The notes beneath the pieces were generated by a model. It was not told the origin of the DNA. It saw only the letters and a program-made list of their open reading frames with translations, and searched no databases. The position numbers and the translations under genes were made by a program. Shown here in pieces: positions 1 through 64,000 of a stretch of DNA of 64,000 bases. The stretch comes from Phaeosaccion multiseriatum (taxonomy: Eukaryota > Protista > Ochrophyta, other classes). Each line of letters begins with the position of its first letter. Position 1 is the stretch's first letter. The stretch is taken from assembly GCA_965112735.1 (NCBI GenBank), contig OZ218956.1:2232001-2296000 (forward strand), written 5' to 3'.

Positions 1-381
1 GGGTCCTCCGTGGCCGAAGTGAGACCTCCCCCCCCGCCTTTAATGAGGAGAGCATCCGGCGAGTTGCCGTGGTGCTAAGGGTAGCGCGTGAGAAGCACCC
101 CGTCAATGACTCGGTCATCGCCGCAAGCGGGTGGGCCTGGGGCAGTCTAAAGGTGCGACGGGGGGTCGGTGGGGTCAGAGGTGTGAGGTATCAGGTGTCA
201 GGTGTGAAGGGTCAGGTGTCAGGTGTCAGGTGTCAGGTGTCAGGTATCAGGTATCAGGTATCAGGTATCAGGTGTCAGGTGTCAGATGTCAGGTGCCATG
301 TATCAGGTCACTGCCCCACTCTTACAGGTACCTCTCTCTCTTCTTCTCTCCCTCTCTCTCGGTCGCTCTCTCTCTTTTCTG

Positions 382-416
<35 letters not shown>

Positions 417-1019
417 ATGTATGTGCTGAAACGCTGACACCAGGCACTGTACCGAGAGGACCTGCACGGTCCCTTTGGAGGGCGGCCGACAACTTTCTGC
501 GGGTCCTTCGATCCCAGCCTGTCCACCTCCCTCACCCTCACTAACACGGCCAGCAACAGCAACGGCCACAGCAACAACGGCAAAGGGAATAGCGGGTCGA
601 CCCATGGGTCTAGCAGCGGGGAGGAGGGGGATGAGGGTGGCAGTACATGCACAGCAGGGGGGCTGTCGAGAGGGACAGAGGAGCACTCTTCTTACGACGG
701 ACTTGACATTGAAGACTTGGACGTGGAGAGCGACGATGACAGTGGTAGCACTCTCACTCAAGACCCCGAGGAGGAGGAGGAGGAGGAGGAGGAGAAGGAA
801 GAGGAGGAGGACGGGGAGGAGGAGGAGGAGGAGGAGGAGGAGGAGGAGGAGGAGGAGGAGGAGGAGGAGGAGGAGGAGGACGGGGAGGAGGAGCAGGAGG
901 AGGAGGAGGAGGGCAAAGACAGGTTGTCGCCGATGGAAAGCCAGCAGCAGCTCCCGGACTTTCGCGCAACGGCAGACATTATCATCTCCGAGACCATGGT
1001 AGCGAACTCCACAAGCTGA
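1..1019 (+). CDS. 3' part of a hypothetical protein with an acidic poly-Glu C-terminus (exons <1-152, 444-1019)
   Basis: Donor AAG|gtgcga at 153 and acceptor cag|GCA at 443 join in phase 0 (…AWGSLK|ALYREDLHGPF…). The frame stays open through (GAG)n to TGA at 1017-1019. No domain recognised. Confidence 0.6.
175..309 (+). repeat. Intronic heptamer tandem repeat (TCAGGTG/TCAGGTA)n
   Basis: Directly visible array; it produces the spurious VSGVRCQ ORFs. Confidence 0.9.
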
Positions 1020-1528
1020 GGCCGAGGCTGAGTAAGGCAGCAAGGGGCTGGGCCAGACAGAGAGATTTATTTGTTACACCCTCCCCCTGACAAGATGACA
1101 CGATACCACAGAGGAGATTGAAAGTAGCGAGATTATGATATTCTTTGATTTTAAGTATATATATAATCCCGTCCGTCATTCATGTCTTCTCTCCCCCCCT
1201 TCCACCAGTATGACCAAGACTATTATTTTAAAGGGTCAGAGCAGAGCTAAAAAAATTGGCAAGTAAGTAAAGTAGTACGATATTCAATGATAGAGCACTC
1301 AACACGCAAGGAGCAGCCAAAAATTTGGTTGGTTGGTGGTGGGTGCGTGGCATGGAATGGGCGCACCCACCCAACCACCAACCCACACACAGCCAACCAA
1401 TCAATCCAAGTCGTTGTTGAAATGTCTCGTCCGTCCGTCCGTCCGTCCCGCCTCCCGTCCACCAGACTGTTATCCTCCCAGTTTGAGGTCCCAATTCCAG
1501 TCCCAGTAGATGTGTGACTTAGGTCTCC

Positions 1529-4500
1529 TTAGGTGTCCTTCGATTCGTAGAGGCCATTCTCCTCGGCGAACTCCTCCTCGTCCGTGTCCATGTCCTGCCC
1601 CTCCTTAATCTTGTCCTTTAGCCTCTTGATCATTTGCTTCTGCTCCCTCTTGCTCAGCTTCTTCTTCTGCTTAATCTTCTCCGTGTTGCCGCTGGCGTCT
1701 GTCATCTCGGTAATCTGTTGCGTGTCGGCAATCTTCTCGTCCTGCCTGTCCATCCAGGGCCCATCCAGGCCACGAGTGGTCAAGTGCCCGCTGTCCATCA
1801 CCCACTCCTCGGGACACACCGTCGACACAAACTCATTGTTGTGGGAGATGATCACCACACCTCCCGAGAAGTCCTCAATGGCACTGGCGAGGGCTCCGAG
1901 GGACTCCCGGTCGAGGTAGTTGGTGGGCTCGTCGAGGATGACAATGTGGGGCTGGTTCCACATCGCAGCCGCGAGCACCACCTTCACCTTCTGCCCTCCG
2001 GACAGTGCTTGCATGCGCGTGTGCGTGGCGAACTCGGCAATGAGTCCGCAGTCCGCCAAATGCTTCTCCACGTTGGCCGAAGAAAGGGTGCGCACAAACA
2101 GTCCCTGGCGCTGCGCGATTCGCGCGTCCACTGCCTTGATTGCCTTGGCCCATCCGTTCTTCTCGAGCTTCTTCTTGGGGAGGAAGTCGGGTGCGCCGTC
2201 CGTCTGCGACCCAATGTAACGAACCTCGTACAAGTAATCCTTGTTCTTGTCCTGCCTGCGCCCGCCCTCCAGCGCCGCCACGACCTTCTTGAGCACACGC
2301 TGCTTGGAGGTCTCCTCGTCCTTCCAGGTCACCTCAAAGGGCGTCTTTTGCAGTTTCTCCTCCTCCTCCGTCACAACCATGGAGACCTTGACGAGCGACT
2401 CCTTGTCCTCGCCGTTGTTGGCGTACCTCCATCGAATGTACTCATTGGGCGTCTTGTCCATGTGCGCCTCAATGTGATGGAAGGCGTGCTGGGCCACGTA
2501 GGCCACACGCGCGTTGGGGTGTCGCCACACCTCACCAGTCTGGGGGATCACCTCGCCCGTCAACACCTTGATCATGGTCGACTTGCCTGCGCCGTTCTCA
2601 CCCACACACGCCACTCGGGAGGCCATTGACACAATGACGGAGATGTCAAAGAGGGTGGGCGTGGTGTTGCCAGGGTAAGTAAAGTCGCACCCCGACATCT
2701 TCATCAGCGCCTTTCCTCGCGACTTGATGCCCTCAATGGGGCCGGGCTGAGGGAAGGTAAACTTGAGCTTTGAGGCAGAGAGCTTGAAGAAGGCCTGGGC
2801 GGCAGGGTACTCCTTGACATACTCGTTGAGGTTGCCCTTGAACTGGTTGAGCTTGAGCGAGTCAATTGCGAGCATGTCCGTGCAGCAGTCGTTGAGGAAG
2901 GAGGAGTCGTGCGACACCATGATGCAAGTCACCGTCTTGAGGGAGTTGATGTAGTTCTTGACCCACGCCACGTTGATGACGTCCAAGTGGTTGGTGGGCT
3001 CGTCCAACAGCAAGATGTCCGCGTTTTGAAGCATACATCGCGCGAGGGCGAGCTTCATCCTCCACCCTCCGGAGAGGGTTGACACGGCGTGGTTGGGCTT
3101 GGCCTTGCCGTCCTCTGTGAATCCCACAGAGTTCAACACCTCCACCACCTTATCCTTAGGAATGCCGGCGCCGGAAATGCGCTCGTCGGCCATAACGTAG
3201 TCCACACACGACAAGTGACTCTGCTCTCCCTGAATGTCGGCCTCGACGAACACCGTGCGCACCTCCGAGCTGTCGGGGAAGCCCTCCACGGATCCGTTGG
3301 CGATGGACCTCATGAGCGTGGTCTTACCGGAGTCGTTACCGCCCAGCAGGCCGTACTTGTGGCCTCGCAGCAGGCGCATCTTCGTATTGTGGAGCAGAAT
3401 CTTGGTTCCGTAGGCGAGCGTAAAGGTGCAGTTGCACAGCTCATCGTCGTCATTGTCGTACACCTCCTCCTCCACCTCCATCATCTTCTCGCAGCCTTCC
3501 TTGAGCACCTTGAGTGCGGCTGAGGGATCCTTGACGCCGAACGCTGCCAGGTACTTGACAAGGTCTTCCCACTCCTCCGCCTGCACCTTCTTGCGGTCCA
3601 TGATGCTCATGCACAGCTTGGTCAGGTAATTTTGCGTCACCTCCGCAAAGGCGTCGTCAGCCCCGCAGCCCTTGAGGGCCTCCTTCACGACCGGAAGCAC
3701 AAGAGCATGGTCGGCGGACTTGGCATTGCTGTTCTTGACGAGACCGTCCAGACGAGTGAGCTGCGCAAAGGCGCGGTCGGCAATGCCTCGCGCCTCGGGG
3801 TCGGCAATGGCCGCCGTGGCCTTCTCCAAGGCGGGCATGAGGAGGGGCAGGAAGGGCTCCGAGTCGCGGGGGTCGTCCACCAACTTGGACATGTTCTCGA
3901 TAATGACAGAGGACTGGCGCCGGGTGGCCGTCTTGTTGACCGCGAGTCCGCGCAGCAGCAGGGGCACCACCATGGCAAGGGCGGGGCGCTCCACAGACTG
4001 CACAAAGGCCACACCGGCCAAGTTGTGCATGATTTCGGGCACCTGCTCGGTGGGTGGTTGGGTGGTTGGTTCGTCGATAGGGGGAGGAGGAGAGGGGTGG
4101 AGGTCGTCATGAGTTAGAGCTGTTATTGGTAAGTAGGACACACAGCTAGGTGGAATGTGTTCTTACTCCCTCCCCTCTCTCCCAACCCCACCCACACCAA
4201 TACCAATCAACCAACCAGCCGACCAACCCCCAATATATACATCCGTGATCCCCTCCTCCGTCCCTCCTCAACTCACCTCCTTGGGGTTCTGAATGGCCTT
4301 CACAATGTCGCCGGTCATGTGCTCCATATCTCGGTTGCCCACCACATCGCAGCACGCGGTCATCGAGGCAGAGGCGGCGTCCTTGACTTGCTTCTTGGTG
4401 TCTCCCATCACAGGGGAGATCTCGGGCACAAGGCTGGGCAGGGCGTATCCCAGCTGGGCGGGGGCGTGGTCGGACAGAGAGGTGATGATCTCACAAGCCA

Positions 4501-5361
4501 GGGTGCGGGTCTGCCACTTTTGGGTAATATCCAGCGCCACAAAGAGGGGCTCAGAGAGGGCGCCCACGGCGTTGGGGCTGACGGAGGCTCCCAGGGCCTT
4601 GACGGCTGCCTGGGCGGCGAACTGGACAGACCTCTGCTTGTGCGAGGCCGACTCCAGAATGGGGACCAGCATGTCCACGATGTAGGCCTCCGCGCCAGGG
4701 CAGTTGGTTGCCAGGGTGCCAATGGTGCTGAGGGCACCCTCTACCTTGGCCTTGTCCGAGGACTTGAGGGCCTCGACCAGGCCGGGCAGCACGGGCTCCA
4801 GAGCGCGCACGCCCTTGGCCAGCACGGCGGAGGCGAGCACCTTGCCATCGCTCTCCTCCAGACCGGCTCCGCTCAGTTTGGCAGTGATCTCCTCCACAGC
4901 GTTTGGGGGGCAGGGGGGGAGCTGTTGGAGGAGAAGTGTACGGTGACGTTGCAGGGCCCATCAACAGCAGCGGAAGGGCGTTGTTAGTTATGATGTGTAG
5001 GCCGAGCGTGATAAGCAACGAGAGCATCAGGAGGCAGGCTCGGGGCAAAACTACTGAAAAGCTGGCGAGGTCCTTCATCGGTCGGCGGAGGGCCGCGTAG
5101 TACGTTAGTACGTGTGCAGGCCCACCCAGCCGGAAGCAGGAGAGAAAAACGGCAGCCGAGCACAGAGCAGCAGAACACGCAAAAAAAACTCTTCAAAAAG
5201 ACCCCCCAGCCCCTTTCTAGCCATCTCTGCTCCCCCGGAGCCCTTGGTGACCAACCATGCTCCACCCTTCCATGGACGGGCGGTCACCGTTACTCGCCCC
5301 TCCCCTCCCTCAGTCCCGCTTCTCCGCCGCCCTCTTCGCCTCTCACCTCAGCAGACGCCAT
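1529..5361 (-). CDS. eEF3: Translation elongation factor 3 (eEF3/YEF3-type ABC-F ATPase), ~1057 aa; exons 5361-5347, 4921-4277, 4042-1529
   Basis: HEAT region (KWQTRTLA…LVPEIS, FVQSVERPALAMVVPLLLRGL), LCNCTFTLAYGTKILL, ABC1 (GGNDSGKTT, LSGGW, LLLDEPTNHLD), ABC2 (GENGAGKST, YVAQHAFHHIE, chromodomain-type insert, LSGGQKVK, ILDEPTNYLD) and a Lys-rich tail. Both splice junctions are phase 0 GT-AG (MASAE|LPPCPP; NPKE|VPEI). Confidence 0.95.
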
Positions 5362-5731
5362 GGTACCGTTAACAGCAGTGTGCTGTACTTCTGTCTACTG
5401 CTGCTGTGCTTCCTGCCTCTTTGGTTCCTCGTTCGCTCGTATGTGGCTGATTGATTCACGGCCAGCATTTTTCCCAATTTCAATTTCATGGATTGTGTCC
5501 CCTCGGGTTTTTTGATGGCTCGTCGATTTTGGGCCTTGCGTTGTCTGAGTAAGTGTGAGAAACGGTATAGCAACAGAGCCACGTGTGAGAGATAGAGGCC
5601 CCACCGCTACCTCCTGTCTTCACTCACTCTTTGCTTACTGTACACTCTCCCACAAACGAGAGCATCCTCCGCAAGAACTCTTACCAGCAGGCGCAACTAG
5701 CAGAGCAGAGGCAGAGGTAAACACATACACC

Positions 5732-6607
5732 ATGCGCAGCACTACATGCTTCGTGAGCTTTGCGGCCCTGCTGGCCTCGGGTACGGCCTTCATGCCGAGC
5801 CAGAACGCGCTCATCGGCCGGATGAGTCCCTCGACGGCACAGCGTCGAACAATGAACTCCGCCCGCGTAAGCATGAGCAGTGCGGTTGCGAGCGGTGCTG
5901 TGGCCACCAGAGGAGCAGCCGTTGAGGAGAGGCCGTCCGGCGCGCGGTTCGGGGAGGCCGTCAACGACGTGATCCCCGCTGATGGTCTGAAGGTGGAGGT
6001 GCCTTCTGTCGTGAGGGTGAGTAGTTTCTTGTTGTTTTGAACGTTTGGGTTGGGGGGAGCGGAGGGGAGGTGTCTTGTTGTTCAACGGCTGTGCGCGGCA
6101 TGAGAGCTAGTGGCGCGACTTCGCTCCGTCTGTCGTCTGCACCGTCTGCATTTGTCTTGGCAACGACGCTGACCCTCCCTTCCCCCTCAACCTTCTCTCG
6201 TCCATTCCCTCTTGCAGGAAATTGTTGGGACGGAGGGCTTCCTGGAGGAGATGCAGGATGCGTCCGCCAACTCAGAGGCCGTAGTGGTGAAGTTCACAGC
6301 TCGCTTCTGTCGGGCCTGCGCGAGGATCGAGGGCAAGTTCAAGGACGAGGCAGTGCAGAGGAGCGGGGGGGACTCCAAGTTGCGATTTAGGGAGGTGCAC
6401 TTCGAGGATAGCCGCGCTCTGTGCAAGGCGCAGGGCATCAAGACGCTGCCGCACGTGCAGATCTTTGACGGTCCCAAGCAGGTGGCGGGCATGAGCCTGG
6501 CGCCCTCCAAGTTTGACAAGTTTGTTTCCTTCATGGACGGTTTTCAGGAGGAGAAGCGGCAGCAGGGCGTTGCGGTGCAAGCAGTAGAGGCTGCGAAGCT
6601 TGCATGA
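5732..6607 (+). CDS. Plastid-targeted atypical thioredoxin-like protein (FCRAC); exons 5732-6016, 6218-6607
   Basis: Signal peptide MRSTTCFVSFAALLASGTA-FMP (ASAF-like motif) followed by a Ser/Arg-rich transit peptide. Trx fold VVVKFTARFCRAC…LCKAQGIKTLPHVQIF. Confidence 0.85.
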
Positions 6608-7442
6608 GCGAAGCGGAAGGTGGTGGGCTTCTTCATTTTTGAGACAGAAGGCGATGTGATTGATTTGGATGTGGGTTCATATTTCTCGGCAGAGCAGCAG
6701 CCGACACGTTGGTCCCGCAGCAGGCTCTTAAGGTGTTGCTGGCTTTCGCTTTCGCAGCACGTGTGCGGCGCTGCTTGGCCCCGTCTCATGGGCCACTTTT
6801 GTATATACGAGCGAGTGTTTAAGGTTCTGTAGATGATAATAGGCCAAAAAAATGTGAGCCTCCATTATTCAAAAACGCAATCTCTTTGTCGTTGCTTGCT
6901 GCCAACCAACGAAGGCATCGGCTATGCTGCCAGACTGGAAGTGCTGCTGCTGCTGCTGCTGCTGGTGGTGGTGCTGCTACTACTACTTTACCACTGCCTC
7001 GCCTCGCGCTGGTGGGTTTCCGGGTCCAGCTGCACAGACTGTACCTCATTCTCGGCTCTCATTCCTCTGTGACGCTCCGCCGTTGGCTGGCACCCTCCTT
7101 CTGTCCTTCTTCCTTCCCGTTACTGTCGGAGGTGACACATCATGCGCCCAGCCGCCTTGATGACCAACTGCTGTGCCGTTAAGCTATGGCAAGCTGGAGC
7201 TACTGGCGTAGATCGAGGGCCTTCCATCTGGGTACGCTTCCCTGAGTGTGAGGAGGCCCAGCCCTCCGAATCTTCGGTTCTGACGACTGACTCCACGGGG
7301 GTGGGGTATGCCTTGTGGCAGCAGAACAGTTGTGAGGTTGTTTGCCTCCCCTCCTTCGCTGGGTAATAACCCCCCCTCGGCTCCACACACAGCGGGCACA
7401 TCGTTTGGGCCTCTGACTCTTGTCACAACCACAACCGCCGAG

Positions 7443-7473
<31 letters not shown>

Positions 7474-7549
7474 CGGGGCCTCAGATGGAGTAAGCAACCT
7501 CCCCTCTCGCCCCCGCCGTCGCCCACCCCGAGTGGCACCTCCTGAGTGC

Positions 7550-10500
7550 TCATTTCCGTCTCTTCTTCCCTTTGCCCTTGCTTTTGCCCGCCCCCCCGTC
7601 ACTGCCACCTCCAGTGGCATATTTTGCAGATGGGGCGACGAGCAAGTCATCCAGCTCATCCCTCTCCCCACCTTCTTCACCCTTCTTCGCCTCCTCCTCC
7701 TCCTCCTCCTCCTCCTCCTCCTCCTCCCCTTCATCCTCCTTCTGATTTCGGGGCCTCTTCGCGCCTTTGCCACTCTTGCCATTGCCACTCGCCCCCCCCC
7801 CCCTGCCCAAGGCCAGTCCCGTTGCCTCCCCCCCCTCCCCCTCCTCCTCGTCCATCGCTCCATAGGCGATGAGCTCTCTCACGAGCTGCTGTTTGAGGTC
7901 TCCCAATATCTTCTTCTCCTCTTGCGCGAGCGACTTTGCCAGCGCCACCGCATCTTTCCCCACTGTATCACCAACTGCTGCTGCTCCTGCTGCTGCCACA
8001 TCGTCCTTCCCCTCCTCCTTCTCTTCCTCCTCCTCGTCGTACAGCCGCAGCTTTGCCTCCACCACCGTCACCACAATGCCGTACACAACCTCGGGGTCTT
8101 CGCTCATCATAAGCACTTGCACCACTTCCATCAGTGCGTCGGGCAGCAAGTCGTACTTTCGCACGATGAAGTTCCCGCCCATGTCCCCCTCTCCCTCCTC
8201 CTCTTCCTCCTTCGTGCTGGGGTTTATCCCATACTGAGGCAGCATGTCCTGACCCCTGACGGCCTGCACGCGGGAGTCCCACACGGTCCGTGCATTGGCT
8301 CCGTGGTGCTCGGCCTCCACGCGAAAGAAAGTCTCTCTGCAGTACGTACGTACGTACAAAAATAGATTATGTATCGATCGGTCGGTCGGTCGAACGAACG
8401 AACGAACAAACATCAAAAACAAGGTTTGGCATGACACGACGACAGACGCAGACAGGACACATGGGCAGAGGGAAGGGGGGGGGGGGGGGTCTGAGGTTGG
8501 GGAAGGGAGGGACGATGAGTTGGGGTGGGCGCTGAGGGCGGGCGATGGTTACGGAGGTAAGTAAGTAAGTAAGTACGTAAGGAAGTAAGTACTTGATTGG
8601 TTGGTTGATAGGCGGTACATGCGAGGAGGACTTCGGGCGCAAGCAGCAGCAAAGACAGCCAGAGAATAAGAAGAGAATCCATGCCCTCTCAGGAGCGCAA
8701 ACCGGAAGCAAACCGCAAACTGCGTACTGCTCTCTTCGGAGCGGATGCGTGGGTCGCTTTCAGCCGTCGAAAAAACGTCCAGGTCGCGACCCTGCCCTGC
8801 CCTGCCCATATGCCTCTACACTGCCCTGCCCATATGCCTCCACACCGCTCCGCTGTTCTGCCCTATCCTCCCCTGCCCTACCCATATACCTCCACTCGGC
8901 CCTGCCCTGGTCTGCTCTGTCCCTCACACGCACGCACCTGCACGTATCCACCACCATCCTTGCAGGTAGCAGCACCGTGTCAAAGTTATTGTCGGGCAGC
9001 ACAAAGCCATAGCTGTTGACCAGAGCCGAGTTGGCCAGCGAGCCGAAGCTGCGAAAGACCTCTTCGCCCCGTTGCAAATCGCGCACGGCAATAAAGTAAA
9101 AGCAGCCTTCGTCATCCTCCTCTTCGCTCTTTCCCTCTCCCTCCTCCTCCTCTTCCACCACCTGCTGCTGCTGGTGCTGCTCCTCTTTCTGGTCCACTAC
9201 TCGGGTAGGTAGGTAAGGAGGTGGGTAAAAGGGGGAAAAGGAAGTAGGTCGGTCGGTCGGTCGGTCGGTCGGTAGGTATGTTGGGAATAGACAAAAACGC
9301 AAAGCGGCAGGAGAGAGAGAGAGACAGAAGGCAAGATTCAGTAAGAGAGGAAGGCTCAGAGCGGGAGCAAGGCATGCTCGTGAGACAGCATGAAGCGAGA
9401 CTTGGCGGGCATCGCTCACCACCCCCTCCTTGCATCGCGGGCCCACCCATCTCCCACCTCCAGGGATGTCCTGCCCCATCTCCCCCCCCTCTCCCAGTCT
9501 CTGAGATCCGAAGGAGCCAAGCTGAAGTAAAGTGAGCTGAGGTGAGCTGAAGGGAGTACTCACTTGTTGCAGTGCCACCGGGCAGTATCTTGTGCGTGGT
9601 GAACACCACTCCCTGCTCCCCAGGGGAGTGATTGAACATGTCCCCACACGGCACCATGTAGTGCTCGCCCTCCACCGTGAAGCCTCTGCTCCGCACCTGA
9701 CGAAGAGGGGTGGGGGGTGGGGGGTGAGGGACTGAAGCATGTCTGCAACGGCACAAGGACGCACGGTTAAGTAGGTGGAACGTCGTTGACTAATGAGACA
9801 TTATGTCATCCGTATCGCTTGGCGCTACATGCCACATATGCATACATACCCAGTTGACCGCCAAGCCAAAGCTCTCCTTGTTGCACACGGACTTGTTCCA
9901 CAGGGAAGGGTGCAGAGTAAAGAGTTTCTCAAAGATGACGAATTGGTCATCCAGAGAGGCCTCTCTACGCGCAATCGGGTAGGCAGAGGTGTGGCACAGT
10001 AGACGGTGCTCGCTCTCGTTCCACTGAATGGGGATGCGGTGTGTGGCAGGCAAGGAGGCGAGGTAGGGACGGAAGAAAGACTTGTCGCCGAGGCCGAGCT
10101 CGTGTAGCAGGCGGAGCACTGTGAAGCAGGCAGAGCTGAGCCGAGGGGAGGAGGAGGAGGAGCTGTCTGCTGAAGATACCACTTTGCTGCCGCTGCTGGG
10201 GGGGCATCCAGTGATGTTCCTCACGCCTGCGCTCGCCATCGTTTGGCTCCACTCCTAAGGGGCACCGGGGAAGGCGGGACGTGAAGAGAGAAGCGCAGGT
10301 ACTTACGTGCATACGCAAATTTACAGAGGACTGTACCTGCTTGGAGGCATCGTCCGTGGCGGGGCCGATGCAGCAACGGCGAGGAATCTTCACCAGCACT
10401 GGGTCGTCGCATGTAGATCACGGTTGGGCGACAAACGGCACGTCAGCAACTGCAGGATGTGATCAACAGAAGGATTTGGAAAACCCCATCCCCACGACAC

Positions 10501-10717
10501 TCCCATACGCTCTCAAGAATCTTCGCTCCACGTAGTTTGCACCTGTTCCTGCTGCGATGTCCTTCGTCGTGCACACCCCTCGATAGGAGGGCGTGAAGTG
10601 GTGGAAGAGATCAAGGTCTTGGTGGACGCTTGTGCTCAAGTGGCTCGCAGCCCATTGCCGAAACTCTGCCTGAGCGTCCTCTGCTAGAGGACGAGTTGAT
10701 GGAGCAATCAATCCCAT
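7550..10717 (-). CDS. SET-domain protein lysine methyltransferase (Rubisco-LSMT/SETD6/Rkm4-like), about 6 exons
   Basis: RGVCTTKDIAAG, LVKIPR, LLHELGLGDKSFFRPYLASLP…IPIQW, VRSRGF…MVPCGDMFNH, AVRDLQRGEEVFRSFGSLANSALVNSYGFV. C-terminal basic KSKGKGKKRRK. Confidence 0.85.
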
Positions 10718-10838
10718 GCAGGCCAAGGGGGAGGGGGGAGAAATGATGATGGTCACCGCCCGTAAGTCAACGATGCGATGCCCTCCGTCCTTCTTTCCTC
10801 TCTCCGGTCCTTTCCTTGGCTTGAGACGAGAACAGAAA

Positions 10839-12443
10839 ATGCTACCACCGCAGCTTCTGCTACTGCTGCTGGTGCTGCTTCTTCTCGACGCTCCTCCCTG
10901 TGCTGCTCTCACCCTCTCTCCACCGCTGCAGGCCTCGTCTTCACCCCAGGCAAGGGGGCTTGGAGAGGCTCCTGCTGCTGCTTCTGGTGCGGCTGGGACA
11001 GCATCCGCGCGCCCTGTCGTCCTTGTGGTTGGGGGTGGAGCGGCTGGGTTCTTCGGTGCCATCCGTATCCTCGATGCATCCTCGGCCTCTGCTGAATCAG
11101 ACTCAAGCCCGAGCGTTCGGGCTGTGGTCCTCGAGCAGTCCAACAAGCCATTGCTCAAGGTGAAGATCTCGGGAGGTGGCCGCTGCAACGTCCTGCATGA
11201 TAATACCAAACCTGTGCGGGAGATCAGCCAGGGGTACCCGCGGGGGCAGAAGGAGCTTCTCGGGGCGCTGAGCAAGAGCTTCAGCCCTATAGACACCGCC
11301 AACTGGTTCACAAGTCAAGGAGTGGAGCTAAAGACGGAGCCGGACGGACGCATGTTTCCGGTCACCGACAGCTCGCAAACTGTCATCGAGAGCCTCACTC
11401 GTAAGGCACAGAAGGGGTGATGGTGCTTTGGTCTGATGAATGCCTAATAGCCTTCACGCTCGCGACTTGACCCACTGCCCGCCTGCCGTGTGCTGTGTCC
11501 ACGCCCTTTGGATGGCGAAACCAAGGCACCACAACCGACACACTGACCGTCATCCCTCTCGCTGCTTTGCTGCTGTTTCCCCCTCCCTCCCCTCCCGGCC
11601 CCAAGGACGAGCAAGTAGCCTCGGAGTGGAAGTGCTGACTCAAGCCAAAGTCAAGACCATTGCACTTGCAGGAGCAGGAGCAGGAGCAGCAGCAGGCGGC
11701 GAGGGCTTTACCGTGACTTTCTCGGTCCCAGAGAAGCAAGCGTCTCTCGCAGGGCACGTGGAGGGCGTCTTTCCTGCTGCGTCAGTTGAGGAGCCGGCGG
11801 CCGAGGAGGCGTCTGTGGCGGGGGCACGCGGCAGCGGCAGCAGTGGCAGTGGCACAGAGTTCTCCATCCATGCCGACTACGTACTCCTTGCGAGTGGATC
11901 GGCGAGAGAAGGCCACAGGTGAGGGAAGGGCTTGGGGGAGGGGGGGGTGTGCCGATGGGAAGAGGAGGACCCGACTTGCGCGCCACACGCACGTCCACAG
12001 ATTGATTCAAAGGAGTCAAAATAGACTTGCCAGTAGAGTCGCTCATTGACAGGTGTCAAGACAGATGGATCAGATAGGATGCTCGAGAGGGTTGATCTCC
12101 AGCCTGTTTCGGGGTTGAGGAGCGAGAGAGAGAGAGCGAGAGAGAGGCTCTGGCACACACGTCAAGAGCTCTCGCCTCACCATCCCATCCCACACCCAAT
12201 CACCCCCCGACCGTGTTTCGTATCACCAACAGGTGGTGCGAGGCCCTGGGCCATCGCGTGGAGCAGCCCGTGCCCAGTCTCTTCACGCTCAGCACGGAGT
12301 CTCCAGTGCTGGACGGTCTGGCAGGGATTGCCATGCAAGTGAGTGCAGAGCTCCGTCCCGATTCGCGCCCCACGCCACCGCCGTCTCCCGTGCTCGCGGC
12401 CCCTACCGCTGCTTCGAAGCCTGGCCTAGAAGGAGAAGCAGGG

Positions 12444-12484
<41 letters not shown>

Positions 12485-15400
12485 TGGAGGAGGAGGAGGA
12501 GGAGGAGGTGGTGGTGGTGGTGCCGGGGGGACGGGAACGCCGAAGAAGAGAAGGAGGAAGAGGAAAGGTGCCAAGGGTGGAGGAGGAGCCGCTTCCGACG
12601 GCGGGGCGCTGTTCCAAGAGGGGCCCCTCCTTATCACTCACACGGGGGTGTCAGGACCCGCCGCTCTGAAACTGTCGGCGTTCGGCGCAAGGGCCCTGCA
12701 GGAGTCGGGGTACAGGGCCCAACTTATCGTTAATTGGGCCGTCGGTCGCACCCAACAGCAGGTGTTAGAGGTGAGCAGCGCAAGTCAACAAACTACTCTC
12801 CCCCCGCGCTACTGACTGCTGCTCCTCTTGCTGCTGCTCCTGCGGCTGCTCCTCCTGCTGATACAGTCTCTGACACTGCTGCTCCTGCTACTGCTGTACC
12901 ACCAACTGGCTCCTCTTTCTTGCCGTCTGTACCACCAACTTCTCCTCCAGGAGGTGCAGATGGCCCGCGTGTCCCTGGCCAAGAAGCTCGTGGGGTCGTT
13001 CTGCCCTCTGCAGGACCTCTCGATGCCCAAGCGTCTGTGGCAGGCACTCGTCAAGTCGGCGGGGGTGCCTGAGCAGAGGCAATGGAGCGAGCTGCGCAGG
13101 TGGGGGAGTGAGGGGGGCAGTCCAAGTGACTGTGGTGGTGCTGTGCTTGTGCTGTGGTTGTGGTGGTGGGGGGCAGGCCCTTCGTCTTCTGTTCCTTGTT
13201 CCTTGTGGGTCTGTGGGACGAGCGTCTCTCCATCCCTCCCTAGGGTTCGCTCTCATCTCCCAATGCATGTATGTACACAGCAGATGTATGCATCTCTCTC
13301 CCATACTTCTTTCTAACTTCACCTCCCCCCGTTCCCTTTCCTCACTCTCCTTGCCGTCTTCTTTCCCTCTCTCCCTCCCTCCCTCCCTCCCTCCCTCTCT
13401 CTCTCCCTCCCTACCTCCCTCCCTCCCTCCCTGCCTTCCTTCCTTCCTCCCTCCCTCCCTCCCTCCCTACCTACCTCCCTCCCTCCCTCTCTCTCTCTCT
13501 CCCTCCCTCCCTCTCTCTCTCTCCCTACCTCCCTCTCTCCCTCCCTACCTCCCTCTCTCCCTCCCTCCCTCCCTCCCTCCCCCTCTACCTCCCTCCCTCC
13601 CTTCCTTCCTTCCTTCCTTCCCTCCTCCGTCCCTTCCACCACCACCCCCTTGCTACAGCGGAGAGGCTGCTCTCCTCGCGCAGCGCCTCGCTCGGCTTGA
13701 GCTGCCCATCACGGGAAAGGGGGCCTTCAAAGAGGAGTTCGTTACTTGCGGGGGAGGTGAGAATAAATCAATGGATAAGAAGGATCAACGAACGTGTGGT
13801 GGTTGGTTGGCTCAGGTGGACAGATGGCGCACCCCCCTGTGATATTGGATATGAGACTTTTCAAGCTCCTTCCCCTCAAGCCGACCCGACGACTGGTCAT
13901 GGTCCTTGCTTGTTGTTTGTCGCCCTCTGCTCACTGCACCACACCACACCAAACCAAACGACACCATACGAACCACACCACAACCCACCCCATCTCTTAC
14001 TGTTCGGTACTGTACTGTGCTGTACTGAAGTATCTCTGGAGGACGTCAACATGAAGACCATGGAGGTGAGAGAGGGGGTGGATGAGGGTGGTTAAGAGAA
14101 GGGAGTAGAGAAGGGAGGGAGTGAAGGAGGGAAGGGAGGGAGTGGAGGAGGGAAGGGAGGGAGTGGAGAGAGTGGAGGGAAGGAAGAGAGTGGAAAGAGT
14201 GGAAGGAAGGAAGGGAGTGGAGAGAGTGGAGGGAAGGAAGAGAGTGGAGAGAGTGGAGGGAAGGAAGAGAGTGGAGAGAGTGGAGGGAAGGAAGGGAGTG
14301 GAGAGAGTGGAGGGAAGGAAGAGAGTGGAGAGAGTGGAGGGAAGGAAGAGAGTGGAGAGAGTGGAGGGAAGGAAGAGAGTGGAGAGAGTGGAGGGAAGGA
14401 AGGGAGTGGAGAGAGTGGAGGGAAGGAAGAGAGTGGAGAGAGTGGAGGGAAGGAAGGGAGTGGAGAGAGTGGAGGGAAGGAAGAGAGTGGAGAGAGTGGA
14501 GGGAAGGAAGGGAGTGGAGAGAGTGGAAGGAAGGAAGGGAGTGGAGAGAGTGGAGGGAAGGAAGAGAGTGGAGAGAGTGGAGGGAAGGAAGAGAGTGGAG
14601 AGAGTGGAGGGAAGGAAGAGAGTGGAGAGAGTGGAGGGAAGGAAGAGAGTGGAGAGAGTGGAGGGAAGGAAGAGAGTGGAGAGAGTGGAGGGAAGGAAGG
14701 GAGTGGAGAGAGTGGAGGGAAGGAAGGGAGTGGAGAGAGTGGAAGGAAGGAAGGGAGTGGAGAGAGTGGAAGGAAGGAAGGGAGTGGAGAGAGTGGAGGG
14801 AAGGAAGGGAGTGGAGAGAGTGGAGGGAAGGAAGAGAGTGGAGACACCTCCTGCAGAGGCGCGACGCTGTTCTCTGTGAGCTGTAGATGTGGATGATGCT
14901 ACCTCTCTCCGAGCGCTGTTGGCGCCAATTTGCCAATCGTGTCTGGTCCCCTCTCTTCTTCTTGTCCTTCTTCCTTTCTTTCTTTCTTTCTTCCTTCCTT
15001 CCTTCCTTCCTTCCTTCCTTCCTTCCTTCCTTCCTCCTTCCTGCCCTTCCCTCCTTCCTTCCCTCCCTCCCTCCCCTTCTCTCCTTCCTTCCCTCCCTCC
15101 CTCCCTCGCTCCTTTCTTCAGAGTAAGGTGACTCCGGGTCTGTTCTTTGCAGGCGAGGTTTTGAACATCGACGGCATCACCGGAGGTAAAGCAAAGTGTT
15201 TCTGTATAGACAGAGGGCAGAGGTCCATTGTGTTCTCTAGAGATTAGAGAGGTCGATAGAAGAGGTCAGACGTAAAGGGGGTTACAGTGTAGTGGGTCGG
15301 TCTCTTGAAGTTTGCGCTTGTGCCAGCAGTTGTGGTCATTCCATTGGTGGGACCAGTCAGACCTATCGGAGACGTCTCATGTCTGTTACAACCCTGTCTA

Positions 15401-15605
15401 TCCGCCTCTCTCCCTCCCTTCGTCCCTCCTTCCCATTCTTCCTCCCTTCCCTCCCTCATGCCCTCCCTTCCCTCCCCTCCCTTGTCTCGTCTCACTCCTG
15501 ACCTGCCCTGGTCCTGACACCTGCTTAGGCTACAATCTGCAAAGCGCTTGGACCACAAGCTTTGTCGCCGGCTCGTCTATCGCCGAGAAGCTGGCTCCGA
15601 GCTGA
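10839..15605 (+). CDS. HI0933/YhiN/BaiN-family NAD(P)/FAD-dependent flavoprotein with N-terminal signal peptide; about 8 exons
   Basis: [83 protein letters not shown]|[12 protein letters not shown]|[21 protein letters not shown]|GYNLQSAW. Stop TGA ends at 15605. Confidence 0.92.
14160..14844 (+). repeat. 27-bp purine-rich intronic minisatellite ([27 protein letters not shown])n, about 25 copies
   Basis: Directly visible inside intron 14066-15121 of the HI0933 gene. Confidence 0.95.
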
Positions 15606-15802
15606 CATGCACCTCTTTACGCGTATGAATGCACGGAGTCCTGAGGGTCTTGATCGGTGCGAAAGGAGCCCCGGCCGGAGGAGAGCCTCCTCTCGGCAGA
15701 CATGACTTTATGTCGCCGCCCAACAATGGCAGTGCTGCTGCTATTGCCACTACTGCTGCTGCTACTGGTGCTGCTGTGCTTCCGCTGCTACTGCTGCTGC
15801 TG

Positions 15803-15833
<31 letters not shown>

Positions 15834-16381
15834 CTGGTGGTGGTGCTGGGACTGCTGGGGGGCTTGTGCGCGAGCACTTCATGGCACGGCACGGCACTGC
15901 ACGGCACTGCACGGCACTGCATGGCACTGCACGGCACTGCACTGGGAGGGAGGTACCGCCGCCTCTGCGCTCTTGATGGGTAGCGAATAGGAAAGGGCGG
16001 GAGGGAGGGAGCTACAGCGAGTACGTACGTGCGTGCGTGCGTGGTGCGTGTGTGCCCGCCCTTGAGCCGTCGATGTAGATCATTGACTCAGGCGTATCAT
16101 TTGGATAAAAAGACTGCCAGCCTAATCGGGCGAAGAAGACGAGGACGACGACGACAAGAACCACCACGCCGCAGTATGGAGAGAGTGAGAGAGAGAGAGA
16201 GAGAGATAATGGGCAGGGAGGGAAAACCTATATCCATTGCTGCGGCTGCCTCCTCAGCAACAGGCTCCCCTCCCCGGCAGCAGCCTCCTCAGCATCAGCA
16301 GCTACCTCGGTAATGCCTCTTTCGCACACGCTGCCTCACGTTTCACAGTTGACAAAGGAGCGTCAGTATCAGCGAGGAGTG

Positions 16382-16519
16382 GTTGGCTTGACAGAGACTG
16401 TTGAAGGGTCGCTTGCCGAGGCTGGTGATGCTGCTGAGGCTGCTGCTGGGGAGGTACACCTCCTCAGCATCAGTAGCTGCCTCAGCAAGCGACCCTTCAA
16501 CAGTCTCTGTCAAGCCGGC
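16382..16519. ncRNA. Long fold-back hairpin, candidate miRNA/siRNA precursor
   Basis: Arms 16385-16422 and 16479-16516 are reverse complements at 37/38 positions, with an inner stem TGCTGGGGAGG/CCTCCTCAGCA. Lies between the convergent HI0933 and NEK genes. Expression is unknown. Confidence 0.45.
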
Positions 16520-17640
16520 AGGGCGAGGTATCAGCAGGGGCAGGAGGAGGTGCGCAGAGCGGACCAGGCCATAAAGGGGAGGAGAAGGAGGAGGAGGAGG
16601 AGGAGGAGGAGGAGGAGGAGCTGGTGGTAGTGGTGGTGGTGGTGGTGGTGGTGGTGGTGGTGGTGGTGGTGGTGGTGGTGGTGGTGGAAACAGCTGCGCG
16701 AGTGGTGCTTGGATGGTTGGCTGGATCCTCTCTTGTGGGCCTTGGCGCGAGTCGAGCTGGAGAGAGAGCAGTAAGCCCCTGCCCTTGGTTCCTTCGCTCC
16801 CGGGGAATCGTACAGCGCTTACCATACCACATCCACACACTCCGCTCTCGCGGCCGTTTGCAGGCACCAGAGAGAGAGAAGAGAGAGAAACACTGAACGA
16901 AGAAGTTGTCTTTTTGAAGACTGTCATGCTTTTGCTCTCTCTCTTTCTCTCTCTTAATCGGAGACTCTTGGTACAAGTACAGTTGTAACCCTCTTGAGTC
17001 CACAAGAGCAAAGGCCTGGTGGCCATTCATGGATTCCTTTTGAATTGCGCACATGTATTTGTTTTAACTCCACTGATACATCCCCCCCCCCCTCCCAATC
17101 TAACCTCGAGCCCCCACACCCGAGCTTCACCCCCCCGCAGCGCTGGCGCAGACCCATCGTAGCCTTCCCTACTTTGTTGTGTCCCTTGTGCTACCATCAG
17201 CTGCTGCTTGCTTCCCTGCTCGCCTGCCCCCCCCTCCCCGTATGCCTCTACTTGTACCGTACTCTCCCCCCGTTCCTCCTCCTGCCCCTGCAGCACCACT
17301 CTCGTTTAGTGTAATTTGCAGGCAGCAGGCCGTTTCTTGCCCTCTTGTCCTTGTCGTGCCCACCGGAGAATTGGGGGGGGGGGGGAGGTGCGCAAGGCTC
17401 GAGGCTCACGCAACACCTCCGTGGTATGGTACACACATTCTACATAATACAAACTAGTACTGACACAGACGTGTTGTCGCCCCCCTCCTCTCCCTCCCCC
17501 CCCCCCTCCCGTCCCCTACCCTCTCGTCCTCGACCGACGACCCGACCGACTCCCCCTCTCATATCTGATCAGAGCGCTTGCCTCCATCTCTTCATCCGCC
17601 CACTCAGCAGCAGCTACCCTCCTTCCTTCCTTCCCTCCCC

Positions 17641-19656
17641 TCACACTCCCATGAGAATGAGCTGGTCCATAAGGTTCCAGTACTGCAGCTTGTCGGCCCC
17701 AATCACCTTCTCCAACAAGGCTTGCACTTGATCATCATCAGCACCGTCGTACTTCTGCCCCTCGTACGTGACCCACCCATTCCCTTCGTCCTGCATGGCC
17801 ACGAGCAGGTCAAAGGCAAGTTTGAACTTCTCTGCCCCGAGGCCCTTGATGCACCGCTCCTTCAAGAAGTTGACTCGATCCACCAACCTCCCCACCGGGG
17901 TAGGCTTGTCCTCGGTAGGAGACATGGAAACCGCGGGGTAGGGGCTGACTACATCCTCGCCTCCGTCCTTCAAACCCCCTCCTCCTCCTGCTCCCCCCTT
18001 GCCTGCCTCCTTGCCTCGCCCGCCTCCTGCTGCTCCTCCTCCTCCCGCCGCATTCTTCTCGCCATCTGCCATGGAGAGCCTGGTGATAACGGCTGACACC
18101 TCGTCCTCTCCTCCCTCGGCCCCTTCGTCCTCCGAGTCACTGAGCTCAAGGTCGCGCTCTCCCTCTCCACTGGCCGACTTTGGTCGTGCTCCGTCGTTTG
18201 ACTTTGACTGTGTTGTAGTTGTTCCGAGGGGAAGAAAGGCAAAGGACAAGGAAGGGAAGGGAAGGGAAGGGAGAGAGGCAGGGAGGAAGGAGAGGGGTGG
18301 TGTCAGGGATGGTGTGGGAGTGAGAAGAGGATTCGAGAGGGGAAGGGAGGGGAGGAATGTGGTATCGCACCGTCGTAGGCAGAGCAACGGCCCTAACGGG
18401 CGTTTCCTTTCCGCCTCTGCATATTCAAAAATCACCACAAAGTACACACCCACCCACCCACCCACCCACCCACAATATGCACACACCCCACGCACCTGTC
18501 TCTTGAGGTCGTCCTTTAGCTGCTTGCACCTCTCCTCCGCCTCCGCAAGCTGCTCCTTGAGCTTCCTTTCTCGATCCGTCATGTCCTCCTCCAGCTCCGC
18601 CTTGTGTCCCTCCAAGTAGCGCAACATTTCATCCCCCACGATGGACGGGCGGCGAGCACGGCCCCCTCCCGGCGAGCGAGACGGCGTGCGTGAATGACCA
18701 CCTCCTCCGGCGACGGGGGAGTTGCTGCCCGAGCGAACGTTTCCGCTTCCGGATGCTGCCGGAATGTTGAGAGGGGGCAAGTCGACCACGCCGGCGCTGG
18801 GGCGACGTGGCGAGCCCGGGGAGGCAGGGGGAAGCATCTGCCGGGGAGGAGAGGTTGGTGCTCCGCGGGCGCTGCTGCTGCCGCTGCTGCTGCTGCTGCT
18901 TCCCTGTGGGGTGGGGGGCAAGCTACCGGAGGGGCGAGTAGAGGACGTGCTGCGGCGGTGGGAGGGTGACTCAGCGCGCTCAGCGTCCCCTCCCCCGCCT
19001 CCTCCTACGCCTCCTCCTACTCCGCTGGGCTCGGGACTCTTGCTCGTACTTCCGCGGCGGGCGGCTCCTGCCAATCGCGCCAGGAGGGAGGGACGGCGGT
19101 TTCGGCTGCCCCCTGGAGTCGACTGCCCCTCCTCTCCCACGGCGCTTCCTCCCGACCCCCCCGCCTTAGAGGAGGCGGAGGTAGGACGGGAGGAGGAGGG
19201 AGAAGGTCCGTCCGTCGGTGAGGAGAGAGCTGCGGCTCCCGAAGCAGCGGCGGCGGCGGCGGCGGACGAAGCGGCTCCAGCAGCATCGGCCTCGGTGAGG
19301 GATATGCGACTACGTGACGCCTTTCGGGGCGTGAAGGAGCGCCTCTTGCGATCCTCCGCCTTGGCACGCAGCCGCTCCAGGGCTAGCTCCGCAGCCTCGC
19401 GCTTCTCCTCCTCAATCTCCAGCTGGTGCTGCTGTTGCTGCCTCGAGCCTCCGTTGGGGCCATTGGCCGAGGAGGAGGGGGGGGAGGAAGAAGACGAAGG
19501 TCTGGGGGAAGAGGAGGGAGACGCCGGGGTTCCGACGCTGGATGAGGGCGAAGATGCCTCGCTGCTCGTGTTGCTGCCAGTTGCAAGCATATCGCTGAGA
19601 CCCAACTGCTCCAATTGCTCGGAGAGATGGTCCATTGACTCGCTCTGGAGAGGGAC

Positions 19657-19694
<38 letters not shown>

Positions 19695-20508
19695 CGAGCG
19701 AGAGCAGCACAGGGATGGAGGGGAGGGGAACAATGGGGTGTGGGGTGGGTCGGCGTGTGGGTGGGTGGAAGGGTGTGAGTTGAGTGTGTGTGTATTTCTT
19801 TTGTGTGAGGGAGAGAGAGAGTGCACACGGATGGGCAGATCCATCTCGTTGGGGAAGAGAGTCAACCCACCAGCGAGAGGGACGGCGGGCCTTAGAAAGC
19901 ACCACGCCGCTAGAGAGTGACTTTCCAACACCGTGCTCCAGCGGCAGGGAAAGCAGCAGCAGGAGATTTCTCACCCATCCATCATCATCCTTGACACCCT
20001 CCCTCCATGCCCCCCCCCCCCCTCCATATCACCAACTCCCTCACCTGATTGAAAATCTTCTCCTTCTTGAGGTCGTCGAGGAAGGTGGCGAGGTAGGGCC
20101 GCAGGGAGGGTTTCTTGAGCACTTGTTCAATGTCGGGCCTCCCTCGCGGGTTGGTGTTGAGCATGTCCTTGATCAGGCCTCGCAGGTTTCGCGTGTAACG
20201 GTTGGAAGGCGCGGGGTAACGACCCTTGATGATCTTGCAAGCCAGGCCTGTGGGGTTGGGGGAGGGGGAGAGAGAAGGAGGGGGGGGCGAGCCAGAGTCA
20301 GAGACAGATTAAGAGTCAAAAGTCGCCACACGTCAAGACGCATTACTCATCGTCATCAGAGAGGAACGGAGCAGGGACGAGAGAGTGCCTTTGTGTTGCT
20401 TGCCGCTTGTGTGCTCGCCCTTAAGTGAGTGAGTGCCTTGCTTGGGGGGGCGTTATACTTACCGTTGAGGCTTTCTCCGTCGAACGCGTGCTTGAGTGTG
20501 GCGAGCTC

Positions 20509-20539
<31 letters not shown>

Positions 20540-20778
20540 CTCTTGTGATTGTAAGGCGCGTTTTGGAAAATCTCGGGCGACATGTAGTACGGGGTGCCGA
20601 TGCACGTGCTGGCAAAGTCCATGGTGCCTTCCATCACCTGGTGTCCATTGTTTGGAGCGTGGGCGTGGAGGGTGGAGGGAGGAAGGGTGGGAGGAAGGAG
20701 TACGGGCGAGCGAGTGAGTGACTGAGCTGGCATAAACGTTTTTCACACATCAGTTCACACATGCACCCAGCCACACAA

Positions 20779-20832
<54 letters not shown>

Positions 20833-21561
20833 TCTGAGCTCGTGTTGTCGCTCGTCCTTGGGAAAAGGGGGGCTTTATCTGTCCCAGGACTAGAGCAGAA
20901 CACTTACGTACGAACAGAGCAGAACACTTACGTACGAACAGCCGCGGCAGGACTTCTCTCCTCTCTTCCTTCCTCACACATCACACACCTTGGCAGTGAT
21001 TCCAACCATCCACACACGACAAGCCCCTCCCCTTCCTAGCCAGCCCCAGCCTGTGGTCCTTTCGCCCGTTCCTTCCTTCCTTCCTTCCTTCCTTCTTACC
21101 TTGCTGATGCCAAGGTCTCCCAGCACGATTCTCCCGGAGCCTGTGATGAAGATGTTCTGCGTCTTAATGTCGCGGTGCAGAATGTGCCGTCTGTGCATGT
21201 AGTGAATGCCGAGGGCGATCTGAATGAACCAATGCATAATCTTGGTCTCTGTGAACATTTTGTTCACCTCCTTGGCTTGCTTGGTCACACGACCGCCCAG
21301 GTCACCCGAGTCGCAGTACTCCATGATGATGCATAGGCAGTTCTTGTAGATAAACGAGTCCCTAAAGCCACAAATGTTGGGGTGCTTGAGTCTCTGCATC
21401 AAGGCCGCTTCCTCGTGGCACGCGTCTTGCTCCTTCTTCTTCATGTTTTTGAGCTTGATGACCTTTGTGCACACAAGGTCCTTGCTCTCCTTGTGCTTCA
21501 TCAAGTACACCTTGCCGAAGCTTCCCTCCCCCAGCACCTTGCGTGGCTCATAGTCGTCCAT
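17641..21561 (-). CDS. NEK: NIMA-related (NEK1/4-like) Ser/Thr kinase; exons ~21561-21100, 20637-20463, 20247-20045, 19643-18495, 18205-17641
   Basis: [75 protein letters not shown]. Ser-rich linker, coiled coil, and NEK-type C-terminal helical domain ([25 protein letters not shown]). Confidence 0.95.
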
Positions 21562-22274
21562 GATGCTACTTAGCGAAGTTAGACTCCCTCGCTGACGTGT
21601 CTACTACTACTGCCGATCCTACGGGAACTCCCCACGTCCTCCTGCTACTGGTGCTCCCTTCCGCCGTGGGTGGAACGCGACAGCTGGGTGGTTGGAACGC
21701 TCCTACCGCTCAGTGCGCTGCAGAGCGTGTGCTTCTTACGAGTATATCCTCTGCAAGGCACGACCACTGCGGAGCCGAGGGGAGATTGCCGCGAGAGAGG
21801 CAAGAGAGGGCAGGGAGCGGACGGAGTCAGAGGAGGGTGAGGCTTGAGGCGGAACTTCGCCGTGCTTGCCGTGCGGCTCCACCGAATTGAAGCTCAATGC
21901 CCAAGTCCAAGCCTGCTCCTGCGAAGTGCGATGAAGAATCCTGCTCCTTCACACCCTCAACAGCAGCAGCACCACCACCAACATTCCAAGTTCTCTGCCC
22001 CGCTGTACCTGTTCTCTCCCTTTAAAGCTTGTCTTGTGTCCTCGCTGTCTTAGCGAAACAGCCGCAATAGAGTCACCCCGGTATGTCTTCCTCACATGTG
22101 TGGGATGACCGTCTCTTTCAGTGGAGGATTGATTTCGGCTCGACGCAGCAGCAATTTAGCAATTCGTACTGATTGATTGCCCTATCTCGCCGTTGATCAT
22201 TCGCCCAAACCCGCCTAAAAGTAACGCATTTCTTGAAACTGTACACCTCGATTCGGAACGTCACGTGAACTTTT

Positions 22275-22598
22275 TCGACCCCAGCGATCGACAGCGAGGT
22301 TTCTCTGGCTTCTGAGCGTGTGCTGTGTGTGTGGCGTGTGTGTGGCCGTAGCCCCCTCCTGGCTTCGGGCTTCTGGCCGCAGGCTAGCGCTGGCTTATGG
22401 CCGCAGGCCAGACGGTTTGGCTTCTGGCTTCTCCGGCTGGGAGAACAAAAAGAATGGGGGGAGGGGGGGAGGGGCTCACTACTGTCCTGCTGACTTCTGA
22501 AGCCGCAGGCCCAGCCCCTGGCTTCTTGCTTTCGGCCGCAAGCCGCCTCTGGCTTCTGCTTATCGGGGGCCAGCCAGAGAAACCTCGCCTGGGGCCGA
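22275..22598. mobile_element. MITE-like element type A (TCGRCCCC ends; internal CTGGCTT doublets)
   Basis: Ends TCGACCCCAG and CTGGGGCCGA, plus a perfect 17-bp inverted repeat GCGAGGTTTCTCTGGCT (22294-22310 / 22572-22588). Internal units ctggcttctggctt…ggccgcaggc. No TSD seen. Confidence 0.65.
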
Positions 22599-22634
22599 AG
22601 AAAGAGATGCGCATGAGGTGGAGGAAACCTTTCT

Positions 22635-23278
22635 TCGGCTCCAGACTGGCCTAGAAGCCTATGCTCTAGGCCCTAGGCCGAGCGGCCTACGCCCGCTCTA
22701 GGCCTAGGCCGGCGGCCGTTGGCCGCTCTAGGCCGGCCATTTGTTCTCCCTAGGCCGGCGGTTCTAGACCTAGGCCTCGACCTATCTGATTAGTAATTAC
22801 GGCCGGCGCAGGGAGGGAGGGAGGGAGGGAGGGAGGGAGGGAGGGAGGGAGGGAGGGAGGGAGGGAGGGAGGGAGGGAGGGAGCGAGGGAGGGAGGGAGG
22901 GAGGGAGGGAGGGAGGGAGGGAGGGAGGGAGGGAGGGAGGGAGGGAGGGAGGGAGTCGACCCTGGACAAGATCATCTGATTGTGATTACGGCCGGCGCAG
23001 TCGGCCTGACTACTGAGTATGACCGGCGCCAGCCGGTCTGGTTGCTTACAGCCGGTGACCAGCCGGCCTATTTTCTGGTTACGGCCGGCGCACACCGGAA
23101 TCTTGTCCAGGGTCGATAGGCCTAGGCCGGGGGGGCTGCGCCAGAAATAGGCCTAGGCCGGGGACCTGCGGCCCCCTCTAGGCCTAGGCCGGGGGCCTGC
23201 GGCCCCCCTAGTCGACCCTAGGCCGGCCGAATTTCGTCTCTAGGCCTAGGCTTCTATTCTAGGCCAGTCTGGAGCCGA
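22635..23278. mobile_element. MITE-like element type B (22-bp TIR, CTAGGCC-rich), carrying nested element C1
   Basis: Perfect TIR TCGGCTCCAGACTGGCCTAGAA (22635-22656 / 23257-23278). CTTTCT direct repeat on both flanks. Internal ~30-bp units taggcctaggccgggg…ctgcg. Confidence 0.85.
22777..23116 (+). mobile_element. MITE-like element type C, copy 1 (core 22956-23116; duplicated left end and (GGGA)n tract 22811-22955)
   Basis: Perfect TIR TCGACCCTGGACAAGAT / ATCTTGTCCAGGGTCGA. Degenerate CTGATTA doublets with GGCGCCAGCCGG. TAGGCC flanks both outer ends. Confidence 0.85.
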
Positions 23279-23590
23279 CTTTCTGTGATGTGATTTGTAT
23301 TTCAGTATATTCCAACGGCTGGGGGAGGGAGAACGTTCTCCCCCTCCTCCACACACATGCCGCATGATAATAACGTCTCCAGCTGATCGTCGTCGAGAGT
23401 CCCTCGTCCCTCGACATCGGACAGCACAGCACAGCACCGCCGCCGGCGCAGAAAACCCCTCCCGCAAGTCGCGGCAGAGCAACAGGCAGGCAGGTAGGCA
23501 ACCAAGGTCAGCCCATCCGTCCGTCCGTCCGTCGGGCCTGTCCGCCACCCCCTCCCTCCCCCTCCCTCCCTCCCTCTCTCCTTCCCCTCC

Positions 23591-26500
23591 TCACTTGCCC
23601 GAGGTGGCTGCTGCCTGCTGCATATACCGCTCAATATCCGCCGCCCCGTGCAGCTCCTTCTCCGCCACCATGGTCTCCGTGGAGGCCACGAACCGTACCG
23701 TCCCAACTAACATCTCCGCCCCTGACGCCACAGGGAACGACTCGCTCTCCTCATGCATCCTACTGAGACGGAACCACGTGCCATTGGTGGACGGTTTCGA
23801 GGCCGTCCCGTCCAAAATCTCCAGGCAGTCCTTCTCTCCGTTGAACTCTACCCTTGCGTGCTCCCCGCTGATGCTCGAGTCGATGCCTGTGACGGTGCCA
23901 TTGACCTCCTGGCTAAAGGTGATGGTGTTGGCTTGCTTCCTCCCCAACGAGGCGCCAGACAACCCTACTTGGTACTCGCGGTTCTGAATGGGGGTGCCTT
24001 CTGGGGCGAAGCACCTTAGCGTCACAGACCGGTACCCTGCCTGCTTGTCGAGAGTATCGAGCCAATGAATGACACACGACCACACCCAAGAGAAAGGGGG
24101 AAACAATACGACAGCAAGGTATCGTAGCAAGAGGGGTTTAGTTGTCGTAGAAAGAGGAGTAAAACAAACAAAAAATAAAAAAAATGCTCCTCACACACTC
24201 ACTCCTCCTTCCCCCCCCCCCCTCGTCGCACTAGCAAAAAGAGCCCCCCCACAACGCCGCACGAACATAAAACGCGCGCCATAAACGGCTTCCATCCTCC
24301 TCTTACCGCCAGTTTCGCCTCCCGCGCTAACATCTGCTCCACCACCTTGGTATCGGGGGGAGGTGACGCCCTGCTCGTCTCCACCCCCCCTGCAGCAGCA
24401 GCCGAGTCTGCATCTAACAAGACAACGTCGTCGTCCTCGTCGGCCCTCTCCGTTCCAGACACAGTCCCCGCCGCCGCCCCACCCTCCTCGGATTCGGCCT
24501 CCTTGCCCGCCATCTCTAGCCCACCGTCTTTGGATCCGTCCTGCATGTCCCCCCCTCCCTCCTTCTCCTCCCCCCCCTCTCCACTCGGAGACACACGCGG
24601 GCCTCTTCCTCCTCTCCGTTGGGCCGATCCTTCACCTTCATCGTCATCGAGTCCGTCGTCGCTGGTGCGAGGAGTGCGCGCGTCTGCAGGGTTCTCCATG
24701 TCTCGAGGATGTCGCATCGTTGCCTGAGCCTGTGTGGGTTTACAGAGAGAGAGAGAGGGGGGGAGGGGGATAGGGACGACGGGACAGACAGAGAGAAGAG
24801 AGAGGACATTTAGAGAGAGACGGCTAATTTGGGGGGGGGTGGGGGTGGGGGTCGGCTTGTTCACACGGACCGACAGACAGAGAGAGAAGCAGCTTACAAA
24901 CAAACATACACACTGTCACAGAGACAAAAAAAAGACAACGCCGCGAAGGATAAACAGGCATGCACGCACGCACGCACCCCCCCCCCCCCCCCCACCACCC
25001 AGACAAGCTCTAGCCATGAAGAAAGGGAAGGAAGGAAGGAAGGAAGGAAGGGCACGACAAGCTCACACGCACCACAATCTCCATTCCACTGACGCCGCCT
25101 TCACTCTTGCATGCCGAGTCCTCATCCTCGTCGTGCTGGTGGCCGCGCTGTCCCTCCATGCCTTCAGCCCCAGTCCCACTGCTACCCTCACAAGCGTTCT
25201 TCGGCTCGGCTTGCTCCTCGGTGGTCCCTGCCTGCTCCTCACCGCTTGCCGCTTCGGAGACCACAAGCTGCGGCGACACACACACAGATTGGAATGGATG
25301 GGGGGATAAGGGAAGGGGGGGAGAGGGGGGGGAGACGACAGGGAAGGGAAGGCAAGGGGAGGGAAGAGAAGACACAGGTTTTGGGGGAAAGAAAAGAGGG
25401 GAGGAGGAGTATTCCACAGCGGTTCTGTACGGGGATGGGATAGTCACCAGCTTGAGACGGAGGTGAAAGAGAAGCGCTGTGATGGTGATGAGGGTACTCG
25501 AAGGGAGATGGGTTTGCTAAGGGGACAACCCTACGTATGCCTAGCGTGGTACTTAGCAATGAGAGGAAGGAGTAACGCACCTGATGCTTCCCCAGCATGA
25601 TCATCATCCCCGGGTGAAGAGGCTTGGGCGTCCCGTACGGTACGCGCACAAAGGTCCCACCTGCGGACCCAAAGTCCTGCGTTACAGCGACAGTTACAGC
25701 GACGGTTTCATTCGAGTATGTGAGGGGTCAGAGAGCGCGTGGAACAAGTACTCAGCAAAGGAGAGATTGAGGGGAAGTGCCAAGAGAACCTTCCTAAGTA
25801 ACAGTTAGTTGTTCCCCCCTCCCACTCTCTCTGGTGCTCTCTCCCTCTTTTGGAGGCGAAACAGACCACGCACCTTGAGAAAGAAGGTCTTCGACGACGG
25901 CTCGAACAATATCTCGAAGTGCCTGAAACAAGACATGCCGAGCGGGGTTGGGTTTGTACGGGTCGGGTAGGGCATGTACAGAGGGTACAGAAGGAGGTGC
26001 AAAGAGGGCGTGAGACGAGGGGTGGGGACCGACCATCCCAGACTACTCGGAGCAGAGCTAGGAAACGAAGAGACGAAGATGGTGGGAATAAATGGAGGAA
26101 ATGAGATGAAATGAACGGCAACCGACCCGTGAGCTGTGCAGCTTCCTCCCTGATCTACTACCTACCTGCGGCTGACGGTGGCGTCACTAAAGTGCATAAA
26201 GTCGCAACCATTCAGCACCGCTGGCTGCTTGCGTCCCCCGATGCAGCCACGCTCCGTCACCCGGAAAGACTTGCCGTTCCAATCACTTTCTACGGGGCCT
26301 AGGCACTTGAGGATCAGCACTTGCTCCTGCGGCGGCGGGGTAAAGGAATGTATACAGGTCGCAACCCAGTGGAGTTAGCTCGTGTCCATTCCTATGAACC
26401 CAAACAGTCTCTGTTGATCAAGTGCACGCACGCACACACGCAAACGCATGCACGCTTGTGCTTGCGTGTCTAGTTCTACTCACGGGTACGAGTGCGAACC

Positions 26501-27101
26501 GGTAAGGAGCATTGGGCCCATCGTCCTCGCCCTCCTCCTTGACATAGAGGCCCTCTGCGCCCTCCTTAATGAGATCTTTGATCAGACGCTTCAAGTTGTG
26601 GTTGGCCACCAGTAGCAGGTGGTCCATGGGTTGACCGGTCTGTTGGGGAGTGGAGTGGAGTGTGGGGCGGGGAGACGAGAAGGGGAGACGAGAAGGGGGC
26701 CTGAGGACGCAAGTTCATCCATATGACTAGGAATAGAAAAAGCTTAAAAAGGAATTAATGGCCGTTAGCCAACAGCTACCAGCACCCCCGCCGCCGTCAC
26801 TACGCAACCCTAAGGCAAGTTCGCCCTCGCCCCGCGCAGCCCTTCTTCACTCCCGCTTTTCCCTCTCGACCTCTCTCCCCCACAGCCTCCTCACGATTCG
26901 AAGCCTCCACTATACAAGGCTTTGTAGAACCAAACCCACCTTCGGAGAAGTGTCGTGGTTCCTCAGCCACATCTCGATCGCCTCCTTGTCGTATGTGTGG
27001 CCGTCTGCCGCTATCACAGGCTCCCGCATCAGCTCTCTCGTGATGGGGCAGGCAAACTCATCCCGTAACCGATGCCCCTTGACCAGCACCGGCTTCAGCA
27101 T
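23591..27101 (-). CDS. U-box + FHA + acidic linker + FHA protein (putative phospho-dependent E3 ubiquitin ligase); about 8 exons
   Basis: U-box [32 protein letters not shown]…TSPK|TGQPM…[11 protein letters not shown]1 IGGRK…DATVSR|RHFEI…LK|DFGSAGGTF…GMMIMLG. FHA2 SLGRK…[11 protein letters not shown]…STNGTWFRL. Confidence 0.88.
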
Positions 27102-27555
27102 GGTGCTTCCGCCGCTGGTCGAACCACCCCCTTCTCTCTACCCTCTCGGAATAGGGCTGAGCTCGCTGCTGGTCGCAAAAGGGTTGGTAATTGCTGCTGT
27201 TTGGTATACGGGCGGCGTGGTCGATCGTGGGCCAAAGCTTTCCCACCTACAGTGGTGTGTGGCTGGGCCAGCGGCGCAAGTCCACGCCCTGCGTGCACAA
27301 CACCTCCAAAGCCCGCCTCTATTCCTCCCACTTTAAAGCCCGCCTTGTGCTTCGAATACACCTCTCCTCTAGGGGGGGGAATACGTTTTTAAACCATTTG
27401 CCCCACGGCTTTCGTCGGCCCCTTTGGCGCTACGTAAGCGTCTCAAGACCTTCCCCTCCTACTTCCTCCCCGCTCTTCCGACGCACTCGCTCCTTTTCGT
27501 AGCGTGCCTATGGAGTTCTCTGCAGGCCGATTGCTAACGCGATTCCGGATCAGCA

Positions 27556-29435
27556 ATGTCATTTTTTCAGACGGCCAAGCAAGGTCCCCGGGGGAACGCG
27601 GGCTTTTTAACAACCCACTTCATCGCACTTTCTCTATTGTGGGTTGTGGGAATGCCGGCTTTCAAGCAAGATGCCACGGCCTCTGCCTTAGTAAGACAGG
27701 GAGAGCACCCTGAGACTAGTGGTCTCCTTGCGGTAGTCGGCTGGGGATGGGCCGCTGACTACTCCAGCAGCTGCTCGAACGAAAAGGAGAAGGACGGACA
27801 ACCTTCTGCTCAAGATCAATACGCAACGTTTTTGGCAGGGCTTGAGGCTCTCGGAGCCAGGACGAGGCACCACCAGCGCTCTCAGTGGAACGATGACAGA
27901 GAATCTGCTCCGAGTGGTGCACCGAGCAGCAGCGATGGTAGCAAAGCGAGGGACGGGGGGGAGGAAGATCGGGCGGGAAACGCAACCCCGCCCCCCCCGA
28001 GTTTGTTCCTTATGCAGGCGCCCCACCTGCATGTGACCGTTGCCACTCTCTCATCCTTCACGGACACCAGCAGCCCATTCTTCTACCTTGGGCCAGAGGG
28101 GAAGAAGCGGGTCGTCGAGGCATGGGGGCAGGCGCTGGAAGCAGCTCTCGAGCGTCGAAAGGAAAGGGAGGGTGCCATCTTCCCATTCGAGCTGACTATC
28201 AATGCCCCGATCCTCACGTCCAGCGCGGGCGTCTTTTTGCTCGAAGATCACGGACAGAACTTGGAGGCTCTGCGAAAGTGCGTTCGGGAAGCGGCTCAGG
28301 TACACAGTATTGCAGCGTTTCAGGAATCCTGCCGCCTTTGCGATTTGTTTTCTCGCTTAACCGTTCCTTGCACTACCGCCGGGATGTCGCTGCGATGCTG
28401 CTGCTCACAGGACCCAATCATTGAAGAGCTAAGTGATGAGCTGCTGAGGGAGGAGAAGTCGAAACGACAGGACGCAAGGAGCGGCGGTGTGCCTGGAGCA
28501 GTGATAAAGCCCCTACATGCGCTGCTCAAGGTCCCCAACATTGTGCACTCGACTTGCTTTCGGTCAGTCATCATTCATAGATCTGAAGCGCTTGCTCTCC
28601 CTGCCTTCCCTTGCTTCGGGAAGAGATGTTATCTGCATTTGCCTCGGTTGCCCCGTGTGCTCGGCTCGCCAACACTCTGTATGAATGTCATGTCCCCGTT
28701 TCATTTGCGCGAATGAACCATTCAGCTTTGCCGCCCCCGTGGAGAACTGTGAGGCCTTTGAACGGGACTTTATCGAGCTAAGTGCCCGGTGGAGACCCGT
28801 GAGGATACACGTCAGTGCAGTGCAAATGGTGCAGGTCGGTGCCGTGCAGTCTTCGAGAGAGGGGAAGGAAGGAGAGGAGGACCAGAAGGAGAGAGAGGAG
28901 GAGGAAGGGGGAAGGGGAAAGACGGAGTCTCGGAGGCTAGATGATCCTTTTCCTTTTCTTCCTTACTGCTACTTATTCCTTGGTTGCTGCTGCTCCTTCT
29001 GCTGCTGCTGCTCCTGAATCTCTCTCTCTTGGCCTTTCCTGTGCCGCGTCGAGCCGCCCCCCCCTTCGAATGGGCCGCACCCTATATTCCAACGTGCACT
29101 GTCATCGCCGCAATAATCGCTTTCAACGGCAGGGTTTCGGTTGCTGCTGCTGGCCTTGCTTACTACACTCTTCTGTGCTGTGTTCCTAACGCCCATCTAT
29201 GTGCCCCTCTCTCTCCGTTTCTCCCTTTCAATCTCCCTCGCCCTTTCTCTCTCTTCTTCTCTCCATCTATCTCCCTTTCTTCGCCCCCTCCCCTTCCTGT
29301 CCCGCCCCCCCCTCTGTCTGTCTCGATCCGCCAATGGCGCGGCTCCCTCCATTGCAGGAGTATCAACCATACATGCAAGTCTCGAGGGAGAGGGGGGAGG
29401 TCTGGTGCTTTCCCCCTGCTGCGCGAGGGACATGA
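27556..29435 (+). CDS. 2H-phosphoesterase superfamily protein; exons ~27556 (or 27652)-28299, 28411-28562, 28726-28834, 29358-29435
   Basis: Two Hx[ST] motifs, PHLHVTVATL and PNIVHSTCFR|F. In-phase GT-AG junctions, ending EYQPYMQV…TGA. Confidence 0.7.
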
Positions 29436-30182
29436 GTCCTCAAGTGCAGAGCAGGAGTTGGCTTGCTGGCCTGCAGTGACACTTGAGCACGCCGACCACA
29501 CTATTGCGAAGAGCCGACCTTTTGCGACAAGATAGACCGAGCGAGCCTACCCCCTTGTACTACACCCACCCGACGGTGCCCGGGGTCTTTACTGATTTAT
29601 ACATTGTAGGATGTGGGGAGGAACGACTGAAAAAATATAAGATACACACAAACAGCAGTGATAGTGTGGTGTGTGCAGAAAAAGCCCAAAACATGAATCT
29701 ATTGTATTACTTTACTTCACCGCTTCTACCCTTTCCCTTGGGTCCCTTTGGACTCTACCGCCGTCGCTAAGCCCTCCTTGTGGAGCAAGCGAGAGAGGAC
29801 ATAACATGCCCCTCTCCCGCTAGTCTTTGCGCCTCCCTCCCCCCAAGCCCCTCCCTGTCTTATCGCCTGCTCCTGCCCCCCGTCCCCCTCTCTGTGGCGG
29901 TGGAACAAGTTGCAGCGTGTGTTGGCGCATCTCTGCACCACCCGCATGATCCAACTACCACAAGATAATCAATGCCCAACCCGCCACCCACCCACTCATG
30001 CGCAGTGGTGGCCTCTCGTGCCCTCTTTCCCCTCGCCCGCCTTCTCCATCCCTGCCAGTGGCGGCTGCTGTCTCGCTCCTTCCGTGTGTGTGCGTGTCGC
30101 TCTGCTGCCGTCACATGTGTTTGGTCGGCCCTTCTATGCAAGCATCGGCCTGACCGCCCCGTCGGTGGGCCGCACCGCACGT

Positions 30183-30449
30183 CTATGCAATGAGGAAGAA
30201 AGACCCTGGCTCGCGGTCACGACTCTTGCCAAACTGTCTTCGGATGACCACCGCCAGGGAGCAGAAGAAGACGGAAAGACAGATGAGGATGAGCATCAGC
30301 CGAATGTAGTTGGTGGCGAAGGGCTCCAGGGTCTGGTTTCGGATTGTGCCAATGCCATCGACCAATTGGTCGTTACTGGCAGCAGCGAAGCTGAGCAGCG
30401 CCATGAAGGCCGCCATGAAAGTAACACATGCGCTCGCCTGGAGTCCCAT
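30183..30449 (-). CDS. Small (88 aa) single-pass membrane protein with signal peptide
   Basis: MGLQASACVTFMAAFMALLSFAAA-S signal, an NQT sequon, TM helix LMLILICLSVFFCSLAVVI, then basic RRQFGK. No homology recognised. Confidence 0.45.
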   Translation of the reverse strand: MGLQASACVTFMAAFMALLSFAAASNDQLVDGIGTIRNQTLEPFATNYIRLMLILICLSVFFCSLAVVIRRQFGKSRDREPGSFFLIA

Positions 30450-31447
30450 CTTGCTAGTGTAGTCGAATATTGTGTGTTGATCTGTCGGTGTATGCGAGTA
30501 GCAGTACAGCAGCAAGAGAGGCAACCGGCAAAGATGGAGATCAGATCACGGGGCCCTAATTTGTATGCGAGAGCGAGAGAGCGAGAGCCAATTTGTATGC
30601 GAGAGCGAGAGAGCGAGAGGAGGAGGCTCTTCGCTGCTGTTGGATACGTGTCCAACTTTAGCCCGCCATTGCTGCTTACGCTCCTTCTCTTTCTCTTTTT
30701 CCTCCTTTACTCTCGCCTGCTCTCGTGGTGATACCCACAAGCTCCCAGAAGGGCCAGCTGGTGATGTGGATCATACCGACAGAGGTAGTAGCACCAGTTA
30801 TACCCGCATCAGCACCGTACACGCGCAGCGGCAGCAGCGACAGGCAGTGTGCCCTCTGCTGTGAGGGCGGGCAAAAGACACCGCTCCTTTTCTTCCCGTG
30901 TTCTTCACGACTTTCCTCCCCAAAGCCCGGACCCTCTCTGACCATTCCTCAGCCTCTCCTCTCTGAGGAAGGGCGCAGCTCCCCCCCTTTCGTCCTCCCC
31001 CGCCACGCTGCTTACCTCTCGTTCGTGAGCAGAAAGTGAGTACGCCGTTGTTCACAAAAAGCCAGCAAAAAAAAAGGCGGCGGCTTCGAAACCGAGTGGA
31101 CGAGTGCGTACACATATATGTGAAAATTTCCGTTTCACCTTGATAGCACAACTTTATGCGACGGTTTCACGTTTCAGTCTTTTCCTTTTTCCCTGTTATT
31201 TCCCCCTTACTTCCTACTTGTCCTTTAAAGAGGGAGGGAGGATCTACTTTGGCTGCGCGGAGTAGTGCTTAGCATGACAGAGCAGGAGATACTGCCCACA
31301 AGGGAGGAGGATCCCCTTTCTGGGAAATCTAAGGTGCAATTCTCGCTCACGTACGAAACATGTCCTTCCCTCCTCCCTCCTAAAACCCTCCTCCCCTCCA
31401 CCCTCCTCCCGGCTCTCGCTCCCCCTCTGCCTGCCCAGCAGGGGACG

Positions 31448-33929
31448 ATGTCCTCAGCAACTTCTTGGTGGGATAGTCGAAAGCATAAGATCACGCCCGC
31501 CCCCTCTACTGGACGACAGAAGAAGACTCAGACTCCAAGACGTAAGGTCAACTCCAGGAGTCTTTCCGCGCCTTTCCGCGTCCTCGAGAACAATAGCTCC
31601 ATTGGTAGAGAGGTTATGGGTGGGGTTTTGGGGTGGATGAGCATCGTGTCATCCCTGCCCTTCTATGTCCGGCTCTTTATTGGATCGGAGGTAAGCGGAC
31701 AAGGTCGTGAGAAGTCATCAATGCTCGAATTGTTGTCTGCCTTGTTGTTTGACCAATCCTTCCTCTGTGGTACCCTCCCAGACGTACGATATAACAGCAA
31801 CGGTCCAGCTATACCTTCTCTTTGCGGGCCTGGCTACGATTGGCCTGGGGCTGTTGTTCAACTTGCCCTTCGTCATCGCCCCCAGCGTGGTGTACGCAAC
31901 TAGTGCAGGAAACTATGGTGCAAGCTTTACCCTCGGAGGCACGCTTGCTTCGCAGTTTCTCGGCAATCTTTTGTGCGGCGGGATCATGGTTCTTCTCTAC
32001 ATGACGAATGTCCCAATTCTGAGGCTGTTGTCCTCTCCTTTGCGCATTGGCATCGGTTGCGGGCTCTCCATACTCATCGCCATGCTTGGGCTCCGAGGAA
32101 TGGGAATCCTCGAGAGCAACAGCTTTACTCTCCTGCCCCTCGACTGGCCTCCGGTGCTGGGAATGGTGGTTATCGTCATCAGCTTCGTTGACAACATTAC
32201 CGGTGTGAAGAAGTGGGTACTGGCGCTCGGCATACCCCTTCTCATCACTCTCATCATCTACGCCGTCAAGTACTCGGAGCTGTACGACGGTTTCACGCAG
32301 CTTGGAGGCGCTTGGCATAGCATGGACAAAGGGACACTCACTGCCGTAGACTTCGACGACCTCAAGAACGAGTCCAAGTACTTTGTCTACGTGCTGTCCA
32401 CGGCCACGTCGCTTCTCCTCAACATCTCCTCCTGCCTTCTCATTTTGGTGGACTCCACTTGCTTGGATGGCATTCGGAGTGTTTCCAACGTCACTGGGGC
32501 TTCTCCCGAAATTAGTAATCTCATAGGTAGGTGATAGTTAGTGGGTTGGTCCAACATGAAATAGGATAGGTTCCACTCGCCGGGGGGAGAAGGGGGGGGG
32601 GACCATTACACAAAACTATCCATGAAAGGAGTAGGCACCTCCTCTAACTCTAGCCCTACAACCCAAACCCATTGCAGGCGCATCAACAAAGTTTAGGAGC
32701 ATCTCTCTTTACACTGTGCTTTGCGGGGCTCTTGGGAATCTTTTGGGCGTCTCTTCACCGGCCATCTTTGTTCAGGTAGGGCGTACGTGTGCTTGTGTGT
32801 GTGTGTGCGTGTGTGTGTGTGTGTGTGTGGGTGCGTGTCAGCGTGCGTGTGGGTGTGTGCGTGTGGGTGGGTGTGGGTGGGTGTGTGGGGATGGCTGTGT
32901 CCGATAGCAGAGAGCAGATACGGAGGAGGAGTTTTGGAGTCTCTGTGTTCGCTTGCTCGCTGATTGCGTGGCTGCTGGCTTGACTGACATCTCGGAGTGT
33001 CTTGTGTTGCGTCCCCTCCCCCTTCTCTGCCCCAGAGCATGATATGCATCTTCGCCGGAGCACGCACAGGCTTGTCGGCCGTTGTCACCGGAGGGCTCTT
33101 CATCCTGAGTGTGGGGTTGTGGCCCCTTCTCCCCATTATTGCCCCCAGCCACATCACTGGCGCACTCACCGTCATCATCGCACTGAGATTCTTCCCAAGC
33201 ATTGGAAGGCTGAGCTTTGCTCGTCCTGTGGACTGTCTGGCATTCGGGATACCGCTCATGCTCATACCCCTCACGTAAGTACTACGTAAGAACCTTTGTG
33301 GTGTTGCCCGACACCGCGTCGTTACATCATTACATCCGCCCCGCATCGAGCGACAAGAATGAGCGTATCGCACCACCTCTCATCCCTTCACTGGTGCTCC
33401 TACCACGCGCAGGCTTGACTTTGTATCCAGCCTTTCTCTCGCCGTGGTGTTGGTGTATCTCACGGAAAGGCTCGGCAAGTACCTGGGCGCTGATGCATTG
33501 TCGTCTCTCCTCCGAGACATGGCATCAGTCCGCGACCGGGTCACGGTGTCCCGCCCGCTGTCGTCAGCCCACCGCCGGTTCTCGACAATGAATATAATGA
33601 CGCCGATGCCGAATGGACGCAAAGACGCTGAAGTACCAACAGAGCAACCGGTGCAGGAAAGTGAAATAACAACCACGCAACAGGGCGGCTCTGACCTGCC
33701 ACTGAGGCAGAGTCCTAACCCAAGCAACCCAAGACTCACACTGTTAGCGCCAGGAAGCGAAGGGAAAACCGGTAGTACATCACCTCCAGTGGGAACGGGG
33801 AGCAAGACCATCGGTACTACATGTATGCCCGGCACGGAGGAGGAGGCGCCGCGATCAAAGCAGGAAGTCCCCTTCTTACTGGCCATTGTCGCTCTCACTA
33901 CGCTCATCTACAGGGCGTTTGAGGACTAG
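31448..33929 (+). CDS. Divergent AzgA-like (NCS2) nucleobase permease; 5 exons
   Basis: FRVLENNSSIGREVMGG, LFNLPFVIAPS, PLRIGIGCGLSILIAMLGL, LGVSSPAIFVQ|SMICIFAGARTGLSAVVTG, APSHITGALTVI and multiple TM helices. Confidence 0.8.
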
Positions 33930-34128
33930 TGAAATGATATCGTTGTATATATATATATGGCAAGTACAAAGTCGGTGACGACCAGACGTCAACATGGTGG
34001 ACGGATGGCAATGGATGGCCAGGGCAGCTGGCCTGCCCCCCTATTGCATTTTAGGGCCTTTTTCTCTTCGTCGTGGATGAGTACTTGCTCCACCTCTCCC
34101 TGTTGGAGGGAGGTCGAAGCGAGGGGAG

Positions 34129-36902
34129 TCACCTCCGCTTCTTGTTGTCGGAGGAAGGGTAGTCACCTCCGCTAATGGCAGAGAGCCACATCTTCTTCCT
34201 CTTCCTCTGCTGGGCAGACAGAGCTGTACTTGTGGCGCCCTCGCCCCGACCCTCGTGCTTGCCCTCGCCCTCGCCCCCGTCAAGCCTGCTGCTCGTAGCA
34301 AGGGGCGGAGAAGGGCCAGAGAGCCGTTTCTCCTCTTCCTCGACTCGGAACCCTCCGCCACGATGGGTGCCACCACCAGCAGCAGCAGCAACAGCAGACT
34401 CGGGGTATCCGCTCGAGAACGAAGAGTAAAAAGGAGCAGAAGGAGGAACGGGGGCCCTCCTGGGGGGGGGGTTGACGAACACATCAGCAGTGGGCCTACC
34501 AGCAGCCGTCGCCAAGGTGGTTGCCAGCAAGTACGCCGTGAATGGGCTTGCCAATGCCGGACCTCGCCTTGGTGCGTCCTCCCACCGCTGCTGCTCCTGT
34601 AACAACCGGTCGGACACAGCATGGGCAGACTCAGACGAAGCAATGGCATCCCCCACCAGATCGAGGCCGGAGCGAGGACGGCCAGTAGCAGTATACTCAT
34701 GCTGGGGACGTGACGGTGGCAGGCTACCGCGGCCACTGCCCGGTCCATGCCACCGCCGCGCGCCTTCCTGCCATTCTTCCCCTCTGTGTAGTTGCTGCCA
34801 TGGCTCCTGCTGCCGCCGCCGCCGCTGCTCTTGCTGCTGTTGCTGCTGCTGCTGCTGCTGCGGCTGCCATTGTTGGTGCTGCCAATGCTCCTCTTCTTGT
34901 CGCTGCCAAGTCGCAGCGGCAGTCCCACGCCAGTGGAACACATTACCTTCTCGGTCCTCCTCCTCTCTAGTACTGCCCTGACGATAGCTGTCTCCCCTGC
35001 CGTCGCTGCCCTGTTCGCCCCCCCTTCCTCTCGATTCATGCCAAGGATGGTGTAGAGGAGGAGGAGAGCTGCTGCTCGAGAAGGGGCGGGGGGCGAAGTA
35101 AGGAGGGGGACTGTGAATCTGCGGCACGTACTCATGCGGGGGCGTCAATGACTGGGGTCCAGAGTCAGCCGAAGAAGCCTGCCACTGACCCCCTGCGGCT
35201 GCGAACCCGCTACCGCTGCCGCCGCTGTTCTTGCCGCCGTTGTTGCTGCTGCTCGCAATGGCGGTGGTGATAGGAGAAGCACGCAGTCCTCGGGCGGCAC
35301 TTGGCCCGGCGCTGCCTTTCCCACCACTCTCACCAACTTTCTTATTGGCGAGGAGGGATCCGTGCTCGGCGCAAAGGCCGAGTTTCTGAAGGGAGAGAAA
35401 GGGTTCGTACGTAAGCGGTAGTGGTTAGAGAGAGTGGCCTTGGCAAGTGCGCCAGCAGAAGAGTCGTCTATATGCGCCTCGCGGCTTATCCTCATTGGCT
35501 TTTGGCTGACCGAGTGGACTCGGACTCGCAAGAAGCTTGCTGCCTCCTCGTAGCCTCTGGCCCAGCGGTGTATCCTCCCTCCATGTGCCTTTGCCTTTGA
35601 GGCGTCTCCGCCAACACAGGCCCCCATCCTCCCACCCGGACCGTAGAGAGCGTCTCTGCCCCAGCTGTTGTGCGAATACAGTGTACGGAAACGCACACAC
35701 CATGCCCGCAAGCAAGCGAGACCACCCCTCTTTAAGAACGCACAGCACCCTGTTTCTCACCTTTGCGTACTTAGTACAGCCCGTGTGCGAGCAGCGCTTT
35801 CTCACAGCTCCTGTAGCATCGGTATGAGGAGTGAGGTAGTAGCAACAGAGGGCACGCAGAAGTCATTTCTTCATTCATTCCTTGGTTGTTGCTTGGGCGG
35901 TCTCCTTACGTCAGAGCAGCGACTTGGCTGGCAACAGTGACTGACTCACCATGCATGATACACAACCCTCCCTGCTGCACGTACTTATGGCAGCCATCCA
36001 CTTTGCAGCGGTTGCTCTTGACAACTCCCTGGAAGTGGGCCTTGCACAATCGAGCGTGCTGTGCGTACTTTGAACACCCTTCCCTCGAGCACATCTTGGT
36101 GGTAATGACGGCTCCTACGGGGGTTGGTACATCACAGCAAGCAAGCAAAGGAGGAAAAGGGGGGGGCAGCAGTATTGTCAATGCTTTCGAACCAACCATT
36201 CCATGGCTTCGACCCCTGACGCACGATCCGCTATCCGCTATCCGCTACCCGCTATCCACTATCGCCGGCGCCAGCCGGCGCGCTATCCGCTATCGCTGGC
36301 GCCAGCCGGCACGCGATCCGCTATCGCCGGCGCCAGCCGGCGCGCTATCCGCTATCGCTGGCGCCAGCCGATCCGCTATCCGCTATCGGCCGCCGGCCGA
36401 TAGTGCGTCAGGGGTCGACAATGGCTGGCCGCTCGTCCGCTGGTGATGACTTACCGTGCCGCATGCACCTGCCCCCCTGAATGACGTGCTTGTTACAGCC
36501 TTCGACCATGCAGCGCTTGCTCACGACTCGTGCGCCGTGCCTGACACATAGCCGATTTTGAACGACTTGGTTGCTGCATCCGGCTCCATCCGGCCCTTGG
36601 TAGCTGCACCTTTCCCTCTTGACCACTGCCCCGTGCGTCCTGCACACGCCCCCCTGCTGTATGTGCTTGTCGCAGCCAGGGTGGCGACACCGTCGGATGG
36701 GGGCACCATGTCGAACACACAGCCCGCCCTGTACCACGGAGTTCTTACACCCCTCAATCCGACACAGCTTCGCCTTCCTCTTCTTGCTGGTACTTTTGAC
36801 CGAAGCGGGCGGAGGGCCTTGTTCATTGGCGCTGCTGCCGCTGCTATTGAGGTTGACCTGCTGGTGGTGGTCGTCCTCCTTCTTGTTGTTGTTGTCTGCC
36901 AT
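34129..36902 (-). CDS. WRKY19-like CCCH zinc-finger repeat protein (7 fingers) with a Gln/Ser-rich C-terminus; exons 36902-36455, 36114-35950, 35810-35761, 35385-34129
   Basis: Seven C-x3-GC-x9-C-x2-H units (finger 3 has a longer first spacer). The last finger is completed only by splicing KYAK|KLGLCAEHG. Basic KKRK and RKRKK motifs. Confidence 0.85.
36209..36418 (+). mobile_element. MITE-like element type D (CCGCTAT repeats) inside intron 1 of the zinc-finger gene
   Basis: Perfect 16-bp TIR TCGACCCCTGACGCAC. Flanks CCATGGCT / CAATGGCT. Internal units ccgctatccgctatcgccggcgccagccgg. Confidence 0.85.
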
Positions 36903-36951
36903 CGTCTCTGCGCGGCTGGGCGGAGGGCTCTACGGCATCGAGGAGAGCTGC

Positions 36952-36989
<38 letters not shown>

Positions 36990-37770
36990 TGGTGCTGCTT
37001 CTGCTGCTGCTGCTGCTGCCGCTGCTGCTGCTGCTTCTCTCTTGGATACGGTGCTCCGCATTGCACTAATTAGCTTGGCCGGAGTGGGTACAAGGCCGCC
37101 TTGCCCCCCCCTAGGACGCTTTCGCGACTCTCTATCCGATGGTTAAAGTCCAGGGTGGACGTCGCTCGCCTAGAGCCTCTGCTCTTCTTCACTCAGCATT
37201 CCTTCACAATCGCTTCTCTCGGTCGTTATAAGAAATGGTGAAGGAATCAAGCCAATTTCGTTTTGCCGGCGCTCAGCTGCATTGAGCTGCCAAGAGGATA
37301 CCTCCTCGGTTCTTCTCTCTCGGCGACGATAACGGTTGAGGCGACCCTCTGGAGCTGCTACGCGGCTTCAGTCAGCAATGGTCTGCCCTCGCAGAGGAGC
37401 GCAACAGAATCAATTCATTTATTATTTAGTTGTTGGGTCCGACGGCGGCGCATTGCCCTTTTTGCGGCCGCAGAGTTTTTCAGTTGGAGTTTTTCCTCTG
37501 GGGGGGTTGTGACAGGCTGCTTCCCCGACCGTGCCCCAACACCTTTCCTCCCATTCCCCTCTTATGTGCCCACAGCCAGCCATACCTAGCTAGGTAGTAC
37601 ATGAGATGGAAAAAATGATAGAGCCGGGGAACGAAGAAGTCAAGAAGAAGTGAAAAAAAATCTGTTGAGGGGGGTTTCTCGCCCATCCACAGCCGGCGAG
37701 TGGTGGCACGGTTAGGCTTTTTTGCACCAACAGCCACGCCAGCAGTTTCACTGACGGGGGCGCCCGCCCG

Positions 37771-38006
37771 TCGACCGTGGACAAGATTATCTGATTACTG
37801 ATTACGGCCGGCTGGGTGACCGGGGCGGCCGGCGCCAGCCGGCCTGATTACTGATTATGGCGCCAGCCCGAGGAAATGGCCTGCGCCAGCCGGCCTGGTT
37901 GCTGATTACAGCCGGTGACCAGCGGCCTGATTACTGATTATGCGCCAGCCGGGGGCTGATTACTGATTACGGCCGGCGCACACCGTAATCTTGTGTCCAG
38001 GGTCGA
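37771..38006 (+). mobile_element. MITE-like element type C, copy 2
   Basis: Ends TCGACCGTGGACAAGATTA / TAATCTTGTGTCCAGGGTCGA. GCCCG on both flanks. Repeated CTGATTACTGATTA + GGCGCCAGCC units. Confidence 0.85.
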
Positions 38007-38080
38007 GCCCGGGCATGATCGGCCAAGCCGCCGGTTGCGTCGGCATCAACGATACGTGGGAAAAGCAGCCAGAGTCATAT

Positions 38081-38147
38081 CCGATAGCGGATAGCGGATC
38101 GGCTGGCGCCGGCGATAGCGGATAGCGGATAGTGCATCAGGGGTTGA
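38081..38147 (-). mobile_element. Truncated inverted copy of the type D element
   Basis: (GATAGCG)n and GGCTGGCGCCGG, then a decayed end GTGCATCAGGGGTTGA versus GTGCGTCAGGGGTCGA in the intact copy. Confidence 0.75.
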
Positions 38148-38854
38148 GAGCGATGGGCGCACTGCCTGACCGAGGGAACGAAGAAACGAGGGGTGTGCTG
38201 GCTGCAGCGCAGTTGAAATATTCCCCTCTCCTCTTTTCGTCGCTCTGCCTGGCCTGCCTCGCTCTCCCTTCTCTGACTGCCTGCCTGCCGGCCGGAGCCA
38301 GCCAACCAGCTCCAGTTGCAGTCCAGAGCAGGAGCAGGCAGCTACCCTTGCTAGTGACCACTACCAGTCAGGGACACTAGTAGGGGAAGGGGCTGAGCGA
38401 GGAAAGAAGGTAAGAACAAGGAAGGGATGGGGCCTTGGATTGGAATGGGCCTGCCTGTTCTAGTAGTTGTTGAACAATGCTATGCATGGAGAACCAACAA
38501 ACCAATGTAAAAATATGCGATTCATGTACCTCTCTACGCTCCTACGCTCCTCTTCTCTCCCATCTATTTCTCTCTTTCTACTCTCTCTCAACTAAATAAA
38601 TAAACCTTGTTTTAATCCCAGCCCCGCACCCCTCTTGTCGTGAGAGGTGATGCCCTCACTCCCCTCACGCCCCCCACCCACGCCCCCCTCTCTCTTCTAC
38701 TCGGCCACTCGGGCCATTCGATAGCTGCTCCGACATCGCCCCCCTGACTCCTCCCATAAATACCCTGTGGGGCTGCTGCCTACCACGTGAAGAAGCCTCG
38801 TAGTAGTGCTAAGCAAGAAAGCAAGCAAGTAAGTACGTACATCCACCCTGCTCT

Positions 38855-41800
38855 CTACTTCTTCGTCGGGTCGATATTGCTGCCGCTGGACGGATCGTCG
38901 ATTCGAACCGGAGCTCCGAACATACCTCCGAAGAGCCCCCCCGTGGAGGGTTGAGGGGAAGGCGCCTTTGCTGGAGCTGGGGCTGGTGTTGACGCTGCTG
39001 CTGACTTGGGTTTGGCCTTCTCCGCTGCAGCTTGCTGTGCCGCCCGCTTCTTCTCCTTCGCTGCTTCAGCCAACGCCTGCCGCTTCGCCTCGGCCGCCTC
39101 CTTCTTCTGCTGCGCTGCATCAGCTATGGCCTGCTTCTTCGCTCGAAGCTCCTCCTCCTTCCTCTGCTTCAGCTCTACGGCCTGCTGCTTCTTCGCTGCT
39201 GCCGCATCAGCCAATGCCTTCTTCTTCGCTGCTGCATCATTCACACCAGACGATGCAGGTGACTCATCGTTTGGCGCTGCTGCGAAGCCAGGCACTGCTC
39301 GGGTGATCATCTCAGCGAAGGATGGGGAACGGGGGCGTTCAGGAGCCGGAGCAGGGGCACGCACAGGAGGGGCCGAACGGGATGGTACCGGTGATGGAGA
39401 CCTTGACGCCGCTGCTTGCTTCTTCTTCTCGGCCTCGGCCTCCCTCTTCTCCTTCAGCTCTGCGGCCTGCTGCTTCTTTGCCTGAGCTGCTTCTGCCAAC
39501 GCCTTCTTCTTAGCCTCGGCCGCCTCCTTCTTTTGCTGCGCTGCATCAGCCAACGCCTGCTTCTTGGCTCGAAGCTCCTCCTCCTTCCTCTGCTTCAGCT
39601 CTGCGGCCTGCTGCTTCTTTGCCTGAGCTGCCTCAGCTAACGCCTTTTTCTTCGCCTCAGCCGCCTCCTTCTTCTGCTGCGCTGCATCAGCTATGGCCTG
39701 CTTCTTGGCTCGAAGCTCCTCCTCCTTCCTCTGCTTCAGCTCTGCGGCCTGCTGCCTCTTTGCCTGAGCTGCATAAGCCAACGCTTTCTTTTTCGCCTCG
39801 GCCGCCTCCTTCCTGAGCCTTATCCCCTCGGCAACTCTGTCCTTCTGCGCCTGCAACGCGTTTGCCTTTGCTGATGCAGCATCCACCTCCTGCTTCCCTG
39901 CTGCCCCCAAAGCCTGCTTCAACTGCTGGGCCTTGTTCCGCTTCTTTCTGTCATCCTTCTCCGCTTGCTTCTTGGCCTCGTCCTTCTGTAACTGTAGCCT
40001 TTCGGCCTTGGCCTTAGCCGCCCGCGCAGCCTCTCTCTGCTTCCTCTCTGCGATCACAGCTAGTTTCTGCCTTTTCGCCTCTGCTGCCCTCGAAGCCTGG
40101 GTCTGCTTTCTTGACATGGCCTTGGCAGGGGAAGCAGATGCCGCTGCTTTGGGCGGCGAAGGGGGAGCAGCAGCACCACGAACGCCCTCGGCTTGGGTCG
40201 ATGGGGCGGCTGTCTTTATCTCTGTCGGAGCCGCACCAACGACAGGGCGTTGGGAGGGTGTTGTTGGTGCTGACGCAGATGATGCTGCTGCTGCTTCTGC
40301 GTCTGCTTCGGCGGGTGCGGGTGGCTTGCTTGGCGTTGCCGTCTTTGCTGAAGAGGCTCCAGAGTCGAAGAGAGAGAGGACAGGCTCTGGGATCTTCGCC
40401 TTGACGGAGTCCACTGCTCCGTCCACGGTCTGTTGAGTGTTGGACGTTGAGGCAGGGTTTGGTTGGATGGGCGACCAACGGGGAGATTGGGGAGGCAGCG
40501 GGGAGGAGTGGCAGAGAGAGAGAGAGAGAGAAGGAAAGGTGGGTGCACTGAGCAAGGTGGCTTCCTTCTTTCCTTCCTTCTTTCATTGGAGGCATACGGA
40601 CGAGTGGAGGAGGCAACTTGGGGGAGGGGGGGTTTGCTTTGCCCCTCCTCTCCTCCGCAACCCGCACGAGCGAGCACACCTCACCCACGCATCACGCACA
40701 CACATATACACACACCCACGCGCCCACGCACCCACGCACCTAACCCTCCACCCCCACCCTCATCCTCACCTTCTGCGCTTGAGTGGCAGCTTTGGAGGGC
40801 AGCTTCTGGGCCTCTGCAGACAAGTCGCTGGCCTTGAGGGACAAGAGCTTCTGAACAGAGCCCGGGATGGCCTTTACGTCCGCCACTTTCGCTTCGACTG
40901 CCTCGGTTGTCGCCGCCACCTTCGCTTCGACGGCCTCGGTTGTCGACTGAAAGATGGAGAGAGGGAGGGATGGCAGTGGATGAATGAGGGGACATGCCGG
41001 GGCAAGGGAGAGGGAGAGAGACCTCTTGAATGGTTTCGGATAGCTCGCGAGAGTCTGCACCATGCGAGGCCAAAATGAAGGAGGGAAGAGAGGGTAGGTG
41101 CGGTGCCCCAGCTCCACACTCGATTGAGTTCTCTACGATTCATGTGATGGCACACCCCTCGCTCCGCCTCGCCTCGCCTCGCCTCGACTCGACTCTTCTC
41201 AACCAGCGAACCTGTTGGGCCTTTTTGATGCTCTCGGCGATGGATGCCTTGGTGTTTTCGGGTAAGGCCTTGATGCTTGCCACAGTGTCGTCCGCCTTTT
41301 GCTTCAGGCCTGCTTGCGTGTCCTCCGCCTTCTTCTTCAGGGCGGCTTGAATGTTCACCGGAATGGCCTAAATACATCAACATCATCATACCGGGCAAGC
41401 AAGAGGGTGGCACGCCGCAAAGAAAGGAAAACAACGACAACGGACATGAGATGAGCATCCAGACAGAAATGATGTGTATCGCCCCTTCTCCCCTCCTCCC
41501 CTCCTCTCGTTCTCTCCTCCGCCCTTCCTATAAGGCTACAGGTCGATAAAGCCGTGAGACACTATACTCCTTGCTCTCTCCTCCTCCTCCTCCTCCTCCT
41601 CCTCCTCCTCCTCCTCCTCCCCCTCCTCTTTTTCCTCTCCTCTTCGTCCCCCTCTTCTTCCTCTTCCGGTTCGTCCTCCTCGTCCTCCCCCCCCCCCCTC
41701 CTCCTCCTCCTCCTCCTCTTCCTCTACACTCTACTTCTTGCTATCTCCTCCTCATTCTCCTCTTGTTTCCTCTTCCCCCTCCTCTTCCTCCTGCTCCTCC

Positions 41801-43649
41801 TCCTCCTCCTCCTCCTCAGAAAAGAGCGCATCTTCCAAGTACTCTTCTCTCTCTTGCCTCCACCTCTCTCACCTTGATGGAAGCCACGGTATCCTCAACC
41901 TTCTTCTGAGCCGAGGCCGCTGCGCTCTCTACTGCGTTGGTGGCTGCGTCCGTGATGCCCTTCCCTGTCGCCAGACTCGTCTGACCCAAGACACTCCTCG
42001 TCACCTCTCCCACCTGGGATGGATGAGTATTAAGATATGACATCAACGCCACATAAGAGGGGATCAGGGGTCAACGCACTGCCCCATCCGATGGTTTGTG
42101 GCGTGGGAGGAGGGCACAAGCCCGTGTCTCTACCTCTTCTTTCCCTCTCCCATTTCTCTCGGAGCAAAAGTCCCGTTCAAATCTTTGCCCAACACACACA
42201 TGAAATGCTCCGAAGCCATGGAAACGGAAGGTTCATTCCTTCCGTCTGTCGGCGCCGGTGGTCACCCGCGCTTGACATGATCCTCTCCCTCTCTCCCTCT
42301 CCCTCTCCCCCTCCCCCTCTGTCTGCAGTGTCCCCATCACCCTCTCCCTCTCGGTCTGTCGTGTCCCGGTTCTCCCTCAATCCCTCTCCTCCTCCCTCAA
42401 CACATGCCCTCACCCCCAAAATTCAAATTCCAACTCACCTGCCCTGGCTGCTGAGCCGCTACATACGCAATGCCTCCCAGAGCCACCGCCCCCACCGGGG
42501 ATGCCCAAGGAGCACCCCCCCCCGCGAAGGCCCCATCGGCTAATCCTCCCGCCACGAGTCCGACGGTTGCCGCCCCTGCCGCTGATGCGTACGTGAGTGT
42601 CTGCTTCTCCTGGACGGCGGCCACCTTGGCATTTGCCTCTTGCTGAGCCTGCTGCTGAGCCTGCTGAACCTTTTCGCTCTTCTGGGCCTTCCGGCGGGCG
42701 GCCTCGCTCTCCTCCTTCTTTGAAATGACAGCCTCGAGTTTGCTTTGGTCGATCTCACCTTTTTGTTTTTGGGGTGTGTGAGTTGTGGCGCGTAAGGGGA
42801 GGGGGAGGGGACCGAAGAGAAGGAGGAGTCGGTGGAGGGGAGGGAAGAACAGTAGGGAGTGTGGAATAGGATAAGTCGGGGCGGGCTTTAGAGATGGCAG
42901 ACATTGCTCCTACGGTCTGTTCAACACATCACAGCATTTGCGTATGTTCCTGCCCCGATGAGGCTGTATATCCCTTCCAAAGGAACTCAACGCGTGCGCC
43001 CGCACCCGCTCACCTCTTGCGAACTTTGACACTGCCTCCTTCACGGAGTCGTCCCCGTCATCGCCACCCCCGGCACCCGCACTCAGGGGAGTGAGACCAC
43101 AGTTGTATGTAGGTATCCTCCTAATGCCAAAGGGGTCCAGAGAGAGAGGGAGAGAGATATAGAGATAGAGAGAAAGTAAAGCGGGGAAGGAGGAGAGAGA
43201 GGGAGAGAGAGAAGAAGGGAAGGAGGTGAGAGGAGGAGCCAATGCGAGTGAGCACATGACGATAGGGGAGTTGGAGGAAAGGAAGGAGTATATGATCCCC
43301 ATCGCACAATGTGCTTTCCCTTTCATTTCCTTCTGCAATAATGAGCATCATCGAAGAGACAAAGTCCAAAGCCACATATGCTGTTCGTGTTATCTCCCAA
43401 TTGGCTCTGCTTTGCCTTCGCAGCCTCCATAGCCCCTCCCCCTCTCCTCCTTCCCTTTCCTCCCTCCCCTCTCCTCTCGTACCTGCTGCCACCCTGTAGC
43501 TCCTTCTGCTGCGGTTGCGGCCGTCTTGCTGACCGCCCTCCAATTGTAGAACTGGCAGCATGCCGAGGCAAACCCCTCCCCCCAGGCGAAAGGTTAAAGC
43601 CCTCGCCGGGCACTGCGAGAAGCACCGCGAGGAGAAAAGCTGGCCTCAT
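38855..43649 (-). CDS. Plastid-targeted membrane-anchored Ala/Lys/Gln-rich coiled-coil repeat protein; exons ~43649-43482, 43120-43014, 42758-42439, 42013-41873, 41367-41212, 40946-40770, 40429-38855
   Basis: Signal MRPAFLLAVLLAVPGEG-FNL plus transit peptide. Gly/Ala hydrophobic hairpin, amphipathic (V/T)ASIKA(I/L)P repeats, 40-aa/120-bp repeats AEAKKKALA…KQRKEEELRAKKQA. Junctions are in phase. Confidence 0.8.
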
Positions 43650-43853
43650 TTTTTCTTTATAATTGGATCTGATTCAACCGCTGCACAACGGCAACCACTA
43701 ACGCACCCCTCTAAACCACCATTCCAGCAGATATGTAAGGGCAGAGCAGGCGGCTGAGCAAAAAAAAAAAAAAATCGCGGCTGGACGCATACGTCGTCCC
43801 ATGACTTATGAAATATATGTATATGATTACGTAATTTATTTCCCACTTGTCCG

Positions 43854-44117
43854 TCGGCCCTCGACAAGGTTACAGTGTGCACAAATTAGTTAGATCAGTA
43901 ACAATAATCAGGCCGGCCGGCGCCAAGAATCAGTAATCAGGCCGGCTGGTGCCGGTCATAATCAGTAATCAGACCCGGCTGGCACCGGCCATAATCAGTA
44001 ATCAGGCCCGGCTGGCGCCATAATCAGTAATCAGGCCGGCTGGCGCCGGCTGCAATCAGTAATCATGCCGGCTGCGCCGGCCGTAATCAGTAATCAGATA
44101 ACCTTGTCCAGGGCCGA
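43854..44117 (-). mobile_element. MITE-like element type C, copy 3 (inverted; variant TIR)
   Basis: TCGGCCCTCGACAAGGTTA / TAACCTTGTCCAGGGCCGA (18/19). About 6-7 units of TAATCAGTAATCAGGCCGGCTGGCGCC. Confidence 0.85.
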
Positions 44118-44128
44118 TCGGACGAGGA

Positions 44129-44213
44129 TCGGCCCCTGAGGCGACCTCGCCAGCGGGCCAGGTTCCAGGTTACTGGGCTGGGTCGCCTCAGAACCTTGTC
44201 AGTCAGGGGCCGA
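44129..44213. mobile_element. 85-bp MITE-like element type E
   Basis: TIR TCGGCCCCTGA, exact 7-bp flanking direct repeat ACGAGGA, internal CCAGGTTCCAGGTT doublet. Confidence 0.75.
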
Positions 44214-44650
44214 ACGAGGAGGCATTGTGCGGCACCTTTTTATTTCCTTTCCTTCTTTTTTTTTATGATGTGGTGTCATGACTATGATACAAAGGCATCT
44301 ATCTTGCCCAATAAAAAGAATAACCCCGCCTCTAACTGACCCTCTCCTCTGCTCCGTTTGGAGCGTGTATCCCTCCCTCCCGCCTCTCTGGTCTCGTCTC
44401 TTGCAGCTCCAAGCCACAGGACTTCGATACCCCCCCAATCACACGTTCTCCCTCGGGCATAGCCCGGGGAAGAGTCTCGTCCCACACTTCCTACCTCCCT
44501 CCCTCCCTGCCCCCTCCCTGCCTCCCTCCCTTCCACACACACACACACGGTTCCACATGCTCACACACACACACACACGTACACACACACGTCTTCTCGC
44601 TTCTGCCGGTCGGGGCCCTACCCGTCCATTCCTTCACTAAAAAACAGCCC

Positions 44651-45173
44651 TTACAGCGCCCCCCCAAACTGCTCCCGGTGCTGCTGCTCGTACTGCTGCT
44701 GCTGATGCCGATACTGCTGCTGATGCTCCTCGAGTTGCTGCTGAGGGGTCTTTACTTCAAGCTTATCAAGCATCTGCAGGCACTTCGCTGCTGAAGGCCG
44801 CGTGGTTGCATCTCCAGACCAACACAGCTCCACAATGCGGGTCACCTCGGGGGGAATCTTGACGGGTATCTTGGGCCTCAAATCCCCATTCACCACCCCA
44901 CGCACGAATCCCGCCTCCTCCATTCCCTCGAACGGGCGTCGCAGGGTTCTGTGGGTGGTGGGAGAGAGAGACATGCACACGGGGGCATACCGTAACACAC
45001 AGGCAGGCAGCGAGTCAAGTGAAGGACAAGTGGAGCGAGGCTTGGTGACGGTGGTGATGACTGCCGTGCATGCATCTATCCACCCTTGTAACCCTCCTCC
45101 CTTCCCTTCCTTACTTCGACCCTCACAGCTGTTCCTCGTTTCGTCCTCTGCCGTGTACAGACAAGACACACAC

Positions 45174-45218
<45 letters not shown>

Positions 45219-45528
45219 TGTCCCTCCATCCAGACAGACAGTCAAGACTCCACTCACATCATCTCCCACAGAATGAGCCCGAAGGAGAAAATGTCCGACT
45301 TCTCGTTGTACCGCTCGTGCCGGGCCACCTCCGGAGCCATGTACCGCATGGAGCCTGTCTCTCCGGTCATGCTGTACAGTTCATCTGAGCCTCTGCGCTC
45401 CACGAGTCGAGCGAGGCCGAAGTCCATGAGCTTCAGGGTGCGGCTGTGGAAGGGGGAGGGGACAGGAGGGGAGGTTGGGAGTGGAGGTCAGGAAGAAGAA
45501 GCGCAACAACAACGACGACAACACTACC

Positions 45529-45559
<31 letters not shown>

Positions 45560-47173
45560 GAGAGAAGGGGGGCGGGGGGGCCGATTGGGCAAAAGGAGAA
45601 GGGGGAGGGCAGACCTGAGTGGGCCGGCCTCGGTACCCACCCAACCAACCAAACGACCCACCAACCAACAAACCAACAACTAAACGTACGCGTGAAGTGA
45701 GAAGCCGATATTGACGGGCTTGATGTCTCGGTGCAGCAACATAACGTTGGGGTGTGCCTTTGCATGCATGTAGTCCAGAGCGCTCGCCAACTCCTTGGCT
45801 CTATGCACGGCTGAGCTGAGAGGGAACTGCTTAAGCAGCTGCCGCCTCTTGACCGTGGTGGCGAGGTTCTCTACCTGAGAGGCCTCTGTGCCGAGGACAT
45901 GGGCCAGAGTATCCCTCGAAAGGCGCTCCAACACTATGAATCTGTTGAGTGGGTTGGGTGGGTGGGGTGGCAATGTGTTGGTTGGGTAGCGGTGTGTTGG
46001 TTTGGGTGTTTCGAGGATGAGGTTTAGGGTTAGGTTCCAAGAGGAGCAGGAAATGGAAGGATGTGTGTGTTGGGGGTGGGGGACACGCCATCATATCAAG
46101 GGGGTTCGCTCGAGAAGACATGCAGCAACAGGCAGAAACCTTAGCACTTCGCTCACTCAACTACACCACTCCCTCACTCACCCACTCTCTTCCTATACTC
46201 ACTCAACTCATTCACCACCCGCCCACTCCCTCCCTCCCTCACCCACAAACCCACTCACTTCGTTCTCTCTATTTCCTCAATCAATCACTCCCGCAACCCA
46301 GTGAGATCTCTCAATCCCTCACTCACCTGTGTGGGGCATGGCCTGCCCCAACGAGGGTAACAATGTTCTCATGCCTGAGGCCCTTGAGGATCTCCAGCTC
46401 CGTCTCCAGATCGTGGAGCGTCTCCTCTATGCACGGGATGTCCAGACGCGCGGACTGGGAGAGAGACACAAAGACAGACAGAGAGACAGAAGACAGGGAG
46501 ACAGACAGGGGACGGAGGGATGAAGGGCCAGCGTAGGGAGGCAGAGCACCACGAAGCAAAGGCGATCAAAGAGAGACGATATGGGTCACAAAAAGGAGAA
46601 ATTTGGGTAGGAATTAGCAGCCGAGAGGGCGGTCTAGTGGTGGGGAGGTTGTCGTGAACATGCATGAGAGGAAAACGGCTTGAGCTGGTGCATGGCGGTA
46701 GACAGTGAAGAAAACACCCCAACCAAACTTCCGAGTGCGAGAGGAAAGGATCCCCAAGTGGGAAAACTAGCTTAGCCAGTAGCATCAATGCACACACACA
46801 GCAGGCCAGCAGGGGGGATGAACAGCCAGTGCGACGTCAAAAAACAACACCATAGCGACCGACTGACCTTGACTACGATGTGCTCGCCGTTCCTCGTCCC
46901 TCTATACACTGTACAAAACCCCCCATCGGCGAGGTGCTTCAGCGGCCGAAGGTGCGTGAGCTGTATCGCAAGGTCGGGAACCCGGTCTTCTGGCGGTATC
47001 CTTGGCTGTCCCAGCTGCGCCGTGCTAGCAGTGCTCTCCCCCGTTGGTAACCCTCCTTCCGTCACGCTCACAGAGCCGTCTTCCTCCTCCCCTTCCGCCT
47101 CATGGACACCCCCTCGAGTGCGCGACGAAGACGCAGAGGACACGAGCTCACTCTTGCTGGCGCACTGCCCCAT
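44651..47173 (-). CDS. TKL-group protein kinase with N-terminal MGQC (predicted myristoylation/palmitoylation); 5 exons
   Basis: LADGGFCTVYRG, VVK, LRHENIVTLVG, LHRDIKPVNIGF, LKLMDFGLAR, MTGETGSMRYMAPEV, YNEKSDIFSFG, CWSGDATTRPS. Confidence 0.92.
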
Positions 47174-47603
47174 TCCCTCCTGCCCACCTTGCCTAGATTG
47201 CCTCGCCCGAGGCGCCCGAGGCAGCCACCAGGCGTGGCGCCGCCGGGCGAACGGCTTCTTCAAAGTATTAATGCTCTATCAAGATGCATGGCAGCCCGGG
47301 TGGGTAAGAAAGAAAGAAGGAAAGGTCTGAGGAGACCCCAGAGTGGGTAAAGGCCCAGGCTGGACCTGCGTCGCTGCTAGGCGTGGGCCAAAACGACTGG
47401 TATACTGATGCTGTGCGTTCTGGGTGTTGTGTTACGTAAAGCTAAAGCTTCAGAAAGCCGGAGATGATACATTGGAGCGGCCAGGGCTGTGTGAGAAGCG
47501 CAAACTCTTATTAACCGTGACGGGAGCCGGCTCTGGCTCCCCACTCGGCCCGGATTTTGGAGATTCTGTGACAGAATCAAATCAAATAGGAAAGGAAAGA
47601 CAA

Positions 47604-49035
47604 ATGGAAATGGAGGAGGAGCGTATAAGAGCCCGCTTGAGGTGCCTGATGATTCAGGTATTTTTCAATCCGTGATCAAGAGGTCATGAACCCTTCGAAG
47701 CTGAGGTTGTTGTTGTCTGTCCCGCCCCTTCCTCTTCGCTCTTCGTCCTCTTGCTCAGCCCCCTTCCTTCTCGGACACTCGGTCTATGCTGAACTGCCTC
47801 GAGGTGCTTATCAAAGAGTACAGCGACAAACAGAGAGCGGAGGCAGCAGCGGCGGCGACCCACTCCAAGAGGAAGCTCCGGAAGCACGGCAGGCACTGGG
47901 AGGATGAGCACGGCGGCCTTGGCGATGAGGCGTGGGCCAACAGCGTCTTTGACCTGACTGCCTCCTCCTCCTCCAGTCCCAGCGCCTCAGCAGATGAAGC
48001 CGCTTGCAAGGTGAGCGTATGACATGATGTGCATCGGAAAAAACGTTGAGAGCCGAAGTGCCGTAGTGGTGGGGCAGGTGGTGATGGTTCCTTGGCCGGG
48101 CGAGCGAAGAAGGGTTTTATCGGTAGTTCAAAGATGAGGTGGAAGGGAGAATTAGAGGGTGGGGGTGGACGGAGGGACGGACGAGACAAGAGGGAGGAGG
48201 AGGGAAGAGGAGAGGGTATTAAGCGTAACAAAATGCCTCGCGCGGCTTTCCTCGCCCACCAACCACAGGAGCTTAGGGCCCAGTGCGACTATTATGACAG
48301 CGAGCTCGACAGCGTGAGGCACGCCCTGCGCATCGCCAACCTGCAGACTGCACACCGAGGGCCCCTCCCGCCCTCGTTGGACGACGTGACGGAGCTGCTA
48401 GACCACCTTCGAAAGAAGACCAGCAACAGCAGCAGCAGCAGCAGCAGCCCGCACCATGAGTACGAGGGGGAGGGGCAACAAGGTGGGCTTGGGGGGAAGG
48501 GGAGTAAAGAGCAGCAGCACCAGGTGTGGCGGGGGGCGGCAGGTAGAAGGGGGAATGTGAAGAGTGCGTCGAGAAGAGGGTGAAGTTACAGTGCGGTAGC
48601 AGCAGCAGCAGCAACGAGGTCGCCTACTTGGGATGAAGAGGGTTTTGTAGTGTTACGCACCCCAGGAAAGGGAGAAAAAGGGGGGAAGCCCCTCTCTTCT
48701 CTGTCCATCTCGGGAGCTGAGGGCAGAGGTTTTCTTCAAAGCAAGTGCTATTGATTGAGTGCTTGCGGTACGACGACCACGAAGCCTTGAGGCATAGAGA
48801 GCAATCACTCTCGCTCTACCTGACCCGGCGCCCCTTTACGCCTCACACTCCACCCCACCAGCTAGTCCATCTTGTGCAAGTGCAGCAGAGCGGAGGCTTC
48901 CGTATGCGAGGGGTGCAGGTCCAGAGCAGCCTGCAGCAACAGCAGTTGGTGATACAGCAGCAGCGACAGGGGTATTCGGTGAGGCGGGCGACGGGGGTTG
49001 GAACGCACAAGGCAATGCATCAGCAGCAGCATTAG
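47604..49035 (+). CDS. Hypothetical protein (exons ~47604-47657, 47759-48010, 48269-48523, last exon uncertain)
   Basis: Phase-0 GT-AG joins MEMEEERIRARLRCLMIQ|PPSFSDTRSMLNCLEVL…ACK|ELRAQCDYYDSEL. No known domain, and the 3' end is ambiguous. Confidence 0.5.
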
Positions 49036-49449
49036 CAGCAGCATTGGTAACTCTGATCCGCCTCTCTTCCGCCGCCGCCCCCCCCTCCCTACTACGGGCG
49101 AGGAGGAAGCAGACCGGGAACGAAGGAAAAAGGCAAGACTAGCGCAATTTCTTGCCCCCTTGCCAATACGCGAAGGCGCTGCTTACTCGCGACTTATGTG
49201 GAACTACCTATCTCGGGCCGAAGTAACGCGTCACGCACGAGTGAGGAAGGGTAACTTATCGGTTTGTAAGTTGCTCATGCAGCTACTACAGGGGAACCCC
49301 GTCACGCTGACTGTTCGGACTGTCTGTGATAGACGTGTGGCATTTGCATTTGTGCCCCCCCCCCCCCCCTCTAAGTCAACCAAGCTTTTAAAGGAATCCA
49401 TTACAGTATCATGCGTGCGATGATAGTTAAAAGTCCCAAACCCAAACCC

Positions 49450-49797
49450 TATGGCTCCCCCAACACCTACACCGCAGAACATCGCGTATCAGAATATCAT
49501 GTCATGTCATCTGTTCTCTTCTCCTCTCATCTACGGATGCATGACGCAACCCACCAACCCACCCACCTGGAGGGCTCTTGTCCCTTCGGCCTGCTTGCCC
49601 ATGAGCAGTCGTACCCTCCCCAGCTGAAAGTGTGCCTCTGCGAAGGAAGGCAGTAGCACATGTGCCACCCTCTCGAAGGACTCCTCCGCCCTCGCCAGCA
49701 GGCTGTGCTGCACGTGCGGTTGGTGTGGTTTCTCCTCCCCCATCTTGTGCAGGCACACACCGAGGTTGAAGTTGGCTTCCAGAGAGGCCTCGTTCAG

Positions 49798-49831
<34 letters not shown>

Positions 49832-51592
49832 GTCAGGGATTGTAGGCAGACAGTCGATGCCTTGCTTAGCGGGCGGCCGGGGAGGGAAGAGGAGAGGAGA
49901 GAGGCGAGGGGGCTTGGAGAGCACCGAACTTCGGCAGCGCGCGCACACACACACACACATACACACGCACGCACGCACGCACACACACATACACACTCAA
50001 ACAATGCACACACACACACACGGACACACACACACACACACGCACCCATCCACAAGCACTCACCGGACGCTGTTGGTGTAGCAGACCAGAGCAGATGCAA
50101 AGTCGTCCCTCTGCATGTAAGCGTTACCCAGGTGCACCTGCTCGACAGAGGGGGAAAGAGTTTCAGTTTCAGTGAAGCACATCTCCCGACTGCCCAGCGC
50201 CAGCAAGACAATGAGTGTCAATCACTCCAGCAAGAGGTCAGTATCGAAGGGGGGAGAGGGAGAGAAAGAGAGTGTGTGTGTGGGTGTGTAGCTCGCTGCG
50301 CCGCTTCGACTACGGTACCACTTCGCCCTCGAACATTTCTCTCCACTCCCCCTCCTCTGCCACCCCCCCCCCTGCCCGCCCTCCTCTCTCTGCCCTGTGA
50401 ACCCACCTGTGTCTCCCCATCTGTGGGCTCTAGCTCCGCCGCTGCCGAGAAGCACTCTATGGCTCTCTCGTCTTGGCCTCTCTCCGCGTTGAGGAAGCCG
50501 AGATTGTACCACGCCACAGCGTGTGTGTCTTGCAGAGCCACCACCTGAGGGAGGGCAGGAGAGGAAGTCCGTGGTCGGCAGGCCACATCGTGCGAGATAG
50601 AGCAGAGTAAGAGATGGGGATGGGGGCCCGAGAGTCACAGAGGGTCAGGGGGGGGGCGAGATGGCAGAGGATGGGAGACACTCGGCCTCTTTCTCGTGCG
50701 CCCACGCGCCCACGTGTTATGTAAGTCAAGCCATGGGGTGCTATTCTTTGGGTACCGCGAGGGGGCACTCCGTGGCTCTCGCTGACTTACAACACATTCG
50801 TCACTTCTCACTCACTCACTCACTCACTCACTCACTCACTCACTCACTCACTCACTCCGTCACCCTCTCAGTCAGCCAGTCACCCTCTCATTCCCTCCGT
50901 CGCTCACTCACTCACCCTCTCAGTCACTCAGTCAGTCAGTCACTCTCTCACTCACTCACTCACTCACTCTCTCACTCACTCACTCACTCACTCACTCACT
51001 CACTCACTCACTCACTCACTCACTCACTCACTCACTCACTCACTCACTCACTCACTCACTCACTCACTCACTCACTCACTCACTCACTCACTCACTCACT
51101 CACTCACTCACTCACTCACTCACTCACTCACTCACTCACTCACTCACTCACTCACTAACTCACTCCCTCCCTCCCTCACCCCCTCACTCACTCAATCACT
51201 CACTCACCCTCTAAGTCCCTCCGTCACTCACTCACTCACGCATCAGTCAGTCAGTCACTCACTCACCCTCTCAGTCACTCAGTCAGTCAGTCACTCACTC
51301 ACTCACTCACCCGAACACTCACTCCCTCACTCACTCCCTCACTCACTCCCTCACTCCCTCACTCCCTCACTACCTCACTCCCTCACTACCTCACTCACCC
51401 TCTCGTAGCACTCCATGGCCCCCACTTTGTCTCCAAACTTGTGCAGCGCAAAGGCTCTTGAGAAGTCCCCCTCCGTGAAGGTCGGATCAAGCACAGTGGC
51501 AATGGTGTAACAGGCCACGGCATCTGTGAGGCCTATACCACCACCCACCACACGTCCCTCTCCTCCTCCTCCCTCTCCCCCTCCTCCTCTTG

Positions 51593-51630
<38 letters not shown>

Positions 51631-54600
51631 TCTGCCTCTGCTTCTGCCTCTGCCTCCTCTTCAAGGATACACCCCAAATTGTGCACAACGCGGGCATGTT
51701 CAGGAGGGTGCTCAATCGCCTCCTGCAAGGAGATTGATGGAGTAGGCAATCACAACAGCAGGGTACGCAATAGCAACAGCAGCAGCAGCAAAAACAACAC
51801 GCAGCAAGATTGTTGACACAGCATTAGCAGCAGCAGCAGCAGCAGCAGCAGCAAATGTCGACTTTGTGTGTTACAATGCAGTACTCAGTACTCACACAAC
51901 TGTGGAGTGTATTGGTGATTCCGTTCCTTCATACCCTCTCCCGCGCGCACGCAGCACGCACGCACGCGCTAACTCACGCACGCACACACGCACTAACTCA
52001 CGCACGCGCGAAAGCACGAACGCACACACTCACGCACACACGCACTCACTAGCGCACGCACTCACCTCCAGGACGGAAAGGTCGAGTTCCAAGGCCGCTT
52101 CGAGCACAGCAACGCTTTCACTGTGGCTTCTTCTCCGTCTATCACAGCTACCTCCCCCCCCTACTCCTCCCTCCTCGTCCTCCTTCTCGTTCTCCTCCTC
52201 TCCCTCCCTACTGAGCTCCGTCTCCTCTGCCAGCTGGTTCAAGTCTGCCACAAGGGAGGGCCCTAACGCAAGCACGATCTCCTCGCGAAGCCTCTCTAGA
52301 CAGCGGCGCGCCGCTAGACTCGGCATGCCAGGGAGGAGCCGTCTGAGGTATGCATCCTCCCACCTTGATACGGCAGCGTCCAGGGCAGGGTGGAAGGGCT
52401 CGGGGCTGGTGGTGGGTGGGTGGGTAAGTGAGTGGGTGGGGTGGGTGAGTGGATAAGTGAGTGGGTGGGTGGGTGGGTGGGTGGGTGGGTAAGTGGGTGG
52501 GTGGGTAAGTGAGGGAGTCGGTGGGTGGGTGGGTGGATGAGAGAGTGGTTGGAAGGGTGAGTGAGTGAGAGCGGAGGGACAGACAGTGTGGAGGTGTGAG
52601 CAGTAGTGGGAGGAGGAGGAGGAGGAGGAGGAGGAGGAGGAGGACCTCTTCTCCTTCCCCTTCCTCTGCCTTCCCTTCCCTCCTCTCCCCCTCCCTTGTT
52701 GCGTGGCTGCGAGCACTACTCACCTCCACTCCCTCGGGTCGTAGACTTTGCCTGTCGTAAAGCTCTTCCACCGCTTCCGTCTGTGTCCCTTCTTCCTCTG
52801 CCCGCCCTCCTCCTCCTTAATCTCCTTCTTCTCCTCCCTTGGGACCTTGTCCCGCTTCCCCGCCGCCTCCTCCTCCTCCTCCTCACAGATGGGTCCTGTA
52901 CCACCACCATCGCCTCCCTCCGCCCCGGTCGCGCTGCAACTGACCCGGCCGTAGTCACTCCTTGCAGCATTGGCCTGGGCACCGGCTCTGCCTTCTTTAG
53001 TGATAGCATTGCCCTGTTCTGCTTCAGAAGCAGTCACAGCGGCAACTCCACCGCAAGACGAAGCGTCACGACCATTGGCCGGGAGCCTCTTCGTCGGCCT
53101 CTCCGCATCGAAGCACTCCACGTCGCTGTGGTTACTTATCAAGGCCTCCTCCTCCCCTGCAGCACTGCTACTCGTAGCTCGGTGGCCTCTCGGGTGTCTC
53201 CGAATGCCGGGCGACAGCGGAGACGCCGCCCCCCCCCCTCCATCTCCAGCCCTTGCGCCATCATGCCGCTGCTGCTTCCCCTCGTGCTTCGCCCTCTCCC
53301 CCTTTTTCTTCTCCTTCTCCTTCTCCTTCTCCTTCTCCTTCCTCTCTTTCGCCTCGCCCTCCCTCCTGACCCTCTCTCTCTTCATCTCCCTCCTCACCTC
53401 CGCGGCCTGCCGTCTCTTCCTTGCTTTGTCCATGTCACTTTCCCAAGCCTCCCTCCGACGCCGTCGAAGCTCCTCCGCGTCTCTCTCCAACTGGTCTCGC
53501 GCCTCTCGCTGCTCTCTCTCCTCTATCCTCTCCCTCTCCTCTCTCTCTGCTCGCTCCTCACTTTTGTGTCTCCTCTCTCGCTGCTCGAGCTCCTCTCGCT
53601 CCTCTCGCTCCTCCCTCTTCTCTCGCTCATCTCTCTTCTCTCGCTTCTCTCTCTCCGCTCGCTCTCGCTCCTCCTCCTCCTCCTCCTCCTCCTCCTCCTC
53701 CTCCTCCTCCTCCTCCTCCTCCTCCTCCTCCTCCTCCTCCTCCTCCTCCTCCTCCTCCCTCTCTTTGTTCCCCCTCCCAGTTTCTGTGCCCCTCCTTCCC
53801 TTGCCGTCCCCTCCTCCTCCTTCCCTCGCCAAACAAAATTCGTCCCTTCCCCCTCTTCTTCTGTGCTCGCTCCCTACCTCTCCCTCCTCATGGCCGTCCT
53901 GACGATGCTGTACCGCTACCGCCGCATATGGATGAGAATGGCGAGCACCTTCGATCTCTCTCTCCCTCACCCTCTCCCCCTCGCTCTCCCTCTCCCTCTC
54001 CCCCTCTCTCTCCCCCTCTCTCTCCCTCTCCCTCACCCCCTCCCTCTCCCTCTCCCTCTCTCTCTCCCTCACCCTCTCCCTCTCCCTCACCCTCTCCCCC
54101 TCGCTCTCCCTCTCCCTCTCCCCCTTTCTCTCCCTCTCCCTCTCCCCCTCTCTCTCCCCCTCCCTCTCCCCCTCCCCATCCTCCTCCAAATCCCCCATCT
54201 CATCGCAGTGCCTCCCCGCCTGCCCCTTGTCCCCTCTCCTCCCCCCCCCCCCCCCGGCTCCTCCTCCTCTCCCGTCCCTCCCCTCTCCCCCCGCAATGGT
54301 GCCAATGCCGGAATCACCGCCCTCGACCCTCGCTCTTGCGTTTTCCGCGATGGTATCATTGGAGATGGCGGAGAGGTAGTCCTGTAGCAAGGCGGGATCC
54401 ACCGACGTGTCCGCACAGCTCCCCCTCCTCTTGACCCCACCGCTACCGCTACCGCTCACGCCACCGCTACCGCTGCCCCATCTCGCCTCCCTCCCGAGCT
54501 CTGGAGTGTTGCCGCTTCTTCTTCTTCTGCTGCTTCTGCTACTTGTGCTGCTGCTTCCATCCTTCCTCGGGCCTGTGCTGGTGCTGGTACCGCTACCATT

Positions 54601-57600
54601 CGAACCAGTGGTGCTCGTGTTGGTAGTACGACTACACCGGCCGACGTCGCCATACCAAGGCCGAGGTCGATGCTGTGGTGCAGGGCCAGCACTAGCAGCC
54701 GCCGCCGCCTCCGCCTCCGCTGGAAGTAGCAGCCGAGCATCATCATCATCCACATACCCGCACCCTCCTTCCTGCCTGAACTGCGGACTCAGGGGTGGAC
54801 TGACACCGGTGCAGGTGTAGCGCAGGCTTTTGCAGCTTCCCACCTGCGTGGCGGAGGAGAGTAGTGGGTCGAAGCGCCGACGAGCGTCCCAACCCCCGTG
54901 TTCGTGCTCTTTCTCGTGTTCGTCCCAGCACTGCTCGTACTTACTGTTGCTGTTGTTGTTAGGGTCGTTGTTGCTGTTTCTGCTGCTTCTGTTGCTGCTG
55001 CTGCTGCTGTTGTTGTTATTGTTGTTGTTGCCCCCGTGCACCCCCTTGGTGCTGATAGGCGTTGCCCCGCGTGAAGAGGAGGACAGAGGAGGAGGGGAAG
55101 GAGGGAGAGGTCTGCGGATGCCCCCTCGTCCCATCTTTTGCTCCCCTCGACCGGCAGCGAAGGAGGGCGCGCTGCTTCGCATGCTACTCGTGCCCTTCAA
55201 GTCGTTGCCCATATGCCTGCTGCTCCTCCCTGTGCTCTTCAAGTTGTCGTCCCATTTGGCCACGCGGGCGCTCGCGCTTCCCCACTCCATCTGCTGCCAA
55301 CAGCCCGCCACGTCCACCTCCACGTCCACCTCCAGGTGGTGCTGCCCATATACCTGCTGCCCATATGACTGGCGCTGGTCAGACTGGTGCTGCTGGTGCT
55401 GGTGCTGGTACTGGTGCTGGTGCTGGTGCTGGTGCTGGTGCTGGTGCTGCGATTGCCTGTGTTCCGGTCGCCGCCCCTGTTCCTGCGAGCGTTGGCTCTC
55501 CAAACGTCCACTCTGCGGTCGGGGTGGGCTGCTCTGCCCCCCCCGGGGCCGCCGCCACTCCCTGCGGGATGCCTCCTCCTCCTCCTCCTTCTCCCCCCTT
55601 GCGTGCTGCGCTTCGTCTCGCCTCTGCGGTGACGGCGTACTTATTCGTTTTCTCTCTCTTTCCAGTGTAGGGGCAGTGGTATGCCTCCATATCTCCCCCT
55701 CCCCTCTCTCTCTTTCAAGGGGGAGGCTTGCGCCCCATCTCTCCTCTCCCTCTCTTTCAAGTGCCAGCGAGGCACTGGCAAGCCCCCCTCTCTGCCTTGC
55801 TCTTGGTGACTCGTTCTTCTCCTCCACTCGGAAACCTTCCTTCTCCTTCTCCTCCTCCTCCTCCTCCTCCTCCTCCTCCTCCTCCGCGACAGAAGTAGGA
55901 GCTGCTCTTGTGACAGGCTCATGACAACACCTCATGACCACAAGGAAGAACTGAGATACACTCACTCGCTGCTGCTTCCCAGAGCAGCGACCCGCTGCGG
56001 TTCCACCCCCACCACCTGTCGTCGACGCTCGAACACGTCCACTACCCCCCGGGCAGCTCCGCCTCCGCCCTACTTCCACACTCTCCTTCCCCGTCAGCAC
56101 CCCAGCGGGTAGCCGCGGGGCGAAGCTGCTACGCCGGCGAGGGCTGGCGAGTCCTCCAGCAGCAGCGGTTGCAGCAGCAGCAGCGGCGGCAGCGGCAGCA
56201 GCAGCGTAGGCGCCTACGCTTCCCTTCTTCGGTTGGCGAGCACGCGAACCAGCTTCAATCTTCGCCCTCCGCCCATGCCCCCCTGCCGAGCCTGCTTCGT
56301 TGCTGCTGCTCTTGCTGCTACTCTTGCTTGTGCCGCTAGCGCTGCTCGTCACCTCAGCCTTCCTGGTAAGCTCTTGCATGATCCGTAGGTGCAGCGCCCC
56401 CTTGTTGTCTTCCCCCGTGACCCGGAGGGTGATGGCGCTGGCTCGCTCCAAGCTCAGCCAGAGTTCATCCTCCGCAGCTGCCGCTCTCCCTCTTCGACTC
56501 GTGATGTCTGCCCAGCGCCGGTCCAGCTTGAGGCCCAGCAGTGCCTCTGTGTGCTCTCGAAGTGACCTGTTTCATGATGTAAGCACATAGAGCGGTGAGG
56601 GCCTCAAAGGATGAGCATAGAGAGTGTACAAACAGGAGGAGGTGGTGGTGCATCGTCCGTTGCGATGACGACCTCTGCAACGTGAAGCTATCTCCCCACC
56701 TATCAACTCGCACACACACACGCACACGCGCACACACGCGCGCAACCACAAACACACAGGCACGCACGCACGCACACACACACACACTGGCACACGCACA
56801 CATACACGCACATACACACACACACGCACACAAAGGCACACGCACACGGACGGAGAGGCACACACACGCACACGGACGGAATGAACTCACAAGTAACGCT
56901 CCAAGTCTCTCTCCTTGTAGAGGCTCTCAAGGAATGAGGCAAAGATTTCCACCTCGGGATGGGCCCCACGCAGGGCCTGAGTGGCCAGCAGGACCTCCAG
57001 GCACGCGTGGCGGATGAGCGATCTCACGCCAAACTGCGGCACCAGCAGCCGCAGCAGTAGTAGCACCAGTAGCAGCGTTTCATCAGGAGTAGCACAGAGA
57101 GAGAGGAGGAGGGTGGGGGAGGGGGGGGGGGGTGGGAGAGGACGAGATAAGAGAAACGCCTCGCCATTAATCCACTGTACGACTATACCCCCTCCGCCCG
57201 TCCTCCCCCCATCCCGTTTACATCATCTAGACGCCCGCCCAGCAGCCCAACCCAGCAGCACGGACCTTTTTGACGAGTTGTTTGTAGACAAGCACGGGGA
57301 AGCTTCTCGAACCCTTCCTCCCGCGGGGGTCATGGGCGAAAGAGTACACATCCTGGCTGTCTTCTTTAGCCGCTTTGTTGGCCGCTATGAGGACATCGTA
57401 GAGCTGAGGAGGGGTAGGGTAGGGTAGGGTAGGGTAGGGGAGGGGAGGGGAGAGGAGAGGAGAGGAGAGGAGAGAAGGGAGGAGGATGGGAAGAATGAAT
57501 GCGTGGAGTGAGTCAGAGTGCGGCAGTTGCGTTCCCGCTCGCTCTTATCGGATGTAGGGTGGGTGGGTAGGTGGGTGGTGCGCATCAAGGTCTCAAGCAG

Positions 57601-58742
57601 AAACTACCAGACCCGCCCCGTATCCAGCAAGTACTCACGCTCTCCACGAAGCGCATGAGCCAGTTGATGCCTCGCACTCGGGGGGGCTTGTCTGGGCCTG
57701 GGCTCCTCTCGTCCCCGTCACGCCTCCAACTCGCGGCGTGACCTCTCATCCGACCACTCTTGTCCTTCTTCTCTCCTCCCATTGCTGCCTTGCCTGCCGC
57801 TTCTCTGCTTCCTCCTCCTCCTCCTCCTCCTCCTCCTCCTCCTCCTCCTCCTCCTCCTCCTCCTCCTCCTCCTCCTCCTCCTCCTCCTCCTCCTCCTCCT
57901 CCTCCTCCTCCTCCTCCTCCTCCTCCTCCTCCTCCTCCTCCTCCTCCTCCTCCTCCTCCTCCTCCTCCTCCTCCTCCTCCTCCTCCTCCTCCTCCTCCTC
58001 CTCCTCCTCCTCCTCCTCCTCCTCCTCCTCCTCCTCCTCCTCCTCCACCTCCTCCTCCTCCTCCTCCTCCTCCTCCTCCTCCTCCTCCCCCTGCTGCTCC
58101 TTGTGCGGCTGCTGCTGCGGCTGCCGCTGCCGCTACCAATGCTTCCCGCTCCTCTGCGGCTGCCAGCAGAGCAGAGATCTCTGGAAAGGGGGACATATCC
58201 AAGATAACCTCGCCACAGACAATGGTGGACGGACCCCGCCTCTTGTCTTTCTCTCCTCCCGCCTCCCGCTCCCTTTCACCTGCCTCATCAAGCGCTTCAT
58301 GAGGCGAGAGAGGCCACGACGGCAGGGGAGGGTGCCCCACCACCCCCCAGCCCTGCAAGTCGCCCCCCCCCTGAGGTTCTGTTCGATCGCCACTCCGTGT
58401 CGGACTCGCCAATGCAAAGGGGTATCCCGCGGCTCCCGTCTGGAGCGCCAGAGAGGTCCCCCCCCCAACCCTAATTGGCGAGTCTTGTCGCTGCCGCTGT
58501 CCCGCTCCATTCACTTCCAAGGTGTCCTCACCGGCGACTCCGGTCTGGAGCGCCAGAGAGTCCCCCTCTCCCCTCTTATTTGGCGAGCGCTGTCGCTGTC
58601 GCGGTCCCGCTCCATTCACCTCCAATCCGTCCTCGACGTCCCACTCAGCACCTAGGGCCAAGCAAAGAGGCTGCTGCTGCTGCTGCTGGTGGTGGTGGTG
58701 GGGGGGGGGGGGTGGTGATAGTAGCCCTTTCCCCCTTCCCAA
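49450..58742 (-). CDS. Very large protein (>2000 aa): N-terminal helical domain, long low-complexity/charged coiled-coil region, C-terminal TPR repeats; both ends uncertain
   Basis: Spliced WLMRFVES|LYD…[12 protein letters not shown]|FGVRSL…[13 protein letters not shown]…, then a 3.8-kb exon. TPR exons [15 protein letters not shown]…[30 protein letters not shown]. Confidence 0.7.
50808..51398 (-). repeat. (GTGA)n / (TCAC)n tetranucleotide array starting at an intron donor
   Basis: Directly visible in intron 51398-50545 of the TPR gene. Confidence 0.95.
57811..58088 (-). repeat. Almost pure (GGA)n / (CCT)n tract, about 92 triplets
   Basis: Directly visible with a single interruption; lies in the putative first large exon of the TPR gene. 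Confidence 0.95.
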
Positions 58743-59085
58743 GGGTTGTGATCGCGGGGAGGGGCCGTAGCCATATTCTCAGAGGACGACGACTGACTTC
58801 AGTAGCATTATGACGGCCCGTACACTTTCGTTAGAAGACCAGCATCTAACAAGCATGAGGATGTCTTCCAATCAGTCTGAAGTGTTCTAGTAAAGGGAGG
58901 GGAAAGAGAAGGAGGAGGGGAAGGAAAAAATTACACCGTTACAAGCAAAAAGGAAAAAAAAACTAAAACTCACATTTGTTGACTTACGTTTTTTAATTTC
59001 TTCCTTTTTTTCTTTGTAACAGGAAACAAGCGAGACAAGGGTTCGGCCTGCAAGCGTTTCTTTAGCCTGTCAATAGAGGAGGAGG

Positions 59086-60879
59086 ATGGGGCGAGGCGCC
59101 ATCGTCCTGTCCCTCCTCTCCATCGTGCTGGCGCTCAGGCCCTGCAGAGGGTGGGCCAGTATCAGTACGTGCCACCGAAGGGGGGGGAGCGGGAGCTGGC
59201 AGCCTCATGAGGTACAGAAGCGGCAGCAGCAGCAGCTCTTTGGGGACGCCAGCTCATCTTGCTCGAGCTTGAGGAGAGGCTCGTTGAATGTCATTGGTGG
59301 AGCCGGACGGGGCAGCAGCACCACGAGTAGTACCATCCGCAGTAGCAGTAGTAGTGGAAGCAATGGCGCTGGTGTCAGCGCCAAGGAGGGGGGACAGAAG
59401 GTAGTGATTAGAGCGGCAACTAACAAGGACTTTGGGCGTGTTGCGGTCCTGTGCCTGCGGGCTTTCAGGAGGCCCTTTGAGTGGTGGCAGGGCATCGGGA
59501 AGTGGCAAGAGGTACGCGACCATCTCGTGGGAGGGAGGGAGGTGGAGCAGCCCTCGTGTAATCGTCTTGTGTTGTCTGTCTCTGCTGCTCTTCTTCACTG
59601 ACACCTCCTCCCCCCACCTACACCCTCGTCTCGCGGTCTTTCGCTCCTCGCTCACTTTCCATCCTTCTCGGTCTGACAGGAGCTCGACCTTACGGTAAGG
59701 AAGGCGTCGATGACCCCACAGCGAGGACCCCCTCTTGTATTTTGTACAGCTCCGCTGTCCTTACTGTTGCTGCTGCCCCCCGGTCCATGATACCTCAGAA
59801 TAACTGTAGAGCCCCCTCCATTTCCCCATTCTCGTGCAGTGTACCACCCACCCTCCCACCGCTTCCCCCCTCCCGTACATAGTCCCCACCTTAAGCCCTT
59901 TCCATGCGATTTGAAAGCGCCGCCCTTTTTTCTCCCTCTCCCCCTCCCACCCTCCTCCCTCAGGGTAAGCTACGCTACCGCGCATCTCTGGCGAGGAAGA
60001 GGACCATCAAGCACGCTATGATGGTGGCGGCGGACGGCGACTCGAACGCTCTCCTCGGCTTCATGGAAGTAGGCATGTTGCCACCCCCTCCCGTCAAGAA
60101 GAAGCCTGTGGATCCAGGGGCGATGGCAAAGGCGGCGGCAGCAGCGATGGCAGCGGGAGGAAATGGGGAGGTACGCCACCGGGGGGGCGGGTGTGCGTGT
60201 ATACACGAATCGCCTATGGGGGTCTCAGTGTAGTGTACATAAGTCGATGCAAAGTGGATGCAACATGAATGCATCGACGGATGGAGGGGCTTGGTGGGTG
60301 GATATATCTTGTGTGTGTCAGTGTGTGTGTATGTGTGTGTTGCTTTCCTTTGCTCCTCGCCCCCCCGCCCCCAGCCCCCAAAACGTCTCCATCGGTGACG
60401 GTGGTCGACCTTGACCTCGACGACCACACATGCACGCATGAGCCTCACTCTGTCCCCCTCCCTCCCTCCCTCCCTCCCTCCCATACACCCGTCAAACTCC
60501 CCCCAGTCCGTAGCCCCCGCCGAGAAGCAAAAGCTGAAATACAACGCGTTTCTGGGTCTTGTCCCCAGGAGCCGCACTGGAGAGGTGCCGTACCTGGCCA
60601 ACCTTGTGGTGAGCGAGGAGGCGAGGGGAAGGGGCATCGGAAAGGCCTTGGTGGCCAAGGCTGAACAGCTCGTGGCGGACGATGACTACTTCCCCGGGGA
60701 GGTGAGATTTTGTTGGTGGGGAGGGGGGTTGGTTCTTTGGGAGGGGGAGCTGGGCTATCGATCGACCCCGTGACTCTGGGGCACTTTGGTCAGAGGGTGG
60801 GGTGGATAGACACGTACGTGCGCGCCCACACACCGCACACGCACACACACACTCATAGAGACACATACACACAGAGCCA

Positions 60880-60925
<46 letters not shown>

Positions 60926-61341
60926 GCACTACAGAGTGGGGAGGGGGCTTAGACGAAGACGCTGTGAAGTGGGGCACCTCTGGCAGCAGCAGTACCAGCA
61001 GTTGGTGATATAGCACTAGCACCAGCACCACCAACGCCAGCAGCGCCAGCCTCACATCCCCGCTTCGATGGGTGCACCCCACCTCTCCTCTTTTACTTGG
61101 CCCTCACCTCTCGCGCCTCACCCCCCGACCCCCCCTGCTCCCCCCCTGCTCTTCATCACCTCGCATCCCCGAGCAGAAGATCTATGTGACGGTAGAGCCC
61201 AACAACGCCATCGCCAAGTCTCTGTACGAGAAGCTTGGGTATGTGTTTGTGCTGCAGGAGGACAGGGAGTTCGCCAACATGAGGAAGAGGGAGTTTCAGA
61301 GGTTGTACTACGAGAAGAGCGTGCGCCCACAGAAGGGATGA
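59086..61341 (+). CDS. Plastid-targeted GNAT-family acetyltransferase; exons 59086-59511, 59680-59694, 59964-60170, 60507-60701, ~61177-61341
   Basis: Signal MGRGAIVLSLLSIVLALRPCRG-W plus Ser/Arg transit peptide. VVIRAAT, LLGFMEVG, PYLANLVVSEEARGRGIGKALV (acetyl-CoA motif A), VEPNNAIAKSLYEKLGY. Confidence 0.9.
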
Positions 61342-61375
61342 TGGTGATGATGATGATGATGACGATGACGATGAC

Positions 61376-61413
<38 letters not shown>

Positions 61414-61499
61414 GGAGGAGGAGGAGGAGGAGAGGCAGCGATATAAAAACAGGCAGCAATAGCAGCAGCAGGAGGGGTGTTAGGTGGAGGAGAATATTT

Positions 61500-61558
61500 T
61501 CGGCCCCAGACACGCCCCCCCTAGCGGCCTTGGCTCTAGGCCTAGGCCGCTCTTCCGA
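61500..61558 (+). mobile_element. Fragment related to type B element
   Basis: Begins TCGGCCCCAGAC (type B: TCGGCTCCAGAC) and contains CTCTAGGCCTAGGCCG. No right TIR. Confidence 0.55.
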
Positions 61559-61934
61559 GGCGGCCCCCTTTTAGCCCCTCCCCCTCTTAGTCCGCAGGTG
61601 GTGGGCCCCGGGGTGGAGGAAGCAAGGGACAATGAAGACCAATTTGAATAAAAGTTTTTCCTCTTCTCCACCTTCCTTGATCCAAACATATTTTTTAGAA
61701 GAGAGAGCAGGCGTTGCGGCACTTGGTGTGCCTAGAAGAGAGAGCAGCCGTAGCAAAGGAGGAGAGGGATGTGCCTGGAAAACGTGGAGTGCCCGTGAAT
61801 AATAGCGTGTAGGGGTGGGGTTGCAAGCATAAACTCTCTCTCTCTATCCACCGCCAAAGGGACTGCAGTCCCTGTTTGTGGACCTCGCCGGCAGTAGGGG
61901 CGCGTGGTGTTAGAGGAGAAGAGAGCCGTCAATC

Positions 61935-64000
61935 ATGGGGGAATCGATCTTAACAAAGTCCTTCAAAGCGCTGGATCTCTATCAGCGCGTGCCCAAGGAC
62001 CTGACGGAGGCGACAAGCTCAGGGGCCATCTTTAGCATATGTGCAGGAGCCTTCATGGTGCTTCTGTTTCACGTGGAGCTCATTGCGTTCCTTCTCAGCA
62101 GTGTAGAGACGTACATCGTTGTTGATGATGTTCGGTCGGCCAAGGTAAGTCAAGGACGGGGAGGGGAGGGAGGGGAGGAAGACCCGCTCGGGAACTCCAT
62201 CCCTCTGCTATGGCATATACCGCGCCTTCACTCGCTGGCCATTTCTCATCGCCACCCCGTCTCTCATCAAGGATCATCTTGGCCCCTCCTCCTCAACCCA
62301 TCCATCGCCACCCGCTCTCATCCCCGGCGGCTTCTGGCACGTATTCCCAGCCCCACCCCACCCCCTGTGAGAAGGCGACGCTTGGTCTCTCCTCCCTCTT
62401 CCCCAATAGACAAACAAAAATCCGACCTGCACCCCCCTCTCCCACCGCTCCCCACGCCCCAACAGCTGCCCATTAATTTTAACATAACGATGCTCGACAT
62501 TCCCTGCGAGTACGTGGCAGTAGACGTGCGCGACGTGCTGGGCACCAACCGCCAGAATGTCACCACAGACATTCACAAGTGGCACATCGACAAGGCCGGT
62601 GTCAACCAAGCGTACCACGTGAGTAAGATGGGATAAGAGGTGGAGTAGTGGGTATGTGTATGCGTATGCCAGCCTGTATATACGCCCGTCCAGACCAGTA
62701 TATGACGCTGGAATCCGCCCCTCGCCGCATCCTCTCTCTCTCTCGTTCTCTCTCTCTCTATCTCTCTCTCTCTCGTTCTCTCTCTCTCTCGTTCTCTCTC
62801 TCCCTCTCTCTCTCTCTCCCTCTCTCTCTCGTTCTCCCTCTCTCTCCCTCTCTCCCTCTCTCCCACTCTCTCTCTCCCTCTCTCCCCCTCTCTCTCTCTC
62901 CCTCTCTCTCTCTCTCTCTCGTTCTCTCTCTCTCCTATCTTGCTCGCTCTGCGCGCATGCCGTCTCCCTCTCCCTCACTCTGACAGGGGCGCAATATGGA
63001 GCAGAAGGAGATTGTCATGTTCGACGAGCTCCACTTGGACCTGGACAAGCTACACGCCAACGGGGTGCACGCCATCCCACTCAACGAGGAGGTGAGGGAG
63101 GGAGGGAGGGAGGGACGGACGGGGGGGAGGCGGGGGCGGGGGCAGAGCTGTCTGTCCGAGTGAGACCATCGGCCCAACTCCTTGCTACTTGCAACCAAGG
63201 GGGATACGCATGCATGCACGCATGCATATTTTTAGGTCGCGAAAGCACGAGCCTGCACACAAAAGACGCTGCTCCTTCGTGCCGCGAACTTTTTATGGCG
63301 ACTAAACCAAAGCAAAACGAGTACTTAGCTCTGAAGCGAAAAACACAAACCTCCATCCCTCCCCCCATCCCCCACCTCTCTCACAGACGTTCCCCTACTG
63401 GCTCAAGACGCACCCCTGGACCTTCGTGGCCTTTTTCGCCCCGTGGTGCTACTGGTGCAAGCAGCTGCTACCCACCTGGGAGGCCTTCGCCGAGCACGAG
63501 GAGCGGGCCCGTTCAGTGGTGTCGGTGGTGTCTGTGGACTGCGTCCAATACCCCGCCCTTTGCTCCAAGTACAATGTGATGGCCTTCCCCAGCATGAGGC
63601 TGTTTCGGTGCGTGTGTGTGTGTTCGTCTCAATGCGTTAGTGCTTTCTGCGTATACTCTGTCCTGCCCTCTAACCTGCCAACGCTCCATCCCTACCCTGC
63701 CTCCTCCTCCTCCTCCTCCTCCTCCTCCTCCTCCTCCTCCTCCTCCTCCTCCTCCTCCTCCTCCTCCTCCTCCTCCTCCTCCTCCTCCTCTGCCTAAATT
63801 ACAGGGGCGAGGATTCGCAGTCAGAGTACCACAACGACCGAACGGTGGCTGCCCTGGCCAAGTTCGCCTCTGAGCGTGTAACGGCAGCCGGAGACAACCC
63901 CAACTCTCCCGCGTCGCGGCAGTTGCAGGCCACCGACGAGGCTCGCAAGTGGCCGGGCTGTATGGTCGTCGGCACGGTCGAGGTCCGTCAGCTCTTTACT
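61935..64000 (+). CDS. PDI-C type protein (Erv41/Erv46/ERGIC N-domain + thioredoxin domain), 5' part
   Basis: LDLYQRVPKDLTEATSSGAIFSI plus TM helix, INFNITMLDIPCEYVAVDVRDVLG, FFAPWCYWC, VDCV…AFPSMRLF, and the start of the COPII-cargo domain PGCMVVG. Confidence 0.92.

Follow-up and report, generated by a model that had tools for sequence, protein, structure and literature searches.

TCG-Ended Elements in the Window

The window, i.e., the whole 64,000-nucleotide stretch that was analyzed, contains short TCG-ended inverted-repeat elements alongside host genes. The original prediction had placed nine elements or fragments of five types (A–E) here, and all of them were recovered at their positions. 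No transposase had been expected in the window, in agreement with our Pfam search of 40 open reading frames, which gave host genes only; neither a P-type transposase (split RNase H with insertion domain, THAP) nor a hAT transposase is among them. Searches for tRNA and Rfam families in the window found none. A weak CxC6 match, below cut-off, falls on WRKY19 zinc fingers. The type D element is located in intron 1 of a WRKY19-type zinc-finger gene. The features are as follows.

22275..22598, + strand: type A element, 314 bp without the scar; CTGGCTT imperfectly doubled; no target-site duplication (TSD)
22282..22297: excision-like scar in the left terminal inverted repeat (TIR) of A, CAGCGA + TCGA + CAGCGA
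22635..23278, + strand: type B element, 288-bp core; perfect 22-bp TIR; doubled CTAGGC; 6-bp TSD CTTTCT (22629-22634 and 23279-23284)
22777..23116, + strand: C1, nested in B; a damaged C left end (22777-22811), an (AGGG)36 run, then a full short copy, C1b (22956-23116), with a 17-bp TIR; apparent 6-bp TSD TAGGCC, ambiguous, being identical to the motif of B
23206..23221: excision-like scar in B, CCCTAG + TCGA + CCCTAG
36209..36418, + strand: type D element; CCGCTAT doubled, 31-bp period; TSD of 8 bp with one mismatch, or of 6 bp plus a 2-nt filler
37771..38006, + strand: C2; CTGATTA doubled; 5-bp flanking repeat GCCCG
38081..38147, − strand: D fragment; one end and two doubled motifs, the other TIR lost
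43854..44117, − strand: C3, a member of a high-copy family; no TSD, the flanks being a short inverted repeat
44129..44213, + strand: type E element; a single doubled CCAGGTT; 7-bp TSD ACGAGGA
61500..61556, + strand: B-related fragment; the 12-bp core and one doubled CTAGGC, the partner end missing

Three copies of C and two of D lie in the window. The C end at 22777 is present but partial, lacking 11 nt of its TIR, and the fragment at 61500 is present as well, but its likeness to B is moderate (local score 38). One large composite element spanning 36209-38147 was ruled out, the flanks having no TSD.

A Common End with Type-Specific Doubled Motifs

A 12-bp end, TCGRCYCYDGRC, is common to all types. 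In the 64 kb, this core was counted 12 times: 11 copies are element ends, and the remaining one is the scar in B. All 16 ends begin with TC, and 15 of the 16 with TCG. The two arms match exactly in B (22/22), C1b (17/17), and D (16/16; 91% over 23 nt), at 95% over 19 nt in C3, and exactly over 11 in E, the right TIR of which shows a 4-nt duplication relative to its relatives. The match is 7/8 in C2, after which the right arm has 2 extra nt, and in A it extends over ∼26 nt with one 1-nt gap after a 10-bp insert is taken out of the left arm. Counting pairs with a match of at least 14/16 and arms within 1 kb, we observed four TCG-ended inverted-repeat pairs in the window versus a mean of 0.017 expected (60 block dinucleotide shuffles), and an unbiased scan for inverted repeats, seeded with 12 exact bp, mostly recovered the TCG elements already known.

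The five types share this end and each has its own repeated motif, as had been foreseen. Exact doublets are confined to the elements; in A, the doubling is always imperfect. The array period, originally given as 27–31 bp, needs correction, i.e., it measures 29–33 bp with a mode of 31. C and D do have a spacer in common on which the motifs are swapped, and E does carry its doubled motif once only. A degenerate copy of the type's own motif usually lies at end positions 11–22, in the inner TIR, where the motif-like words are GCACTAT (D), CAAGGTT (E), AAGATTA (C), CTGGCT (A), and GGCCTAG (B). Among C copies the unit number differs; in C2 and C3, 8 of the 12 doubled motifs are exact, and the spacers vary in length and sequence. 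It seems somewhat more likely than not that the doubled motifs are transposase sites.

Target-Site Duplications and Excision-Like Scars

TSDs are exact in B (6 bp), E (7 bp), and both scars (6 bp), and the remaining five sites show no clear TSD, those of C2, D, and C1 being imperfect or ambiguous and A and C3 having none. New here are the two scars, each consisting of a 6-bp repeat, TCGA, and the same 6 bp again. Two were observed versus 0.06 expected, both of them inside TCG elements, which occupy 3% of the window; taking 10 bp out of the scar in A restores the TIR. The scars fit a reading as copies having left their sites, since their intact 6-bp repeats with TCGA in between fit the departure of an element with some of its own terminal bases staying behind, and do not fit hAT. 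Excision of P and of Tc1/mariner elements leaves element-end bases at the donor site, and a Tc1-like 2-nt stagger fits the two scars as well as a P-like staggered cut does. Host slippage between terminal TCGA repeats, which at the scars overlap the TSD by 1 and 4 nt, could also be their origin.

Copy Number and Dispersal

Public contigs show C and E to be multicopy, dispersed, short, and non-coding. Contig depth is 57,000–98,000 over most of C3 and 550–3,250 over E versus 42–50 on the unique flanks, i.e., the copy number is very high for C and moderate for E, and both are present in other samples too. Exactly at the C3 end (44117), 17 contigs diverge, with an agreement of only 0.43 there, and elsewhere C is found nested in B-like and E copies. 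No empty orthologous site was seen: no element-skipping joint is among those listed, and the other samples lack flank coverage. TIR and array patterns gave nothing in metagenome, viral, and prokaryote collections, or chance matches without a partner TIR or arrays, the metagenome scan pattern being too short to be informative. Four loci near EF3 in other stramenopile assemblies (78 kb, too little to indicate absence) held no convincing TCG-ended element.

Identity, Proposed Mechanism, and Rival Explanations

The 12-bp core, the inner-TIR motif, the spacer of C and D, the numerous copies with differing flanks, the 6/7-bp TSDs, and the excision-like scars uphold the original prediction of one group of non-autonomous TIR elements. 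These are very probably MITEs of a DDE transposon, likely of a P-related lineage, which is probably undescribed. In the full reading, which we favor with reasonable though not high confidence, they are MITEs of one cut-and-paste DDE lineage with a P-like partner and a motif-reading domain. As non-autonomous derivatives of this lineage, they would be moved in trans; the catalytic part of the transposase would read the conserved 12 bp, and a separate DNA-binding domain would read the doubled 6-7-mer. The 31-bp spacing would equal three helical turns and so align the sites along the same side of the helix. Since the doubled array begins at only one end, the two ends would be asymmetric. Cleavage would be staggered and free of a flank hairpin, with 2 nt or more from either element end staying behind on the donor, and end-joining via the self-complementary TCGA would yield the scar. 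As the binding domain diverged, the motifs may have diverged between types on the common spacer. The putative partner enzyme would be a divergent, propeller-containing transposase, and it seems rather likely that it is P-like. More tentatively, and in our view doubtful, the elements may represent an undescribed superfamily-level clade with one cleavage end, a binding specificity switched at least five times in one genome, the motif swapped on an unchanged 31-bp scaffold, and preferential insertion into each other's arrays; if true, the genome would hold a natural collection of orthogonal transposase-end pairs.

We consider it unlikely that the MITEs belong to a separate undescribed superfamily, such that the P resemblance of the partner reflects the general RNase H fold only, or the 6-bp types and the 7-bp type are served by different enzymes. 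That no checked signature fits the ends, that two TSD lengths coexist, and that the literature search yielded no transposase with an inserted propeller all speak for it; however, the Repbase rule (equal TSD length, first 11 bases alike) groups the 6-bp types together, and E has the same 12-bp core as C and nearly the TIR of C, which suggests one lineage. The arrays themselves might be neutral minisatellite expansions in otherwise real MITEs, with only the TIR mattering. Tandem units homogenise without selection, and the variable unit number in C and the one doubled motif in E would agree with this, but four types keep the same period although their motifs differ, the motif is found again in the inner TIR, and the exact doublets of C2 and C3 persist despite spacer variation, so we hold neutrality of the arrays to be quite improbable.

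hAT elements typically have short TIRs and subterminal arrays, and the TCG elements do show subterminal arrays and TSDs in the hAT-type range of 5–8 bp. They might stem from a hAT-type lineage (hAT6/hAT7-like) as MITEs whose ends are deviant and whose arrays are BED-type subterminal sites; hAT lineages with 5-, 6-, and 7-bp TSDs are known (PMC12730594), and the flanks of C3, and less clearly those of A, are inverted in a way reminiscent of hairpin products (PMC1978519). However, in hAT excision a hairpin forms on the flank, the TSD is altered, and element bases do not stay behind (PMC1978519), from which the scars here differ, and the Ectocarpus hAT ends are TTGGC and CACAC with an 8-bp TSD; this origin appears improbable to us. 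The likeness to hAT6/hAT7 lies in the 6- or 7-bp TSD, short TIR, and subterminal repeats, and the difference in end sequence and scar type. Dada, found in ochrophytes, has TSDs of 6–7 bp. A TIR-bearing offshoot of Dada or KDZ would be compatible in TSD length (Dada, PMC3706591; Kyakuja, 7 bp, PMC12730594), but neither Dada nor Kyakuja has TIRs, Dada sits in small-RNA genes, which the tRNA and Rfam search did not find in the window, and Ectocarpus KDZ elements show 8-bp TSDs and mostly GGG ends; we regard such an offshoot as highly improbable.

Significance

Non-autonomous DNA transposons are classified by terminal bases and TSD length, and the combination of TCG ends with 6/7-bp TSDs matches no checked signature, so the group probably needs an entry of its own. 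With five motifs on a single scaffold within one genome, a known question becomes directly testable, namely how a transposase and its binding site diverge together until families no longer mobilise one another, and the scars could serve as a genome-wide read-out of the cutting chemistry that needs no experiment. The surprise is limited, since poorly studied genomes often contain MITEs whose ends are unclassified, and since Galileo already combines conserved outer ends with binding repeats specific to the subfamily (PMC3688188).

Comparison with Known Transposons

Several superfamilies differ from the TCG elements in their signatures. IS3EU is similar in its 6-bp TSD with TIRs but differs in its TAYGG ends and TIRs >30 bp. 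The CA..TG ends (most cases) and 2–5-bp TSDs of CMCT (CACTA, Chapaev, Transib, and Plavaka) are not those of the TCG elements, nor are the 8-bp TSD with complex ends (Ectocarpus) or the 7-bp TSD without TIRs (Kyakuja) of KDZ.

As to the P-related lineage that we favor, P excision leaves the TSD and element-end bases, including joins at microhomologies that run from the TIR into the TSD (PMC2895639). In P, the cut is staggered by 17 nt and the internal binding sites are asymmetric (PMC7776569); the TSD is 8 bp long, and the ends are CATG (PMC7776569, PMC2895639). In Galileo, the outer 40 bp are conserved, and the binding sites lie in tandem repeats with subfamily-specific binding (PMC3688188). 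The TCG elements resemble both in a short conserved outer end and, with their putative binding sites, in having sites within the TIR region (asymmetric in P); they resemble Galileo in its tandem-repeat sites with subfamily-specific binding, compared with the putative motif sites here, and P in a putative excision leaving the TSD and end bases and in a terminal self-complementary 4-mer (CATG in P, TCGA here). They differ from P and Galileo in having TCG instead of CA ends, the CA-type terminal bases of the P superfamily being absent at all 16 ends, and in a TSD of mostly 6 bp, i.e., the P-type length of 7–8 bp is seen in E (7 bp) and possibly D (8 bp), whereas B and the scars have 6 bp. Their arrays also run one way over an 85–320-bp element, in contrast to long mirrored TIRs.

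Among the curated Ectocarpus DNA transposons, no TCG-ended or 6-bp-TSD family is listed; the P-like families there (P-1/2/3_Ec32) have 7-bp TSDs and CAAGG ends and, in the curators' view, likely represent a new clade (PMC12477816 suppl. 3). They differ from the TCG elements in these CAAGG ends with 36–39-bp TIRs. The likeness lies in the 7-bp TSD, in the tentatively P-like character, and in hosts from related lineages, the host here being an ochrophyte near the brown algae; C3 and E also contain the CAAGG word in their inner TIR, perhaps by chance.

Anatomy and junctions of the TCG-ended elements

The TCG-ended miniature inverted-repeat elements are real; they exist in many copies and are mobile now or were so in the past. 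All nine elements and fragments of the original prediction were found in the window, in five types (A to E), each with its own 6-7-mer motif written twice and repeated with a spacer. TCG-ended pairs at most 1 kb apart and matching in at least 14 of 16 positions numbered four in the window versus 0.017 on average in shuffles. The same elements dominate the output of an unbiased inverted-repeat scan of the window. Sixteen element ends align on a 12-bp core, TCGRCYCYDGRC, beyond which conservation between types falls; the inner part of the terminal inverted repeat (TIR, about positions 11-22) carries, in each type, a word resembling that type's own motif. The array in C and D is unidirectional, its first complete doubled motif beginning at position 20-21 of one end only. 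The motif period, predicted as ~27-31 bp, is exactly 31 bp in D, mostly 31 bp in A and B, and 29-33 bp in C3 (43854-44117). The spacer that C and D were predicted to have in common is indeed nearly identical over 17-18 bp, with different 7-mers. Eight of the 12 doubled motifs in C2 (37771-38006) and C3 are exact, whereas the spacers vary. The full copy C1b (22956-23116) is preceded, at 22777-22955, by a damaged left end of C and then a 146-bp (AGGG)n run; the arrangement may be a composite into which a microsatellite was captured.

Exact target-site duplications (TSDs) of 6 and 7 bp flank B and E, respectively; that of C2 is 5 bp, and that of D is either 8 bp with one mismatch or 6 bp plus a 2-nt filler. 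C1, nested in B, has an apparent 6-bp TSD, which is weak evidence because it is identical to B's own motif. No TSD was found at A and C3. In its place, the C3 flanks (43846-43853 and 44118-44126) form an 8-nt inverted repeat with one mismatch (7/8, offset one base) that looks like a shortened C-type end and may have arisen by template switching between TIRs in the course of gap repair; the A flanks show a weaker, 4-nt version. A and B are separated by 36 bp (22599-22634) that start with AGAAAG and end with CTTTCT, the right flank of A being the reverse complement of the B TSD.

Copy number, host and genomic location

The region 43480-44480, containing C3 and E, was compared with public contigs of the likely source sample, of which 2,877 aligned. 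Summed contig depth was 42-50 over the unique flanks, 57,000-98,000 over most of C3, 27,000 in the last C3 bin, and 550-3,250 over E; summed contig depth is not copy number, and we read these values only as at least hundreds of C copies and tens of E copies. Exactly at the C3 end (44117), 17 contigs diverge with an agreement of 0.43, and there are therefore many different C flanks. E relatives are devoid of 4 nt present in the right TIR of the window copy, so that the E end is almost that of C. At contig loose ends, C ends adjoin B-type motifs, and one C end is within an E copy. Two further data sets contain both C and E pieces, namely a second study labelled as the same organism and a plant metagenome; a metatranscriptome contains C pieces. 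The pieces from other samples cover the elements, not the flanks of the 43480-44480 copies, and those in the metagenome and metatranscriptome suggest that environmental samples include a related alga.

The window DNA is eukaryotic (GC about 58%, many microsatellites), and its coding-like ORFs are host genes, including:

1529-4960, minus strand: elongation factor 3 (EF3)-like ABC gene, which served to place the host among ochrophytes
35600-36902, minus strand: WRKY19-type zinc-finger gene with many repeats of the zinc finger

On the basis of the EF3-like gene, 74% identical to Chrysoparadoxa, Choristocarpus, and Ectocarpus proteins, the host is an ochrophyte close to brown algae; the protein comparison returned no near-identical protein. 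As originally claimed, no transposase family match was obtained among the 40 window ORFs scanned, a scan that short decayed pieces could escape. The window also contains an exon of an HI0933-like flavoprotein (10674-11417, plus strand; Pfam E 4e-25), a purine-rich minisatellite (14107-14844; 27-bp unit, 27 copies, 94% match), a hairpin with exact 32-bp arms (16385-16516; ends not TCG, no TSD, no Rfam match), and 141-bp and 54-bp repeats (39439-39812) within a lysine/alanine/glutamine-rich ORF (38855-40555, minus strand) with no Pfam match.

D is located in intron 1 of the WRKY19-type gene, 30 bp inside the intron. For the other four clusters, the nearest predicted gene start lies about 300-900 bp downstream; short intergenic spaces alone may account for this. 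Self-targeting or shared hot spots are likely, because three of 11 insertion events in the window fall inside other TCG elements (P 0.004-0.024) and three further pairs are at most 75 bp apart.

Excision-like scars and comparison with known transposons

Two scars, i.e., a 6-mer, TCGA, and the same 6-mer, were found in the window versus 0.06 expected per shuffled window. One lies within A's left TIR, which is restored when 10 bp are taken out of A, and the other within B. TCG elements make up 3% of the window, and the joint chance that both scars fall inside them is about 0.001. A third scar-like word (58628-58641), with 5-bp repeats flanking TCGA, is at chance level (0.3 expected). The simplest reading of the two scars is that a TCGA-ended element with a 6-bp TSD inserted and was afterwards lost. 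Such an element could also have been deleted by host slippage, since TCGA is palindromic and the two element ends are thus direct repeats as well; the A scar could alternatively stem from partial duplication of the end combined with a 3-nt deletion. A Tc1/mariner-type 2-nt stagger would produce the same scar. If the element was lost by excision, the scar form would fit a staggered cut that leaves bases of the element at the donor site, as happens with P, whose cut has a 17-nt stagger (PMC7776569) and whose excision junctions retain the TSD and terminal bases, often via microhomology running into the TSD (PMC2895639). The scars fit neither the flank hairpins of hAT excision (PMC1978519) nor piggyBac excision, which is seamless (PMC7351741).

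To the observed anatomy, TSDs, multiplicity, nesting, and scars we add a model in which a transposase supplied in trans would read the 12-bp core for cleavage and a separate domain would read the doubled motif; the three-turn motif spacing would suit a multimer, and motif and binding domain may co-diverge on a constant scaffold.

The ends differ from those of P, IS3EU, CMCT, KDZ, Dada, and the hAT elements checked, and the curated Ectocarpus DNA transposons include none that is TCG-ended or has a 6-bp TSD. Neither the TCG-end signature nor a propeller-containing transposase was found in the literature searched, a scope outside which most subscription papers, Repbase, and Dfam fall. That the elements mark a superfamily-level clade seems less likely than not; we lean somewhat toward a P-related lineage, with which the scars are independently compatible. 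The TCG elements would work like P/Galileo-type MITEs, yet they are not filed under P because their terminal bases differ from those of P and the partner enzyme is putative. The logic that we infer for them is the one demonstrated by experiment in Galileo, where outer ends are conserved, sites lie in tandem repeats, and cross-binding between subfamilies is weak or absent (PMC3688188).
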